Positions 1 to 64,000 of a stretch of 64,000 nt of DNA are shown one piece after another. The position numbers and the translations under genes were made by a program. The stretch comes from Nitrospirota bacterium (GTDB lineage: Bacteria > Nitrospirota > Thermodesulfovibrionia > Thermodesulfovibrionales > Dissulfurispiraceae). Within the stretch, counting starts at the first letter, position 1. The number at the start of each line of letters is the position of its first letter. Location: assembly GCA_040754455.1 (NCBI GenBank), contig JBFMCP010000001.1, positions 64,001 to 128,000 of the forward strand, written 5' to 3'. The notes beneath the pieces were generated by a model. It saw nothing but the letters and a program-made list of their open reading frames with translations. It was not told the DNA's origin and did not search any database.

Positions 1-246
1 TTAGGAATTAACATGACGGACTAATAAAGAGCTAATAGGTCATTTTGTCCCGCCAACCCATAGGTCAGAGTGTCCTATGGGTCATTGTGTCTATATAATA
101 TGGTGTCTTTGCAAATCTACACAAAGGCAGTGAGGGAGTGCGGAAAGGAAGCGCAAGAAAGCTTCCCGGAGCCCCTCCCTTCACCTGCGCATAAGCAAAC
201 GAGTATATGCTGCTGTATCAATAAATATGAGAAACAACAGTAACCG

Positions 247-1422
247 TTATTTGCATAAAGTAAAGAGCGATATGAACGCTATGAGCAGTGCTGCGAGACA
301 TACCGCGATGACCCCGGGCCAGCCATAGGCACTCCAGATGAGTCCGGGCAGTGCCGCGCCGGCGCTCCCGCCTATATAATAGGAAAAAAGATAGAGCGAC
401 GTCGCGGAGCCTTTGCTCGTTGCTGCATTGTCGCCCACCAGTGCGCCTGCTGCGGGCTGTGTTGAGAAGAGCCCTGCGCAGAGCAGCAGGAGCCCGAAAA
501 TGATCAATCCGAGCGAGCCGGTCAGGGTCAATAGAATGCCCAGGCCAGCGATGACCAGGCCCATACCGATGACCGGCCTCCTGCCGATCCTGCTCGAGAG
601 CGCGCCCGCAAGAGGAGAAAGCACACCGGTGATGTACACGACAAAGATCAATCCCAGAAAAACAGGCGATAGATTAAAAGGCGGTGCGCTGAGATAGAAG
701 GTGATATACGTAAAGGAACCGGTGAACGTAAAAAAGAGCATAAAGGCGATGAGAAATGCCCCCACAAGCCTCCTGTTCCGAAGGTGGCCGAACATTCCTG
801 CATAAGAACTGAAGAGTCCTGCGCTGCGCTTGAAATGTCTCGATGCAGGGAGAAAGCGAAGCATGATCCCTGCGCCCGCCAGGTTCAGAATACTGAAGAC
901 AACAAAGGTAATTCGCCAATTGAACAGTCCTGCAAGAACGCCGCTGAGCACCCTTCCCAGGAACCCTGCTGCCACCATAGAGCTCACGTAGATGCCCATC
1001 ATCCTGCCGACGACTGCAGAGGAGAACTCCTCTGCTATGTAGGCCATGGCAATGGCAGCGATCCCGGCAACGAGGAGCCCCTGCATGGTACGGAACAGCA
1101 GGAAGAATGAAAACGTATCGGCAAAAGCGATCAGTGCCGTGGGAACCGCAAGAAGGAATCCGGTGGTCACCATAACCGACTTTCGTCCCACATAATCCGA
1201 AACAGGGCCGTAGACGAGCAGCGCAAGGGAGAGTGCAAGGATGTTGAGCGATACTGCGAGGCTGGCAGTAGCCGGGCTTACGCCGAAACTGCTGCTCAAA
1301 AGGGGAAGAATGGGCTGGGCGACATAGATATCCGAGATCACCATCACAGTCCCCAGCCAAAGAGTCGCCAGAGCGGCCCGCTCACGCTCTTGTTCTGCTT
1401 CCGAAAACCCCGTTCCTCCCAT
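247..1422 (-). CDS. MFS transporter (YnfM-like)
   Basis: About 12 hydrophobic segments, MFS motif A GPVSDYVGRK; start moved to ATG 1422 to avoid overlap with upstream kinase. Confidence 0.85.
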   Translation of the reverse strand: MGGTGFSEAEQERERAALATLWLGTVMVISDIYVAQPILPLLSSSFGVSPATASLAVSLNILALSLALLVYGPVSDYVGRKSVMVTTGFLLAVPTALIAFADTFSFFLLFRTMQGLLVAGIAAIAMAYIAEEFSSAVVGRMMGIYVSSMVAAGFLGRVLSGVLAGLFNWRITFVVFSILNLAGAGIMLRFLPASRHFKRSAGLFSSYAGMFGHLRNRRLVGAFLIAFMLFFTFTGSFTYITFYLSAPPFNLSPVFLGLIFVVYITGVLSPLAGALSSRIGRRPVIGMGLVIAGLGILLTLTGSLGLIIFGLLLLCAGLFSTQPAAGALVGDNAATSKGSATSLYLFSYYIGGSAGAALPGLIWSAYGWPGVIAVCLAALLIAFISLFTLCK

Positions 1423-1438
1423 AATTCCCCGATGCGCC

Positions 1439-3439
1439 TTACCGCTCGCTTCGGGAAGGTGCTGCAAGGACCGCATGAACGGTCTCAATAAAATTATGTA
1501 CATTGATCGGCTTGGTGAGGAAGGCAGTAAAGCCTGCAGCCTTCCCCCGCTCGATGTCCTCGGGCATGGCGTTGGAGCTTACGGCAACAACAGGAATATC
1601 CCGCGTTGTCTCAAGCTCCCGCAACCGCTTCAGCACCTCATAGCCATCGATATCGGGCAGACTGATATCGAGCAGAATGATATCAATCCGCTGCTTCTGT
1701 GCCAACTCGACGCCCCTCATTCCATAGGGTGCCGAAAGAAAGGTAACCGTTGGATAGCGTGAGAATATCTTTGCTACGAGCAGGAGATTGGCAGGGTTGT
1801 CTTCGATATAGAGAATAGTACGTTTCCGCTCGGCCAGCTCTGGGTACTCGCAGACAGTAAGGGGGGCCTCCTCAGTGTAATCGCCCGGCTCCTTTTCGAT
1901 CAGCGGCAGGTCGACCCAGAAGTAGCTTCCCTCGTTGACCGCGCTCCGGACGCCGATTGAGCCGCCCATCAGTTCGATCAGACGCTTTGCAATAGTCAGA
2001 CCTATGCCTGTTCCCTCAGCTATGGTGCTATGCATCGGGAGCCGGGTGAAGGGTTCAAATATCTTCTTCTGTTCAGCTTCCGAAATCCCCGGACCGGTGT
2101 CGGCAATGCCGATGCGAATCATCTTTTGTGCAGTGCGCTCACAGGAAACCGTTACCGAACCTGCTTCGCGGTTGTACTTCACTGCATTCGACATGAGATT
2201 GAGCAGCACCTCCTGCAGGCGTGTCGGGTCAACGGTAACGACCCATCCCTCGCAGCCGGCGAGCTGATCGGTGAGCACGATATTTCTCTTTTGCGCCATC
2301 GGTTGGATAAGGTTGAGGCAACTGGCGATGATCGGCTCGACCGGAACAGTCTCGAAGGAGAGCGACATCCTCCCGGTCTCGATACGCGAGAGATCGAGGA
2401 TCTCATTGATGAGCTCGAGGAGGTGGTTGCCGGCGAGGAGGATCTCGTGCACCATTCTCTTGTGCTCCTTCGACAGCTGATCGGAAGCATCATCACCGAG
2501 CAGTTGTCCAAATCCCAGAATGGCGTTCAGCGGGGTCCGCAGCTCATGGCTCATCCTCGAGAGGAATTCCGACTTTGCGCGGTTTGCCTTCTCCGCCTCA
2601 TCCTTGCTCCGCGCCAGCTCTGCCTGGTGCCGTTTTATCCGCGCCTCCTCAACCCGGTATCTGAAAAGAATGAGGTAGGTTGCCATCGCCATCACAAACA
2701 CAAGAGAAAGGACTCCCATCACGTGGAGCCGCGCCACGCGCACGCCTTGCTGCCACGATGCTCCGTTGAAGTCGATCCCCAGTATGGCCTCCTGTTTTCC
2801 CGATGTGTCGTATATGGGCACAAAGGCACTGATCGCATACCCCCATTTGTCATTTGTGGCACTGTCCTGAAACCCCTCCTCGCCGCGGAAGGCCTGCTCC
2901 ATTTCAGGAACAACTTCGTCGTATTTCTCTCCTATGGGAACGCGGGCCTCCCTCTCACCTTCAATCACCCCATTGCGGTCGTAATCGGTTTCAGGGCCGA
3001 GGATGAAAATGACGGAATTATCCGGCAACTTCCGCATGGTATAGATGCTTTCGATCTCTGGGTTAAGTTTCATCCAATGGACCATTGTCGCGATGAGTGA
3101 AAGATAGTGCGGATCATCAGGAGCGGTGGTGCCTGTTATACGTCCATGCCCCATCGTGTTCAATTCATAGGCGAGGGTCGGCGCAATTCCCCTGACGATC
3201 TTTTTAAGGCGGACCTTTTCATTACGTTCAGCAATCTCTGCGAAAAACCATCCGGCGACAATGATCACTGCGATCATAAGCACCATGGCAAAGGGAAGGG
3301 TGCCCATGATATGCGCAGGTGCGGCATCTTGCTTTCTGTTGTGCAGGCCTGTGCGTTTCCAGTAATGCCGCATCCAGGCTTCGAGGAAGGTAAAACAACC
3401 TATGAGGATTGCGGAAAAGGTGAGATAATCCGTCTTCAT
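1439..3439 (-). CDS. Membrane hybrid sensor histidine kinase with C-terminal receiver
   Basis: TM segments, H-box EFLSRMSHELRTPLN, N/G boxes (NAVKYN, DTGPGI, GTGIGL), REC domain (IEDN, LLDI, TKP). Confidence 0.9.
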   Translation of the reverse strand: MKTDYLTFSAILIGCFTFLEAWMRHYWKRTGLHNRKQDAAPAHIMGTLPFAMVLMIAVIIVAGWFFAEIAERNEKVRLKKIVRGIAPTLAYELNTMGHGRITGTTAPDDPHYLSLIATMVHWMKLNPEIESIYTMRKLPDNSVIFILGPETDYDRNGVIEGEREARVPIGEKYDEVVPEMEQAFRGEEGFQDSATNDKWGYAISAFVPIYDTSGKQEAILGIDFNGASWQQGVRVARLHVMGVLSLVFVMAMATYLILFRYRVEEARIKRHQAELARSKDEAEKANRAKSEFLSRMSHELRTPLNAILGFGQLLGDDASDQLSKEHKRMVHEILLAGNHLLELINEILDLSRIETGRMSLSFETVPVEPIIASCLNLIQPMAQKRNIVLTDQLAGCEGWVVTVDPTRLQEVLLNLMSNAVKYNREAGSVTVSCERTAQKMIRIGIADTGPGISEAEQKKIFEPFTRLPMHSTIAEGTGIGLTIAKRLIELMGGSIGVRSAVNEGSYFWVDLPLIEKEPGDYTEEAPLTVCEYPELAERKRTILYIEDNPANLLLVAKIFSRYPTVTFLSAPYGMRGVELAQKQRIDIILLDISLPDIDGYEVLKRLRELETTRDIPVVAVSSNAMPEDIERGKAAGFTAFLTKPINVHNFIETVHAVLAAPSRSER

Positions 3440-3611
3440 AGTAAGGTAAGGCTCACCTCATAAACAATGCATAAACTATATTGTACTGTACTTTATATTA
3501 TCGTCGTTCTGGCCGGACACTTAACTGCCGTGTCCGGGAAGAACAACGGAGGTCTCGATCTGGCGATCGGCGATGTTCCAATCGGATGTCCTGACTTTAT
3601 ACGTGCTGCAT

Positions 3612-4052
3612 TCACTGCTGGTCTTTGTTGAGAATCATATCCACCATGGTAATCCTGGGCCGGGCGAATAACTTCTTCACCCGCTCTCTGAACTCTTCGG
3701 GAGTAATGTGCTCCTGGTGGGTTCCTACGACCACCTTGATGTCAGGGAATGTCTCTTCGAGCACCGCCCGGTATTTCTCTTTGAAGGGGCAGAGCGCCTT
3801 CAGGCAATTGGCAAAATGGAGCGCGTTGATCCTGAACTCGGTGAGCGCCCTGATACGCTGCAGCAGCTTTTCAGCGCCGGCAAGGGTCGGACATCCGGGA
3901 CAGTTGATGATCCCTACCAAGTCCAGCGGCTCTTCTGAAGGATAATCGGCAAAGGTCCCTCTCCTCTTCCGCAGGTCTGCCAGGCAGCTTACGGAAGAGC
4001 ATCCTAAATCCTGTGTTGCATTGGAACAGGTGAGAATACCTATACGCGGCAT
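3612..4052 (-). CDS. CGGC-domain (Cys-rich, putative metal-binding) protein
   Basis: RIGILTC...CSSVSC...GIINCPGCP...C..CP...GTH pattern. Confidence 0.75.
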   Translation of the reverse strand: MPRIGILTCSNATQDLGCSSVSCLADLRKRRGTFADYPSEEPLDLVGIINCPGCPTLAGAEKLLQRIRALTEFRINALHFANCLKALCPFKEKYRAVLEETFPDIKVVVGTHQEHITPEEFRERVKKLFARPRITMVDMILNKDQQ

Positions 4053-4124
4053 AGTAACCCTCCGGTTCAAATTTTTAGCGCTCACACGCGGGAAAGAGCG
4101 GCTGATGCCACGCAGCTCGGGCTT

Positions 4125-5396
4125 TCAAAACATCAGCGTCTGCCCTTTTATCTCTTTCCTTTCGACTGCCTCGAATATTTTTATCTTCCCGAACTCACCG
4201 TCAAAGCCCGGCGCAATGTAGACCTTGCCGGTGCGCATCCGCGCTATGGCCTCTCTGATAAGAGGCGACCCCGCCTTTTCGATTTCGCGCACGGGAACAT
4301 CCATGAGGATGCTGAACTCATTACCAAGGACCTCGAGCAAAGCAAGATAAGCACGATGAACAGCTTTGCTGTTAACGCCGACCTTCAGCGCCTCAGCGAT
4401 GATTTCCGGCAGGGGTATAATTGAATGATAGCCCGGTGCCCCACCTGGTGTAAAACCTTCCCTCCTGTCGGCAAGCTTCTCGACCCTGTGCATCACCCCT
4501 ATGGTCAGACGCTTGCCGCACACAGGGCAGAGATAGTTATGCCTTATCGTTTCTTTGGGAGGAAGGCTGACATTGCACGCCCGATGTCCGTCATAGTGGT
4601 ACTTGCCCTCCTCGGGGAAAAATTCAATCGTCCCTGAAAAGCCCCGTTTCGATTTGAGCGCCTGCATGATGTCATTGTAGGAGATGCCGGTATCGAAGAT
4701 GTTCGCCTCACGGCCTATCTTCGCCGGTGAATGGGCGTCTGAGTTGGAAATCAGTGTCAGGCGGTCAAGGGCGGAAAGCCTCCAGTTCATGGGCGGGTCT
4801 GATGAAAGCCCCGTCTCGATAGCGTGAACATGCGGCGTCAGATCCTCGAAACATTCCTCGAGAGAATCGAATCCGGATTCTGCCCCGAATACCGAGAAGT
4901 GGGGTGTCCATACATGCGCCGGTACGAGCATGGCATCAGGAGCAACATCCAGGGCAATCCTGAGGAGCTCTTTCGCGTCCAGACCGAGAATAGGCCTGCC
5001 GTCGGCGTTGAGGTTTCCGATCTTCGCAAGCGCAAGGTTGAGCTTTGCAGCACCGGCGAAGTCAGGCAAAAAGATGATGGAGTGGACCTTTCTTGTCCTT
5101 TTGTTCTTGTTGTAAATGCAGCTGATCTCAGCGGAGAGGAGGAAGTAAACCTCCGCCCTGCATGCAGCGGGGACATCATCAGGGCAATACTCTTTTTTGA
5201 GTTTGAAGAGCCCGTTGCCGGCGGATTCGAGTTTTTCATTCAGCTCTTTGAACCACTTCGGATGCGTGCTATCGCCGGTGCCGATGACCGTAATCCCTTT
5301 GAGCTGTGCCCATTTCCAGATGGCTTCAGGAGACATGTCCCTGCTGGTGGCCCGTGAGTACTTCGAATGGATGTGGAGATCGGCAATAAAACGCAT
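4125..5396 (-). CDS. Endonuclease Q family / PHP-domain protein
   Basis: ADLHIHSKYSRATS, SNSDAHS, GKYHYDGHR-C...CPVCG zinc site, PGFDGEFG. Confidence 0.85.
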   Translation of the reverse strand: MRFIADLHIHSKYSRATSRDMSPEAIWKWAQLKGITVIGTGDSTHPKWFKELNEKLESAGNGLFKLKKEYCPDDVPAACRAEVYFLLSAEISCIYNKNKRTRKVHSIIFLPDFAGAAKLNLALAKIGNLNADGRPILGLDAKELLRIALDVAPDAMLVPAHVWTPHFSVFGAESGFDSLEECFEDLTPHVHAIETGLSSDPPMNWRLSALDRLTLISNSDAHSPAKIGREANIFDTGISYNDIMQALKSKRGFSGTIEFFPEEGKYHYDGHRACNVSLPPKETIRHNYLCPVCGKRLTIGVMHRVEKLADRREGFTPGGAPGYHSIIPLPEIIAEALKVGVNSKAVHRAYLALLEVLGNEFSILMDVPVREIEKAGSPLIREAIARMRTGKVYIAPGFDGEFGKIKIFEAVERKEIKGQTLMF

Positions 5397-5717
5397 TGCA
5401 AATTATACCATGGGATCGATGGCGAGGAGGAACTGCTTTGTATGATTTGTGTGAGAGAACTACCCGAAAGGGGCATCTGCCGCCTTATTACGTCATTCAC
5501 TTACTTTCCGCTCTTTCCTTTTGCGGTGCCGGGCTGAGATGCCTCTGCACCGGTGCACGGTGCTTGTGCAAAAGACAGTACCGCAGAACGTGCTGTTGCC
5601 ATGGTAGCTTTTCACATTTTTCCTTCCGCTCAATGCATGGTGTGCTTTGAAGTACTCGGGTATGCTGCTCATTATTGCCATGACGATAGCGTAGCCTCCA
5701 TATTTTTTGATGAGTGT

Positions 5718-6215
5718 TTATGATGTGCTTTTTTGACAAAATTCGCCGAGGGCTTTACTCAAATCCTCCAGCCGGTACGGTTTGGTGAGGACACCGCTGA
5801 AACCGTATCTGCCGTACTCCTCGATCACCGGGTCACCCGCATTACCGCTCGAGGCAAAGGCCTTGACGGACGGGTCAAGTTCGATAAGCCGTGCAAGCGT
5901 CTCCCTGCCTCCCATGCCGCAGGGTATGGTGAGATCCAGTAGTACCACAGTGTAGGGGCGACCTGACTCACGGGCTCTTATAAATTCCTGAACGGCCTGT
6001 TCGCCGTTTTCGACACATTGGACCTCGAATCCAAGGTACTTCAACATCTCACCGGCAACATCCCGCACCAACTCCTCATCATCCATCACCAAGACCCTTC
6101 TCCGCGCATCGGATGACGGTCTTTCCTCTTTCCGGACGGGCCGGGACCCGACAGAACATGCTGTCGTGTCGGCAAAAATAGCTTCGCTGGCTTTCTTCAC
6201 TGCCGTTCCTCTCAA
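5718..6215 (-). CDS. Single-domain response regulator
   Basis: VMDDE, LLDLT, TKPY receiver motifs; true start uncertain. Confidence 0.75.
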   Translation of the reverse strand: MRGTAVKKASEAIFADTTACSVGSRPVRKEERPSSDARRRVLVMDDEELVRDVAGEMLKYLGFEVQCVENGEQAVQEFIRARESGRPYTVVLLDLTIPCGMGGRETLARLIELDPSVKAFASSGNAGDPVIEEYGRYGFSGVLTKPYRLEDLSKALGEFCQKSTS

Positions 6216-6320
6216 TTATGTCTGGATCAACTGCTTGTATCTATATCAACTGTTCTTCAGGCACTATGCTCAGCGTCGCCTTTTAGTTATCGTGAGTTTT
6301 ATGCGCTTCCTCAGCATTGC

Positions 6321-6370
6321 TACATTAGTGTTCTATTATTCAATTTTGTATTATTTATTTCATTTTTGTA
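6321..6370 (+). promoter_or_regulatory. Degenerate TACA-N4-TGTA activator-site array upstream of nifH
   Basis: TACAttagTGTT 6321, TTCAatttTGTA 6339, TTCAttttTGTA 6359; same motif upstream of two other sigma54 promoters. Confidence 0.5.
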
Positions 6371-6427
6371 CTTAACAAACAGCTTCCCCTAGCCCGCTTC
6401 CCTTGAAAAAACAACGACGCTCTGCTC

Positions 6428-6443
6428 TGGCACGGTGGTTGCT
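6428..6443 (+). promoter_or_regulatory. sigma54 -24/-12 promoter of nif operon
   Basis: TGGCAC-GGTGG-TTGCT, consensus match. Confidence 0.9.
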
Positions 6444-6447
6444 CTAA

Positions 6448-7326
<879 letters not shown>

Positions 7327-7332
7327 AAAACC

Positions 7333-7404
7333 AAATCCGAAATTCGAAGCACGAAATCCTAAAAATTCCGAAGTTTCGTATTTCGATATTCGTATTTCGA
7401 GCTT
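7333..7404. repeat. 7-nt-period inverted repeat hairpin (AAATCCG family), nifH-nifD
   Basis: aaatccg aaattcg aagcacg aaatcct ... tttcgta tttcgat attcgta tttcgag. Confidence 0.8.
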
Positions 7405-7429
7405 GATACCACAAAGGAGGCATGAGGAG

Positions 7430-8857
7430 ATGAGTTCCGCGATCAAGACGACACAGAGGATGATAGAGGAAGTTCTGGAGGCCTATCCTGAAAAGACCAG
7501 AAAGGATAGAGCAAAGCACCTGACGGCCAATGATCCCACCGGCCAGTGCAGCACCTGCCAGGTAAAATCGAACATAAAATCCCGGCCCGGCGTTATGACC
7601 GTGAGAGGATGCGCGTATGCAGGCGCAAAAGGCGTTGTCTGGGGTCCGGTAAAGGACCAGGTGAACGTCAGCCACGGCCCGATCGGCTGCGGCCAGTACA
7701 GCTGGTGGTCGAGGAGAAACTACTACAACGGCCAGACCGGCATCGATACCTTCGGCACCATGCACATCACCACCGACTTCCAGGAAAAGGATATCGTGTA
7801 TGGGGGCGACAAGAATTTGCACGCGGCGCTTCACGAATTAAAGCAGCTGTTCCCCCTCGCGAAGAGCATAGGTATCCTCTCCGAATGCCCCGTAGGCCTT
7901 ATCGGCGACGACATCGAGGCGGTATCTAAAAAGGCATCCAAGGAATTGGGGATCCCGATCGTCCCGGTACGGTGCGAGGGGTTCAGAGGTGTGAGCCAGT
8001 CGCTCGGCCACCATATCGCCAACGATACCATCAGGGATTACATCCTGGGCAGGGGAAAGCTCGGGAAATCGACCCCCTACGATGTGGCGCTCATCGGCGA
8101 CTACAACATCGGCGGCGACGCCTGGGCCTCGCGGAAGATGCTCGAAGAGCTCGGCCTCAGGGTTATCGCGCAGTGGACGGGCGATGCATCGATCAATGAA
8201 ATGGGCATGGCCCATAAGGCAAAGCTGAACCTTATCCACTGTTACCGTTCGATGAACTATATCTGCAGACACATGGAAGAGGAGTACGGCATTCCCTGGG
8301 TGGAGTTCAACTTCTTCGGCCCGACCAAGATCTACCAGAGCCTGAGAAAGATCGCGTCGCACTTCGATGACAGGATCAAAGAGAACGCAGAGAAGATGAT
8401 CGAGAAATACAAGCCGGTGATGGATGCGGTCATCGAGCAGTTCAAGCCGCGGCTGGAAGGCAAAAGGGTCATACTCTATGTCGGCGGCCTGCGGCCACGG
8501 CACACCATCGGCGCTTACGAAGACCTCGGCATGGAGGTCGTGGCATCGGGATACGAGTTCGGCCACAACGACGATTACAAGAGGACCTACCCTGAAATGA
8601 AAGAAGGCGCGGTCATCATGGACGACGCCACCCTCTACGAGCTTGAGGAGTTCACCAGAAGATTGCGGCCCGACATGGTCGGCTCGGGAATCAAGGAGAA
8701 ATACTCCTACCACAAGCTGGGCATACCCTTCAGGCAGATGCACTCCTGGGATTACTCAGGACCATACCACGGTTTTGACGGCTTTCCGGTCTTTGCACGG
8801 GACATGGACATGACCGTGAACAGCCCGACATGGGGCTTAATTCGGAGGAAAAGATGA
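7430..8857 (+). CDS. nifD: Nitrogenase MoFe protein alpha chain
   Basis: P-cluster Cys (GCAY, GCGQY, SECP), FeMoco ligands IHCYRSMNY and [15 protein letters not shown]. Confidence 0.97.
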
Positions 8858-10359
8858 AAATAAAAGACCACAATGAACTCTTTCTTCAGCCTGAGTATTG
8901 CAAGCAGTTTGAAGACAAGAAGGAGTTTGAAAACGCCCCTTCCGCCGAAGAGGTCCGGAAGATTTCCGACTGGACCAAGACGGAAGAGTACAAGGAGCTG
9001 AACTTCAAGCGGCAGCATATAAAGATCAATCCTGCAAAGGCCTGCCAGCCGCTTGGTGCGATTCTCTGTGCCGCGGGCTTTGAAGGGACGCTCCCCTTTG
9101 TGCAGGGCGCGCAGGGCTGTGTCGCCTATTTCAGGAGCCATCTGAACAGGCACTTCAAAGAGCCGGTAACCGCAGTCTCAACCTCGATGACCGAGGACGC
9201 GGCAGTCTTCGGGGGGCTTAACAATATGCTCGAAGGGCTCGAGAATGCGTATACCTTATATAAGCCCAAGATGCTCGCAGTTTCCACGACCTGTATCGCC
9301 GAGGTCATCGGTGACGACCTGAATGCCTACATTAGAACAGCACGCGAGAAGGGGATCATCCCAAAAGACCTCATGGTGCCCTTTGCGCATACGCCGAGCT
9401 TTGTCGGCTCGTATCTTACCGGGTATGACAATATGATGAAGGGAATCCTTACTACGGTTACGCAGGGGAAGAAGGGCGACCCGAACGGGAAGATCAACTT
9501 CATTCCCGGATTCGATACCTACACCGGCGATTACTTCGAACTGAAAAGGCTCATGGACATCATGGGCGTAAAGCATACGATCCTTGCCGACGTAAGCAAT
9601 GTGTTCGATGCGCCCAATACCGGCGAGTACAAACTCTACCCCGGCGGCACGCCGCTTGCTGATGCAATGGACTCCGTCAATGCCACGGCAACGATTGCGC
9701 TCCAGAAATACTCGACGCTTAAGACGATGGATTATATCAAGAAAGAGTGGGTGAACAAGGCCGTGGCGCTTCCACCTATCGGCGTGCGGAATACCGATGC
9801 ATTCTTTGCCGAGATCAGCACAATCACCGGGAAGCCGATCCCCCGGGAGATCGAGGATGAGCGCGGCAGGGCGGTGGACGCGATGATCGATTCGCACCCG
9901 TATGTGCACGGAAAGAGGTTTGCGCTGGTCGGCGATCCCGATATGCTGATGGGCCTTGTCAGCTTCCTGATGGAGATGGGAGGTATTCCCGTCCATATCG
10001 TCTGCAGTATCAGCGACAAAAAGTTCGGGGAGGATATGAACAGCCTCCTGAGCGAGAGCCCCTCTGGCGCAGAGGCCAAGGTGTATGCGGGCAAGGACAT
10101 GTGGCACCTGCGTTCACTGATATTTACCGATCCCGTGGACTTCATCATTGGGAACTCTTATGCAAAGTTCCTCTGGAGAGATACCGGAACACCGCTCATC
10201 AGGGTCGGGTTCCCTCTCTTCGACCGTCATCACCTGCACCGGTATCCGGTTATCGGCTATCAGGGGGTAATCAACCTGGTGAACTGGGTCGTCAACACGG
10301 TGCTCGATGAGATGGACAGAAAAACGATGCATACAACGAGCTTTGACGTTATCAGGTAA
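8854..10359 (+). CDS. nifK: Nitrogenase MoFe protein beta chain
   Basis: [44 protein letters not shown] overlap with nifD. Confidence 0.97.
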
Positions 10360-10365
10360 GAAAAG

Positions 10366-10450
10366 GACGAAGGCAGAATCCAGAAGTCAGAAGAAAAGGC
10401 ACAAACAGCAAAGAAGATTATATACAGAAGACTGAGAACAAAGTACAAAG
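10366..10450 (+). repeat. Degenerate heptamer tandem repeats, nifK-nifEN
   Basis: gacgaag gcagaat ccagaag tcagaag; later actgaga acaaagt acaaaga. Confidence 0.5.
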
Positions 10451-10479
10451 ACGGTAAAAGAAGTAATAGAGAGGTAACC

Positions 10480-13092
10480 ATGTTAACCGGTATGGATAAA
10501 TTGCTGCAGAGCGGCTGTGAAACAGAGAAGAAGGACAAGGTGTGCAGGTCCCGGGGCGGAGAGTCGTGTGCCTTCGACGGCGCTATGATCGTGCTTCAGC
10601 CCATTGCGGACGCTGCCCACATTGTCCATGGGCCCATCGCCTGCTGCGGCAACTCATGGGAAGGGAGGGGCACCCTGTCGTCAAAGGGTGACCTCCACAA
10701 AATGGGCTTTACCACTGATATGGGAGAGATGGACATTGTCTACGGCTCTGCGCAGAAGCTCTACGATGCCATTGTGCAGATCTGCGAGAACGTAAAGCCC
10801 AAAGCGGCATTTGTCTATGCCACCTGCGTCAGCGGCCTCATCGGCGAGGACATCGAGGCAGTATGCAAGAAGGCCGAATCGGCTCTGGGCATTCGTGTCA
10901 TTCCGGTTAACGCGCCGGGGTTCGTGGGACCGAAAAACCTCGGCAACAGGATCGCCGGGGAAGTGCTCCTTGATTCAGTGATAGGTACAGGAGAGCCTTC
11001 TGTTACCACCGACTGCGATATCAATATTATCGGCGAATACAATATTGCCGGTGACCAGTGGCTCTTCGAGCCGCTGCTCAAAGAAGCGGGAATCCGGGTC
11101 CTCTCAAGGATCACCGGAGACTCGACCTTCGAGGAGATCACCTACGCGCACCGGGCAAAGTTGAATGTGGTCGTCTGCAGCCGCGCCTTGATCAATATCG
11201 CACGTGAGATGGAACGCAAGTACGGCATCCCTCATATTGAGGTCTCGTTCTTTGGAAAGACCGAGATCGCCAAGGCGCTGAGGCTGATCGCCTCAAATCT
11301 CGAATCTCAAACTCCAAATTCCAAATTGATGGAACGGGTGGAAACGATCATTGCCCGTGAGGAACGGCTGCTCGAGGAAAGATTGAAACCCTACGAGCAC
11401 CTCAGAGGCAAAAAAGCGGTGCTGTATACCGGCGGCGTCAAAAGCTGGTCCTTTATATCGGTCCTTTTGGATCTGGGCATAGAGCTTGTTGCCATCGGCA
11501 CCAAAAAGAGCACCTTTGAGGATGAAGAGAAGATGAAAGAAATCCTTGGAGAGAATGCTCCGCTGGTTGAGGATGTGGCCCCCAAAAATCTCCTCAAGCT
11601 CTTGAAGGAGAAAGGGGCTGATATGCTCGTCGCCGGCGGCAGAAACCAGTATCTGGCGGTCAAGGAAGGGTATCCCTTTGTTGACGTCAACCAGGAGCGG
11701 CATACCGCCTATGCAGGGTATCAGGGGCTCGTCAATCTGGCTGAACAGCTGAGCAACGGCATCAAATTTTATGGCAATCAGCAGTCAGCAATCCGCAATC
11801 CGCAAAAGAAAAAAGCTGAAGGCTATAAACTGAAAGCTGAAAGCTGTCTTATCAACCCTTTGAAGCATTCTCAATCCATCGGTGCTGCCATTGCGCTGCA
11901 GGGAATACACAGGGCGCTGCCCATTCTCCACGGCGCGCAGGGATGCACCTTTCTCGCGAAGGTGCTGCTGACAAAACACTTCAAAGAGCCCATTGCACTG
12001 GCGAGCACCAAGCTGTTTACCGAGAATGTGGTGATGGAAAGCGAAGAGCATATTACCGGTATTGTGCAGGATTTTGTAAAGAAGCAGAATCCCGGCCTCA
12101 TCGGAATCCTTACCTCCGGACTTTCCGAGGTAAAAGGAGATAATACCGCTGCCTTTGTCAAACAATTCGATGCGTCACGCTCGTCTTCGAAAATCATCTC
12201 TATTGCTACCCCGGACTACGAGGGGGGCATGGAGACCGGCTATGCAAAGGCCGTCGAAGCAATTCTGGATCTGGTGAAAAATCCGCTTACCCTAAAGCCA
12301 CGCCAGATACGAGAACGGCAGATCAATGTGCTTGTAGGGTGTCATCTTACTCCTGCCGACATTGTGGAATTGAGGGAGACAATCGAATCCTTCGCTCTCA
12401 GGCCGGTGGTCCTTCCCGATCTCTCCGCCCTGGACGGCAGCAGACAGGGCATGTCAGCGCTCGCTCTCGGAGGGACCACGATTGAAGAGATTGAGTCAAT
12501 GGGCTCCTCTGAGTTCACCCTCGCGATTGGAATGAGTATGGAGGCCCCGGCTCGGAAATTAAAAGAGCGGTTCGGCGTCGAGTATAAAGTACTCGGAAGC
12601 ATTGCCGGGCTGAAGGATACAGATGTGCTCATGGAAACACTCTCACTGCTGAGCGGAACCACTATTCCGGCACGCTACGAGCGGCAGCGGAGGATTCTGC
12701 TCGATGGGATGAGAGATGCGCATTTCTTCTACGGCAGTAAAAAGATCTGCTGCGCCCTTGAGCCGGATCTGGCGATACAGACATCACGATTGCTCGAAGA
12801 AATGGGCGTCTGGACAGAGCGTGCGGTCGTGCCCCAGTTCAGCTCATCGTTAAGCGGCATCAGGGCAAAAGAGATAATGGTAGGTGATCTTTCAGCACTG
12901 CCGGGTAATTGCGATCTTATTATTTCGAATTCGCATGCCGCTGATACCGCACAGCGGCTCAATGTACCGCTGTATCAGCTCGGGTTCCCGGTATATAAGA
13001 TCCTTGGGAAGACAGCACAGGTCACTATCGGGTATAGGGGAAGTCTTTCCCTGGTCAATGAGATCGCCAATGCGATGGGGTGCGGGCATTAA
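10480..13092 (+). CDS. nifEN: Fused FeMo-cofactor scaffold NifE-NifN
   Basis: NifE motifs CAFDGA, HGPIAC, YTGGVKSWS, NQERH, then NifN motifs NPLKHSQSIGA, HGAQGCT in one 870-aa ORF. Confidence 0.93.
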   Translation: MLTGMDKLLQSGCETEKKDKVCRSRGGESCAFDGAMIVLQPIADAAHIVHGPIACCGNSWEGRGTLSSKGDLHKMGFTTDMGEMDIVYGSAQKLYDAIVQICENVKPKAAFVYATCVSGLIGEDIEAVCKKAESALGIRVIPVNAPGFVGPKNLGNRIAGEVLLDSVIGTGEPSVTTDCDINIIGEYNIAGDQWLFEPLLKEAGIRVLSRITGDSTFEEITYAHRAKLNVVVCSRALINIAREMERKYGIPHIEVSFFGKTEIAKALRLIASNLESQTPNSKLMERVETIIAREERLLEERLKPYEHLRGKKAVLYTGGVKSWSFISVLLDLGIELVAIGTKKSTFEDEEKMKEILGENAPLVEDVAPKNLLKLLKEKGADMLVAGGRNQYLAVKEGYPFVDVNQERHTAYAGYQGLVNLAEQLSNGIKFYGNQQSAIRNPQKKKAEGYKLKAESCLINPLKHSQSIGAAIALQGIHRALPILHGAQGCTFLAKVLLTKHFKEPIALASTKLFTENVVMESEEHITGIVQDFVKKQNPGLIGILTSGLSEVKGDNTAAFVKQFDASRSSSKIISIATPDYEGGMETGYAKAVEAILDLVKNPLTLKPRQIRERQINVLVGCHLTPADIVELRETIESFALRPVVLPDLSALDGSRQGMSALALGGTTIEEIESMGSSEFTLAIGMSMEAPARKLKERFGVEYKVLGSIAGLKDTDVLMETLSLLSGTTIPARYERQRRILLDGMRDAHFFYGSKKICCALEPDLAIQTSRLLEEMGVWTERAVVPQFSSSLSGIRAKEIMVGDLSALPGNCDLIISNSHAADTAQRLNVPLYQLGFPVYKILGKTAQVTIGYRGSLSLVNEIANAMGCGH
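11293..11327 (+). repeat. Heptamer array translated within nifE domain
   Basis: tcaaatc tcgaatc tcaaact ccaaatt ccaaatt encoding SNLESQTPNSKL. Confidence 0.65.
11778..11847. repeat. Heptamer inverted array (TCAGCNN family) forming NifE-NifN linker
   Basis: tcagcag tcagcaa tccgcaa tccgcaa ... aagctga aggctat aaactga aagctga aagctgt. Confidence 0.8.
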
Positions 13093-13119
13093 GCGCATTT
13101 AATTTATGAGGAGGTGCCT

Positions 13120-13515
13120 ATGAAGATAGCGTTTGCAACGACCGACGGCGTCACTGTTGATGAGCATTTCGGCAGGGCTGGGATGTTCGCCGTGTACGAA
13201 TTAAATGAAAAAGGCTACCGGTTTGTCGAAACAAGAAAGTTTGCTGACGGACGTGATGCGGAAATCGAAAGCACGAAGGGCATGGGACAGGTCCATGATG
13301 ATAAGGTACAGCACAAGGTCGACCAGCTGGAGGACTGCAAGATTATTTACCTTACCGAAATCGGTGGCCCCTCGGCAGCGCGGCTGGTGAAGAAGGGTAT
13401 TATGCCGGTGAAGGTGAAAGAGGCGGTGTCGATCGAAGAATCGCTGCAGAGACTGCTGCAGACTGCCCAGGGTACGCCACCGCCATGGCTTAAAAAGGCG
13501 CTGCTCGGTGATTAG
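13120..13515 (+). CDS. nifX: FeMo-cofactor carrier NifX
   Basis: KIAFATTDG..VDEHFGRA, IGGPSAARLV, PPPWLKKAL. Confidence 0.9.
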   Translation: MKIAFATTDGVTVDEHFGRAGMFAVYELNEKGYRFVETRKFADGRDAEIESTKGMGQVHDDKVQHKVDQLEDCKIIYLTEIGGPSAARLVKKGIMPVKVKEAVSIEESLQRLLQTAQGTPPPWLKKALLGD

Positions 13516-13591
13516 CGGTCAGCATTCAGCAAAGGATAAAGAATGATTTATAAAATTTTCTGGAGGCTATTAGCTGATTGCTGATAGCTAT
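13512..13591. repeat. Heptamer inverted array (TCAGCNN family), nifX-nifI1
   Basis: ttagcgg tcagcat tcagcaa ... tagctga ttgctga tagctat. Confidence 0.7.
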
Positions 13592-13610
13592 TTAAAAGGA
13601 GGAACGAACA

Positions 13611-13928
13611 ATGAAGATGATCAGGGCTTTTATAAGACCGGAGAAGGAACAGGACGTAGTGCTGGCGCTTGAGGGCGCAGGATTTCCCTCGCTCACCAAG
13701 ATGCCGGTGTTCGGAAGGGGAAAACAGAAGGGACTTCAGGTCGGGCCGGTGCATTACGACGAACTGCCGAAGACCTTAATCATGACGGTCGTTGATAATG
13801 AGGATGTCGACAAGGTGATCAGTATCATCCAAAACAAGGCACGGACCGGCTTCATTGGCGATGGCAAGATTTTTGTCAGCCCCGTCGAGTCCGCCTATAC
13901 GGTCAGAACAGGAGAATCGGCTCTATGA
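13611..13928 (+). CDS. nifI1: P-II family nitrogenase regulator NifI1
   Basis: IRPEKE, GRGKQKG...[16 protein letters not shown]; short T-loop, within nif operon. Confidence 0.88.
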   Translation: MKMIRAFIRPEKEQDVVLALEGAGFPSLTKMPVFGRGKQKGLQVGPVHYDELPKTLIMTVVDNEDVDKVISIIQNKARTGFIGDGKIFVSPVESAYTVRTGESAL

Positions 13929-14341
13929 AAGAGATTACGGCGATCATACGGAGGGACAAACTTCCGGAAACGAAAAAGGTGCTTGAGGAATTGGGCTGCC
14001 CGTCGCTCACCATCCAGAGTGTCGATGGCAGAGGGAAGCAGAAGGGCGCCATGTGCGCTGAGATGGATTCGGAAATGCCGGACAGCTTCTGCACAGCGGT
14101 GAAGCTGATCCCCACGCCATCGGCGTACGCCCTTGAGCATACGCTGCCGAAGGTGGCCCTGTATGTGCCGAAGAGATTGCTCACCATCGTCGTGCCCGAC
14201 GATGTGGTGAACAAGGCGGTCACGTCGATTATAAAGGTCAACCAGACCGGCAAACACGGCGACGGGAAGATCTTTGTCGCACCAATTGAAAACGCATTAA
14301 GGGTAAGGACTGGAGAACAGAACGGAGATGCGATTGCGTAA
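13925..14341 (+). CDS. nifI2: P-II family nitrogenase regulator NifI2
   Basis: MKEITAIIR, GRGKQKG, long T-loop, PKRLL, NQTGKHGDGKIFV. Confidence 0.88.
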   Translation: MKEITAIIRRDKLPETKKVLEELGCPSLTIQSVDGRGKQKGAMCAEMDSEMPDSFCTAVKLIPTPSAYALEHTLPKVALYVPKRLLTIVVPDDVVNKAVTSIIKVNQTGKHGDGKIFVAPIENALRVRTGEQNGDAIA

Positions 14342-14431
14342 TGAGCGTTCAGCTTTCAGCACTCGGCCATCAGCGGGGCGCTACACATCGATCATTATGC
14401 TGAAAACTGACTGCTGAGAGCTGACGACTTA
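14342..14431. repeat. Heptamer inverted array (TCAGCNN family), nifI2-fdx
   Basis: tgagcgt tcagctt tcagcac tcggcca tcagcgg ... atgctga aaactga ctgctga gagctga cgactta. Confidence 0.85.
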
Positions 14432-14451
14432 TTCTTCGGAAAGGAGGGAAT

Positions 14452-14727
14452 GTGGCAATAATCGGGTATACAAGAGGTGGACAGATATGGACGCCGAAAT
14501 TTGTCGAATCCATAGATGTCGAAAAGTGCATCGGCTGTGGACGCTGCTATAAAGCCTGCAGCAGGGGCGTGCTCGAGCTGATCGAAAAGCCTTTTGAGGG
14601 AGAAGATGAGTATGGCGACGACATGGGCAATAAGGTGATGTCCATCGCCCATCCCGAAAACTGCATCGGCTGCGAGGCATGCTCCCGCACCTGCACCAAA
14701 AAATGCCATATGCATATAGAACTATAG
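14452..14727 (+). CDS. fdxB: nif-specific ferredoxin III (2x[4Fe-4S])
   Basis: TRGG..WTPKF, CIGCGRCYKAC and CIGCEACSRTC; GTG start after AGGAGG. Confidence 0.88.
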   Translation: MAIIGYTRGGQIWTPKFVESIDVEKCIGCGRCYKACSRGVLELIEKPFEGEDEYGDDMGNKVMSIAHPENCIGCEACSRTCTKKCHMHIEL

Positions 14728-14799
14728 AGACTCGTGAGCCGGGCGTAGCGAGTTATAGTTCTTTGCGCCCGGCGATCCGCGCAAAAAGGAGGCAACACC

Positions 14800-15690
14800 A
14801 TGATTCCCATACATACAAAAAAGAGGCCGATCATAGATTACCATCCCTGTTTTTCGGAGACTGCACACCACCGCTTTGGGCGCGTCCATCTTCCGGTGGC
14901 ACCGGCGTGCAACATACAGTGCAATTACTGCGTCAGGAAATACGACTGCGCCAATGAATCAAGGCCCGGGATCACAAGCAAGGTACTGAACCTTGAAGAG
15001 TCGATGGAACGTGTCAGGGTGCTCGTTGAACGGGGTGACACATTGCGCGTTGTCGGTATTGCAGGACCGGGAGACCCTCTCGCCAACGATACGACCTTCG
15101 ATGTCATGAGCGCGATACACCGTGAATTTCCCGACCTCATTCTTTGCCTCTCGACCAACGGTCTCCTCCTTTCAGACCGCCTCGAAGACATCATCAGGTC
15201 GGGCGTAAAAAGTCTGACCATTACCATCAACGCCCTGACGCCGGAAGCGGCCCGCAGGATTTATGCATGGATCACCTATAGAGGGAAGCGGCATACCGGC
15301 AGGGAAGCTGCAGAATGGCTTGTCTTTAATCAATGGAGAGGCCTCCATAATGCCATTGAGGCGGGGCTGTTCGTCAAAATCAATACCGTCTGCATTCCCG
15401 GCGTCAATGAAGAAGAAATTCCCCTCATTGCACGGTACGCAGGCATGAAGGGGGCAGAGCTTATGAATATTCTGCCGCTCATCCCTCAAGCGGCCTTCGA
15501 ACATCTGCAGCGGCCGTCGAGAGAGATGATCGCTGCACTACGCAAGGAGTGCGGAACCTATATTTCACAGATGACCCATTGCAGGCAATGCAGGGCCGAC
15601 GCGTGCGGCACCCTCGGCGAGGATAAGGATATGGAGCTCGAGGTTTTGAACGCACGCATCGGCGAAGAATACTGCGACATGGTCAACTGA
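14800..15690 (+). CDS. nifB: Radical SAM FeMo-cofactor biosynthesis protein, single-domain (no NifX domain)
   Basis: HPCF, HLPVAPACNIQCNYC, ESRPG, AGPGDPL, CRQCRADA. Confidence 0.93.
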   Translation: MIPIHTKKRPIIDYHPCFSETAHHRFGRVHLPVAPACNIQCNYCVRKYDCANESRPGITSKVLNLEESMERVRVLVERGDTLRVVGIAGPGDPLANDTTFDVMSAIHREFPDLILCLSTNGLLLSDRLEDIIRSGVKSLTITINALTPEAARRIYAWITYRGKRHTGREAAEWLVFNQWRGLHNAIEAGLFVKINTVCIPGVNEEEIPLIARYAGMKGAELMNILPLIPQAAFEHLQRPSREMIAALRKECGTYISQMTHCRQCRADACGTLGEDKDMELEVLNARIGEEYCDMVN

Positions 15691-15701
15691 GAGGAGACGC
15701 T

Positions 15702-15866
15702 ATGATTGTCATGATGCTTCTCTTCGGTCTTTTGATTTTCGGCATTTCATATATTATGGGAAAAGAATCCACCAAGATGGAGAAAGGCGAGCTCTCGTTG
15801 TATATCGTCCTCATCTCCTGGGGCTCGCTGTTCATAGGGCTCTTTCTTGCACGAATCTCGAATTGA
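15702..15866 (+). CDS. 54-aa two-TM small membrane protein (below ORF-track cutoff)
   Basis: MIVMMLLFGLLIFGISYIMGKESTKMEKGELSLYIVLISWGSLFIGLFLARISN; SD GAGGAG; fills the nifB-hesA gap. Confidence 0.65.
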   Translation: MIVMMLLFGLLIFGISYIMGKESTKMEKGELSLYIVLISWGSLFIGLFLARISN

Positions 15867-15881
15867 AGGAGCACTGCGCTG

Positions 15882-16670
15882 TTGATGAACGCAATAACAC
15901 TAAGCGAGCGTGAGCTGGAGCGGTATCGTCGACAACTAATCCTGAGCGGATTCACCCAGGAGCATCAGCAAAGATTGAAAGATTCCACCGCTCTCATCGC
16001 CGGCATCGGAGGACTCGGCGGCACAGCTGCCCTCTACCTCGCGGTCGCAGGAATGGGCAAGATGATCTTTGCTCATTATGGCGACCTGACACTTTCCAAT
16101 ATGAACAGGCAGGTCCTGATGCGGCACGACTGGATCGGCAAGAGCAGGGTCATCCAGGGAATGAAGACGATAGAAGACATCAATCCCGATGTCGAGGTCG
16201 AGATCTACGATGAACGCACGACACAGGAAAATGTATATAAACTGCTCGACGGAGCGGATATAGCACTCTCGGCACGGCCCAACTTCAGCGAGCGCAGAAT
16301 TCTGAACAACACATGTGTACAAAAGGGCATTCCAATGGTCGAGGCGGCGATGAACGGCATGGAAGGCTACATCTTCAATATCATCCCCGGAGAAACTCCC
16401 TGCCTTAATTGTCTTTATCCTATCGATGACCCTGCTTGGGAGGAGTTGGGATTCCCCGTATTAGGTGCGGTCTCGGGCATGCTGGGATGTCTTATGGCAA
16501 TAGAAACAATAAAGCTTTTGACCGGATTCGGAAAACCACTGCGCTCGCAGATGCTGATATACAACACAATTGATATGGATTTCAGGAAGGTAAATATTCA
16601 CAGAGACAATCACTGTACGGTCTGCGGAGAGAAGAGGCATACTTCTCAGGAATACAGCTCCGACACATAG
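15882..16670 (+). CDS. hesA: HesA/MoeB/ThiF family protein
   Basis: RYRRQL, GIGGLGG, SNMNRQ, CLNC and CTVC; nif context. Confidence 0.8.
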   Translation: MMNAITLSERELERYRRQLILSGFTQEHQQRLKDSTALIAGIGGLGGTAALYLAVAGMGKMIFAHYGDLTLSNMNRQVLMRHDWIGKSRVIQGMKTIEDINPDVEVEIYDERTTQENVYKLLDGADIALSARPNFSERRILNNTCVQKGIPMVEAAMNGMEGYIFNIIPGETPCLNCLYPIDDPAWEELGFPVLGAVSGMLGCLMAIETIKLLTGFGKPLRSQMLIYNTIDMDFRKVNIHRDNHCTVCGEKRHTSQEYSSDT

Positions 16671-16806
16671 GGAGTACGGATTTCGACCTGTAAGATGCTG
16701 ATGATTTTGAATGAGAACACCTACCATTCCCCGGAGACATCTCCCTACATACTTCAAAGCGAACTCTTCAAGAAGACCGGGGCTCAAAGAAGTTTCCGGC
16801 CACTAT

Positions 16807-16811
16807 GCAAG
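16807..16811 (+). repeat. Left target-site duplication GCAAG
   Basis: Identical 5-mer at 52489-52493. Confidence 0.85.
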
Positions 16812-16977
16812 TATAATTTTTCAGGTAATTTGAGAAAAGGAGAAAGGGAGGTCTCATGCTGGTAAGTTCCTAAGTTATAAGAGAAAAAGGTTATTAGAGT
16901 CTCCCAAAGCCAGTTTGAGAAAAATTACCAGTTTTACCACCTTTTTACCAACCAGAATGAGAAATTTAAAAGGGGCT
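16812..16977 (+). repeat. Left end with putative transposase-binding sites
   Basis: TATAATTTTTCAGGTAATTTGAGAAA at terminus; further TGAGAAA copies near 16916 and 16968. Confidence 0.7.
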
Positions 16978-17033
16978 GCAACAGGGTTTTAAAAAGGGGC
17001 GCGGATCACTTTTTATATCTGGCGCGATCGATT

Positions 17034-17693
17034 TTAAAGGCCGATTGCTCCCCTTGCCTTTTCGTCAGACTGGCTTTTCTTCACCGGCGCATTGTTTTTT
17101 GACGCTTCGCCCTCAAAAGCAATGGTGAAGAACTCTCTAAAAGCTGGCCGGGCAGTTGTGGGCCTATCCTGAGAAAAAGTCCCTTCCACATAGCTCTTAA
17201 TTGAGTTAATGCGAATGACAACCTTCTGTGCATTGATCATTTTTTGTAAAAGCGCCTTATCTATTAGATATTGCTTTGAGGACCAATTAGAAGGAGGGAT
17301 GAAAAAGCCTGGTAAAATCACTTTAGGCGAGTAAGCCGGTGGGAGATAGACCCCCTCAGTAGAGGAGTAATCAGTTATTGAATCGATCGATACAAGTTTA
17401 ATAATTTCTCCATCTATATTAAAAAATAAAGAAGGCTCTGAGAATGAAAATATCCCATCAACCATTGCGACCAGTATAATCTGGTCACCCGGCATCGTGG
17501 AGCGCCTTTGAAGTCCTAACTTAAATGCGCATCCACTGAGAGTTCCCTCTTTACATACCCATGCTGGCTCCATAGTAATTTCCTTGGCTCCATCAAATTC
17601 AGACTGCGCGGTTTTTATGGAGCCCGGCATCGATACACAGCCAACCAGAGATAATGCAACGACAAGTGTGACTACTACGCTAAAAATGCTCAT
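17034..17693 (-). CDS. Prophage lipoprotein (moron)
   Basis: Signal peptide with lipobox LVGC; AT-rich; co-oriented with repressor. Confidence 0.7.
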   Translation of the reverse strand: MSIFSVVVTLVVALSLVGCVSMPGSIKTAQSEFDGAKEITMEPAWVCKEGTLSGCAFKLGLQRRSTMPGDQIILVAMVDGIFSFSEPSLFFNIDGEIIKLVSIDSITDYSSTEGVYLPPAYSPKVILPGFFIPPSNWSSKQYLIDKALLQKMINAQKVVIRINSIKSYVEGTFSQDRPTTARPAFREFFTIAFEGEASKNNAPVKKSQSDEKARGAIGL

Positions 17694-18054
17694 AATTTCC
17701 CCCTCAATTTTCTACGTTTCTCTCTGGCTTTAGCCAGAGCAATTTTTTCTTTAATAATTCTTCCATCATTACGAATTATTAAGCGAAAATAGGCCATTTT
17801 TTTATGCTTCAATCCAACGCCGGGATCGTCTAATCGTGCATCAGAACGTGCTCGGCGCTCCAGATCATCAAGAAGGAACTGAAACTCTGACATAGCCTCC
17901 TCAAAGCGGCCGGATAGGATATGGGAGAGTTCAGCATTAATTGCTTGGCTTCAGCCAGAGCAGCTATTGCTGATTCCCAAGCTCCCTCTTCTTTAAATGC
18001 AGTGGCCAGCCTCAGCAACTCAGATATCCTATCATCTTTATAAAGAGCAGACAA
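17690..18054 (-). pseudogene. Frameshifted helical (TPR-like) protein
   Basis: Two overlapping ORFs; ...PISYP in one frame continues as GRFEEAMSEFQFLLDDL in another at about 17910. Confidence 0.55.
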
Positions 18055-18072
18055 GATATCTCTCGTTTCCTG

Positions 18073-18729
18073 TTATACTCCCTGCAGCACCCACTTTACC
18101 CTACCTATTATATTCTCGACCTGGAATTCTTTCAGAGGTATTGAGAAGTCAGGGTAACGCTTGTTTCGTGACCGGAAAATAATAGCCTCTGGCGTTGTAT
18201 AAATCTCTTTCAGCACGGTACCTTCATACGGCAGCCAGATCGCGTAGACTCTCCCGCTCATGATCTCACGGTCAGTCGTATCGATACCCACGAATGCTCC
18301 GTCGTGAATGTAATCTTCCATACTGTCACCGCGCACCTTTATCACTCGAATGGACGGCTTATAAAACTGCTGCGGTATAATGATTGTTTCAATAGGCTCA
18401 ATCTCGACAAGTTGTTTTCCCATTCCGGCTCCCCCCAGAGCATATATATGAACTTCAACAGATCGTTCCTCACCAAGGATCGGCTTCGCTTCTGCGACCG
18501 CCAGCGGCTTCCCTTCTATGAGCATCGGGCCTATACCTTCTAACACCCATTCTTCCCTTGCTCCAAACTCATGATAGAGAATCTTCGCTATAGTTGGAGA
18601 TAATTCAACTTTGCCCGACTCCAGATCCTTCACCTGATACCATTTCAGGCCGATCCTTTTGCCCAGTTCGCTTTGTGTTATACCGATTGATTTTCTAAGG
18701 GTTTTTAGCCTTTTCCCAGGCGTGTCCAT
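18073..18729 (-). CDS. CI-like repressor (XRE HTH + S24 peptidase)
   Basis: LKTLRKSIGITQSELG HTH; GAG cleavage site, VRGDSME, TVLK, IIGRV. Confidence 0.9.
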   Translation of the reverse strand: MDTPGKRLKTLRKSIGITQSELGKRIGLKWYQVKDLESGKVELSPTIAKILYHEFGAREEWVLEGIGPMLIEGKPLAVAEAKPILGEERSVEVHIYALGGAGMGKQLVEIEPIETIIIPQQFYKPSIRVIKVRGDSMEDYIHDGAFVGIDTTDREIMSGRVYAIWLPYEGTVLKEIYTTPEAIIFRSRNKRYPDFSIPLKEFQVENIIGRVKWVLQGV

Positions 18730-18759
18730 AGCCGCCTTTTCCCAATAGCTAAATTTCTC

Positions 18760-18788
18760 TTGACAAAATAGCGAATAATCGCTAAAAT
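18760..18788 (+). promoter_or_regulatory. sigma70 early promoter with overlapping operator
   Basis: TTGACA-17-TAAAAT; palindrome TAGCGA-ATAA-TCGCTA at 18769-18784. Confidence 0.8.
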
Positions 18789-18795
18789 GTCGCCG

Positions 18796-19080
18796 ATGGA
18801 TGAAAATTCAACCAAACCGAAGCACAAATATAGCACAAATAAGGAACTTATAAAAGGCCTTATTTATCTTGCCGGATTCCGCACTGAGACGAGCTTTGCC
18901 AAAGAAGCCCTGGGCACCACCATCAGGCAATTTTCCCGTGTGATCTGCGGTGACCGCTTTGGCGGCGCTATGCGCCTCGCCATCGTCCGGGAGATCCGGA
19001 AGGGGCTTCGCAGAAAAAAGATAAAGGGCATCAGGGTCAAATACGAAGACCTCTGGCCCACGCAGGACGCTGCGGCATAG
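18796..19080 (+). CDS. Cro/Ner-like small DNA-binding protein
   Basis: Divergent from repressor, HTH-like SFAKEALGTTIRQFSRVI; ATG 18796 at predicted +1. Confidence 0.6.
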   Translation: MDENSTKPKHKYSTNKELIKGLIYLAGFRTETSFAKEALGTTIRQFSRVICGDRFGGAMRLAIVREIRKGLRRKKIKGIRVKYEDLWPTQDAAA

Positions 19081-19089
19081 GAGAAAGCA

Positions 19090-19326
19090 ATGGAACGTCC
19101 AGTCGCAATGCAGCACAGAAGAGTGAAAGGTGATCTTCCGGATGAAGATTGGTGCAAAGGGTGGATAGAGGTTGGCCGTTGCATGTACGTCACTCCTTGC
19201 GCCCCAGGCGAGATCGTCGACCTTTACTTCGATCCTCTAAAGCCTGGACTCGTTTTTCTAATTCGGCCAGGCGGCGATTTGCTTGAATTGAAGCCTCCAA
19301 TATTAGAGAGAGGCAGCGAGGTTTAA
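19090..19326 (+). CDS. Hypothetical phage protein
   Basis: SD AGGAG; overlaps antisense ORF at 3' end. Confidence 0.4.
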   Translation: MERPVAMQHRRVKGDLPDEDWCKGWIEVGRCMYVTPCAPGEIVDLYFDPLKPGLVFLIRPGGDLLELKPPILERGSEV

Positions 19327-19576
19327 CATGGTACTCTTCACAGTCAGTTTCGTAGAAACCGTTCGTCTGACACCTATAAGCGTTCTCGCATCTCGCAAAC
19401 ATATAGAAGATCGTCTTCAGGTCCCTCACGCCATCCAGCTCCGCAGGATACAGAAAAGCCCCGCACTGTTTGCAGATCAGTCTCGGGTACCGCTTCACCG
19501 GCCAGCCCTCGGGAGGATCACACTGGATCACCTCTTTGTGCCCGTAGATGCATCGATAAAGAACCTCGTTTTTCAT
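19190..19576 (-). CDS. Cys-rich hypothetical with C-terminal coiled coil
   Basis: CxxC motif; own promoter immediately upstream. Confidence 0.55.
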   Translation of the reverse strand: MKNEVLYRCIYGHKEVIQCDPPEGWPVKRYPRLICKQCGAFLYPAELDGVRDLKTIFYMFARCENAYRCQTNGFYETDCEEYHVKPRCLSLILEASIQANRRLAELEKRVQALEDRSKGRRSRLGRKE

Positions 19577-19582
19577 GCCCTT

Positions 19583-19611
19583 AGTTTAAGTGTTTCCCCC
19601 ACAGGGGTCAA
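19583..19611 (-). promoter_or_regulatory. Leftward sigma70 promoter
   Basis: TTGACC-17-TAAACT on minus strand, +1 near 19576. Confidence 0.6.
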
Positions 19612-19643
19612 TGTCAAAAACCTCAACTTTTTCAGGAGTGGAT

Positions 19644-20249
19644 GTGAATAGATTTGAGCAGTACAAGAATTCTTATGAAGTCCTCGACGCCATTATAGAT
19701 GAATGGTGCGACGCCGAGCGTGAGCGCCGCAGGCAGGCCGGTCTGCCGGTCCTCTCGAAGCTTGAGCTTAAGAACGAGCTGGGCCGCGCAGTCGGCCTGG
19801 GCAACGGAGACGATTCCAACTCAGCAGGCAAGGGCATCTACCGCTACTGCAGCGGAGAGACGCCCATATCGATAGAGAAAGCCATCCTCATCTGCAACTA
19901 CATCAATAATAACGAGCTCGTCCAGTGGATGGGCTATCACACCGGCATGCTCATGACGCCCCGCACCGTGATCGAGAGCATAGGGGACCTCGAAGAAGAG
20001 GACATGTTCAGCGAGATCGTGAAATGCCTGAAGGACACCACCAAGTTTGTCGAGACCCTTTCGAGCACCTACCAGTCCAAGGCCAACGCCGGAGCCCTGA
20101 TGGTGATAGAGGAAGTATTCATGCGCGCACTCCTGCAGATGGAAAAAACGCGCCTCATGCTCAAGAAGCTCGTCGAGCGCATGCTCAAGCCCGGCACCCA
20201 GGGCGCACTCTGGTGGACCGAAGAGAAGAAGAAGCGGAAGAGGGGATAG
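19644..20249 (+). CDS. Putative phage regulatory (CII-like) protein
   Basis: HTH-like ELGRAVGL...GIYRY plus helical C-terminus; GTG start after AGGAG; family call tentative. Confidence 0.5.
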   Translation: MNRFEQYKNSYEVLDAIIDEWCDAERERRRQAGLPVLSKLELKNELGRAVGLGNGDDSNSAGKGIYRYCSGETPISIEKAILICNYINNNELVQWMGYHTGMLMTPRTVIESIGDLEEEDMFSEIVKCLKDTTKFVETLSSTYQSKANAGALMVIEEVFMRALLQMEKTRLMLKKLVERMLKPGTQGALWWTEEKKKRKRG

Positions 20250-20251
20250 CG

Positions 20252-20455
20252 ATGGAAACGAACAGGAGAGAAGCGATTATCAGAATGTTCCTAATTTCGA
20301 AACCTTACGTCGTCTCTTACGAGTACCGGAAACAAGCCTATAGGGAAGATAAACCCATACTCGATGAGCTTCTGCGAGAGGGATTGATCGAGCAGGTTAG
20401 CAAGGATAACAAGCGGGTCGTTTTCAGATATATAGGTCCAGAAACTCATCAATAA
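20252..20455 (+). CDS. Hypothetical phage protein
   Basis: METNRREAIIRM..., tight operon spacing. Confidence 0.55.
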   Translation: METNRREAIIRMFLISKPYVVSYEYRKQAYREDKPILDELLREGLIEQVSKDNKRVVFRYIGPETHQ

Positions 20456-20466
20456 AGGAGAAGAGT

Positions 20467-21351
20467 ATGCCCAAAAAACAGGATAAGAAGACCGCAAAAA
20501 AAGAAGTGGTGAGAACGCAGAAAAATTCCACAGATGTGGAAAATGTGAAAGATAAGTCGTTGAATTTCCGCGAGACGCTTTCCACAGCTGTGGAAAATTT
20601 CAGCTCTCAGCCTTTGTCTTATATTGAAGGGTTTCTTTCTCGCCGAGAGGTCACCGATTCGTTCAATGAGATGGTCGATGCCCTCGCACTCTATGAGGTC
20701 AAACATCGTGAGCTTTATAGAGAGGCAGGCTTTAAAAACTTCGCTGATTATTGCGAGTCGAGAGGCATTTCCAAAAGCCTGGGCTATGCATGGGCGAAGC
20801 ACGTCGAGGAGATCGGCCCTGATAGCTTCCCGGCCCTCGCCGAGAAAGTCGGTCTCAACCGCACCTTCTTCCGCGCTTTTGCCCTCATCCCTCACGAGAT
20901 ACAGCAGGCCGTTGTGAAAGGCAACAAGATCGAGGTCGACGGCAAAGAGTACGACTTCTCCGCTGATGGCGAATCGGTCAAACAGATTGTCATCGGCCTC
21001 GTGAAGTATGCAGAGAAACAGAAGGAAGAGGCGAGCAAAGAGCTTCAGGAAAAGGACAAGAAGCTGCGCCTCCTGGAGACCGAGAAGAACAATCTCCAGC
21101 GCATCCTGGATGAGTTCAACGAGCTCATCCCCGACAGTGTCGGCGAAACCAAGTGGGCAAAGTCCCGCGCCCTGGCTTCGGCGCTTTACGACAAGTTCGA
21201 TTCTGTCATGAGTTTCATCATCTTCGAGCAGCTCGATCTCAATGACGGCTCAGGCGTTGCCGCCTTAGAGGCCGATCTCCAGCGCATGTACAGCAGGATC
21301 ACCCACAAGATGGAGGAGCTTCAGAAATACAAACGGGGCGAGGCCCGGTAA
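20467..21351 (+). CDS. DNA-binding/coiled-coil protein upstream of transposase (DUF3102-like)
   Basis: LYREAGFKNFADYCESRGISKS HTH-like motif, coiled coil; abuts transposase. Confidence 0.6.
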   Translation: MPKKQDKKTAKKEVVRTQKNSTDVENVKDKSLNFRETLSTAVENFSSQPLSYIEGFLSRREVTDSFNEMVDALALYEVKHRELYREAGFKNFADYCESRGISKSLGYAWAKHVEEIGPDSFPALAEKVGLNRTFFRAFALIPHEIQQAVVKGNKIEVDGKEYDFSADGESVKQIVIGLVKYAEKQKEEASKELQEKDKKLRLLETEKNNLQRILDEFNELIPDSVGETKWAKSRALASALYDKFDSVMSFIIFEQLDLNDGSGVAALEADLQRMYSRITHKMEELQKYKRGEAR

Positions 21352-23303
21352 TGAACCCCTCGGGCGAATTCCCCCTCATGAACGCGCAGAATCTGCATCA
21401 GCAGGTATGCCCTCCCGTTGCCGGAGCCGACGCCTCTGACGGCGTCCCCGAAAAAGCCCGGCAGGAGGCCATTGCCCGTCTCACGCTCCTACGCATGCGC
21501 GACGAATATCGGGCCGCGCATCCAGGACGGAAAAAGACCGAAGTAGACAAAGAATTCGTCGATTCATACAACACCGGGCTCATCTATCAGCAACTCCACT
21601 CAATAGTGGGCAAGACCTCAGTGCAGACACTGTATCGTTGGGACAGCGAGCTCGATGGCACGCAGGACTGGACCCGCCTTGTACCTCGCTATTATCTGAA
21701 GGACAAAACGCCTCGGCTCAACCCCATCGAAGAACGCGTGTTCCTCGCCTTCCTTCTGAGCCCTAACAAGATACCGGTCGGCACCGCCACCAGATTCACC
21801 AGGCTCCTGCTGCAGCAGCGCGGCTATAAGACGGATAAATCAGATATGACCTTCCGCCGCTACGCCGAAGACTTCATGGCAAAGCACTACGATCTCTGGA
21901 CCCTCATGCGCGACGGCCAGAAAGCGCTCAGGGACAAAGTAGAGCCCTACATCAAACGCGACCCCTCTGTGCTTAATGTTGGAGACGCCCTTGTTGCAGA
22001 CGGCCATAGGCTCAACTTCCAGATCATCAATCCCTTCACCGGCAAGCCTTGCAGGGCTTGCATGGTGGCCTACATCGACTGGAAATCTTACGACCTCGCC
22101 GGGTACGAAATCATGGTCGAGGAAAACACCCAATGCGTTGCCTCGGCAATGCGCAACGCCATACTCCGGCTCGGCAAGACCCCAAAGGTCGCCTACCAGG
22201 ACAACGGCAAGGCATTCAAGGCCCGCTTCTTCCTGGGCTCCCCGAGCTTCGAGGAAGCGGGCTTCTACGGCCTCTTCGGCCGACTGAATATCGTCCCGCT
22301 CTTCGCTGCCCCTTACAACGCCCGCGCAAAGATCATCGAAAGGTGGTTTAAGGAGTTTTCTAACACCTTTGAGCGGCTCTTTCCGAGCTATGTCGGCTCA
22401 TCCATAGCAGACAAACCCGCCTATATGCTCAGGAACGAAAAGTTCCACAAAGCGCTTCATAACGAGTACATCCCCACAATCGAAGAGACCGTCCACCTCC
22501 TGGAGGCCTGGCTCGAATTCCACCGCTCACAGGAGTGCCCTCACGTTAAAGGCAAGTCGATCGGCCAGGTATTCGACGAAGGCAAAGGCCCCGGCGTTGA
22601 TGTCAATGCGCTTGACGACCTCATGATGGACGCCAGGATCACCCGCATCGATCGCAACGGCATCCGGTTCCTGGGCGCCGACTATTACGATGACAATCTC
22701 TACGGCCTCAAAGAGCAGGTCGTCATCAAATACAGCCTCTTCGACCTTTCCTATGTGAAGGTCTTCGCCATGAATGGAGAGTTCATCTGCCTGGCCCAGC
22801 GCATTATGCCGGTCCATCCGCTCGCACGCATCACCGGCACTGCTACAGATTACGAAGCAGTCAAGCGCGGCATCGCACAGCAGAAACGCCTCGAACGTCA
22901 GACCGTCAAACTTGCGAAGGAATACAACAGAGCAGGCGGAGCCGTCGAGCTTGACTGGCAGAAGGTCACCGAGATCACGCCACGCATAGTCGAGAAGCTT
23001 GAGCTGGAGGGCATTGCACTTCCTGCTATTGAAGAGCATATTCCCGACGAAGCGGTAAGCACCGAGCCTATCACCGAGAGCCTTGAGCCCAGAGAGGAGT
23101 CGATGGAAGTAACACGATTGGAGCCGCTGAAGAGGCCGTTCTTCGAGACGAATACTGAGCGCTACGAGTGGCACCTCAAGCATGGCATCTTTACCGACGA
23201 AGATGAAGCCTGGTGTGTATGGTTCAGAACAACAGATGAGTTCAGGATGCTTTATTCGGCATTTCAAAATCAGGGAAAGGAGGCAGCCCAAATTAAAAGT
23301 TAA
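21351..23303 (+). CDS. MuA-like DDE transposase
   Basis: HTH SVQTLYRW; triad VADGH, QDNGKAF, KIIERWF; Mu C-terminal domain NGIRFLGADY. Confidence 0.92.
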   Translation: MNPSGEFPLMNAQNLHQQVCPPVAGADASDGVPEKARQEAIARLTLLRMRDEYRAAHPGRKKTEVDKEFVDSYNTGLIYQQLHSIVGKTSVQTLYRWDSELDGTQDWTRLVPRYYLKDKTPRLNPIEERVFLAFLLSPNKIPVGTATRFTRLLLQQRGYKTDKSDMTFRRYAEDFMAKHYDLWTLMRDGQKALRDKVEPYIKRDPSVLNVGDALVADGHRLNFQIINPFTGKPCRACMVAYIDWKSYDLAGYEIMVEENTQCVASAMRNAILRLGKTPKVAYQDNGKAFKARFFLGSPSFEEAGFYGLFGRLNIVPLFAAPYNARAKIIERWFKEFSNTFERLFPSYVGSSIADKPAYMLRNEKFHKALHNEYIPTIEETVHLLEAWLEFHRSQECPHVKGKSIGQVFDEGKGPGVDVNALDDLMMDARITRIDRNGIRFLGADYYDDNLYGLKEQVVIKYSLFDLSYVKVFAMNGEFICLAQRIMPVHPLARITGTATDYEAVKRGIAQQKRLERQTVKLAKEYNRAGGAVELDWQKVTEITPRIVEKLELEGIALPAIEEHIPDEAVSTEPITESLEPREESMEVTRLEPLKRPFFETNTERYEWHLKHGIFTDEDEAWCVWFRTTDEFRMLYSAFQNQGKEAAQIKS

Positions 23304-23360
23304 AAAAAAAAGGCTGCCTTTGGCAGCCCGAATCTTAAAGGTTAAGGAGATGATAGCACA

Positions 23361-24044
23361 ATGAGAAAAATATTTGCCCGTACCAGCAATGTGGGGGCTT
23401 TTGTTTCCGCGATGACACGGCTGCTAAAGCGCGAGGACGGTATTCCCGGAATGTCATTGATTTTTGGCGAGCCTGGACTTGGAAAGACGAGGACAACGCT
23501 CTGGTGGTGCGCTCAGAATGACGGCGTATTCATTCGCACAAAAAAGCTCATGACAGGCAGATGGTTACTTGAGGAGATAGTTGCCGAGCTCGGAGAGGCT
23601 CCGATGCGGAGGACTTCGGATTTATTCAGGCAAGCGGTTGATCAGCTCCTTGAAAGGCCGAGGACGCTCTTCATAGACGAGGCAGATTATCTTGCCCATG
23701 ACGCACGGGTTATCGAGACGCTCAGAGATTTGCACGACACAACAGGCACGCCTCTTGTGCTGATAGGCATGGATCAGGCGGACAAAAAGCTCATGCGCTT
23801 TAAGCATCTCTATGATAGGTTCTCAGAGATAGTCAGATTCCATCCTCTATCTGAATCGGATGTCGAATCAGTAGCCGAGCAGATGTGCGAGGTCAAGCTC
23901 TCTGATGATGCTGTCTCTTATATACATAATCAGGCAAACCGCTTCCGCAAGGTCGTTATCTGGTTGTATCGCTGCGAATCTATCGCTAAGGTGAATTCTT
24001 TGAAAGAAATTAACGCTGCGCATCTGCAAGGGGTGCGGAAATGA
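23361..24044 (+). CDS. MuB-like AAA ATPase
   Basis: Walker A GEPGLGKT, Walker B FIDEAD, LRDLHD, LVLIGM. Confidence 0.9.
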   Translation: MRKIFARTSNVGAFVSAMTRLLKREDGIPGMSLIFGEPGLGKTRTTLWWCAQNDGVFIRTKKLMTGRWLLEEIVAELGEAPMRRTSDLFRQAVDQLLERPRTLFIDEADYLAHDARVIETLRDLHDTTGTPLVLIGMDQADKKLMRFKHLYDRFSEIVRFHPLSESDVESVAEQMCEVKLSDDAVSYIHNQANRFRKVVIWLYRCESIAKVNSLKEINAAHLQGVRK

Positions 24045-24397
24045 CAGTCATATTACCGAGAGATAAAAGCGAGGCAAGGCAGGGCGAGGCAAGGCAAGGG
24101 GGCGGAGTTCGCTCCGCCCAACAAAAAATTTGGGCAGTCATTAGAGGGCTGCGTGAGTTTGGTTTTGAAGAGGTCTCCGTGCTTGCTGAATTACCTTATA
24201 GCGCAGTATCAAGCTACCTAAAGTCGCTATATCATGCCGGATATATCCGGCAGGCCGGCAAAAGAAAAGAGGCGGACGGAAAGCGAAAAAACATCTGGAG
24301 GCTTGCAAAAAACAGCGGGCCTCGGGCGCCAATCCCTTGCAAATGCCTCTATGACCCTAATATTGACGGGCTTGCGGAGGTCAAAGATGTGGATTGA
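24041..24397 (+). CDS. Winged-HTH protein
   Basis: IWAVIR...YLKSLYHAGY...GPRAP..LYDPN typical of Mu-like early region. Confidence 0.7.
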   Translation: MTVILPRDKSEARQGEARQGGGVRSAQQKIWAVIRGLREFGFEEVSVLAELPYSAVSSYLKSLYHAGYIRQAGKRKEADGKRKNIWRLAKNSGPRAPIPCKCLYDPNIDGLAEVKDVD

Positions 24398-24701
24398 TAT
24401 TCTGCGGAAAGAGGTCGCTGCAAAGGGGCCACGAATGGTAGCGCGGGAATTGGGCATCAGCAGAAGCACTGTTGACATGGTAACTCAAAACAAATATCAG
24501 GCATCAACTGTGAAGATCGAGGAGCGCGTGAGGAAAATCTATGGCAGGGACGGAAAAGTTGAATGCCCTATTAAAGGGCTTATAACGCCGATTGAATGCG
24601 CTGAAAATTTTAAAAAGGCAAAGGCTATAGGCCTCAAGGCGTCTAATCCCGAGACATTGCGTTTGTACAAAACCTGTAAGGCATGCAGTGTGAGGAGGTA
24701 G
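24387..24701 (+). CDS. HTH protein with Cys-rich C-terminus
   Basis: VARELGISRSTVDMV..KY, VECP, CKAC. Confidence 0.7.
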   Translation: MWIDILRKEVAAKGPRMVARELGISRSTVDMVTQNKYQASTVKIEERVRKIYGRDGKVECPIKGLITPIECAENFKKAKAIGLKASNPETLRLYKTCKACSVRR

Positions 24702-24703
24702 CC

Positions 24704-25162
24704 ATGCAGAAGCCAATCGACAAACGGCAGATCCGCAAGATCCACACCCTGAAGAGCGCACTCAAGCTCTCTGATGATGAGTACCGCGAGAAGGTGCAGG
24801 AGATCCACGGCTTCAGCGGCACATCCAAGGACCTCACCTACGACGAAGCTGAAACGCTTATACGGGCCATGGAGTCCGAGGCGCTTTCAAAAGGAGTATG
24901 GCAGCGGCGCGTGTCCAGAAAATCGAAATACGAGTATCTGGGCGATCGTGAGGGCATGGCTACGCCCAAGCAGCTACGCATGATCGAAGCGATATGGAAA
25001 GACGTTTCTCGGTACCACGCCGAGGACGAACGGGCCAGGGCGCTGCGCTCGTTCCTCTTCAAGCGCTTCAAGGTCTCCGACGTGAAGTTCATCACGTCAC
25101 GGCAGGCGTCAAAGATCATCTGGTCCTTATTCAATATGTCGAGGGAGGGAAAGCAACAATGA
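24704..25162 (+). CDS. gemA: GemA / Mu gp16-like (DUF1018) protein
   Basis: IHTLKSALKLSDDEYR...TSKDLT, QLRMIEAIW, ALRSFL. Confidence 0.85.
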   Translation: MQKPIDKRQIRKIHTLKSALKLSDDEYREKVQEIHGFSGTSKDLTYDEAETLIRAMESEALSKGVWQRRVSRKSKYEYLGDREGMATPKQLRMIEAIWKDVSRYHAEDERARALRSFLFKRFKVSDVKFITSRQASKIIWSLFNMSREGKQQ

Positions 25163-25344
25163 TATGCATCTATCGGTTCAAATGTAAAGATGGATCATAT
25201 GAATGCCTCAGCGCGGTGCACTGGAAGCGGAAGTGCGGGGCCTTTCATGTGCTGAGGTGTATCGCAGCAGGGTTTGTGGTCGATGTAAAGCACGCAGTAC
25301 GCATCAGGCTGTACCGGCTGAAAAGAAGGCTATCAAGGAGGTGA
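25159..25344 (+). CDS. Hypothetical phage protein
   Basis: ATGA overlap with gemA. Confidence 0.45.
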   Translation: MICIYRFKCKDGSYECLSAVHWKRKCGAFHVLRCIAAGFVVDVKHAVRIRLYRLKRRLSRR

Positions 25345-25351
25345 AAATCGC

Positions 25352-25654
25352 ATGCAGATCGTAGTCATTATTCCCGACGCACATGCAGAGGACCTGAAGA
25401 ACTGGCACAAGGGTCTGGCACAATTCAAGCGCGGCCTCGCTGAAAGCTCCAAGAGCGAGGCGTCCAGGTCAATACTCAAAGCGCAGGCCGATATGTCCGA
25501 CTCTATCGCGGCAAACATAGAGCGGATGCAGCTCGCCGACGGCAACATCCACATCACCCTGCAGCATCTCCTTGAGCCGCACATAAAGAAGCACGGTAAA
25601 GAGACGGTGCAGTCAGTGGTGATGGATTGTATCAAACAGGGCTGGCGGATGTGA
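25352..25654 (+). CDS. Hypothetical phage protein
   Basis: SD AGGAGG. Confidence 0.6.
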   Translation: MQIVVIIPDAHAEDLKNWHKGLAQFKRGLAESSKSEASRSILKAQADMSDSIAANIERMQLADGNIHITLQHLLEPHIKKHGKETVQSVVMDCIKQGWRM

Positions 25655-25658
25655 AGTA

Positions 25659-25865
25659 GTGGCTAACGGAGGACCAATGGTAACAGACATGGGAGTGAAC
25701 ATCGTAGTCAGCATGATCGCGGTGCTTGGACAGTTGACAGTTGTAGATATTCTGCACGGCCTTGCCGCGATTGCAGGAGTCGCGGGCCTCTGCATTGCGC
25801 GCTACATCGGCGCTCTGGGGGCTGTGCTCTACAACTGCGCCTGGGTCTGGCGATCATCATGGTGA
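25659..25865 (+). CDS. Small hydrophobic protein
   Basis: Hydrophobic ORF in operon; start uncertain. Confidence 0.4.
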   Translation: MANGGPMVTDMGVNIVVSMIAVLGQLTVVDILHGLAAIAGVAGLCIARYIGALGAVLYNCAWVWRSSW

Positions 25866-25909
25866 TGTACTTAATGCTCGGATAAGGAGAAAAAGGAGGA
25901 ATCAGGATC

Positions 25910-26398
25910 ATGACGACAATGGCAGCAAAGTTGGGTAAAGCGGGGGCGGTGGAAACCGTCACGCTCAAGAAAGGCAGAGAGACAACAACGATATCGGTGC
26001 CGAGGCTTGCGGATACCATCAGATCGGCCCGCGGCCTCACGATCGAGATGAAGAGCCTGGAGCCCGCGCTCAAGGAGTACAGGGATTACATTGCGTCCGT
26101 GGCAAAGGATTACATCGATGCAAGCGGGACGCTCACATTCATTATCGACGGCATCCGATGCAAGGTGACCTTCGGCTACGAGTGCGTAATTCCGGAGGAG
26201 CATGTGGCTGAGGTCAGGAGGCTCCTCGGAGAGCGTTTTGATGACCTGGTCAGGACAAAGATCACCCATAGCGGTACCTCCAAGCTCATCGACATGGCGG
26301 CGGATGGAGACCGGGGAAAGGCAATCGCTGGCTGTCTGGTCATCAAAGAGAAAACGCCGGGGGTTTCCTTCGAAGATGAGCTGAACAAGCAGAGGTGA
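25910..26398 (+). CDS. Hypothetical phage protein
   Basis: SD AGGAGG, 162 aa. Confidence 0.65.
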   Translation: MTTMAAKLGKAGAVETVTLKKGRETTTISVPRLADTIRSARGLTIEMKSLEPALKEYRDYIASVAKDYIDASGTLTFIIDGIRCKVTFGYECVIPEEHVAEVRRLLGERFDDLVRTKITHSGTSKLIDMAADGDRGKAIAGCLVIKEKTPGVSFEDELNKQR

Positions 26399-26625
26399 GC
26401 GGCATGAGCACCGACGCATTGGCGTGTAATTATCTGAAATGCCGTCTTTGCTCCTGGAAGACCGTAAAGCGGCACACTCGCAATAACGGCTCTTTCAGCG
26501 ACATCGAGAATGCCTTTAATAGGCTTCGGACGCACTACTATCAGAAACATCCGGAGGTAATGAGAATGATCGAAGAGAGGGAGGCTGCAGATGCTATATC
26601 CGGGGTGCAACATGCTGAAGCGTAA
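26395..26625 (+). CDS. Small C2H2-like zinc-binding protein
   Basis: CRLC...HYYQKH. Confidence 0.55.
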   Translation: MSGMSTDALACNYLKCRLCSWKTVKRHTRNNGSFSDIENAFNRLRTHYYQKHPEVMRMIEEREAADAISGVQHAEA

Positions 26626-26848
26626 GGTCGAGATTGGCTACAGGAAGGCAATACGGGCCACAGATAAGCAGCGCCGGTGCGGTAACTGTGCGAACCGGGT
26701 ATGGGCAGATATCTACGCCTGCAGCGGCGGTGAAGTCGTAGGGCAAGGATGGCGCTGCAAGGTGGTCGGAGTTCAGAACTCCCGGAAGTATTCCGTTGCT
26801 GAGGATCACGTGTGCAATCATTTTGAGGCGAAAAAGGAGACGGCATGA
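26612..26848 (+). CDS. Cys-rich hypothetical
   Basis: CGNC...C...CNHF. Confidence 0.55.
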   Translation: MLKRKVEIGYRKAIRATDKQRRCGNCANRVWADIYACSGGEVVGQGWRCKVVGVQNSRKYSVAEDHVCNHFEAKKETA

Positions 26849-27114
26849 AGGTCAAGCTCTTCTTTGCGTGGTATGACGGATGGGTCGGCTACTACTGGGA
26901 CCGGTATGAGCGTGCTCTCTATGTCTGTCCGCTGCCTTGGGTAGTGATCAAGCTCTCACGCCCTCCCAAAGAAGAGCAGGAAAGTGAGGTCAGGCGGATC
27001 TGCAAAAAGTGCAGAGCCTATAAACGCCCCAAGTGCAGACGGGAGAAAAAGTTCGTCGGCAAGTTTGACGAAGGCTGTGAACATTTCAAAGCAAAGGAGG
27101 AAGCAAGGTCATGA
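26845..27114 (+). CDS. Hypothetical phage protein
   Basis: FFAWYDGWVGYYWD..LYVCPLPW; ATGA overlaps. Confidence 0.6.
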   Translation: MKVKLFFAWYDGWVGYYWDRYERALYVCPLPWVVIKLSRPPKEEQESEVRRICKKCRAYKRPKCRREKKFVGKFDEGCEHFKAKEEARS

Positions 27115-27386
27115 CAAAGACGGAGTTGATTAACAAGATGGCAGGAGATGCAGGAATTTCAAAGAAGGACGCAGAGAGCGCGATGAATGCCCTGGTGAGC
27201 GGCATCCAGAACGCGCTCAAAAGCGGAGACAAGGTCCTGATATCAGGACTGGGGACTTTCAAGGTCAAAGAGCGGGCGGCACGGAAAGGCCGCAATCCGA
27301 AGACCGGCGAGGAAGTAACGATAGCGGCGAGCAAGAAGGTTGCCTTCTCAGCCTCAAAAGAGCTTAAAGAGGCTGTGCAGGGATAA
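27111..27386 (+). CDS. HU family DNA-binding protein
   Basis: MTKTELI, GLGTFKV, RKGRNPKTGE, FSASKELKEAV. Confidence 0.92.
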   Translation: MTKTELINKMAGDAGISKKDAESAMNALVSGIQNALKSGDKVLISGLGTFKVKERAARKGRNPKTGEEVTIAASKKVAFSASKELKEAVQG

Positions 27387-27558
27387 CATGAATTCGGCGG
27401 TGTCCGTATTTAAAACCATCGGTGAGGAGTTAATACAGGCGAAAACAACCGAGCCGCCGTGCAGGCTCATAGGCCGAAACCACCATCTCCCTGACATCAG
27501 GAAAATGGTGGTCGCAGCGTGAGGCGCTGCCTGATGACGGCCAGGATGGAGGGCACAC

Positions 27559-27816
27559 ATGAACGATTTTGAAAGAGCTATACAGCGCATGGAAAAAGTA
27601 ATAGCGGCCTGTGATGAACTGATAGCAATGGCAAAGAAGGATATCTCAGATTTACAGAAGCGCAAAAAGAGAGCCCGAATATTGATTGAAGGCTTTAAAG
27701 TGCTCCCTAATGCTGAGCAAGATGAATATAGGAATCTGGCAAAGAAAACCGCCATAGAGATCGCCGATGGAGAGTTGAAGATGGTTTCCTGCATGGGCGT
27801 CGGGATAAGGATTTAA
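27559..27816 (+). CDS. Hypothetical coiled-coil protein
   Basis: SD GGAGG. Confidence 0.5.
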   Translation: MNDFERAIQRMEKVIAACDELIAMAKKDISDLQKRKKRARILIEGFKVLPNAEQDEYRNLAKKTAIEIADGELKMVSCMGVGIRI

Positions 27817-27817
27817 A

Positions 27818-28144
27818 GTGAGCATGAAGCGGATCAAGAAGCTATATGCCGAGATGCCGTCCTTCACCTGTCTTGAGGGATGCACGGAGTGCTGCGGTCC
27901 GATTCCTTTCACCCGCGATGAATGGAAACGGGTTAAGGATAAGAGAAAGGCCACGAGTGTGGATTGTCCTTATTTCCTGAACGGGCGGTGTGACATCTAT
28001 GCCGATAGGCCGTTCATCTGCCGTCTATACGGTGCTGCTGAGGATTTGAAATGTCCTTACGGCTGCAGACCCGAGAAGCTTCTGACAGCGGAAAAATCCG
28101 CAGAACTAACCAAGGCATACCTGAAGTTGATGCACGAGGGTTAA
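27818..28144 (+). CDS. YkgJ-family cysteine-cluster protein
   Basis: C..GCTECC, CPYF, CDIYADRPFICRLYG. Confidence 0.85.
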   Translation: MSMKRIKKLYAEMPSFTCLEGCTECCGPIPFTRDEWKRVKDKRKATSVDCPYFLNGRCDIYADRPFICRLYGAAEDLKCPYGCRPEKLLTAEKSAELTKAYLKLMHEG

Positions 28145-28149
28145 GGGAG

Positions 28150-28896
28150 ATGAGCACTGCATTGCACATACAGCAGAGAGCGCAGAGGGTACAGTTGATC
28201 TGTGAGGCATGCCATAAGCCTTTTTCCGTCTCTCCGCATCGCGTCAGGGATGGGAAAGTGGTGCGCTTTTGTTCCCGGTCTTGCAGGAACAAGCTGCCGT
28301 GTCTGCGCAGTAGACCTCGCAAATACGAGTTCACTGCTGAAATGGATGCCATGGTCCGTAAGGTCTACGAGAACAACCTGGGCAAGCGGGGCCTTGTGAA
28401 TGCAGTGGCCAGGAAATTGGGAGTGCCGAGATGGAAAGTCTCTCGCCGAGCTGCTGAGATCGGAGCATATGTACCGCTCAAGAAAGAGCCTGAGTGGTCG
28501 GAGAGTGAGCTGAGGATTCTTCAGAAGTATGCTCATACCACTCCCCTATTCATTCAAAAGAAATTGAAGAGGGCCGGGTTCCACAGGAGCGAGACGGCCA
28601 TTACACTCAAGCGCAAGCGGATGAGGCTCCTGCAGAATTTAGACGGCATGTCGGGTCGGCAATGCGCTGAATTCTTTGGGGTGGATTCTCATTGGATTAC
28701 AGACAAGATAGAGAGAAATCTTTTGAAGGCTGAGAAGAGGCAAACCGCGAGAACAGAGAAGCAAGGGGGCGATATCTATTACATCAAAGAAAAAGATATA
28801 CGCCAATTTATCATCGATAACCCTGACCTGATCGATCTGAGAAAGGTGGAGAAGTTCTACTTTATCGAGCTTCTGTCGAAGGGGGGGGTACATTGA
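28150..28896 (+). CDS. Zn-finger plus multi-HTH protein
   Basis: CEAC..F, FCSRSC, WSESE repeats, IDLRKVEK. Confidence 0.65.
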   Translation: MSTALHIQQRAQRVQLICEACHKPFSVSPHRVRDGKVVRFCSRSCRNKLPCLRSRPRKYEFTAEMDAMVRKVYENNLGKRGLVNAVARKLGVPRWKVSRRAAEIGAYVPLKKEPEWSESELRILQKYAHTTPLFIQKKLKRAGFHRSETAITLKRKRMRLLQNLDGMSGRQCAEFFGVDSHWITDKIERNLLKAEKRQTARTEKQGGDIYYIKEKDIRQFIIDNPDLIDLRKVEKFYFIELLSKGGVH

Positions 28897-28905
28897 AGTG
28901 CGGCG

Positions 28906-29259
28906 ATGGAGCAAGCGAGATTTGATTTTGATTTAACGGATGAGGAGCGCATGGTTCTCGCAGCATTGCGAGAGGGCAAGAGAAATGCCATTTTGGGAGC
29001 TGAGATCGTGAAATTAACAGGGATAGGATACGACAGAGTCAGACAGGTAATCTCTCATCTCGTCAATGATCACTATTATCTGATCGCAAGCTATTCGCGT
29101 GGCTATTACATCCCCACAAGTGCCGAGGAGGTTCTGGAGACCACTCGGAGCCTGCGGCATAGAGGTATCTCTATATTGGTAAGAGCGGCACGGCTGCAGA
29201 AAACCAGTGTCGAGGAAATATTCAAGCAATCAAGGATGGAGTTTCATGCGATGGTATGA
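28906..29259 (+). CDS. Winged-HTH protein
   Basis: VRQVISHL...IAS..RGYY. Confidence 0.65.
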   Translation: MEQARFDFDLTDEERMVLAALREGKRNAILGAEIVKLTGIGYDRVRQVISHLVNDHYYLIASYSRGYYIPTSAEEVLETTRSLRHRGISILVRAARLQKTSVEEIFKQSRMEFHAMV

Positions 29260-29557
29260 AGAATTAAAGATAGAGGAGATCGTCGAGCAGCTCGAAAAGG
29301 ACCCGCGCCTGGTGTATGAGCACGCCGGACTGCATGTGCTGATGATCCTATGGGAGAAGCTTCCCGGCATCTCCATCTATCTGTCCGAGAAGAGGCTCTT
29401 CGACATCAAGCGGACTTATGTCCGGCAGAAGTACAATCCGGATGATCCCCGCTATTCGGTCAAAGCTCTCGCGGCCCGGCTCGGGGTGTCTGAAAAATTC
29501 GTACAGACGGCGTTGTATGAAAAAGAAGACAACGATAAGCAGAATCAGCTTTTCTGA
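29246..29557 (+). CDS. mor: Mor/C-like late transcription activator
   Basis: GISIYL...SVKALAARLGVSEKFV; last gene of early operon. Confidence 0.75.
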   Translation: MRWYEELKIEEIVEQLEKDPRLVYEHAGLHVLMILWEKLPGISIYLSEKRLFDIKRTYVRQKYNPDDPRYSVKALAARLGVSEKFVQTALYEKEDNDKQNQLF

Positions 29558-29582
29558 CAAGGGGCGTCTGAGCGTAAGGCGC

Positions 29583-30077
29583 TCACTGGTGAGGCTTTAG
29601 ATATTCCTTAATCGCCTCTTTAATCTCCTCAATATCGCTATCAGTAAGCTTTAGGAAAGGCCTCGCCGGTATCGTCACCTTTCTGCCTCTGCCGGCCTTC
29701 CCTCCGAACTGATGAATGGCGGCATAGACTTTATTGGTGCCTACTCGGGCGGATCTGGCATCCGATTTCCTGCTGATCGAGGCGGCGAGCTGCCCGGAGT
29801 CCTGGAGGATCTTCCGTCCGGCGAGCTTTTTGGCGATGCTCTTCCTCACCGCGCCCTTTTTGGTGTTCCACTTCCTTGCCCCTCCGAAAGCGCCCATTAT
29901 GGTCGATGCTGCAAGCGGTCTCCACCGGGGCCGTCCTTCGGCCTCGAAGTTCTCCTCCACCGCATCGTGCATGATTTCGGCTATCCGCCGCATCACCGGC
30001 GTCATATTGGTGCTGCGCCTCTGCAGCTCGGTGAGAAACCGCAGCGCCTCTTTATCTTTTACACTGATTTTAATCAT
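29583..30077 (-). CDS. Virion morphogenesis protein (Mu gpG-like)
   Basis: NFEAEGRPRW, LQDSGQLAASI, VGTN.VYAAIHQFG, IPARPFL. Confidence 0.9.
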   Translation of the reverse strand: MIKISVKDKEALRFLTELQRRSTNMTPVMRRIAEIMHDAVEENFEAEGRPRWRPLAASTIMGAFGGARKWNTKKGAVRKSIAKKLAGRKILQDSGQLAASISRKSDARSARVGTNKVYAAIHQFGGKAGRGRKVTIPARPFLKLTDSDIEEIKEAIKEYLKPHQ

Positions 30078-30106
30078 GACCGCGCCTCCTGTGGTAAAAT
30101 AGAATC

Positions 30107-30190
30107 AAAGCCTGTGGAGGCAAGGCCACCTTATCTGGGGCCGCTAACGGACCGGGTTATCCGGCAGGATGCTCCACGGGTTTATTTTGT
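30107..30190 (+). ncRNA. Candidate structured small RNA convergent with muF
   Basis: Extended -10 TGgTAAAAT 30092-30100; closing stem 30111-30122/30170-30180 with internal hairpins; U-rich tail. Confidence 0.5.
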
Positions 30191-31510
30191 ATAGAGCAGC
30201 GTGCCTGTCCTCTGCGCATCGAGATACTTCAGCTTGTCCGGCGAGAATGCCGTCGTCCCCTGCCATATATCGTCCACCAAATCAAAGACCACATATCCGG
30301 TTGCCTTGTCTGCCTTGTCCTGGTAGATGCCGATGTACCTTTTGCAGAGCCTGGTCTTATCTTTTCCCTTCACCCAGGTGAGCCAGATCTCCACGGGATC
30401 TTTAATGGTGTCCGCCAATAGTTTGAGATAGACCTCCCGGTCATCTCTCAGTACCTTATAGCCGCCTTTTAAACGATCTATAAACAGATCCTCTGAGATC
30501 ACCACCGGGTCATTGATCACGTCGCGGTAGACGATGGGCTTGCCGGCGCTGGTGCCAAACTCGCCGAGGAATGCGTTGACGTACTCTTCATTGCTCCACT
30601 TGCTCTTCTGATGAGGCGGCAGCAGCATATCCTTCTTCAGCGGTTTCGCAGGGAGCTTGTCGATCGGCGGCTTCTCGGAGATCGCAGCGCCGATAGTCTT
30701 GTAGCCTCTCTCCATCTCGGAAGGGTCAAAGGGCTTCGGGGTGAACGGCTCAAATGCCGCCTTGCCCGGATTGTAGTTCCATCCTGCATCCGGAGCGATC
30801 TTCATGCCGGTGACAGGATCTCTATAGGCCGTCACCTCCGTGAGCTCTCCGGTCTTCTTCGATATGAGTGCGTCCTGAGAGGAGAGCTTGCCCTCCGATG
30901 ATTCGACCGTCAGCCGTCTGCTCTTGAGATTGCCCTTGCTCAGTGCTCTTACTCTGCATCGGCATCCCCAGCCGTTCGGCGGGTAATGAGAGTTCCAAAA
31001 AGGATCGTCATATCTGAAGACCTTGCCGTGCAGCGCTGCATGGGCCGGTCTCGTGCGTGAGTCCATCACCGCGACATATTGCCAGTAGGGGCGATCATCG
31101 ATATTCTCCATAAACTCCTTATAGCGCCCGGCCATGTATGCGGTCTGCAGATTCGTCTGGTAGATCGTCCTCAGCCGGCGCGGCGAGCCGAGCTGCACTT
31201 CAGACGCCTTGCCCTCGGCATCCATTATCATCTTTTTGCCCCACCAGCCCTTTGCCTGGAGCCTGGTCGTGAGCTGCTTGCGAAACTCCTGCAGCGTAAG
31301 CCCTTCATTGAGAGACTTCTGCACCATGCCCCTGATGTCCTGAAGGATGTCCATGCGCATGACCTTTGCGACTGTGAAGGCTTTGGCATGGGCCTCCTGC
31401 CATGTATCCCACCAGTCCCAGCTGAAGGTATAGCCCTTGGATTTGAAGTACTCGATGGCCTTTTCGGGAGGCAGGCCTATCGCATAGAGGAGATCAGGCT
31501 TTGTCGGCAT
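30182..31510 (-). CDS. MuF (gpF) head morphogenesis protein with C-terminal PBECR2-like nuclease
   Basis: RLRTIYQTN, DSRTRPAH, PPNGWGCRCRV; C-terminal LADTIKDPVEIW..RYI..WQGTTAF..R.GTLLY. Confidence 0.85.
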   Translation of the reverse strand: MPTKPDLLYAIGLPPEKAIEYFKSKGYTFSWDWWDTWQEAHAKAFTVAKVMRMDILQDIRGMVQKSLNEGLTLQEFRKQLTTRLQAKGWWGKKMIMDAEGKASEVQLGSPRRLRTIYQTNLQTAYMAGRYKEFMENIDDRPYWQYVAVMDSRTRPAHAALHGKVFRYDDPFWNSHYPPNGWGCRCRVRALSKGNLKSRRLTVESSEGKLSSQDALISKKTGELTEVTAYRDPVTGMKIAPDAGWNYNPGKAAFEPFTPKPFDPSEMERGYKTIGAAISEKPPIDKLPAKPLKKDMLLPPHQKSKWSNEEYVNAFLGEFGTSAGKPIVYRDVINDPVVISEDLFIDRLKGGYKVLRDDREVYLKLLADTIKDPVEIWLTWVKGKDKTRLCKRYIGIYQDKADKATGYVVFDLVDDIWQGTTAFSPDKLKYLDAQRTGTLLYTK

Positions 31511-33017
31511 TCAGTCTTCCCCACAGCTCGGCCACGAAAATCGCACGTGCGAGCATCTCTTCGATTGCCGACGTATCCATGTTCGGATACGCCTCGGTGA
31601 GCTTTTCCATTATCTCCTCCGGAGAGCTGCCCTCATTTATAAGGTCAATAACAGGCTTTAAAACGCCTTCTACCTGCTTTTGCAATTCCTCGGGTGAGAT
31701 GGATTCGATAAGGTCATCTATGGCCTGCTGATCGGGAAAGAGTTCAGTTGAGCGCTCTGCGAACTCGGCCTCTGTGCTTCCGGGCTTCCGGGCTTCCGGA
31801 CTGACGACCTCGATGTCGCCTTCCTCAAATCCATATTCCCGCATGAAATATTGCTTCGTGAACTTCACCTGGCCGGTGTCGCTGAGAGTCTTGTCCCTCT
31901 CGGCCAGCGTCTTGTCCACGTCTTCTTCCTCGTAGAGCGAAAAAACCGGGCGCTCTCCACTGCCGAAGTTTAGCTCGAAGATCCACCCGATGAGCGTGTT
32001 GAAGACATTCTCGACAATCTTTTTATCCGCATCGCGAATGTCCTTCCGCACCTGCATGTGACCTTGTGTCGCTGCATAAGAACCGCCCTTAACTTCAGTG
32101 GTGAGGTTCTGGCCGAGAATGGCAATGCTGATCTCAGTCTTGCATGAGCTGATCAGCCGGTCATAGATATCCGATGAGCCGGAGCCGCTTCCCGATCCCT
32201 TGCCCGAGCCGCCGCCGATCTCGACGCTCGAATCATCCGGCACCACCGCAATTGCATCCTGCACCATGTTCTGCAGCATATCGGCGAGCGCGTCGTATTC
32301 CTTTCGATCGAGGCCCCTGGGCAGCTTGCCGATAATGAAAGGCATGCCGAATTTCTCAATGAAGGTCACCCAGAACTTATAGCCGCCTTTCTTGAAGGTC
32401 ACCGGCCAGAAGCACCGGGAGAGCAGAGGAAAACCGTAAGGGTTCTCATAGGTGGCCTCGTGCCTTGCGAGGAGGAAGCGCTTTGGGGGCAGCTTCTCGC
32501 CATTGATGCAATTCTCCTTGGTCCGGAGGCGCAGCTCGTTCTCTTCGCTGAAGACAAACCAGCGCTGCGGCTTGCCGACAACATCACGAGGAAGCCAGTA
32601 GCTACCCTTTTCCCACATGACTTCCAGCGGCTGATAACCGAAGAGCGGAGCATTCAGTATCTCGCCGATGATGCGGTCAATGTCGAGATTTTTGAATACA
32701 TCGGTGATGAGCTTGCTGGTGCGGCTCTTTGATTTGCCCCGGTCGATCTCCCACTCCAGGGACTTCACCCCGCTCTTCCGGCTCGTTACGCAGCCGCCCA
32801 GGTGGGCGTCGACGAGCAGCTCGTTATAGACGTCGATGTCCTTGCCCATCTTTTTTAGTACCGGGTCCGGGTTGGGCAGGTACATCCCCAAACTGTAGAA
32901 GTCGATCGACCGCTTCCTGGTCGCAACTTCCACCCCAAGATCGGCCAGCGAGCCTGCCTGCTTCTCGCTGAAATGCATAAAAGTCGTCGGATTTATCCAC
33001 AAACCCCTTTTTGGCAT
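31494..33017 (-). CDS. Portal protein (Mu gp29/DUF935)
   Basis: NPYGFPLL, FIEKFGMP, ISIAILGQNLTT, GSYAA..H. Confidence 0.9.
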   Translation of the reverse strand: MPKRGLWINPTTFMHFSEKQAGSLADLGVEVATRKRSIDFYSLGMYLPNPDPVLKKMGKDIDVYNELLVDAHLGGCVTSRKSGVKSLEWEIDRGKSKSRTSKLITDVFKNLDIDRIIGEILNAPLFGYQPLEVMWEKGSYWLPRDVVGKPQRWFVFSEENELRLRTKENCINGEKLPPKRFLLARHEATYENPYGFPLLSRCFWPVTFKKGGYKFWVTFIEKFGMPFIIGKLPRGLDRKEYDALADMLQNMVQDAIAVVPDDSSVEIGGGSGKGSGSGSGSSDIYDRLISSCKTEISIAILGQNLTTEVKGGSYAATQGHMQVRKDIRDADKKIVENVFNTLIGWIFELNFGSGERPVFSLYEEEDVDKTLAERDKTLSDTGQVKFTKQYFMREYGFEEGDIEVVSPEARKPGSTEAEFAERSTELFPDQQAIDDLIESISPEELQKQVEGVLKPVIDLINEGSSPEEIMEKLTEAYPNMDTSAIEEMLARAIFVAELWGRLNADKA

Positions 33018-33131
33018 GCGTACCCTCCTTGAAAGCCCGTTTCTAACCCCTCCAAATCTTTTAAATTTCGCTTATCTACCCTAAACAGCTACATGGGTAG
33101 CCCCGGAGGGGGTAAGGGGCCTTAAATCGCC

Positions 33132-33335
33132 TTAAATTTGGTCCAGCTTTCCGATGCTGCGGACAAAGTCTTTCCAGAACCTTCGCCGGGCTCCCCGGTT
33201 GTACCCCATGTGCCGGAGAGAGGAGTCGATGGTTTTGATGAACTTCTGCGCATTCTCGATCCTCCGCTTGAAAAGCCTGTTTCTCAATTTCTGAATGGGC
33301 TGTTTGAAAGCGTTAATAGCCTTTAAGAATTTCAT
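33132..33335 (-). CDS. Basic hypothetical protein
   Basis: MKFLKAI..., SD AGGAG, overlaps terminase end. Confidence 0.45.
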   Translation of the reverse strand: MKFLKAINAFKQPIQKLRNRLFKRRIENAQKFIKTIDSSLRHMGYNRGARRRFWKDFVRSIGKLDQI

Positions 33336-34656
33336 GAGAATCTCTCCTTTTTCCTGAAGATATATGGATAGGCCCGGTAGATTTATCCGAGGCCGCGTGA
33401 TTTGCCAGAGCGCATGCCCAGAATCTATCAGCATGGCCCCTCGCCTCGGATGCAGCGACATCGAAACGTATATTGCCGGCAGCAGTGGTCACTTTGCGGA
33501 TTGCGTGGAAGTCCTCCCTTATCTCGAGATCAGCAGGAATATACAAAAGTCTGTCCTCGATCGAGTTTTTCAGGGCGTAGCCCATGTCTTCTTTGACGGT
33601 GTTCGTAAAAGTTACGGCTTCTACCTTGTATTTGCCGAATGCGTCCTGAGCCTCTTCGCTCAACTGCATGCCGATACCAGTTGCATCGATGCAGAACCGG
33701 CGCATCCTCGGGTGCTTCAGTATTTCAAAGAGGGCGTCACGTTGCATATGGAAGGGCGTCTTCTCCATGATCTTGACCTGCCGGGTATACTTCACTGCGC
33801 CGAGCCTTTCGAGCACCCAGATTACCGAGAGGTCTTTTTTTCTGCCTATGTCCATGCCTCCGTAGAGATCGCCTGTAACAAGCTCAAGCGGCACTATGAG
33901 ATCATCCCTCTCAACGGATGAAAGCATTTCGTAGGTCATAAACGCTGATGCCTCGTCAACAGGAATGCAGCAGTATTCTTGCAGCCATGTGTTTTCATCA
34001 AAGCAGCTTTCGCGCTGCTCTTTAAGCCACGCCTCTTTTTCCTCATCGGTTGCCTTGCGCCGGAGAATCTTATCAACAAGCCCTTCCGCTACTGCAAGGT
34101 TAATATCCGTAATATGATAAGACCAGTTGAGCTTGCCCTTTTTTACGCTTTCTATGAATTTGTAATACCGGCAGTTGGTGCCGTTATGGGTTGACAGTAT
34201 GCGGAGAGGGAATCCCCAGGTGATACAAGGCCTGGCTGCAGACCAGAGAGCCTCGGCGTCTTCATGCCATGCGAACTCATCGAGGATGACCTTGCCGCCC
34301 TTAGAGCGGAAAGCCTTTGGATTGGATGAGAGGGCGTTAATCCTTCTGCCATTTGCGAAGGTAACCACATAAGCCTTTATGTCTTTCTCGGAGTCCAGGA
34401 CAACGGATCCGAGATACTGAGCGGCTTTATCAAAGAGCTTGGCCCACTTGGCGCAGTAGAGGATATATTCCCGCGCAGCAGATTCGTCTGCAGAGGAAAA
34501 CCATATATCCCATTTATCTTGGGCGCATTCGCGCACATCTTCGTATGCCTGCACATAGGTGGCACCGATACGGCGGGATTTCTCCCATATCTTTATTGGG
34601 GATTGGTCTTTGAGCCAGCGGATTTGATAGGGCAGGAAATATCTGCTTTCATTCAT
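33313..34656 (-). CDS. Terminase large subunit (Mu gp28-like)
   Basis: LPYQ, EKSRRIGAT, ILDEFAWH, GMDIGRKKD, IDATGIG, HADRFWA. Confidence 0.93.
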   Translation of the reverse strand: MNESRYFLPYQIRWLKDQSPIKIWEKSRRIGATYVQAYEDVRECAQDKWDIWFSSADESAAREYILYCAKWAKLFDKAAQYLGSVVLDSEKDIKAYVVTFANGRRINALSSNPKAFRSKGGKVILDEFAWHEDAEALWSAARPCITWGFPLRILSTHNGTNCRYYKFIESVKKGKLNWSYHITDINLAVAEGLVDKILRRKATDEEKEAWLKEQRESCFDENTWLQEYCCIPVDEASAFMTYEMLSSVERDDLIVPLELVTGDLYGGMDIGRKKDLSVIWVLERLGAVKYTRQVKIMEKTPFHMQRDALFEILKHPRMRRFCIDATGIGMQLSEEAQDAFGKYKVEAVTFTNTVKEDMGYALKNSIEDRLLYIPADLEIREDFHAIRKVTTAAGNIRFDVAASEARGHADRFWACALANHAASDKSTGPIHISSGKRRDSHEILKGY

Positions 34657-35048
34657 AATAACCCCAGTTCAGTCTCTATCTCTTTAACGGCGTCTTCGGT
34701 AAGACCCTTGCGCTCTTTGGGAGTGGTCTCGTCCTCAAGCACTTTCACACCCTGATATTGCTTGAGCGCGGCGATTGCCTTAGACATTGCGTATATGTTG
34801 TGAGGAGTCGGATTTGCCTTAGCTTCTTTGATTGTCAGCCGCGCTATCTCTATTATTTCCTCATACATATCCTTAGTCTGGTTAAGGTATTCCCTTCTCT
34901 TTTCATCCCACTGCCCTGCAATCTTCCAGTTGTAAAGGGTTTTCCTCGATACCTTGCCGCCAAGGATGCCGACGATCGCATCAAGTGATAATCCTTCCTG
35001 GACATAGAGCCGTTTTGCCTCATCGTTGTAAATCGCCAGTTTAGCCAT
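34653..35048 (-). CDS. Terminase small subunit-like HTH protein
   Basis: AKRLYV..VSRKTLYNWK..WDEKR; directly upstream of TerL. Confidence 0.75.
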   Translation of the reverse strand: MAKLAIYNDEAKRLYVQEGLSLDAIVGILGGKVSRKTLYNWKIAGQWDEKRREYLNQTKDMYEEIIEIARLTIKEAKANPTPHNIYAMSKAIAALKQYQGVKVLEDETTPKERKGLTEDAVKEIETELGLL

Positions 35049-35295
35049 TGAGGTCCTTCTCCATCCGGGCGATCTGAGCCTTCAGCTCCTTCGCTTCGGT
35101 CCAGAGTCGATTGAAGTCGTTGATGATCACTACAGCCCGGTCGATATCGAGCTGTGTGAAATCTTCGGTATAGGGGTCGAAGATGTCGCGCAGGATGATT
35201 ATGTAAGAGTCAGCCCTCATTGTCATCTCTTCGAGCTGTTTCTTTTTGTCGGTGAGGCGGGCCTTGCAGATAAGGATATCTTTTCCCAGGCTCAT
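35041..35295 (-). CDS. Hypothetical coiled-coil protein
   Basis: Overlapping operon spacing. Confidence 0.6.
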   Translation of the reverse strand: MSLGKDILICKARLTDKKKQLEEMTMRADSYIIILRDIFDPYTEDFTQLDIDRAVVIINDFNRLWTEAKELKAQIARMEKDLNG

Positions 35296-35615
35296 TCTTT
35301 CACCTCCAGCGTGAACTTCTTACCGGTCATAAGGATGGGGCATTGCGCGGGCGTATCGAGTTTTATGGATAGGCGGTCAAGAATGCCTGCGAGCTGCAGC
35401 TTGTAATCCTGCTCATCCTTGAGAAACTGCAAGAGCTGCTCATTCATCTTAGCGTTCTTGTCAAACGCCTCGGCACTTTGGGAAAGCGACTGTTGAAGAA
35501 ACGCCTCCGTCTGCTTACTCGACTTCGTAAAGGTGAAATACCAGATAATGAAAACGACTATGGCGACGCCGCCCTGGATGACAAACTGCAAGATTTCTTT
35601 CAGCCCCAGATCCAT
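35292..35615 (-). CDS. Single-TM membrane protein
   Basis: N-terminal TM; first gene of leftward late operon, SD GGAGG. Confidence 0.6.
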   Translation of the reverse strand: MDLGLKEILQFVIQGGVAIVVFIIWYFTFTKSSKQTEAFLQQSLSQSAEAFDKNAKMNEQLLQFLKDEQDYKLQLAGILDRLSIKLDTPAQCPILMTGKKFTLEVKE

Positions 35616-35790
35616 CGAAAAACCTCCATCCGGTTTTTGAGTCCATCTTATCTTTTGATCTTCATTATTTAATATCGATTAAGTCGGTAACACTCCCCGA
35701 TATCGCTCCGGTAAACTGAAGCCAGATTGAAGAAAAAAAACGGGGTCCCCGGAAAGTCGCAGACTTTTGGGGGCTCAGAAAGGAGGTTAT

Positions 35791-36867
35791 ATGCCGAAGT
35801 GGATTGCGATCATGAGGACCGGCACCTTCACGGATTCAGAAGGCAAAGAGCATAACTTTACAGAAAAGGATCTCGATGCCATCGTCGCAAAGTATAACCC
35901 GAAATTCCATGAGGCTCCAGAGGTGATCGGGCATCCTAAAAGTAACAGCCCCGCCTATGGCTGGGTCAAGGCCCTGAAGCGCGAAGGCGACACGCTTTTC
36001 TATGAGCCCCGGGATCGTGTAGCCGAGTTCCAGGAGATGCTCGACAAAAAGATGTTCAAAAAGCGGTCGGTCCGGCTTAATTCCAAAATCGGCCTGGTGC
36101 ATGTCGGCTGGCTCGGCGCGATGCCGCCTGCGATCAAAGGGCTTCCGGATGTTGCTTTCAATGATGATGAGGACGGGATCACCTTCGAATTTGCTGAATA
36201 CCGCTTCCCGATGATCGGACGGATGTTCCAGAAGGTCAGGGAATTCATTATCGAAAAGTTTGGCACCGAGACAGCGGACAAGATCATTCCCAGTTGGGAG
36301 ATCGAAGACTTGCAGCGCATGGAGCCCGAAACGGTTTCATCTGCTGCATTCAGTGAACCATCAACAAAAGGAGGCGAAATGCCAACAGAAAGGGAAAAGC
36401 AACTGGAAGAGCAGCTCGCGGAGGAGCGGCGGAAAAGCGCCGATTTTTCCGAGCAGCTCAAAGCGGCTAACCAGAGGGCGGCTGCTCTTGAAGCTGAAAA
36501 CAGAAGGAGAGATTTTTCATCTTTCTGCGAAGGCCTCACCAAGGAAGGCAAGCTGCCTCCTGCGGTAGTGCCTGTAGTGCTCGACTTCATGGAGATCCTC
36601 TCCGGCGTCGAGACGTTCGACTTCGCTGAGGGCGAGGGCAAGAAGGCGGCCAAACCGGTCGATGTCTTCAAAACATTCCTCGGCGGCCTCGGCAAGGTCA
36701 TCGAATTCGGCGAGTACGCCACAAAGACCAAAACCGGCGACGCAGGAAATAAGGATCGTGAAGAGCTCATCAGCGACTTCATGGCTAAAAACAAGGACGC
36801 TTCCTACAAAGAGGCCGTGCTCGCGGTTTCGAAGGAGCATCCTGAATTATTCAAAGAGGAGGTATAA
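35791..36867 (+). CDS. Prohead protease/scaffold (Mu gpI/Z-like)
   Basis: IGHP, PAYGWV, KKRSV, HVGWLGAMPPAIKGL; coiled-coil C-terminus. Confidence 0.85.
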   Translation: MPKWIAIMRTGTFTDSEGKEHNFTEKDLDAIVAKYNPKFHEAPEVIGHPKSNSPAYGWVKALKREGDTLFYEPRDRVAEFQEMLDKKMFKKRSVRLNSKIGLVHVGWLGAMPPAIKGLPDVAFNDDEDGITFEFAEYRFPMIGRMFQKVREFIIEKFGTETADKIIPSWEIEDLQRMEPETVSSAAFSEPSTKGGEMPTEREKQLEEQLAEERRKSADFSEQLKAANQRAAALEAENRRRDFSSFCEGLTKEGKLPPAVVPVVLDFMEILSGVETFDFAEGEGKKAAKPVDVFKTFLGGLGKVIEFGEYATKTKTGDAGNKDREELISDFMAKNKDASYKEAVLAVSKEHPELFKEEV

Positions 36868-36873
36868 CGCGAT

Positions 36874-37254
36874 ATGATGGGGCAAACATCAGGTATCGAG
36901 AAGTCTGCCAAGTGTACAGCGGCGGTGACGGCGTTCACCATTGCCAAGTTCGGCGCCGATGATGACACCTTGTCGGCAGCCACAGCCTCGACGGAGAATC
37001 TTATAGGTATCTTCCAGCACGACACAGCAGCTGCCGGCGACGAGGTGAGGGTAATGCTGACCGGCGTCAGCAAGGTCGTGCTCGGCGGAACGGTCGCGAG
37101 AGGCGACTGGCTCACCTCTGATGCCAATGCTCATGCGGTCGCTATCGGAGCAGTGGCAGGCACTAACTACAACTCAATCGGCCGTGCGCTTGCCTCGGGT
37201 GTGGCGGGAGACATCATCCCCGTGCTGCTCGCACCCGGCAGGCCGCAGGGATAA
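36874..37254 (+). CDS. Capsid decoration/cement protein (DUF2190-like)
   Basis: Small A/G/V-rich, GDWLTSDANAHAV, IGRAL...GDII; between protease and capsid. Confidence 0.75.
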   Translation: MMGQTSGIEKSAKCTAAVTAFTIAKFGADDDTLSAATASTENLIGIFQHDTAAAGDEVRVMLTGVSKVVLGGTVARGDWLTSDANAHAVAIGAVAGTNYNSIGRALASGVAGDIIPVLLAPGRPQG

Positions 37255-37275
37255 TCCAAAAGGAGGGATACCGTA

Positions 37276-38214
37276 ATGCCGGAACCAAGAACGCTGCATA
37301 TAGACAGCACACTTTCAAGCCTCTCGTTGAAATACCGCAACGAGCAAATGATCTGGCCGCTCGTCTTGCCTATAGTCAAGGTGAACAAGCGGTCGGACAA
37401 ATTCATGGTGTACAACAAAGCGGACAGCTACAAGCTGGTCGATGACAAGATCGGTCCGAAGTCTTTGCCGAATGAAGTCGACTGGGGTGTAACAACCAGC
37501 AATTACTCGGTGAAGGATCACGCCCTGGGCGACTGGCTGCCGCAGGAGGATATCGACAATGCGGACAATCCGCTCCAGCCTGAAGTCGATACCAATGACT
37601 TTCTCAATTTGCTCCTCGACATCGCGCAGGAGCAAAGAGTAGCGTCCCTGGTGTTCAACGCCGCCAATTATCCCACCGGCAACAAGGTGACTCTTTCGGG
37701 TACGGGGCAGTGGGGCCAGTCGGCGGACGATCCAATCGGAAACCTCATTACCGCGATCGAGTCGTGTTTCGTTCGCGCAAACACACTCGTCATAGGGGCA
37801 GACGCCTGGATGGTGCTCCGCAAGCTTCCTGAGATGCTCGATGCCGTGAAAGGGTCTTCGCGCTACCAGGGATCTCCCGGAGGCCTTGTAACACCTTCCG
37901 AGCTGGCCGGCCTGCTCGAAATCGACAATGTCCTCATCGGCAGAGGGCGGTACATTTCCTCGAAAGAGGGTCAGACGCCGACCTATACCCGCCTCTGGGG
38001 CAAACATGCAGCTGCGCTCTATGTGGAGAAAAATCCCGGAGTCAAGTCGATCACCTTCGGCGTAACCTTTAGCGAGATGCTCAGACAGACATCGCGGGAG
38101 TTCGATGTAAAACGCGGCGTGAAAGGTGCGCACTACATCAAATGCGCATGGAACTCCGACGAGAAGATCGTAGCCCCGGACCTGGGCTACATGATCGAAA
38201 ATGCAGTGCCGTAA
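37276..38214 (+). CDS. Major capsid protein
   Basis: 312 aa, LSSLSLKYRN, W...DDP, position, strong SD. Confidence 0.8.
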   Translation: MPEPRTLHIDSTLSSLSLKYRNEQMIWPLVLPIVKVNKRSDKFMVYNKADSYKLVDDKIGPKSLPNEVDWGVTTSNYSVKDHALGDWLPQEDIDNADNPLQPEVDTNDFLNLLLDIAQEQRVASLVFNAANYPTGNKVTLSGTGQWGQSADDPIGNLITAIESCFVRANTLVIGADAWMVLRKLPEMLDAVKGSSRYQGSPGGLVTPSELAGLLEIDNVLIGRGRYISSKEGQTPTYTRLWGKHAAALYVEKNPGVKSITFGVTFSEMLRQTSREFDVKRGVKGAHYIKCAWNSDEKIVAPDLGYMIENAVP

Positions 38215-38236
38215 GAAATCGTTAAATCTTAATTGA

Positions 38237-38259
38237 GGGGGCGGTACATAGCCGCCCCC
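38237..38259 (+). terminator. GC hairpin after capsid gene
   Basis: GGGGGCGG-7nt-CCGCCCCC; no U tract. Confidence 0.4.
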
Positions 38260-38283
38260 ATCATAAACATTGAGGGAGGAACA

Positions 38284-38454
38284 ATGCCGAAGTACATAGT
38301 CGAAGATACGCATATCATGCACGGCTCCAAGGGTGCCAAAGAAGCAAAGATGTATGCGCCCGGAGATGAAATCGAGCTGACTGAGGAAGAGGCCGCAGCG
38401 CTCGGATCGCGTGTCAAGCCTGCTCCTGAGCCTGAGAAGAAGGAAAAGAAGTAA
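38284..38454 (+). CDS. Small head-associated protein
   Basis: YAPGDEIELTEEEAAAL motif, SD GGAGG. Confidence 0.6.
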   Translation: MPKYIVEDTHIMHGSKGAKEAKMYAPGDEIELTEEEAAALGSRVKPAPEPEKKEKK

Positions 38455-38882
38455 TGCCTTACTGCACGCTTGACGACATCAAGAAGGCTATCCCCGAGAG
38501 CAACATCATCCAGCTCACGGATGATAACGGCCTCGGGGCGGTCGATCAGGCCAAGGTCGACGATGCCATTGCTTATGCGGACCAGATCATTGACGGCTAT
38601 CTGAGGGGGAGATATACGCTCCCCCTCTCCTCAGTACCCGGCCTCATAGGCAAGCTGTCGGTCGACCTGGCCATCTTCCATCTCTACGGAAGGAAGTTCG
38701 AGATGGAGCTGCCCGAGGGCATCATGGCGCGCTACAAGAACGCGATCAAGCTCCTGGAGCAAATACAGAAGGGGCTGCTGTCCCTGGGTATAGAGTCATC
38801 GAGCACCGAAGCCGGTCACTACAAGACCAACAAAACATCAGAAGACAGGACCTTCAGTAAAGATGTCCTGGATGCCTACTGA
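38454..38882 (+). CDS. Head-tail adaptor (Mu gp36/DUF1320)
   Basis: YCTLDD, IDGYLRGRYTLPL, RYKNAIKLLEQI. Confidence 0.88.
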   Translation: MPYCTLDDIKKAIPESNIIQLTDDNGLGAVDQAKVDDAIAYADQIIDGYLRGRYTLPLSSVPGLIGKLSVDLAIFHLYGRKFEMELPEGIMARYKNAIKLLEQIQKGLLSLGIESSSTEAGHYKTNKTSEDRTFSKDVLDAY

Positions 38883-38896
38883 ACAGGAGGGATATC

Positions 38897-39379
38897 ATGG
38901 CCAGCAGGCGGATAGACGATCTTCACCCCTCAGTGCAGAAAAGGGCGGTCTTGCTGCTCGACAGGTGTGCTGAGCAGGGCATACAGGTAATCCTTATCTG
39001 CACCCAGCGGGACATGAAAGAGCAAGCCGCATTGTACGCACAGGGGCGGGAAGAGATAGCAAAGGTCAATGCACTCAGGGCAGTTGCCGGAATGGCCCCT
39101 CTCAAGAGCATTACAGAGAACAGGATCGTCACTAATGCAAAGCCGGGCGATTCACTCCACAATTACGGCCTTGCCTTCGACGTTGTCCCTCTGGAGGCAG
39201 GAAAGCCCATATGGGATTCAGGGCACCCCGTATGGCAGACCATCGGCAAGATAGGGAAAGAGTGCGGGCTTGAATGGGCGGGAGACTGGAAGAGGTTTAA
39301 AGAGTTTCCGCATTTCCAGTATACGGGCGGTCTTTCGCTCGCCCAGGTCAGACAGGGGCAGAGGCCCGAAAACGCATAG
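38897..39379 (+). CDS. Endolysin, M15 peptidase family
   Basis: R..EQAALYAQGR, SLHNYGLAFD, WAGDW, EFPHFQ. Confidence 0.9.
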   Translation: MASRRIDDLHPSVQKRAVLLLDRCAEQGIQVILICTQRDMKEQAALYAQGREEIAKVNALRAVAGMAPLKSITENRIVTNAKPGDSLHNYGLAFDVVPLEAGKPIWDSGHPVWQTIGKIGKECGLEWAGDWKRFKEFPHFQYTGGLSLAQVRQGQRPENA

Positions 39380-39390
39380 GGGGGGGAACT

Positions 39391-39846
39391 ATGAGCTTAT
39401 TGAGTGCGATACCGGTGATAGGCGGACTTGTTGAGAAGGCATTCGGCATTATCGACAAGGCCGTCGAGGATAAGGACCTTGCAAACAAGATCAAGCAGGA
39501 AATCCAGATGACGGCCATGAATCACGACTACAGCGCATACGAAAAAGAGCTGGAGGCGAAAGCAGCAGCCCTCGTTGGTGAGATCAAGGGGCAGTCATGG
39601 CTTCAGAGAAACTGGAGGCCAGTGCTCATGCTCACCTTCACCTACATTATCGCCCACAATTACATACTTGCGCCGATCATCAGGATGTTCAGCTTCGGCG
39701 CCGGTATGCCGGTCCTTGAGATTCCTCCTGACATGTGGGACCTGCTGAAGCTTGGCATAGGCGGATATATTGTGGGCAGGTCGGCGGAAAAGATTGTCAA
39801 AGACTATCGAGGGCAGGGGGTGAGTCATGATTCAAGCAGGCGATAA
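39391..39846 (+). CDS. Holin (3TM/GTA-holin family)
   Basis: SWLQRNWRP, LGIGGYIVGRSAEK. Confidence 0.82.
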   Translation: MSLLSAIPVIGGLVEKAFGIIDKAVEDKDLANKIKQEIQMTAMNHDYSAYEKELEAKAAALVGEIKGQSWLQRNWRPVLMLTFTYIIAHNYILAPIIRMFSFGAGMPVLEIPPDMWDLLKLGIGGYIVGRSAEKIVKDYRGQGVSHDSSRR

Positions 39847-40348
39847 GATTCTGGTTAAACCGCTCAGGAACATCATATCGGAGATCATCTCCGGCAAGGT
39901 GAATTCGCTCTACTCTCATGTAGAGCCGATCGTTGATAGCAGGGGGGGCGCTCTCGATTGCACATTTCCCAGAAACCGCATCAAGAGCATCTCTCAATAT
40001 TTTCACGGGAAGCACAGAGTACTCATCATCAGACCAGCGAAGCCGTACACCGCTGAGGAGTTGCTCGCCTGGACTGCAAAGGCGCTTGAAAAGGATGGCA
40101 CGTTCTATGATCTCTTCCGCCTCTGCTCTGCGCTCAATAACAAGCGCTGGAAAATGCGCCGGAATATGTGGGCCTGCGATACCGCCACCATGGATTGCGA
40201 TAAAGCAATCGGGCGGCATACCTGGGCGGAGTTCCCGTTTGTGAGTTATGAGATGTACCATATCCTCGCCCGTGAGGGCATCTATAAGATCGTGTATCAG
40301 GCCGAGCGTCCGACGATGGGCGATTTCCAGAAACTGGTGAGGGGGTAA
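39827..40348 (+). CDS. Permuted papain-like (NlpC/P60, YiiX-like) protein
   Basis: QAGD, YSHV, YD, WAC order typical of permuted NlpC/P60. Confidence 0.55.
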   Translation: MIQAGDKILVKPLRNIISEIISGKVNSLYSHVEPIVDSRGGALDCTFPRNRIKSISQYFHGKHRVLIIRPAKPYTAEELLAWTAKALEKDGTFYDLFRLCSALNNKRWKMRRNMWACDTATMDCDKAIGRHTWAEFPFVSYEMYHILAREGIYKIVYQAERPTMGDFQKLVRG

Positions 40349-40350
40349 GT

Positions 40351-40827
40351 ATGGCACGGGTGCTGACAAAGTTCGGATTCAGGCGGCTTTTCACCATCGA
40401 GGAGCGGGCAGGCATCACCGCGGCCGCGGCGAGCGATGTGGTGCTCAAGACCATTATGGATGACCTGGCCTTTTCCGACGAGGTGGACCTCGACGATCCT
40501 GCAACGATCGAAGGCGTGAATTATCTCGTTGCCGGCGGGCTCATCACCGCAGAGCGGGCAGCAGCGATCCTTGCCACGCCTGCACCGGCAGCGCTCGAAC
40601 CGGTGATCAATTACACGGTAACCGTCAAGGCCCAGGCCGATATTACGCTGCAAAACAAATGGGGCGCTGTCGAGCGTCCCTGGGGATATGAAGTAAGGGC
40701 GGATTTCCGCAACGAGGCAACCGGCGAGGTGATCAATGAAGTGATAACCTTCCCTGCAGTTCCTACGGATGCAGAAGTAAACACAAAGATCACTGAAATC
40801 ATTAATCGTCTGAGGACCAATGGCTAA
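40351..40827 (+). CDS. Hypothetical virion-associated protein
   Basis: FRRLFTIEER...VDLDDP...LITAERAAAIL. Confidence 0.6.
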   Translation: MARVLTKFGFRRLFTIEERAGITAAAASDVVLKTIMDDLAFSDEVDLDDPATIEGVNYLVAGGLITAERAAAILATPAPAALEPVINYTVTVKAQADITLQNKWGAVERPWGYEVRADFRNEATGEVINEVITFPAVPTDAEVNTKITEIINRLRTNG

Positions 40828-42715
40828 CTACGTCAGCACACAGAGCGGCGACTGGAACAACCCAGCTACCTGGGGCGGCAGTGGTTACCCGCAGCTCGCC
40901 GGCGACACCTGCACGATCTCTGCGGGGCATACGGTTACGTATAACGTGCAGTCCGCAGTCGAGCTCGGACAGATCACTGTCAACGGTATTCTCAAGGCGA
41001 GCCGGGCAGTGAGTACAAAGCTCACGCTCGGGCATGCTGAGATTCTCATCAATAATGGCGGCGAGATGGACTGGGGGAAAGTTACTGACAAAATACCTAC
41101 CAGCGTTGTCGCAGAAATACTATGGAACACCACTGGAGACAATAGCAAGGGGATTAATGTCGCAGATGGGGGGAAGCTCAGCATTTACGGGGATCCTGCC
41201 TATTACGGCAGCACCAGGCGCACAGTATTGTATGCAGACTGGACGAGCGGGCAGAGCTTTCAGGTTGTAGGCGATCTGACAGGCAAATGGGCTGCAGGGC
41301 ATATCATTTATGTCCACAAAGGGGCGGCATATGCGTCTTCGACTACTGATATCACCAACCCGCTCACGATCAATACCGTCACTTACGACGGCACGAAGTC
41401 TACCGTCACAATCAATGAGGCTTTTCCGGGCGATACCTACAGAGCCGGCGGCATAGTGCTCAATGTGTCACGGAATGTAAAGCTCGGCAAGCTTAATCCG
41501 CAGACGAATATTGGGCAGACCAACAGCAACCGTCCGAGGATTAACGATGGAAATACTGACATTAATCACAATAATGTGAACATCTATGAAGCTTTGTTGA
41601 CCGGTTTCCATTCTCTGGTGCATACCTATAATTTAAAATTCAATGCAGTGATGCGGAATGGCGGATATGCACTTGCTAATTTTTCTATTGACGCCAGGAA
41701 TGCGTCGATTGACGGTATTTTTATATCCAACAGTTTTGGAGTCTACATTCATAATACATCTACCATTTCCGGTATTTTTGTATCGCACGTAAGGTCTCTC
41801 GACAACCTGCAGAACTGTATTATTCAGAATGCCGAAGTCCTGAGCAGCTCAACGGGAGCTCTCGGCTGGTACACGATCAATAATAAGATCATCGACTCGT
41901 ATTTTTACGCCAACTATGCTGCTTATCCATCGGTTTCCTCGTTCAATTATATGAAAGGCGGAGCGCTCGGCTACTCTCCTGAAGGGTTCTCCATGCCGAA
42001 CACGTACGACTCGAATTTCCAGCAACAGACGAAGCATTTCTTGAGCAACGTCAAGCTGCCTGCTGCGGGGCTGTCGCTCAATTTCAGAAATAATTCCGGA
42101 TTGAAAGCGCGGGTATTCTCCGAGCATCACAATCAGGTGAAGGACGCTGTGTATCAGTATGACGCTTTTGCCGATCTCATCAAAAACACCTCTACGCTCC
42201 GCACCGGCGGCGCGTCTTCATCGATCGAAGCTGTGCCGCTCTCAAACTGCTCAACGATCAATGATGTGATGCTCTTCGAATGGTACGAGGAGAACGTGCC
42301 GGCAATGCAGCATACGCGCTCGATCTACATGAAGGGCGAGGGCTGGTCCGGCTTCCCGCTGCATACCGAGCTGTACTTCGAGGCGGAGTACCTCGACCAG
42401 GCCTCTGGTGTGCATACGGCAAAGGCGCAATCAACGACTGTGCTCGCCAACAATATCGACTGGACAGAGTTTCCTGTCACCTTTACCCCTGCGCAGAGCG
42501 GGTGCGTGATATACCGAGCATATCTGAAAAAGTATCAGGCAGCCGCAAAGGTCTATGTTGATACACAGCTCAATAGATTGGGGATGCCTGCCAAACGCGC
42601 GGTGTGGTCACAAGGCGAGTGCAGGTTGATGGTTTCGAATTATGATGATGTCGGCTTCAACATGCCTCTTGAGACAGTGGATATTTCTTCGCAATACGAG
42701 GTGATCGAGTTATGA
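40820..42715 (+). CDS. Fibre/spike-like protein with G8-like N-terminus and Asn-rich beta-helix-like core
   Basis: SGDWNNPATW, GHTVTY, beta-rich repeats. Confidence 0.6.
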   Translation: MANYVSTQSGDWNNPATWGGSGYPQLAGDTCTISAGHTVTYNVQSAVELGQITVNGILKASRAVSTKLTLGHAEILINNGGEMDWGKVTDKIPTSVVAEILWNTTGDNSKGINVADGGKLSIYGDPAYYGSTRRTVLYADWTSGQSFQVVGDLTGKWAAGHIIYVHKGAAYASSTTDITNPLTINTVTYDGTKSTVTINEAFPGDTYRAGGIVLNVSRNVKLGKLNPQTNIGQTNSNRPRINDGNTDINHNNVNIYEALLTGFHSLVHTYNLKFNAVMRNGGYALANFSIDARNASIDGIFISNSFGVYIHNTSTISGIFVSHVRSLDNLQNCIIQNAEVLSSSTGALGWYTINNKIIDSYFYANYAAYPSVSSFNYMKGGALGYSPEGFSMPNTYDSNFQQQTKHFLSNVKLPAAGLSLNFRNNSGLKARVFSEHHNQVKDAVYQYDAFADLIKNTSTLRTGGASSSIEAVPLSNCSTINDVMLFEWYEENVPAMQHTRSIYMKGEGWSGFPLHTELYFEAEYLDQASGVHTAKAQSTTVLANNIDWTEFPVTFTPAQSGCVIYRAYLKKYQAAAKVYVDTQLNRLGMPAKRAVWSQGECRLMVSNYDDVGFNMPLETVDISSQYEVIEL

Positions 42716-43044
42716 AAGCCATAAAGCTGGTGAAGGGCGAAAAAAGGGATTTGAAATATCAGCTCAAGGAGAACGGCGCGGTGAAAGACATCACCGGCAT
42801 GACCTTCAAGTTCGCTGCGAAAGCCACTCGGACAAGCGCGACGTATCAGATCAATCCTATAGCGGCTGCGCTCGATGATCCGCTGAATGGAAAGTTTTCC
42901 TTTACGCTTACGGCTGCGAACGCTACGGGAGCGGTCTTCAAGGGAGTCTATGAAATCTCCATGTATGATGCCGGGTCGAACAAGACCGTGCTTACTACAC
43001 CGGGCGGCGATCCGATCGAGATCGTCGAGGACATTGTGGATTAA
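42712..43044 (+). CDS. BppU-N-like Ig-fold virion protein
   Basis: KGE, DITG, G.FSFTLT, G.YEI pattern. Confidence 0.55.
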   Translation: MKAIKLVKGEKRDLKYQLKENGAVKDITGMTFKFAAKATRTSATYQINPIAAALDDPLNGKFSFTLTAANATGAVFKGVYEISMYDAGSNKTVLTTPGGDPIEIVEDIVD

Positions 43045-43482
43045 ATGGATATCGCAGTTCTGGAAGATAAGCTTATCGAGACGCTCAAGCAAGGGATGAC
43101 GTATCTCAAGTACGCCGACACCTACCAGGGTGAACTCGACGAGAAGAGCATTGCCCAGTTCGCCATGAACTTCCCGGCGCTGCTCATCTATATGGAGGAT
43201 ACGACGTACACGAACAGATCATACCCTATGATGTGGCAGAATGCGCAGTTTACGATCCTTCTGTGCGACCGGAACCTGCGCGGCAACAAGAACGCCAGGC
43301 GCGGGGACCTGTCGAATCCGGGTACATATAAAATGCTGGCCGATGTTTATTCGTTGCTGCATGACAAGACGCTCGATCTGCTCACGTATCCGCTCGTGGC
43401 CGTCTCCGAGCATGCGCTGATCAATAGTAGACAATTGTCGGTCTATGCAGCTGTATACAAGACTAAGCAACCTAAGAATTAA
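43045..43482 (+). CDS. Tail terminator (Mu gp37-like)
   Basis: TYQGEL, FPALL, DRNLRG..AR, GTYKML. Confidence 0.7.
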   Translation: MDIAVLEDKLIETLKQGMTYLKYADTYQGELDEKSIAQFAMNFPALLIYMEDTTYTNRSYPMMWQNAQFTILLCDRNLRGNKNARRGDLSNPGTYKMLADVYSLLHDKTLDLLTYPLVAVSEHALINSRQLSVYAAVYKTKQPKN

Positions 43483-43493
43483 AAGGAGGAGTT

Positions 43494-43667
43494 ATGGAAG
43501 ACGAGAGGAAGCCGGGAGCATATGTGATCGGTCCGGACGGCGAAGCGGTACCTGATCTCATGGATGAAGCTATGAAAAAGAGAAAAGAGCTTACTGAGGA
43601 ACCGTTCCCCGCATCAAGCGGAGGGAAAAAAGGCAAGACCAAGGAGGAGGTAAAAGAGAATGCTTGA
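43494..43667 (+). CDS. 57-aa hypothetical protein
   Basis: SD AGGAGG; MEDERKPGAYVIGPDG... Confidence 0.55.
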   Translation: MEDERKPGAYVIGPDGEAVPDLMDEAMKKRKELTEEPFPASSGGKKGKTKEEVKENA

Positions 43668-44601
43668 TGCAAAGGCATTGATACTCGCAAAAGTAGAGGC
43701 CACCTACGGCGTCGATGCGGTGCCGGCAGCGGCAAATGATGCCATTGTCACTGGCCCGGTGAAGTTCGAGGTGATCGAGGAGAGCAAGGAGCGCGCCGTG
43801 GTGCTCCCTTATTTCGGCAAGCTGAACGCGATCAAGATCGGCACCGGCGTGAAGCTCTCATTCGGCACCGAGCTGCGGCCCTCCGGAGCTGCAGGCACGG
43901 CACCGCGCCTGGGCGTGCTCTTCAGGATCTGCAATTTCTCCCAGACGATCACACCGGGCGTCAAGGTCGACTACGATCCTGTTACTGCGCAGGACGGCGA
44001 GTCGGCGAGCATCTATTTCTACAACGACGGCTTTCTATACAAGGTCCTGGGCTGTGTCGGGAATTCACTGAAGCTCAGCGGCAAGACGAACGAGATCGGC
44101 ACGATCGATTGGGAGATCACCGGCCTCTGGGGAGGTCCCGCATCTATCACTGAAGTCGCATTCCCCACGCCGACCTACGGAGAAGTGGATCCGCAGCTCT
44201 TCAGGAGCGCCAATTTCACCATTGACGCCTATGCGGGAATCATTGATGCGTGCGAAGTGTCCGTATCGAATTCGGTGATCCTGAGGAAGGATGCCAATGC
44301 CGCCAACGGCATCAAGCGTTACTCGACGAACGGCAGAGAGGTGAGCTTCAGCTGCGATCCCGAAGTGGTCCCGCTGGCAACGTACAACCCCTGGTCCTTG
44401 TGGGACGCGAACACTCCCGGTGCGGCCAATGTTACGTTCGGTCAGACAGCAGGCAAGAAGTGCGTTGTCTCGCTGCCGAATGTCCTCAAGGACGTGCCCA
44501 AGCTCGGAGAGCGGGAGGGGATCAAGAAATATGATCTTACCGGCAAGGCGAATCCGACACTGACAGCAGGCAATAACGAAGTGAAATTTTCGTTCCAATA
44601 A
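43660..44601 (+). CDS. Major tail tube protein
   Basis: ILAKVEATYGVD, GAAGTAP; precedes chaperone and tape measure. Confidence 0.8.
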   Translation: MLDAKALILAKVEATYGVDAVPAAANDAIVTGPVKFEVIEESKERAVVLPYFGKLNAIKIGTGVKLSFGTELRPSGAAGTAPRLGVLFRICNFSQTITPGVKVDYDPVTAQDGESASIYFYNDGFLYKVLGCVGNSLKLSGKTNEIGTIDWEITGLWGGPASITEVAFPTPTYGEVDPQLFRSANFTIDAYAGIIDACEVSVSNSVILRKDANAANGIKRYSTNGREVSFSCDPEVVPLATYNPWSLWDANTPGAANVTFGQTAGKKCVVSLPNVLKDVPKLGEREGIKKYDLTGKANPTLTAGNNEVKFSFQ

Positions 44602-44628
44602 AAAACGTTTAAGGAGGTTTTAAACAGT

Positions 44629-45051
44629 ATGAGGGACCTTGGAAAAGCGGACAACAAAGTCACATTCAGGGACGGTATATCGGGCTCAAAGATAACCCTG
44701 TTCTACCGCACGCCCACGACAGAGGAGCTGCAGGAGTACTACTCCAATTCGATGATCAGGAAGCAGGGCAAGACCATTGCCAATGCAGTCAATGCACGGG
44801 TCGACTTTGCAGAGAAGATACTCACTGGCATCGGAGAAGGCTGCTTCGGTATCAATAAAAAGCCGATCTCATCTAATCCCGAATCTCCGGATTATAAGGA
44901 GAACTGGAAGGCCCTGGTAAAGGAGAGCGCCCCTGATATTCTGGACACGTTCATCATCATGACCTTTGAGCGGAGCAGCATCCAGGCTGTTCTTACTGAA
45001 GGGGACGGAGGAGAGGAAGAGCTCCCTTTGTCGAAGAGCTCAGAAGGCTAA
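44629..45051 (+). CDS. Tail assembly chaperone (G-like)
   Basis: Position between tube and tape measure; slippery heptamer near end. Confidence 0.75.
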   Translation: MRDLGKADNKVTFRDGISGSKITLFYRTPTTEELQEYYSNSMIRKQGKTIANAVNARVDFAEKILTGIGEGCFGINKKPISSNPESPDYKENWKALVKESAPDILDTFIIMTFERSSIQAVLTEGDGGEEELPLSKSSEG

Positions 45052-45308
45052 ACGACAGATGCACACCGGCAAAAAAAAAGGAGTGTGCCAAGAACTCGGG
45101 ACCTGGCCTGCCGATCGTCTGCAGCACCTGTGCGGCCAGGGAGCCCTATGAGCCTTCTGAGTGGTTCAACCATGTGTGGTTTTTATACGAGCTGCAGCGG
45201 GGAGGTTATCCGTTCCAGAAAAATGACCTCTCCCTCGAAGAGTGGATTGCAATAGGAGTGTTGAAGGAAGAGATAGATGCCATGAAAATGGGGCTGATGA
45301 TTAAATGA
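45024..45308 (+). CDS. -1 frameshift extension (GT-like chaperone)
   Basis: C CCT TTG slippery site; -1 frame open to TGA 45308. Confidence 0.75.
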   Translation, partial: PFVEELRRLNDRCTPAKKKECAKNSGPGLPIVCSTCAAREPYEPSEWFNHVWFLYELQRGGYPFQKNDLSLEEWIAIGVLKEEIDAMKMGLMIK

Positions 45309-47431
45309 ACGAGATCGAGCTGATAATTACTATGGACAATTCCGGACTGGTCACCGGGGTGAGGACCGCAAGCGGTGAGATTGTGCAGTTCGGGAAATCT
45401 GCCGCTGAAGCATCTGATAAAGCGAGTGCGGGTTTCGGTGTGCTGCAAAAATCGTTGCAGGAGATGGCGATCCAGGCAGCCGGTTTTTTTGCCGCATTCA
45501 AAGCCGGTGACTGGGCGAAGGATATCATCAAGGACTCTACGCTCCTTGCCGCTCGTGTTGAGACTTTGGGCGTCGTGATGAATGTCGTTGGCCGTAACGC
45601 CGGGTATTCGTCGCAGGAAATGAAGATGTATGCCGACAGCGTCAAGGCCATGGGCATTACCACGCAAGAAAGTATGCAGACGGTCATCCGAATGGCGCAA
45701 GCGAACCTCGACCTTGCCAAATCCTCGCAACTGGCCCGTGTCGCACAGGACGCCGCGGTCATCGGCAATGTGAATTCCTCAGAGGCATTGGGCAGGCTCT
45801 TGCACGGCATCACTACCCTGCAGCCCGAAATCCTCAGAACCATCGGCATCACCGTCACCTTTGAGGAGGAATACAAGAAGTTCGCATCTACAGCTGGCAG
45901 GACTGTCGACTCCCTCTCTCAGCAGGAAAAACAGCAGATCGCCTTGAATGCGGTGCTCAGAGAAGGAGAGAAAATAGCGGGTACCTATGAGGGCGCCATG
46001 GGCACTGCTGGGAAGCAGATCACCTCCATATCGCGCTACGCCGAAGAGGCCAAGGTGAAATTCGGCCAGTTGTTCACTCCTGCCCTGAACGATTCAGTCA
46101 AGCTCCTGTCGAGTGGGCTCAGTTTCTTGAATGATCAGCTCGAACGACTGGTTGCCGGGCTCGGCAGGGCCGACCGGATGTCGAACCTGTACTCCCAGCT
46201 TGCAAGGATCGACGAGGAGATCGCACAGCGCGAGAAGGGATTTTTCGGGATAACTCCGCGCGCCGGGAGCCTGGCTGAAAGGCAGTTGGAGTGGTATAAA
46301 AGGAAAAGGCTGGAGATTGCCCAGGAGTTGCTGGACTTGCAGACGCCTGACAGAGTTGATGCTCCTGCAGGGGCTGCAGGGTCTGCAGGGGCTGCAGGGG
46401 CTGCAGTCGACAAATACAATGAAGACAATGATCCCAAGATTATTGCCCTGCGGGCTCGAGTCAGAGGCGTCGGCGAGTTGGCTAAAAAAGAAATCGAGCT
46501 TCAAAAAGAAAAGGAAGCCAAAATCGCCGAAATCAGTAAGCGCTACCTCAAAGAAAAGGAAGATGCTGACCGGGATTATGCCGAATGGTACGAGCGCATG
46601 TATGAATTCAGACTGCAGAGGGAACAGGAGATGTTGGATCGTTCTGCAGCACTGAATCGGCAGCGACTGGAAATGCAGCGGCAGGAATATGAGGAGTACT
46701 GGTCCATGGTTATGGGCAACGCGAACATGGTCGGCGGTGAGATGGGCAAAGGCCTGGGCATGATGGCCGCAGGCATGAAGGGGATCACCGACGTTCAGAT
46801 GGGCGTCGACCCTTATTCCGAAAGGCTGGAAAGACTGCGTGAATATTACAACGCAGAAATAACGCTATTGCAGGATGCGCGCGCGACGCAAACGACTATC
46901 GAGCAAGCTTTTGCGCAGTACCAGATTGAGAGCGATCAGATCACCGCACAGCAACGCATTGCTACTGCCCAGAACCTTGCAGGCATGCTGGCCGGGATTA
47001 TGTACTCGATGTACGTGGCAACCGGGAAGCACAACAATGCAATGTTTGTCATGTACAAAGCTTTTGCCGCGACCGAAGCGCTGATCTCCACCTATGCGGG
47101 AGCAGCGCGGGCCTTGAAGGATTTCAAATTTCCTTACAATATTGCAGTGGCCGCAATTATCACCGCAGCGGGCCTGGCCAGGGTTGCAGCAATCGTCTCA
47201 CAGAAACCGGGCTCTGCAGCCCCTGTTGCAGCGGTTCCGGCAGGGGGCGGCTATGGCTATAAGGATCCGAATCAGCCCGCGTTCGAGCCGACTCAGGCAG
47301 CAGCTCAGGAAACTCCCCGGCCGATGACAGTCACAATTTATAACTACGGCATTCTCGGGACCGATCAGGACAAGATCGCCCGCGATCTGGTCCCTGCGCT
47401 GCAGAAAGCAATGGATGACGGAGCGCACTAA
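45305..47431 (+). CDS. Tape measure protein
   Basis: 708 aa Ala-rich helical; 9-bp repeat at 46364-46406. Confidence 0.88.
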   Translation: MNEIELIITMDNSGLVTGVRTASGEIVQFGKSAAEASDKASAGFGVLQKSLQEMAIQAAGFFAAFKAGDWAKDIIKDSTLLAARVETLGVVMNVVGRNAGYSSQEMKMYADSVKAMGITTQESMQTVIRMAQANLDLAKSSQLARVAQDAAVIGNVNSSEALGRLLHGITTLQPEILRTIGITVTFEEEYKKFASTAGRTVDSLSQQEKQQIALNAVLREGEKIAGTYEGAMGTAGKQITSISRYAEEAKVKFGQLFTPALNDSVKLLSSGLSFLNDQLERLVAGLGRADRMSNLYSQLARIDEEIAQREKGFFGITPRAGSLAERQLEWYKRKRLEIAQELLDLQTPDRVDAPAGAAGSAGAAGAAVDKYNEDNDPKIIALRARVRGVGELAKKEIELQKEKEAKIAEISKRYLKEKEDADRDYAEWYERMYEFRLQREQEMLDRSAALNRQRLEMQRQEYEEYWSMVMGNANMVGGEMGKGLGMMAAGMKGITDVQMGVDPYSERLERLREYYNAEITLLQDARATQTTIEQAFAQYQIESDQITAQQRIATAQNLAGMLAGIMYSMYVATGKHNNAMFVMYKAFAATEALISTYAGAARALKDFKFPYNIAVAAIITAAGLARVAAIVSQKPGSAAPVAAVPAGGGYGYKDPNQPAFEPTQAAAQETPRPMTVTIYNYGILGTDQDKIARDLVPALQKAMDDGAH

Positions 47432-48204
47432 TGAACCCGATCATTCTCTACGACAATAGGTTCAATGATGCCATCCCCACGGCAACGGATACCGCCGCAG
47501 GCTATGACGTGCTGAATATCAGAGATCTGAGGACCTACACCTTCCATAAGTTCACCGGCAGCGGGACGAAGTATTATTACATCAACTGCGGGTCAGGAAA
47601 AACGGCCGACTGTCTGGCGATCATATCTCATAACCTGGGGACAGCGGGCGCAACGGTGTCGGTCGAGAGCTCCGCGACCGGTGCATGGACAGGCGAGCAG
47701 GTAGAGCGCCTGGCCGGGTTCGTGCCCACAAGCGACAAGGCGCTGCTCAAAACATTCAATTCCGCTACCGCTCAATTTTGGCGCGTAAAGATTGTGACGG
47801 CTGCAGTGGCCGCGCAGGTCGGCGTGCTCATGCTCGGCACAAAGCTGCTCTTCCCCTATCCTCCGGACACGCCATACAGGCCATACTCAGAACGCATCGA
47901 GGCCAATACGTCTCTCAGCAAGACGGGCAATATACTGGGCTCTACGATCAGGTATTACCCGATTGACGTTGTCGCTCCCTTCTCAAACCTCACACGAACC
48001 TGGGTGCTCGATAATTTCAAACCCTTCTGGATCAATCACGGCCGAAAGCTCAATCCGTTCTTCTACGCCTGGGACCTCGATGTCTATCCGGATGACGTCC
48101 TCTTCCTGGCCTGCTCGCCTGATATGGTCTACGAGCTGCCGGTGAGCGTGCTTGCATACATTGACAGCATCATCCTCCGGATGCAGGGAGTCAGTGAGGT
48201 ATGA
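47431..48204 (+). CDS. Distal tail protein
   Basis: Position after tape measure; beta-rich. Confidence 0.6.
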   Translation: MNPIILYDNRFNDAIPTATDTAAGYDVLNIRDLRTYTFHKFTGSGTKYYYINCGSGKTADCLAIISHNLGTAGATVSVESSATGAWTGEQVERLAGFVPTSDKALLKTFNSATAQFWRVKIVTAAVAAQVGVLMLGTKLLFPYPPDTPYRPYSERIEANTSLSKTGNILGSTIRYYPIDVVAPFSNLTRTWVLDNFKPFWINHGRKLNPFFYAWDLDVYPDDVLFLACSPDMVYELPVSVLAYIDSIILRMQGVSEV

Positions 48205-49919
48205 CGTACGCCGACGAATTAGGTAAGATTACACGCATACCGGTCACCCTTGTGGTGATCACGCTCGATTACTGCGGCAGGACCTTCGGCGTCGATCCAT
48301 GTCTGGCAACCGGCTCCAAGTGCTGGAACACCTTCAAGACCTGCAAATACAAGACTGCTTATCTGAAACAGAGCAAAGACTACAAGATCACCTCTGCCGA
48401 TGCGCCTCTGCCGTTTAAGACCGGCGAGCGGCCGTATCTGCAGCGTGTGAAATATCTCCCGACTGAGATCAAGGATAGTTTTACGGTGAATGCCAGGGTC
48501 ACCATAGAATGCTATGACGTGCCTGATACCGATGTGGGCATAGATCCCTATGTCACCACGCGCAGCGCCTTTCCCAACATTCCGGGGACATTTTGGAAAA
48601 AGCTCATCACCCGCAACAAAAACTACAAAGGCCGCACGGTGAAGATCTACGAGGGCTTCCTGGGGCTCGCAGAGAACGAATTCGAACAGAAGTTCGTCGG
48701 GACCATCGACAACATTACCCTGGGGGAGGGAGAGGTAAAGATCGAGGTTGTGGACCTCCTGAAGTCGCTCTCAAATGTGGAGATTCCGCCCAAGGTCGAT
48801 ATCAAGCTGGTATCGGATACAGCGATCGACGCAGCAACGATCACGCTGACGACGCTTACGGGCCTCTATGCGGCTCCGGCCTACATCCGCATCAAGGATG
48901 ACATTATTTACTACACCGGCACCGCAGGGGGCAACCAGATCACCGGATGCATCTGGGGCCAGTTCGGCAGTACGAAGGAAGCCCACAAGGCGAAAGATAA
49001 GGTGCAGCCGGTCCGTTACATCCCGCCGACGGACGGCTTCGACATCATGAAAACACTGCTCACGACCGATTCGGGGATCGATGCATCATATGTAGATACC
49101 GCTGCCTTTGATTACTGGAAAGCGTGGCCTGAGACGGATATGAACTTCTCGGCCATCATCTCCGAGCCGACCAAGGCGGATAAGCTCTACTTCGAGCTGG
49201 TGGATCTCCTCGACTGCAAATCATGGGTGGCCGAGGACCTCAAGATCACCATCAAGCGCAATGTGCCCAACGAGCCCGGCAGGGGATACAAGACTATCAC
49301 CGATGCGGCGAATATCATCCACGATTCGGCAAGCGTAGACCTCAATGAAAAGTCGCGCATCACCCGGATGCTGCTCTATTGGGACAGGATAGCGATCGGC
49401 AAGGTGGACGATGTGAACGCCTACAACCGCCTCGATATCGGCCTCGACAGCGATGCAGAGGGCGACAATGACTATAACGACATCGTCGAGAAAAAGGTCT
49501 TCTGCCGGTGGATCCGGAGCGGGTACGAAACCGAGGAGACGGTCAACAATTTCATCAAGGACCTCCTCGCCCGGCAGGTATGGCGGCAGCGCGACGCCAT
49601 GCCCATTCTACAGTGCTCGCTTGAGCTGAAGGACAGCGACATCAAGACCGGCCAGTTTACCAAGGTCAGCACCGACGAACTCCTGCAGCCTGACGGCAAC
49701 CCGATCGACAAGGTCATCATGCAGGTGATCAGGAGGGAAATGCAGGACCGCCTGGTGAAGGTAAAGCTCCTGCAGCTGACCCCGAGGCGGCTTGCCTATA
49801 TAGCGGCAGACGATACGCCTGATTATGCAAGCGCCTCTGATGCGCAGAAAGAGTATGGCTTTATAACTGACGATGAGGCCCTGATGCCGGACGGCACTGA
49901 GGGCTACTACACATATTAA
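48201..49919 (+). CDS. Tail hub/tip protein
   Basis: N-terminal Cys cluster C..C..CWNTFKTC, FWKKL..RN. Confidence 0.65.
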   Translation: MTYADELGKITRIPVTLVVITLDYCGRTFGVDPCLATGSKCWNTFKTCKYKTAYLKQSKDYKITSADAPLPFKTGERPYLQRVKYLPTEIKDSFTVNARVTIECYDVPDTDVGIDPYVTTRSAFPNIPGTFWKKLITRNKNYKGRTVKIYEGFLGLAENEFEQKFVGTIDNITLGEGEVKIEVVDLLKSLSNVEIPPKVDIKLVSDTAIDAATITLTTLTGLYAAPAYIRIKDDIIYYTGTAGGNQITGCIWGQFGSTKEAHKAKDKVQPVRYIPPTDGFDIMKTLLTTDSGIDASYVDTAAFDYWKAWPETDMNFSAIISEPTKADKLYFELVDLLDCKSWVAEDLKITIKRNVPNEPGRGYKTITDAANIIHDSASVDLNEKSRITRMLLYWDRIAIGKVDDVNAYNRLDIGLDSDAEGDNDYNDIVEKKVFCRWIRSGYETEETVNNFIKDLLARQVWRQRDAMPILQCSLELKDSDIKTGQFTKVSTDELLQPDGNPIDKVIMQVIRREMQDRLVKVKLLQLTPRRLAYIAADDTPDYASASDAQKEYGFITDDEALMPDGTEGYYTY

Positions 49920-49931
49920 CGAGGTGAGAAT

Positions 49932-50912
49932 ATGGCCTGGAATCCTTTAAACGATACCGAAATCCAAGTGGGAAAGCCTGTAAAAAGGACCTTGTGGCAG
50001 AAGATCAAAGATAGTCTCGAATACCTCTACGGCCAGCTGGCCCCTTCCGGAGCCGACAGCGGCGTGCCGAACGGCTCTTTCGAAGTAGACTCCGACAGCG
50101 ATGGCATCCCTGACCGGTGGACGCGCACCCTTTACGCAGGCGGTTCCGGATCATTCGAAACCGGCTCACCGGCCCACGGCGCAAAGGCATGGAAGTTCGT
50201 GCACCCCGGAGGAGTAGGCAACGGCGGAGGCTACCTGGACTCTGACTATATAGAGATATCCCAGCTCAAGACCTACGTGCTTGGATACACCACATGGGCC
50301 TCTGCAGCGGGTATGCGCAACTTGGTGCAGCTGCTCTATTACAACACTTCGAAGGTCTATCTCAGCACTACGACGCTCTATGATTCCCAGGCAAACCCTG
50401 CAACGCCGACCACATATCTTTCGCAGTATACCCCACCGGCGAATTCACGATTTATCAAGATACGACTCATCGGCGGCAACAGTGATGTGAATGTGGCCGG
50501 TACGGCGTATTTCGATGACATCAAGAATCAAGAGGCTGTGGCGACCGCGCATATGCTCAACAGCAGCGTGACCACTGCGAAGATCGCGGACAGCAACGTG
50601 ACCACTGCGAAGATCGCGGATGACAACGTGACGAATGCGAAGATGAGAAAGACGTTTTCAGAGAGTAATAGCGGATATATTTCTTCTGGAGCATATTGGT
50701 ATCCGACTGCCGGATACTATTCATGGTTTTATCCAGAGGGAACTGGATGGGAGTATGAGGTCTATGTTAGTGGTGCTGGTACTTGGAAGTATGGAGTTGC
50801 GTGTGATGCTTTTGCGGCTCAACTTTTCGGCTCTATGGTGGACGGAAGTAATTATAGGTTTCATAACACGAATATATCATCTCAGATAATAAGATATAGA
50901 AAATTAGATTAA
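49932..50912 (+). CDS. Tail fibre / receptor-binding protein
   Basis: NGSFE..D.DGIPDRW carbohydrate-binding-like domain, VTTAKIAD repeats, aromatic-rich C-terminus. Confidence 0.7.
   Translation: MAWNPLNDTEIQVGKPVKRTLWQKIKDSLEYLYGQLAPSGADSGVPNGSFEVDSDSDGIPDRWTRTLYAGGSGSFETGSPAHGAKAWKFVHPGGVGNGGGYLDSDYIEISQLKTYVLGYTTWASAAGMRNLVQLLYYNTSKVYLSTTTLYDSQANPATPTTYLSQYTPPANSRFIKIRLIGGNSDVNVAGTAYFDDIKNQEAVATAHMLNSSVTTAKIADSNVTTAKIADDNVTNAKMRKTFSESNSGYISSGAYWYPTAGYYSWFYPEGTGWEYEVYVSGAGTWKYGVACDAFAAQLFGSMVDGSNYRFHNTNISSQIIRYRKLD
50561..50644 (+). repeat. 30-bp tandem repeat (about 2.8 copies)
   Basis: cagcarcgtgaccactgcgaagatcgcgga. Confidence 0.85.
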
Positions 50913-50928
50913 GGAGAAATGTAAGAGC

Positions 50929-51165
50929 ATGCTCAATTTGGCTGCAATAAAAGAGAAGTATAAGATCGATACAACACAGGAAGCCTTTCAGCAATTCCCG
51001 GCTGTTATGAACGGGCAGATACTTTTGGAGTCAAACGAACGGGGGACTGTCACCATTGACGAAGCGACGTTCGTCGCGATCTATGGGGACCCGCTGCATG
51101 ACTTTGTTGCCTCGGGCCATGAAAAGTATCGACAGAAGTTTATAGCCGAAGGGCTTGTCGTATAG
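50929..51165 (+). CDS. Hypothetical protein
   Basis: 78 aa after fibre gene. Confidence 0.55.
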   Translation: MLNLAAIKEKYKIDTTQEAFQQFPAVMNGQILLESNERGTVTIDEATFVAIYGDPLHDFVASGHEKYRQKFIAEGLVV

Positions 51166-51202
51166 AGGAAGGAGCAGCAGCTATGAAGTGATGTATAATA
51201 AT

Positions 51203-51340
51203 GCCGTTCGGACGTGAGCAACTCCGCTAACCGGAGCGCTGGCTTAACCCGTAACCTTAATGCTTCGCAGGATAGTATCCAACTCCCTCGTTGGGAGACC
51301 TGGACAACCCGCCCGGCCATAGGTTTCGGGTTATTTTTTT
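51203..51340 (+). ncRNA. Candidate multi-hairpin RNA ending in U7
   Basis: TATAAT 51194-51199; stem 51245-51257/51321-51333; several internal hairpins. Confidence 0.45.
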
Positions 51341-51353
51341 CGGGAGGCGGCAG

Positions 51354-51512
51354 ATGGCTGATACGGAGAAAACAAAGGCGTGGAAGAAAAAGCTCGCTGA
51401 GGTCCTGAAAGAGCATCCGGAAGTGGGACCAAAGTTCACCGGCAGGATAGAGGTCAACTTCAACGAAGGAGGAGTCACCAAGGTTTACATAAAGGACAAA
51501 GAATTGAAGTAA
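51354..51512 (+). CDS. 52-aa protein (YezD/DUF2292-like pattern)
   Basis: FTGRIEVNFNEGGVTKV; SD GGAGG; family tentative. Confidence 0.55.
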   Translation: MADTEKTKAWKKKLAEVLKEHPEVGPKFTGRIEVNFNEGGVTKVYIKDKELK

Positions 51513-51553
51513 GAGCGGACAGGTAATAACTCAGATTTTCGGAGAGCTATGAG

Positions 51554-51591
51554 GCCCGGAGCATGATAACTCTGGGCTTTTCTTTTTTTTT
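51554..51591 (+). terminator. Intrinsic terminator ahead of methylase
   Basis: GCCCGGAG-8nt-CTCTGGGC followed by long T run. Confidence 0.75.
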
Positions 51592-51607
51592 GCAGGGAGG
51601 CTGTTAT

Positions 51608-52378
51608 ATGAATAGAAAGAGTTTCCTGTCGTACCTCGGCGGCAAATCACTGCTGGCCAATAAGATCATCCCACTTATCCCTTCTCATTAGTGCTACTGC
51701 GAGGTGTTCGCCGGGGCGGCCTGGCTATTATTCAAAAAGAACGAATCGGAGGTGGAGATCATCAATGACATCAACACAGATCTGGTGACGCTCTACCGGG
51801 TCGTCAAGCATCACCTCGACGAGTTCATCCGCTATTTCCGCTGGATACTTGTAGCCAGGGAAGAGTTTGAAAGATTCAAAGCGGAGAACCCTGGAACACT
51901 CACCGATATCCAGCGGGCCGTCAGGTTTTACTACCTGCTCAAGAACGGCTATACAGCGCGGGTCCGCAATCCCTCATTCGGCATAAATGCTACACGGCCG
52001 TCGAGCTTCAACCTCCTCCGGATCGAGGAGGACCTTTCAGCCGCGCATCTGAGACTTGCCAGGGTCTTCATCGAGAACCGCCCCTACCAAGCCCTCCTGG
52101 AGCGCTTTGACAAGCCGGGGACGTTCTTCTATATCGACCCTCCGTACTGGGGATGCGAGGACGACTATGGCAAGGGGATATTCTGCAGGGACGATTTCAA
52201 ACACCTGAAGACGATCCTGGAGAGGCTCCAGGGCAAGTTTATCCTGTCCTTAAACGATCGGAAAGAGGTCCGTGACCTGTTCAAAGGTTTCAAGATCCGT
52301 GAGGTCTCCACCTCCTACAGCGCAGCCGGAGGAAACAACCTGAAGCGGGTCACCGAGCTGCTGATCATGAACTATTGA
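51608..52378 (+). pseudogene. Dam/D12-class N6-adenine DNA methylase with in-frame TAG at codon 28
   Basis: SD GGAGG, SYLGGKS...IPSH*CYCEVFAGAA, NDIN, YIDPPY, ELLIMNY; TAG at 51689-51691. Confidence 0.85.
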
Positions 52379-52438
52379 GAGGTTTTAGAAAGGGAATTTA
52401 GAAGCCGGTTAAACGGCCTCAAAAGGGCCGTTTCCGGC

Positions 52439-52488
52439 GATTTCTCATTTTGCCTGTTAAGATTTCTCATTTTGGCTGTTAAGTTATA
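52439..52488 (-). repeat. Right end: two tandem 22-bp transposase-binding repeats
   Basis: gatttctcattttgcctgttaa / gatttctcattttggctgttaa then GTTATA terminus. Confidence 0.85.
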
Positions 52489-52493
52489 GCAAG
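52489..52493 (+). repeat. Right target-site duplication GCAAG
   Basis: Matches 16807-16811. Confidence 0.85.
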
Positions 52494-52540
52494 CAATCCT
52501 TACAGTTCTCCTGACAGGAAAGCAGTACAGCAGAATAAGG

Positions 52541-52572
52541 CTACATATTTGTTGCAATTTACAAAATTGTAG
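52541..52572 (+). promoter_or_regulatory. Paired TACA-N4-TGT(A) activator sites
   Basis: TACAtattTGTT 52542 and TACAaaatTGTA 52560. Confidence 0.6.
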
Positions 52573-52617
52573 TATATGCTCTGTCACTGTTTCCCTTTAA
52601 ATCAAGGACTTCACTCC

Positions 52618-52633
52618 TGGCACGTTTTTCGCT
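52618..52633 (+). promoter_or_regulatory. sigma54 promoter
   Basis: TGGCAC-GTTTT-TCGCT. Confidence 0.82.
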
Positions 52634-52678
52634 TTCTTTTTTGTACAACCATGCACTATACACCTGACGAGGTGACTC

Positions 52679-52870
52679 ATGAGTACATTGAAGGACAAAG
52701 TGAAGGAGATGGAGCGTGAGGAGATTCTCCACGCACTCCGGGAGAGCGACTGGGTGATGGCGAAGGCGGCCCGAAAGCTTGGTATCACCGAACGGATGAT
52801 CGGCTACAAGATCAAGAAATACGGGATACGAAAGGAGGAAGACAGGGAGCCATCATTGAACAGCCACTGA
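52679..52870 (+). CDS. Stand-alone Fis-type HTH resembling NifA C-terminus
   Basis: EREEILHAL..WVMAKAARKLGITERMIGYKI; SD GAGGTG. Confidence 0.8.
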   Translation: MSTLKDKVKEMEREEILHALRESDWVMAKAARKLGITERMIGYKIKKYGIRKEEDREPSLNSH

Positions 52871-52947
52871 GCAGGAAATAAATAGATATTACTACAGAGC
52901 GGGCGTTGTCCGCGTAATGAATAATTACAAATTGGTTGGAGGAAGTT

Positions 52948-53853
52948 ATGAGAGTCATGAGGAATATTAGGAGTCTTATTGCAGTAATGGCGTTAGTGCT
53001 GGCAATTTTGGTAACCGGCCTGTATGCCGAGGAAGTGAAGAAGGTGGACGGCAAGGAAGTCCACGAGGTTGGTACCGAGAAAGGGGCGACCCTGGCGCAT
53101 ACGGTGGAGCCGGCAACAGCACCGGTATCAGGCAGCGCATCGGTGGGCATTTTCAATAGGTACATCTTCAGGGGCTATGAGCTGAGCAACAAGAGCATCG
53201 TGATCCAACCTGCTCTTTCGGTATCCTACAAGGGCTTCTCTGCTACACTCTGGAGCACTATCGACAGCGATGAGCATGCAACGCAGTCCTTTGCGCCTGA
53301 CAGACCGGGACAGAAGAGCTTCAATGAGACCGATCTCACGCTGAGCTGTACCTATGTTCTGGGCAAGCTCAGCCTCACCGGCGGTTACATCTACTACGGC
53401 ACCAAGTATGCGGATGAGACAGAGGAGCTGTTCGTCACTGCAAGCTATGATATGCTGCTGAAGCCTACGCTGTCGGTGTACCGTGACATCAATGAGTATC
53501 CCGGCACGTACATCAACCTCGCAATAGCCCACTCGTTGCCGGTCTATAAAGAGATCACCCTTGATCTGGGGGCATCGGCAGGATACTTTGTAGGAGACGG
53601 CAGCTACTGGAAGACCTTTGAGTCATCGACTGGTGATTACACGGGCAAGAAGTACAGCGCATTTCATGACGGCATGGTAAAGGCCGGTCTGACCATTCCT
53701 GTGGCAAAGAACATATCGGTGCAGCCCACCGTGCAGTACTGGTTCCCGCTTTCGAGCAAGGCGAAGAAGACAGTTGATGGGAACTCATACAATCGCAATG
53801 GAAAGCTCGATGAGACCTTTGTGTACGGCCTGGCGGCGACATTGAGCTTCTAA
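52948..53853 (+). CDS. Outer-membrane beta-barrel (TorF-like putative porin)
   Basis: Signal peptide, RYIFRG, ETDL, GYIYY, terminal Phe. Confidence 0.75.
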   Translation: MRVMRNIRSLIAVMALVLAILVTGLYAEEVKKVDGKEVHEVGTEKGATLAHTVEPATAPVSGSASVGIFNRYIFRGYELSNKSIVIQPALSVSYKGFSATLWSTIDSDEHATQSFAPDRPGQKSFNETDLTLSCTYVLGKLSLTGGYIYYGTKYADETEELFVTASYDMLLKPTLSVYRDINEYPGTYINLAIAHSLPVYKEITLDLGASAGYFVGDGSYWKTFESSTGDYTGKKYSAFHDGMVKAGLTIPVAKNISVQPTVQYWFPLSSKAKKTVDGNSYNRNGKLDETFVYGLAATLSF

Positions 53854-53868
53854 ATAAAGGAGATAATT

Positions 53869-55233
53869 ATGAAACGGTTATTGAGCATATTACTCATACT
53901 AGGATTATTGGGAATCGCAGGAGTTGTGTTTGCAGAAGAGCAGGCACCAACTAACCCTCCTACCCCCGCCGTGGCTGCGGCTGAGCTGGCCCCCCCTGCT
54001 CAGCCCGCTCCGGCCCCCAAGCTGGACACCGGGGACACGGCATGGATGATTGTTGCTACAGCGCTGGTCATGCTGATGACCGTACCCGGACTGGCACTAT
54101 TCTACGGCGGCCTTTCGAAACGTAAAGATACCCTCAACACTATTGCCATGTCCTTTGTGACCTTCTGCATCGTGAGCGTTCTCTGGGTCCTCTATGGATT
54201 CACCTTCAGCTTCAGCGGTGATATCAGCGGCTTTATCGGCGATGGTGCAAAGCTTTTCCTTAAAGGCGTGGGGCCAAACAGCATCAACGACCTTGCCAAG
54301 ACCATACCCGAAAATATCTTCATCGTCTATCAGCTTACGTTTGCGGCAATCACGGTAGCGCTGGCGAGCGGTGCCTATATCGAGAGGATGAAGTTTTCGG
54401 CGTGGGTGCTCTTTTCAGTGCTCTGGATGACCTTTGCCTATGTCCCGGTGGCGCACTGGGTGTGGGGCGGCGGCTTCCTCGCCAAGCTCGGGGCTCTGGA
54501 CTTTGCAGGTGGTACGGTGGTGCATATCAACGCAGGTATTGCCGCACTGGTCGGCGCTCTCATGTTGGGCAAGAGACGTGAGCGTGCCCTTATTCCCAAT
54601 AACCTCACCCTGGTGGTCACGGGTGCAGGGCTGCTGTGGTTCGGCTGGTTCGGCTTTAACGCCGGTTCTGCCCTTGGAGCAAGCGGCCTTGCCGGAGCAG
54701 CGTTCATCAATACCAATACGGCAACCGCTATTGCAGCAGTAGCGTGGATGCTCGTGGAGTGGATGCACTCGAAGAAGCCGACCGTTTTGGGTCTTGCCTC
54801 CGGCGCGGTGGCTGGCCTCGTCGCCATCACCCCGGCTGCAGGATTTGTGAACATCAGCGGCGCCCTGATCATCGGCGCAGCAGCCGGTATTGTGTCCTTC
54901 TTCTCGGTAGCGGTAATGAAGTCCAAGCTCGGCTATGATGATACGCTCGATGCCTTCGGCATTCACGGCGTAGCAGGTACACTCGGAGCGATTCTCACCG
55001 GAGTATTTGCCGATCCGTCGGTGAACGAGCTGGGCAAGGGTCTGCTCTACGGCAATCCGGGACAGCTCATGACCCAGATTATTGCTGCCGGCGTAACCAT
55101 CGTCTATACCGGCGTGGTCACCTTCGTCATCTTCATGATCATCAAGGCAGTGGTCGGACTGAGGGTCGATGCAGAAGCCGAAATAGCGGGCCTCGATGAA
55201 AGTGAACACGGAGAAAAGGCGTACAATTTATAA
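53869..55233 (+). CDS. amtB: Ammonium transporter
   Basis: DFAGGTVVHINAG, WFGWFGFNAGS, DDTLDAFGIHG. Confidence 0.95.
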   Translation: MKRLLSILLILGLLGIAGVVFAEEQAPTNPPTPAVAAAELAPPAQPAPAPKLDTGDTAWMIVATALVMLMTVPGLALFYGGLSKRKDTLNTIAMSFVTFCIVSVLWVLYGFTFSFSGDISGFIGDGAKLFLKGVGPNSINDLAKTIPENIFIVYQLTFAAITVALASGAYIERMKFSAWVLFSVLWMTFAYVPVAHWVWGGGFLAKLGALDFAGGTVVHINAGIAALVGALMLGKRRERALIPNNLTLVVTGAGLLWFGWFGFNAGSALGASGLAGAAFINTNTATAIAAVAWMLVEWMHSKKPTVLGLASGAVAGLVAITPAAGFVNISGALIIGAAAGIVSFFSVAVMKSKLGYDDTLDAFGIHGVAGTLGAILTGVFADPSVNELGKGLLYGNPGQLMTQIIAAGVTIVYTGVVTFVIFMIIKAVVGLRVDAEAEIAGLDESEHGEKAYNL

Positions 55234-55651
<418 letters not shown>

Positions 55652-55658
55652 CCCGTCT

Positions 55659-55687
55659 TACAAAAATGTAGCTCATACATAATTGTA
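55659..55687 (+). promoter_or_regulatory. Paired TACA-N4-TGTA sites
   Basis: TACAaaaaTGTA 55659, TACAtaatTGTA 55676. Confidence 0.65.
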
Positions 55688-55730
55688 GGGAACAATATAT
55701 CCTTTTGTTTTGTTAAACAAATACCCTCTT

Positions 55731-55772
55731 ACGGCGATGGGAAACTACAAAATTGTAGTTTCCCATCGCCGT
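55731..55772. repeat. Perfect 20-bp inverted repeat with 2-nt spacer
   Basis: ACGGCGATGGGAAACTACAA-AA-TTGTAGTTTCCCATCGCCGT. Confidence 0.9.
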
Positions 55773-55814
55773 TTCTTTTTGCATTTTCAATTTTAAATCA
55801 AAGAAGACCAGCAT

Positions 55815-55830
55815 TGGCATAGTTCTGGCT
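55815..55830 (+). promoter_or_regulatory. sigma54 promoter of second amt
   Basis: TGGCAT-AGTTC-TGGCT (GG-N10-GC). Confidence 0.65.
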
Positions 55831-55869
55831 CTTTCTATGCTCACGCAAATCTCTGCCAAGGAGCCGCAT

Positions 55870-57171
55870 ATGAATATCAAAAACGTTGCAGTACTGGCTT
55901 CGCTAAGCATAATACTTACTCCTCTTCCGGCACACGCCGAGCAAGCTCATAAGATAGATGCCGGCGACACCGCCTTTGTCCTTATATCAGCAGCGCTGGT
56001 CATGCTTATGACCCCCGGCCTCGCCATGTTCTACGGCGGCATGGTGAGGAGGAAGAATGTCCTCGGTACGATTATGCAGAGTTTTGTCGCCATAGCAATC
56101 GTCAGTGTGCAGTGGGTCCTCTTCGGCTACAGTCTTTCGTTCGGCCCCGACATAAACGGCATTATCGGCAGTCTTGACTGGGCAGGGTTACGGGGCGTCG
56201 GCATTGAGCCGAACCCTGATTATGCGCCGACCGTTCCCCACATCGCCTTTATGATCTACCAGGCCATGTTCGCGGTCATCACGCCTGCCCTGATTACCGG
56301 TGCTTTTGCGGAACGTATGAAGTTCTCCGCTTTTTTCCTCTTCACGATTATCTGGACAACAATTGTCTATAACCCTGTTGCCCACTGGATATGGGGCACT
56401 GGGGGATGGCTCAAAAGCATGGGAGTGCTCGATTTCGCCGGCGGTATCGTTGTGCACGTTACCTCAGGCATCTCGGCCCTTGCCGCAGCGCTTATTATAG
56501 GGAGACGGAACGGCCACTCCCACGACTTTACCCCGCATAATCTCCCGATGACAGTCCTCGGCGCCGGTGTACTGTGGTTCGGCTGGTTCGGCTTCAACGC
56601 TGGCAGCGCCCTTTCTTCAGGGGCACTGAGCGCCATGACCTTTGTGGTAACCCATATATCCGCAGTAGGCGCAACACTAATCTGGATCATCATCGAGTGG
56701 GTCCACCGCGGAAAGCCCACCATGTTCGGCGCTGCCACCGGCTCGATCGCAGGACTCGCTACCATAACTCCTGCATCTGGATTTGTCGGCGCCATGTCCG
56801 CCTTGCTTATCGGACTTGCCGCCGGTTCGGTATGCTATATTGCGCTGAACCTCAAGGGTCACCTCGGCTATGATGATTCGCTCGATGCCTTCGGTGTCCA
56901 CGGCGTCGGCGGTATTCTCGGTACGCTGGCTACCGGACTTCTTGCCCAGAAACTGATTAATCCCGGGGGTGCAGACGGCCTGTTCTTCGGCAATGCACAT
57001 TTGTTTACCGCCCAGCTTATCGGCATAGCGGTCACCGCTCTCTATTCCTTCGTAGTAACCGCAGTTATCCTGAAAGTGCTCGATACGACGGTCGGGTTGA
57101 GGGTCGACGGTGAATCCGAAATCGTCGGGCTCGATATTACCCAGCACGGAGAGAGCGGCTACACGCTCTAA
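55870..57171 (+). CDS. amtB: Ammonium transporter (second copy)
   Basis: DFAGGIVVH, PHNLP, WFGWFGFNAGS, DDSLDAFGVHG. Confidence 0.95.
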   Translation: MNIKNVAVLASLSIILTPLPAHAEQAHKIDAGDTAFVLISAALVMLMTPGLAMFYGGMVRRKNVLGTIMQSFVAIAIVSVQWVLFGYSLSFGPDINGIIGSLDWAGLRGVGIEPNPDYAPTVPHIAFMIYQAMFAVITPALITGAFAERMKFSAFFLFTIIWTTIVYNPVAHWIWGTGGWLKSMGVLDFAGGIVVHVTSGISALAAALIIGRRNGHSHDFTPHNLPMTVLGAGVLWFGWFGFNAGSALSSGALSAMTFVVTHISAVGATLIWIIIEWVHRGKPTMFGAATGSIAGLATITPASGFVGAMSALLIGLAAGSVCYIALNLKGHLGYDDSLDAFGVHGVGGILGTLATGLLAQKLINPGGADGLFFGNAHLFTAQLIGIAVTALYSFVVTAVILKVLDTTVGLRVDGESEIVGLDITQHGESGYTL

Positions 57172-57182
57172 GCACAAGGTGA

Positions 57183-57221
57183 TGCCCAAAAAATAGGCAC
57201 TGCCTGCCTCTCTTTTAGGCA
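57183..57221 (+). promoter_or_regulatory. Two NtrC-like 17-bp sites 22 bp apart
   Basis: TGCCCAAAAAATAGGCA and TGCCTCTCTTTTAGGCA. Confidence 0.65.
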
Positions 57222-57272
57222 TATATACGGTGATGTTTAAAAAATTCCTTTGTGTTTCAACCACACCATTCC

Positions 57273-57288
57273 TGGTATGCCGTTTGCT
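57273..57288 (+). promoter_or_regulatory. sigma54 promoter
   Basis: TGGTAT-GCCGT-TTGCT. Confidence 0.75.
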
Positions 57289-57300
57289 ATTACTCTTTAT

Positions 57301-57996
57301 ATGTCTGTCCTTATATGTAAGAACATAAGCATCGAGGGGCCCGGTACTATCGAAGACTTTCTTAACGAAAACGGTATCCCCTCCACGATCGTGGATCTGT
57401 CTCGAGGAGAAGCTATCACCGACACGGACCGGTTTACCACGCTTGTCATGATGGGCGGCCCCATGAGCGTGAATGAGGACGACCGGTATCCCTACATCAA
57501 AAAAGAAGAAGAGCTGGTGCGGGATTTCGCAGCAAAAGACAAACGAATCCTCGGCATCTGTCTCGGGGCGCAGATCATGGCCAAGGCGTTTGGCTCGAAG
57601 GTCTACAAAGGTGCTGAAAAGGAGATCGGCTGGTACGATATAGAGCTCACCGAGGAGGGGATACGGGATGCGCTCATGAGAAAGCTCTCGATACATCCCC
57701 AGGCCGGGGATGTGTGGCGAAAGTTCAAAGTATTCCACTGGCACGGCGAGACGTTCGATATCCCTTCAGGTGCGGTAAGGCTCGCCGGTTCGGCGCTCTT
57801 CCCGAACCAGGCATTCAGATATGGGACAAAGGCCTATGCCTTCCAGTTTCACATCGAAGTAACAAAGGATATGGTGTATGATTGGCTTAAAGATGAAAAC
57901 ATCGACCTTACAAAATTGAAGACAGAGACCGAACGGCTCTATGACGTTTATCACGGCAGGGCGCAACAGTTTTACAGAGCGTTCTTTCAAAAATAA
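57301..57996 (+). CDS. Type 1 glutamine amidotransferase-like protein
   Basis: MGGPMSV, GICLGAQ, FHWHGETF, QFHIE. Confidence 0.88.
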   Translation: MSVLICKNISIEGPGTIEDFLNENGIPSTIVDLSRGEAITDTDRFTTLVMMGGPMSVNEDDRYPYIKKEEELVRDFAAKDKRILGICLGAQIMAKAFGSKVYKGAEKEIGWYDIELTEEGIRDALMRKLSIHPQAGDVWRKFKVFHWHGETFDIPSGAVRLAGSALFPNQAFRYGTKAYAFQFHIEVTKDMVYDWLKDENIDLTKLKTETERLYDVYHGRAQQFYRAFFQK

Positions 57997-58076
57997 TCTC
58001 TAAACCCGAAGCACTAAATCCCAAACAGGATAAGAGCCAAATGTATTTAGGATTTAGATATTAGGATTTCGAATTT
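57995..58076. repeat. Heptamer inverted array (AAATCCG family), GATase-glnB
   Basis: aatctct aaacccg aagcact aaatccc ... tttagga tttagat attagga tttcgaa. Confidence 0.8.
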
Positions 58077-58101
58077 GATGATTCTGATGATGAGGAGGTG
58101 A

Positions 58102-58443
<342 letters not shown>

Positions 58444-58448
58444 CTAAC

Positions 58449-58514
58449 GACAAGGAAGAAGGGAGAAGTGAAGCAAGTTGCGAGTTCCTACTTCATATTT
58501 CCCGCTTCCAACTT
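58449..58514. repeat. Degenerate heptamer inverted array, glnB-glnA
   Basis: aagaagg gagaagt ... ctacttc atatttc ccgcttc caactta. Confidence 0.5.
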
Positions 58515-58536
58515 AATTTAAATCAGGAGGAAAGGT

Positions 58537-59949
58537 ATGACACCCAAAGACGTACTCAAGATGGCCCAAGAAAACAAGGCCGTCATGGCGAATTTCAAGT
58601 TTCTCGATTACCCCGGCATCTGGCAGCACTTTGCAGTGCCGATCTCTGAATTGACCGAGGGCGTGTTTGAAGAAGGGCTCGGTTTCGACGGCTCTTCGAT
58701 CAGGGGATGGCAGGCGATCAACACCTCGGACATGCTGATCGTTCCCGATCCGACCACCGCGTTTATGGATCCCTTCATGGAGTATCCGACCATCAGTCTC
58801 ATTTGCAATATCGTCGACCCTATCACCAAGGAATTCTACACGAGGGATCCCCGTTATATTGCACAGAAGGCTGAAGCATATCTCAAGTCCACCGGCGTCG
58901 GAGACACCGCGTACTTCGGCCCTGAAGCGGAGTTCTTCATCTTCGATGATGTCATGTTCGATCAGAATGCCCACAGCGGCTACTATTTCATCGACTCCGT
59001 CGAGGGCATCTGGAACTCTGGCCGCGACGAGAAGCCGAATCTCGGGTACAAGCCGAGACACAAAGAAGGATACTTCCCTGTACCGCCCACCGACAGTCAG
59101 GTAAATCTCAGAACCGAAATGGTCATGGAGATGCTCAAGGTCGGCATCTATGTGGAGAGAGAGCACCATGAAGTCGCCACTGCGGGCCAGGCGGAGATCG
59201 ATATGCGGTTCGATTCCCTGGTCAAGATGGCTGACAAGAATATGCTCTTCAAATACATCATCAAGAATGTGGCAAGGAGGCACGGCAAAACCGTCACCTT
59301 CATGCCGAAACCGCTCTTCGGCGACAACGGCTCCGGTATGCATGTTCACCAGAGCATCTGGAAAGGCGGGAAACCCCTCTTCGCCGGCAACGGCTATGCA
59401 GGCCTGAGCGAGATGGCGCTCTATTACATCGGCGGTATCCTGAAGCATGCGAAGTCCCTTGCAGCGCTCACCAACCCGACCACCAACTCCTACAAGAGAC
59501 TGACCCCGGGCTTCGAGGCACCGGTCAACCTTGCGTACTCCGCAAGAAACCGTTCCGCTTCCATCAGAATCCCGACCTACTCGGCGAGCCCGAAGGCAAA
59601 GAGAGTCGAAGTAAGATTCCCCGACCCCTCATGCAACACCTATCTTGCCTTCTCTGCAATGCTGATGGCAGGACTCGACGGTATCGAGAACAAGATACAT
59701 CCGGGTGAGCCGCTCGACAAGGATATTTACGAGCTCGGCCCTGAAGAGCTTGCTTCGGTCCCGACCATGCCGGGCAGCCTTGATGAGGCGCTCAATCACC
59801 TCGAGGAAGACCATGAGTATCTCATGAAGGGCAATGTCTTTACCCAGGACGCCATCGAGACCTGGATCAACTACAAGAGGACAAGGGAGGTCGATCAGCT
59901 CAGGTTGAGGCCGCACCCCTACGAGTTCTTCCTCTACTACGACATCTAG
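58537..59949 (+). CDS. glnA: Glutamine synthetase type I (beta)
   Basis: [30 protein letters not shown], adenylylation Tyr DKDIYEL. Confidence 0.97.
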
Positions 59950-59966
59950 GCCGTACATCTGTGATA

Positions 59967-60003
59967 CTACAAGAGGGGATGCACAACGCATCCCCTCTTG
60001 TAG
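59967..60003. terminator. Hairpin between convergent glnA and cheW
   Basis: 16-bp perfect stem CTACAAGAGGGGATGC/GCATCCCCTCTTGTAG. Confidence 0.7.
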
Positions 60004-60030
60004 GTGAATCCATTCCCGTCTATCCAGCTG

Positions 60031-60561
60031 CTATTTATTTTCTATCGCCTTCGTCGTCTCGATCATGGCAGAATCGCCAGCCTTGCCCAGCAAACGATCC
60101 ATATCGAGGAGGATAATGAGCCGTTCCTCGAGCTTCGCTATCCCCTTAATGAACTCGGTGCTTATATTCGATGCCATAGGAGGGGTCGGCTCGACCGTAT
60201 CAATAGGTATCCTCAACACCTCCGAAACCGCATCCACCACAAGCCCCATCGTAATGCCCTGAATGTCCATAATCATGATGCGTGCCTGTCCGTCATCCTC
60301 CCTTTCGGGCAGGCCGAACTTCTTCCTGAGGTTTACCACAGGGATGACCTTTCCCCTGAGATTGATGACCCCCTCGACATAGGCCGGCGAGTTGGGAACC
60401 CTGGTAATCTCTTTCATGCGGTTGATTTCCTGCACCTTCAGAATGTCGACCGCGTATTCCTCACTGCCGAGATTAAAAGTGACCAACTGCAGGATATCGG
60501 CGGTTACCGCTGCCGCTTTCATTTCATTGATCATGCTGTTCGTCTGAAGAATTGCGTTCAT
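60031..60561 (-). CDS. cheW: Chemotaxis coupling protein
   Basis: QLVTFNL, ITRVP, GVINLRGKVIPV, GLVVDAV. Confidence 0.93.
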   Translation of the reverse strand: MNAILQTNSMINEMKAAAVTADILQLVTFNLGSEEYAVDILKVQEINRMKEITRVPNSPAYVEGVINLRGKVIPVVNLRKKFGLPEREDDGQARIMIMDIQGITMGLVVDAVSEVLRIPIDTVEPTPPMASNISTEFIKGIAKLEERLIILLDMDRLLGKAGDSAMIETTKAIENK

Positions 60562-60581
60562 CGTGCTACCTCCCGTCCTTG

Positions 60582-60668
60582 AAATTCTAAATTCTAAATC
60601 CTAAATCCTAAACCTGAGAGGCATATTACACAAACCGTTTAAAATTTAGATATTAGGATTCGGAGTTT
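60582..60668. repeat. Heptamer inverted array (AAATCCT), mcp-cheW
   Basis: aaattct aaattct aaatcct aaatcct ... tttagat attagga ttcggag. Confidence 0.8.
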
Positions 60669-62259
60669 ATACCTTAAACCAGCTGATGCTCCGGTCCAGT
60701 TCCTGTTCCTGGATATGCAACCGGTCCATCGTCTGCCGCGCCTCAGCGATCATCTGACTCGTGGCATTGACCAGCTGCGTGATGTTTTCCATATTCCGGG
60801 CGATCTCTTCAGAGGCCGACGACTGCTCCTCGGTAGCCGTAGCGATCCTCTGGATCATATCCATCGCCTTATCGGTCGCCCCGACGATCTCTTCGAGTGC
60901 CTTCAGTGCCTCATCGGCAAGGCTGACGCCGCTTTCAGCATCCTGGGTACTCTTTACCATCGCCTCGACAGAGGCCTGAGATTGCACCTGTATGGCGTTT
61001 ATTTTTTCCGCTATCTCTCCGGTTGCCTTCGACGTGCGCTCCGCGAGCTTCCGCACCTCGTCCGCCACAACAGCAAACCCCCTTCCCTGTTCCCCCGCAC
61101 GTGCTGCTTCGATGGCGGCATTGAGGGCAAGGAGATTGGTCTGGTCGGCGATATCATTGATCACCGCAACGATCTCCCCGATCTCCTTCGAGCTGTTGCC
61201 GAGCTCCTCGATGGTGTGCGACGAATTTCTCACCGATTCAGCAATGCCGGTGATCGCATCAGCCGCCTTCTTGACCGTATCTTTCCCCTTCTGGGCGATA
61301 GCGGCAGCCTCCCTCGCCCCTTCCGAAGCAGAGGAAGCGTTCTTTGCCACATCAATAATGGTCTGCGACATCTCTGCAGTCGCCGAAGCGATATGGTCTA
61401 CCTGTGAGAGTTGTTCCTTCGCACTTCCTTCTATCTTGTCCACTTTTTCCTTGAGAATGCCTACATCCTGCTTCACCGTGCTGGAAACCGTGCTGATCTT
61501 GACGACGGTGTCACGTAGCGTCGAAAGTATCTTGTTATAGACATCCTTAAGAAAATTGCCGGTATCACTGATTTTATTCTCTTCCTTCAATTCGCCGCGC
61601 TCGAGGGTGTTGAAGCACGCGAGGGCCTGTGCCATGTTTTTCTGGATCGTTTTGTTGATGATGAAGAGAAGTCCTGAGAAGCCCAGGAGTGAGATCACAA
61701 TGACGACAACCAGTATCGCTGTGCCGCGCTTATCAGCCTTGTTTCCCTCCTCTTCGCTCCGTTTAAAGGTGTTTTCCTGTTCTTTCGTAAGCTGAACAAT
61801 GGACGCTTTGATCTCCCTCCACTTCGGCGTCTCCTTTTGTACCAGCATGCTCACTGCCTCATCCTTCTTCCCGGAAACAGCGAGGTCCTGCACATCCATC
61901 TTCAGTTTATGTGCCTCATTCCATCCTTCCCTTACTGCTTTGAGCTGCTCCTGCATCTTTCCGGTCGCCAATTTGATAGCATTTTCGTTTTCTTTTATAA
62001 ACTCCTCGTGCGCCTTCCTGTAGGTTTCCTTTGCCGTTTCGTCATTCGGATTGATGAGCACATTCCTTGTCGCCTGCTCCGTCTGGATGCCGTCGATGTG
62101 CATCTCGTTCAGGCTCAGGAGTAGTGCCTGATCGACAGCGAGCATCTTCTCCAGCCGCTTATGGGCCTTTCCATTGTGAACGATAAAAAGAGCAAGAATA
62201 ATCCCCAGAACCACCGCATTTACAACACCGACGATCATCAGAAGTCTTTTAATGCTCAT
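60667..62259 (-). CDS. Methyl-accepting chemotaxis protein
   Basis: Two [39 protein letters not shown]. Confidence 0.95.
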
Positions 62260-62326
62260 GTCCCTTTCCCTCTCAAATGAAAAATAATCATGATACGGCA
62301 TCTCTCTGCCTAGAAAACAACGCATC

Positions 62327-64000
62327 CTATGCTTCGGAGACAACTATCTTATTCCAGAAGGCGCTGACCCACTCCCGCTCGGCTTCAAGAGCACCAAGAA
62401 AATCCTGCTCGCTCATGTCGAGGATGCCGGCAATACTTCTGAGTGAAGCGCTCTCTTTCTTCAACACGGTTTCATTGCGCAACCGCAGCACTGTTTCGAT
62501 GGTCCTGAAGAAGAGGTATATTTCGCCCAGCTGTGCCGCATCACCGGGTCCCGTAACTCTGGCGGTGCCGAGCCGATGGAGGGCAGGGAGCGTCCCCTGG
62601 ACAAGGAGACGGGGATGGGTCCGGCAGTGCCTGAGCTGGAGATATTGGACAAGGAATTCAAGTTCTTCGAGACCGCCTTTTCCGAGCTTTATATCGTAGG
62701 TCCCGGTACTCACCGAATCCTTCGAGAGTTCTCTCGAAATCCTCTCTCTCATCCTTCTGATATCACCCGCCGTCACTTCACCGCCCCGCTGCACCAACAC
62801 CGCTTCTCTCATTTCCATAAAGCGCCTGGCTATATATTTATCGCCCGAAAGAGGCCGTGCCTTTAACAAAGCCTGTAATTCCCAGGCCTGGGCATGGTTG
62901 AGGTAATAATCGGTGAGGCCCTTCATCGAGCTGATGAGAGGGCCTTTGCTGCCTTCGGGACGGAGGCGGGTATCCACTTTATATGCAATGCCGTCTTTTG
63001 TATAAGAGGTTGAAATCCTGAGCAGTTTCTCGGCAGCCCGCACATGGGTCTCCTCAGGTTCGTCTAGAGATATAAATATCAGATCAAGATCGGAATTAAA
63101 GGTAATCTCGCGCCCCCCGAGCTTTCCAAACCCTGCCATCCCCAATCCAGCTGAGGAGCCCCCCTCTTGCCCTTTCAGCAGGAGGGCCATAACCAGCTCG
63201 GCATCACTGCTCAGGTTGCGCATGAGCTCTATAACGCTCATGTCCTTATTGAGGAAGAGTATTCCCAAGCGGATCTCTTCCAGCCGCCTGAAAAGCCGTA
63301 TAGCCGCTGATTCGCCGTACTGGTCAGCCAGCACCCTCAGCTCGCGCTCCCGCTGCGCCAGCCTCTTCTTCCTCACGTCCCCCTCAAAAAGGGAACCTAT
63401 ATACTGGGGATTGCTCATGAAGATCTTCGAGAGATATTCGCTGTGGGAGAAGACAAAGGTGAGCGTGTCGATGATTTCTCCTCTCCCGGTGATGGCCTCC
63501 AGGTACGATTCATTGGTAGCAATAAGAGAAGAGAAATCGACGAGCTGCAGTAGCGCTGTATCGGGATCAGGGCTCTTGAGCGCCGCCTCGACAAAGAGAG
63601 GAATGACCTCTTCCAAACGGCGCCTCCCCCTCAGCGTCTGGAAAGAATGTATGGTATTCCTGATCTTTGTCAGATAATGTACTGCCTTGCGGGTGTCCTT
63701 GATCCCCGCTTTCGAGAGCTCTCCGGAGAGGAGATGTTCGGCAGGGGTCTCCATGTCCCAGAAGATGTCACTGAGCAGCCCCTCGGAAGACACTACCGAT
63801 TTTTCTGCGCCCCGGCTCTTCACTTCGAGGAGTGAGTCGTAGATCGTCCTCACCATGCGCCGCCGCGCATCGAGTACAGATAAAAAGCTTTCTCTGTCGT
63901 TGAATCCCATTTTTCTCGCCAGTACGGCAAGCTCGCCATCGCCCGAGGGCAATGCATGGGTCTGGATATCGTTCAACTGCTGGAGCCGGTGCTCGAGGGT
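62327..64000 (-). CDS. glnE: Glutamine synthetase adenylyltransferase (5'-partial)
   Basis: [44 protein letters not shown]. Confidence 0.92.

Follow-up and report, generated by a model that had tools for sequence, protein, structure and literature searches.

A conserved small RNA gene predicted opposite muF and its link to PBECR-type C-terminal domains in Mu-like phages

Introduction

Temperate phages commonly carry MuF proteins with nuclease tips, and where no immunity ORF follows the gene, the question arises of how the producer and the lysogen survive. The closest described systems are the MuF polymorphic toxins, in which muF follows the portal gene, the C-terminal effector is variable and the producer would need protection. 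Small ORFs under 150 aa were found behind 89.4% of 191 MuF toxin genes, and RNA is not considered in the available part of that account (Jamet et al., 2017; PMC5576092). The locus analysed here belongs to a Mu-like prophage in a window of 64,000 nucleotides from a Nitrospirota bacterium, the window being the whole stretch of DNA to which all positions refer. It shares these three features, as well as the extra downstream element that occurs only together with a C-terminal domain. It differs in that the next ORF is gpG and the only conserved extra is a predicted non-coding RNA convergent to muF.

The PBECR domain fused to MuF has been described as a predicted virion-packaged RNase, the domain of Mu gp30 being called inactive, and the BECR active site is placed at an S/T of strand 4 together with an H or R close to the N-terminal helix (Iyer et al., 2017; PMC5512222). 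The domain considered here belongs to the same family on MuF (PF18810). However, the accessible part of that article gives no partner, immunity factor or neighbouring RNA, and the link of apparently active PBECR domains to a downstream RNA gene appears to be new here.

In toxin-antitoxin (TA) systems of type III (ToxIN, CptIN, TenpIN), an endoribonuclease is paired with an adjacent structured RNA, which resembles the arrangement proposed for this locus, and two related loci (L119, L121) contain tandem RNA units. Type III RNAs are described as an upstream, same-strand array of direct repeats that is processed by the toxin, whereas the RNA here is one unit (or two forms), lies downstream, is convergent and is predicted to have its own promoter. 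In addition, the nuclease belongs to a virion protein and is predicted to adopt a BECR fold, and according to Pfam it is not ToxN/AbiQ, CptN or TenpN. The term "type III TA-like", which an earlier sequence-only reading had applied to the locus, is therefore useful as an analogy but fails beyond that, since there is no tandem repeat array upstream and no ToxN-type nuclease.

Small, convergent, self-promoted RNAs that overlap the facing gene with their 3' end, and that are often prophage-borne and expressed in lysogens, are known from type I TA pairs and from the OOP RNA of lambda. Type I toxins are small membrane peptides, OOP faces cII, and the action is by base pairing. The predicted convergent RNA likewise overlaps the 3' end of muF, but muF, the gene that it faces, codes for a virion protein of 442 aa and not for a small hydrophobic peptide. 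Moreover, its fold, loops and junctions are conserved beyond the needs of pairing, and an orphan copy exists. Orphan cassettes of toxin tips and immunity genes are carried by CDI and Rhs loci. They resemble the displaced PBECR2 tips in L132 and L142, each with its own RNA, and one genome with the RNA and without the nuclease, the difference being that the candidate immunity element is an RNA convergent to the toxin gene instead of a protein.

The muF locus and its PBECR2 domain

The features of the minus-strand genes and of the portal gene are as follows:

29583-30077, minus strand: gpG, Mu G-like virion morphogenesis / tail completion gene (Phage_tail_S PF05069, E 9.4e-31)
30182-31510, minus strand: muF gene, 442 aa, MuF head protein with C-terminal PBECR2 (ORF list and Pfam)
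30191-30574, minus strand: PBECR2-coding part of muF, residues 313-440 (PF18810, E 2.1e-28)
31494-33017: portal gene, overlapping the muF start at 31510 (PF06074, E 4.2e-99)

The MuF part contains the Phage_Mu_F domain (PF04233, E 6.8e-30), and the whole product corresponds to PHROG 220, minor head protein and DNA pilot (E 1.5e-107). As had been proposed from the sequence, it ends in a PBECR2-like domain, which scores 99.4 bits against a curated cut-off of 27.1 and 102.3 bits in a six-frame search of the genome, and Pfam finds no domain in the product besides these two. The next gene on the minus strand is gpG (PHROG 26, E 8.4e-38), separated from muF by a gap of 104 nt (30078-30181). No small ORF downstream of muF is present as a candidate for an immunity protein, and ORFs and Pfam thus agree with the earlier description of this junction. 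The gene order portal to muF matches the layout of MuF polymorphic toxins (Jamet et al., 2017), and a C-terminal domain of the toxin type, their second characteristic, is present on MuF as a putative toxin.

An AlphaFold2 model of residues 296-442 has a mean pLDDT of 84.9. The candidate catalytic residues R63 and T124/T125 (domain numbering), which were assigned from the alignment and from a paper's general description, are present in the domain. Foldseek with the domain model gave no match at E <= 0.001, and in a VIA search the best Z was 5.1, with nothing above noise. The noise-level rows include 3ao9 (Z 4.3, "C-terminal domain of sequence-specific ribonuclease"), which we take to be colicin E5, and a TA toxin (Z 4.5). 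A profile comparison of PBECR2 with the other C-terminal domains of long MuF proteins showed no relation (probability 0.1), and these other domains yield only sub-threshold Pfam rows for PBECR1, PBECR3 and MuF_C (E 0.085 to 1e-6). For the search of related loci, a closer PBECR2 alignment (A3) was used because the distant one (A2) was too diverse.

Promoter, ends and fold of the predicted RNA

The gap between muF and gpG contains, on the strand opposite muF, the following elements:

30076-30105, plus strand: small RNA promoter, in two readings
30107-30190, plus strand: predicted small RNA of about 80 nt (covariance model R1 and inferred ends)
30111-30119 with 30172-30180, plus strand: P1 closing stem (double changes and RNAalifold)
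30124-30142, plus strand: P2 hairpin in which a bulged A separates 4 bp from 2 bp, with the hexaloop UUAUCU at 30131-30136 (homologues)
30143-30151, plus strand: unpaired junction with conserved AAC, CGYNAACRRA (conserved columns in alignments A4 and A6)
30152-30164, plus strand: P4 hairpin, CCGG, 5-nt loop GUUAU, CCGG (conserved in homologues)
30165-30171, plus strand: junction strand CAGGAUG (AGGAUG invariant in the 12 class A sequences)
30181-30190, plus strand: U-rich tail, overlapping the last codons and the stop codon (30182-30184) of muF

Covariance model R1 has a plus-strand match at 30101-30195 (96 bits, E 6.8e-24), and the small RNA is single-copy in the window's own genome. The ends of the RNA were set by the position of the -10 element on the 5' side and by the U-tract on the 3' side. 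The extended -10 TGgTAAAAT that had been noticed opposite muF is present at 30092-30100, while the promoter scan prefers another site on the same plus strand, ATGACC-18-TAGAAT at 30076-30105. The promoter overlaps the start codon and the ribosome-binding site of gpG, which lie on the opposite strand, and homologues have TTGACA, a spacer of 16-17 nt and (TGn)TAnnnT at the equivalent position. In RcapMu, which resides in Rhodobacter capsulatus SB1003, muF and gpG are 92 nt apart (RcapMu 21525-21616), and the antisense strand of this gap reads TTGAAA-17-TATATT. At the other end, the U-rich tail indeed runs over the muF stop codon, as described before. Here, P1 (9 bp, 6 G-C) followed by UUUAUUUUGU on the plus strand qualifies as an intrinsic terminator under a relaxed rule that allows an enclosed length of up to 95 nt, the simple-hairpin rule finding none at this place.

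RNAalifold on its own predicts P1, P2 and P4, and no helix at 30143-30151. P2 is nearly invariant, with a G-C/U-A exchange at one pair in 5 of 12 sequences, and P4 has no double change among the 12 class A homologues. Folding of the single sequence gives z = -2.24 for 86 nt, with 6 of 200 shuffles folding equally well, and z = -1.3 to -1.4 for 123 nt on either strand. The single sequence is thus modestly more stable than its shuffles, and the strong evidence for the fold is comparative. The sequence-only reading had drawn four helices, among which the closing stem, the hexaloop arm and the CCGG-GUUAU-CCGG arm were recovered. The arm CCG-CTAA-CGG was rejected because it draws on bases already taken up by the hexaloop arm in its 3' strand and because the homologues lend it no support, which makes the fold a three-way and not a four-way junction. 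A pseudoknot between the hexaloop and GGAUG was likewise discarded: the U/C change of the loop agrees with it, but L124, which has an A there, breaks it, and 2 of its 5 pairs would fail in the orphan copy. A small protein starting at the AUG of the junction was also considered; in 11 homologues this ORF has lengths anywhere between 5 and 108 aa and is therefore not conserved.

Covariation and strand

The search for class A homologues covered 78 sources, namely the window and 77 of the 142 loci, and gave 12 homologues with E <= 3e-21, followed by a next-best match with E 0.12. In the alignment of these 12, which was fitted to the covariance model, 97.0% of the 271 pair cells are paired as opposed to 34-55% in six slid controls. 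Double changes occur in 11 of 23 pairs overall and in 10 of 12 pairs of P1, and the covariation score is 0.511 compared with 0.214 in shuffles, none of 500 shuffles reaching 0.511, although these counts overstate independence because the loci are relatives and the class A set comprises about five lineages. The covarying structure that had been expected in homologues was therefore found, and on this comparative evidence the predicted three-way junction fold is conserved and real.

All helices are possible on the sense strand too, where 92.3% of the pair cells are also paired, and the element lies within the 5' untranslated region of gpG. It could accordingly be read as no RNA gene at all, but as a structure of the late mRNA for processing, stability or translational control of gpG, as a plain terminator or as a DNA site. 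Several asymmetries make this highly improbable. On the strand opposite muF, G-U cells number 17 against 4 A-C cells. A closing stem with a U-tract is found antisense in 36 of 39 distinct regions downstream of PBECR2 and sense in 6 of 39, with a shuffle mean of 9.6. Promoter-like sites occur antisense in 16 of 24 distinct muF-gpG gaps as opposed to 1 of 24 in the sense direction, and the reverse promoter seen in the window thus has counterparts in the homologues. The ORF list contains no convergent gene at the muF-gpG gap that would need a terminator, and both the G-U pairs and the circular permutation of the fold described below speak against a DNA site. These comparisons support a small RNA gene opposite muF that is conserved, covaries and has a predicted promoter of its own.

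RNA classes and the orphan copy

Besides class A, a second class was recognised as a circular permutation. This class B (L003, L119, L121, L133) keeps P2, the inner part of P1, now capped by a tetraloop, and the AAC junction, and its ends open at P4. The GGAUG strand is kept in L003, L119 and L121, and L133 has GUGUU at this place. The tandem units in L119 and L121 are two related RNAs of different forms, two being the maximum found anywhere. The PBECR2 domains of L131 and L132 nest within the class A/B clade beside L001 (support 86/82) and are followed by an unrelated class C RNA, so that the RNA class does not strictly track the PBECR2 clade. The promoters of L006 and L132 are common up to the -10 element and diverge beyond it.

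The orphan copy of the RNA was detected with 58 bits (E 3.9e-12) and has its own extended -10. Its P1 is new, its P4 reads CCGC/GCGG, which amounts to one compensatory change, its P2 is kept and its junction strand reads CACGAAG. The genome that carries it is 99% complete and gave no PBECR2 match, and there is no muF nearby. The neighbouring genes, an MmeI-type restriction gene, a nucleotidyltransferase and a PIN protein, are of the defence type. A prophage that has since been lost may have left the orphan copy behind.

These variants bear on the question of whether the RNA is a cis-antisense regulator, which would pair with the muF-gpG intergenic part of the late mRNA and, by cleavage or a block of read-through, tune or silence MuF-PBECR2 or gpG. 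The convergent orientation, the predicted promoter, the 3' end over the muF stop, the full complementarity to the late transcript and the occurrence only where MuF has a possibly harmful C-terminal domain are all consistent with such a role. However, complementarity is obtained free at any sequence, and loops and junctions that stay invariant while P1 is wholly replaced are more than a purely complementary antisense RNA needs. Neither the circular permutation nor the orphan copy, which has no muF or PBECR2 near it, would be explained, and the gpG ribosome-binding site lies outside the RNA, upstream of its own -10. We therefore regard regulation in cis as rather unlikely.

Comparisons with known RNAs were made with Rfam 15, which has no match in the muF-gpG gap at E <= 10 and no family that reaches its gathering score in 18 + 19 related loci. 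A tRNA or tRNA-like gene was rejected, as ARAGORN predicts none either in the window or in 18 related loci. The permuted three-way junction also brought circularly permuted self-cleaving ribozymes (hammerhead, twister) into consideration, and there is no Rfam match to them. A literature search for MuF together with small or antisense RNAs, or for RNA immunity of polymorphic toxins, found no report among the articles covered.

Link to MuF length and PBECR-type domains

In 84 loci gpG lies on the same strand; the gap is at most 12 nt in 35 of them and 60-200 nt in 28. The tight junctions follow a MuF ORF under 384 aa in 31 of the 35 cases, in which the lack of a long C-terminal extension was judged by ORF length, 2 of the 31 also having been scanned with Pfam. 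In 23 of 28 cases, the gap of 60-200 nt comes after a MuF ORF or open frame that is 364-764 aa long. One locus with such a gap, L012, looks like a deletion derivative, and in L121, L129 and L130 the MuF frame is cut by the locus start or by an in-frame stop. Long MuF proteins with PBECR-type ends are thus followed by a gap of 60-200 nt, and short MuF genes abut gpG.

A PBECR2 domain of the L006 type is followed by the same RNA in all three loci that have it, even with a second cassette following. L132 and L142 each contain a displaced PBECR2 tip without a start codon, that of L142 being interrupted by a stop, and each tip is followed by its own RNA. Both candidate catalytic positions are lost in three PBECR-type loci that have no gap and lack the RNA, namely L023, Pseudomonas phage H71 and Mu gp30. 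The RNA-bearing loci have R or H at the first candidate position in 7 of 7 cases and S/T at the second in 6 of 7, the exception being L006, which lacks S/T at the second position and yet has the RNA.

The F-G junction also takes other inserts, such as an intact Dam methylase gene in the muF-gpG gap of L057 and similar loci and a convergent 74-aa ORF in L013, and may be a hot spot for accessory genes. It would then be a permissive site, and the RNA could be an accessory ("moron") sRNA that is unrelated to PBECR2 and acts in trans on host mRNAs, host defence or rival phages. A predicted promoter and terminator of its own are typical of accessory genes, RNA classes are swapped among similar PBECR2 domains, and the orphan copy lies among defence-type genes. 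All this fits, as does the Dam methylase gene at the same junction in other relatives. The Dam-insert loci, on the other side, have a short MuF and no such RNA. The near confinement of RNA gaps to long MuF (23/28), together with the short MuF before tight junctions (31/35), also argues against an unrelated passenger. In addition, complementary targets of the conserved loop within the window were at chance level: 3.96 matches at up to 2 mismatches would be expected and 3 were obtained, one being the element itself and the other two lying inside ORFs. An sRNA independent of PBECR2 consequently seems distinctly unlikely, and a link of the predicted RNA to PBECR-type C-terminal domains across many phage lineages is supported by the sequence comparisons.

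Proposed function

In the function that we favour, a sigma-70-type promoter abutting the gpG start would drive a plus-strand RNA some 80 nt long that runs convergent to the late genes. It would fold into a variable P1, a near-invariant P2 (bulged A, UUAUCY), a short P4 and conserved junction strands, and end at P1 and the U-tract over the muF stop. Made from the prophage regardless of the state of the late genes, the RNA would act in trans as a partner of the PBECR2 RNase domain, most likely by binding it, or else as its preferred substrate or decoy. The orphan copy, with its new P1 and the compensatory change in P4, counts in favour of action in trans. Neither the lysogen nor the producing cell would then be harmed by the virion-packaged nuclease, and lysogens would be shielded from incoming copies. 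The C-terminal domain and the RNA would travel as one cassette, like the cassettes of polymorphic toxins and their immunity genes. That the RNA is a partner or antidote of the PBECR2 nuclease is quite possible, although we stop short of calling it probable. From the interpretation put forward in the sequence-only reading, an RNA that neutralises or decoys the nuclease in the manner of type III TA systems, the conserved covarying antisense RNA gene and its link to PBECR have stood, and the type III label has not gone further than the analogy.

More tentatively, PBECR-type RNases in Mu-like virions might in general be checked by dedicated small RNAs and not by immunity proteins. The nuclease tip and its convergent RNA would then be swappable, displaced tips would keep their RNAs, and bacteria would keep orphan RNAs among defence genes against incoming nucleases.

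A conserved RNA gene at the very position where no immunity ORF follows is a concrete candidate for the protection of producer and lysogen. Should the RNA neutralise or guide the nuclease, the reach of RNA antitoxins would extend past abortive-infection modules to virion-delivered effectors, and orphan copies in bacterial genomes could be explained. On the more tentative reading above, immunity based on RNA would be seen for the first time in a polymorphic toxin system delivered by virions, and the RNAs would be a new fold family that includes a circularly permuted three-way junction. Whatever the function, several phage RNA families absent from Rfam are defined, together with a rule for finding them, which is to search convergent to muF whenever MuF is long.

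Occurrence in further genomes

Model searches in more genomes matched 2 of 151 at the level of the order and 1 of 151 at the level of the phylum, each count including the window's own genome, and added nothing new. A DNA pattern scan of viral contigs gave 37 stretches, 31 of which are chance matches and 6 of which are the element.

Gene layout and the predicted RNA

A Mu-like transposable prophage is present in the window, with the following features:

18073-18729, minus strand, repressor
21351-23303, MuA transposase
23361-24044, MuB
29583-30077, minus strand, gpG
30078-30181, muF-gpG gap of 104 nt
30182-31510, minus strand, the head protein gene muF (442 aa; Phage_Mu_F E 6.8e-30; PBECR2 E 2.1e-28, residues 313-440)
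31494-33017, minus strand, portal
33313-34656, minus strand, large terminase
35767-38214, plus strand, protease, scaffold and major head genes, followed by the tail genes

The genes for a DNA-binding protein, large terminase, portal, MuF and gpG form a packaging block (29583-35048, minus strand) that runs opposite to the block of protease, scaffold, major head and tail genes (35767-50912, plus strand), so that the gpG end of the packaging block faces the early and middle operon, whose plus-strand ORFs extend up to 29557. In phage Mu and BcepMu the same genes all run in one direction, and the ORF set of the window contains no convergent gene towards gpG that would need a terminator. By its architecture, the MuF protein belongs to the MuF polymorphic toxins, most of which have a downstream immunity ORF according to the accessible text of the source (PMC5576092); this ORF is missing here, as the sequence-only reading had stated. 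The gap holds a predicted small RNA of about 80 nt with these elements:

30076-30105, plus strand, ATGACC-18-TAGAAT, the alternative promoter given by the promoter scan
30092-30100, plus strand, TGgTAAAAT (extended -10)
30111-30119 with 30172-30180, plus strand, closing stem P1
30124-30142, plus strand, P2 hairpin with the loop UUAUCU
30143-30151, plus strand, unpaired stretch
30152-30164, plus strand, P4 hairpin
30165-30171, plus strand, CAGGAUG strand
30181-30190, plus strand, U-tract crossing the muF stop

The window promoter combines a degenerate -35 with the extended -10. The coordinates and features of the sequence-only reading stand apart from a CCG-CTAA-CGG arm, which was ruled out as a separate arm because its bases are already used in the first hairpin. 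Single-sequence folding of 86 nt gave z = -2.24, with 6 of 200 shuffles equally stable, and that of 123 nt a z of about -1.3 on either strand. Taken alone, the window sequence is unusual to a mild degree, and the case rests on its relatives.

Comparative evidence for the fold

The relatives were gathered independently of the RNA, using proteins as queries. The MuF query against viral contigs yielded 239 relatives, of which 80 loci were kept, and the query with PBECR2, the predicted RNase domain (PF18810) at the MuF C-terminal end, referred to here as the tip, yielded 5 loci from genome contigs and 19 from metagenome contigs. Each of the close PBECR2 relatives has the window's element at the corresponding position. 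With a covariance model made from 11 sequences, 12 members were identified in 78 sources (the window and 77 of 142 loci) with E-values of 3.8e-27 to 1e-20, the next-best match having an E-value of 0.12. Standard pairs account for 97.0% of the 271 pair cells in the 12-row alignment, which had been fitted to the model and represents about five lineages, as opposed to 34-55% after the partners have been shifted by 1-3 columns. Both sides change in 11 of the 23 pairs across the 12 rows, namely in 10 of the 12 P1 pairs and in one P2 pair that switches from G-C to U-A. The covariation score of these rows was 0.511 compared with 0.214 in shuffles (0 of 500 as high), so that the search for covariation downstream of MuF-PBECR2 homologues, proposed in the earlier reading, did find a covarying fold; RNAalifold likewise predicts P1, P2 and P4. 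P1 is almost wholly exchanged from lineage to lineage, and the P2 hairpin, the AAC junction and AGGAUG are invariant.

In two loci (L003, L133), a shorter element replaces this fold, referred to as class A, and in three others (L119, L121, L126) both occur in tandem. The shorter element, class B, keeps the P2 hairpin and the AAC junction, and GGAUG is kept in L003, L119 and L121, with GUGUU in L133. A tetraloop caps the inner P1, and a new closing stem lies at the former P4 site; in L133, the capped helix differs in sequence with its pairing intact. Class B is a predicted circular permutation of the same three-way junction, which argues for a structure-dependent function.

Strand and transcription signals

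Three lines of evidence agree in placing the predicted RNA on the strand opposite muF. First, this strand has 17 G-U cells and 4 A-C cells, so that 97.0% of the cells are paired there versus 92.3% on the muF strand. Second, a sigma-70-like promoter by the criteria of the tool occurs antisense in 16 of 24 distinct gaps of 60-200 nt and sense in one, which bears out the expected conservation of the reverse promoter; the -35 TTGACA adjoins the gpG start codon in most loci. Third, a closing stem followed by a U-tract was found antisense in 36 and sense in 6 of 39 distinct PBECR2 downstream regions, where 20 mononucleotide shuffles averaged 9.6 and reached 14 at most; simple hairpins alone gave 15 antisense, 0 sense and 1.2 in shuffles. 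Covariation, antisense promoters and these counts support the convergent, self-promoted structured small RNA originally described; a sense-strand or DNA element is highly improbable.

Association with the nuclease tip

For the 84 loci whose gpG lies on the same strand, the gap is at most 12 nt in 35, 31 of which have a MuF of less than 384 aa. In 28 loci it measures 60-200 nt, and in 23 of these MuF has an ORF or open frame of 364-764 aa; L121, L129 and L130 have a frame shortened by the start of the locus or by a stop in frame, and L012 resembles a deletion derivative of a locus of the L013 type. In 20 loci the gap is longer and contains inserted ORFs, a Dam methylase gene among them. A Pfam scan of 32 of the 77 MuF ORFs, picked to span the length classes, found PBECR2 in 8, and the other long forms gave just sub-threshold PBECR1, PBECR3 or MuF_C rows. 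Behind long MuF forms lie several unrelated RNA classes, each with a closing stem and with compensatory changes in small alignments; no gap RNA of the related loci matched Rfam. The phenomenon is real and broader than first described.

Where the tip looks inactive, the RNA is missing. The C-terminal domain of phage Mu gp30 is described as an inactive PBECR in the accessible text of Iyer et al. (PMC5512222), and gp30 overlaps G; the gap is 1 nt in Pseudomonas phage H71 and 11 nt in locus L023. Alignment of ten domains shows the loss of both the R/H position (R63 in the window domain) and the S/T position (T124/T125) in these three, whereas RNA-bearing domains keep the first in 7 of 7 and the second in 6 of 7. 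As a candidate assignment, R63 and T124/T125 would match the active site that the same text outlines in general terms (PMC5512222).

L006-type PBECR2 tips (L006, L132, L142) are always followed by the same RNA (96-98% identical) with its own -10. A second, displaced tip in L132 and L142 has no start codon and, in L142, contains an interrupting stop; behind it come a different RNA and, after that, the promoter and gpG seen in L006. On their sequences, these three loci show cassette behaviour. The tandem tip and RNA cassettes lie at L132:1328-2001 and L142:1431-1900, and the two hairpin loops of the displaced-tip RNA share 7 complementary nt (AGUCAGC with GCUGACU), suggestive of a kissing-loop contact.

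There is also an orphan copy. Of 151 related genomes, three contain the RNA according to the covariance model: that of the window, where it is single-copy, one with a MuF-PBECR2 locus, and G020 (58 bits, E 3.9e-12), a 99%-complete genome in which no PBECR2 match was found. The G020 copy has a new P1, a compensatory P4 change and an extended -10, and lies on contig 14 (L148:7765-7859) between a VIT-VWA gene and the gene for an MmeI-type restriction-modification protein of 1698 aa that has a Cys-rich CPCC tail; the neighbourhood also encodes a nucleotidyltransferase and a PIN protein. An ORF of 96 aa, for which Pfam gave no match, begins at the 3' end of this RNA, overlapping its last bases (7857).

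Possible function and known systems

The comparison shows a conserved, structured and separately promoted putative RNA gene tied to PBECR-type MuF tips. We tentatively infer that the RNA may be a trans-acting partner of the nuclease, which would act on the tip as an antidote or as a decoy substrate. This reading is favoured by loops and junctions conserved well past the needs of antisense pairing, by the survival of the fold under circular permutation, by the RNA travelling with the tip and missing where the tip looks inactive, and by the orphan copy. The same conservation beyond pairing requirements speaks against a cis-antisense regulator of late mRNA, which is rather unlikely. Against a trans-acting partner, the RNA class deviates in part from the PBECR2 tree (24 rows, leaving out the duplicates L125-L130, L134 and L138-L140, and L083, whose frame is unsettled), where L131 and L132 nest by L001 with the unrelated class C RNA, and the muF-gpG junction takes other inserts too. 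An unrelated accessory sRNA is unlikely.

Type I antitoxins and OOP RNA have a convergent, 3'-overlapping layout, which the RNA described here resembles. With type III antitoxins it shares only that a structured RNA lies next to an RNase, and it differs from them in gene order, strand, repeat structure and toxin family. A 2026 preprint, in its accessible text, places PBECRs among colicin-like BECR RNases and describes protein immunity (DUF4926) for another MuF-fused BECR family, with no mention of RNA alongside it in that text (doi 10.64898/2026.08.28.747851). No report of an RNA gene behind muF was found in the searched literature, which comprised main texts outside subscription journals. The predicted RNAs form new phage RNA families that have a specific genomic partner, and they raise above all the directly testable possibility that a nuclease delivered by the virion is countered by RNA-based immunity.

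Other occupants of the muF-gpG junction

In 13 loci (L014:3261-4061, L017, L018, L054, L057, L058, L060, L061, L062-L065, L071), a Dam-type N6-adenine methyltransferase gene (PF02086, E 6e-30 in L014) lies between a short muF and gpG, with relatives that share 68-69% identity with the L014 protein. The convergent slot of L013 (3991-4215, minus strand of the locus), behind a MuF of 499 aa whose C-terminal domain is unassigned, has a TTGACA promoter and, in place of an RNA, an ORF of 74 aa that carries a ribosome-binding site and has no Pfam match; this ORF could be a protein counterpart of the RNA. The MuF proteins of L074, L075 and L077 carry a fused ADP-ribosyltransferase domain (PF03496, E 3.5e-09), and a 565-nt stretch before gpG (about 4600-5170 in L074) contains two reverse-strand ORFs of 66 and 107 aa without Pfam matches. 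The antisense gap RNA of L050 (3842-3944) shows a motif resembling the T-arm of a tRNA (GGTTCGAGTCC) and, after it, a long acceptor-like stem, and no tRNA was called there by ARAGORN. The cultured Rhodobacter phage RcapMu, whose host is harmless, has the same layout as the window: its muF-gpG gap of 92 nt (L163:1351-1442, RcapMu 21525-21616), which bears no annotation in the record, contains TTGAAA-17-TATATT and a putative stem-rich RNA, both antisense.
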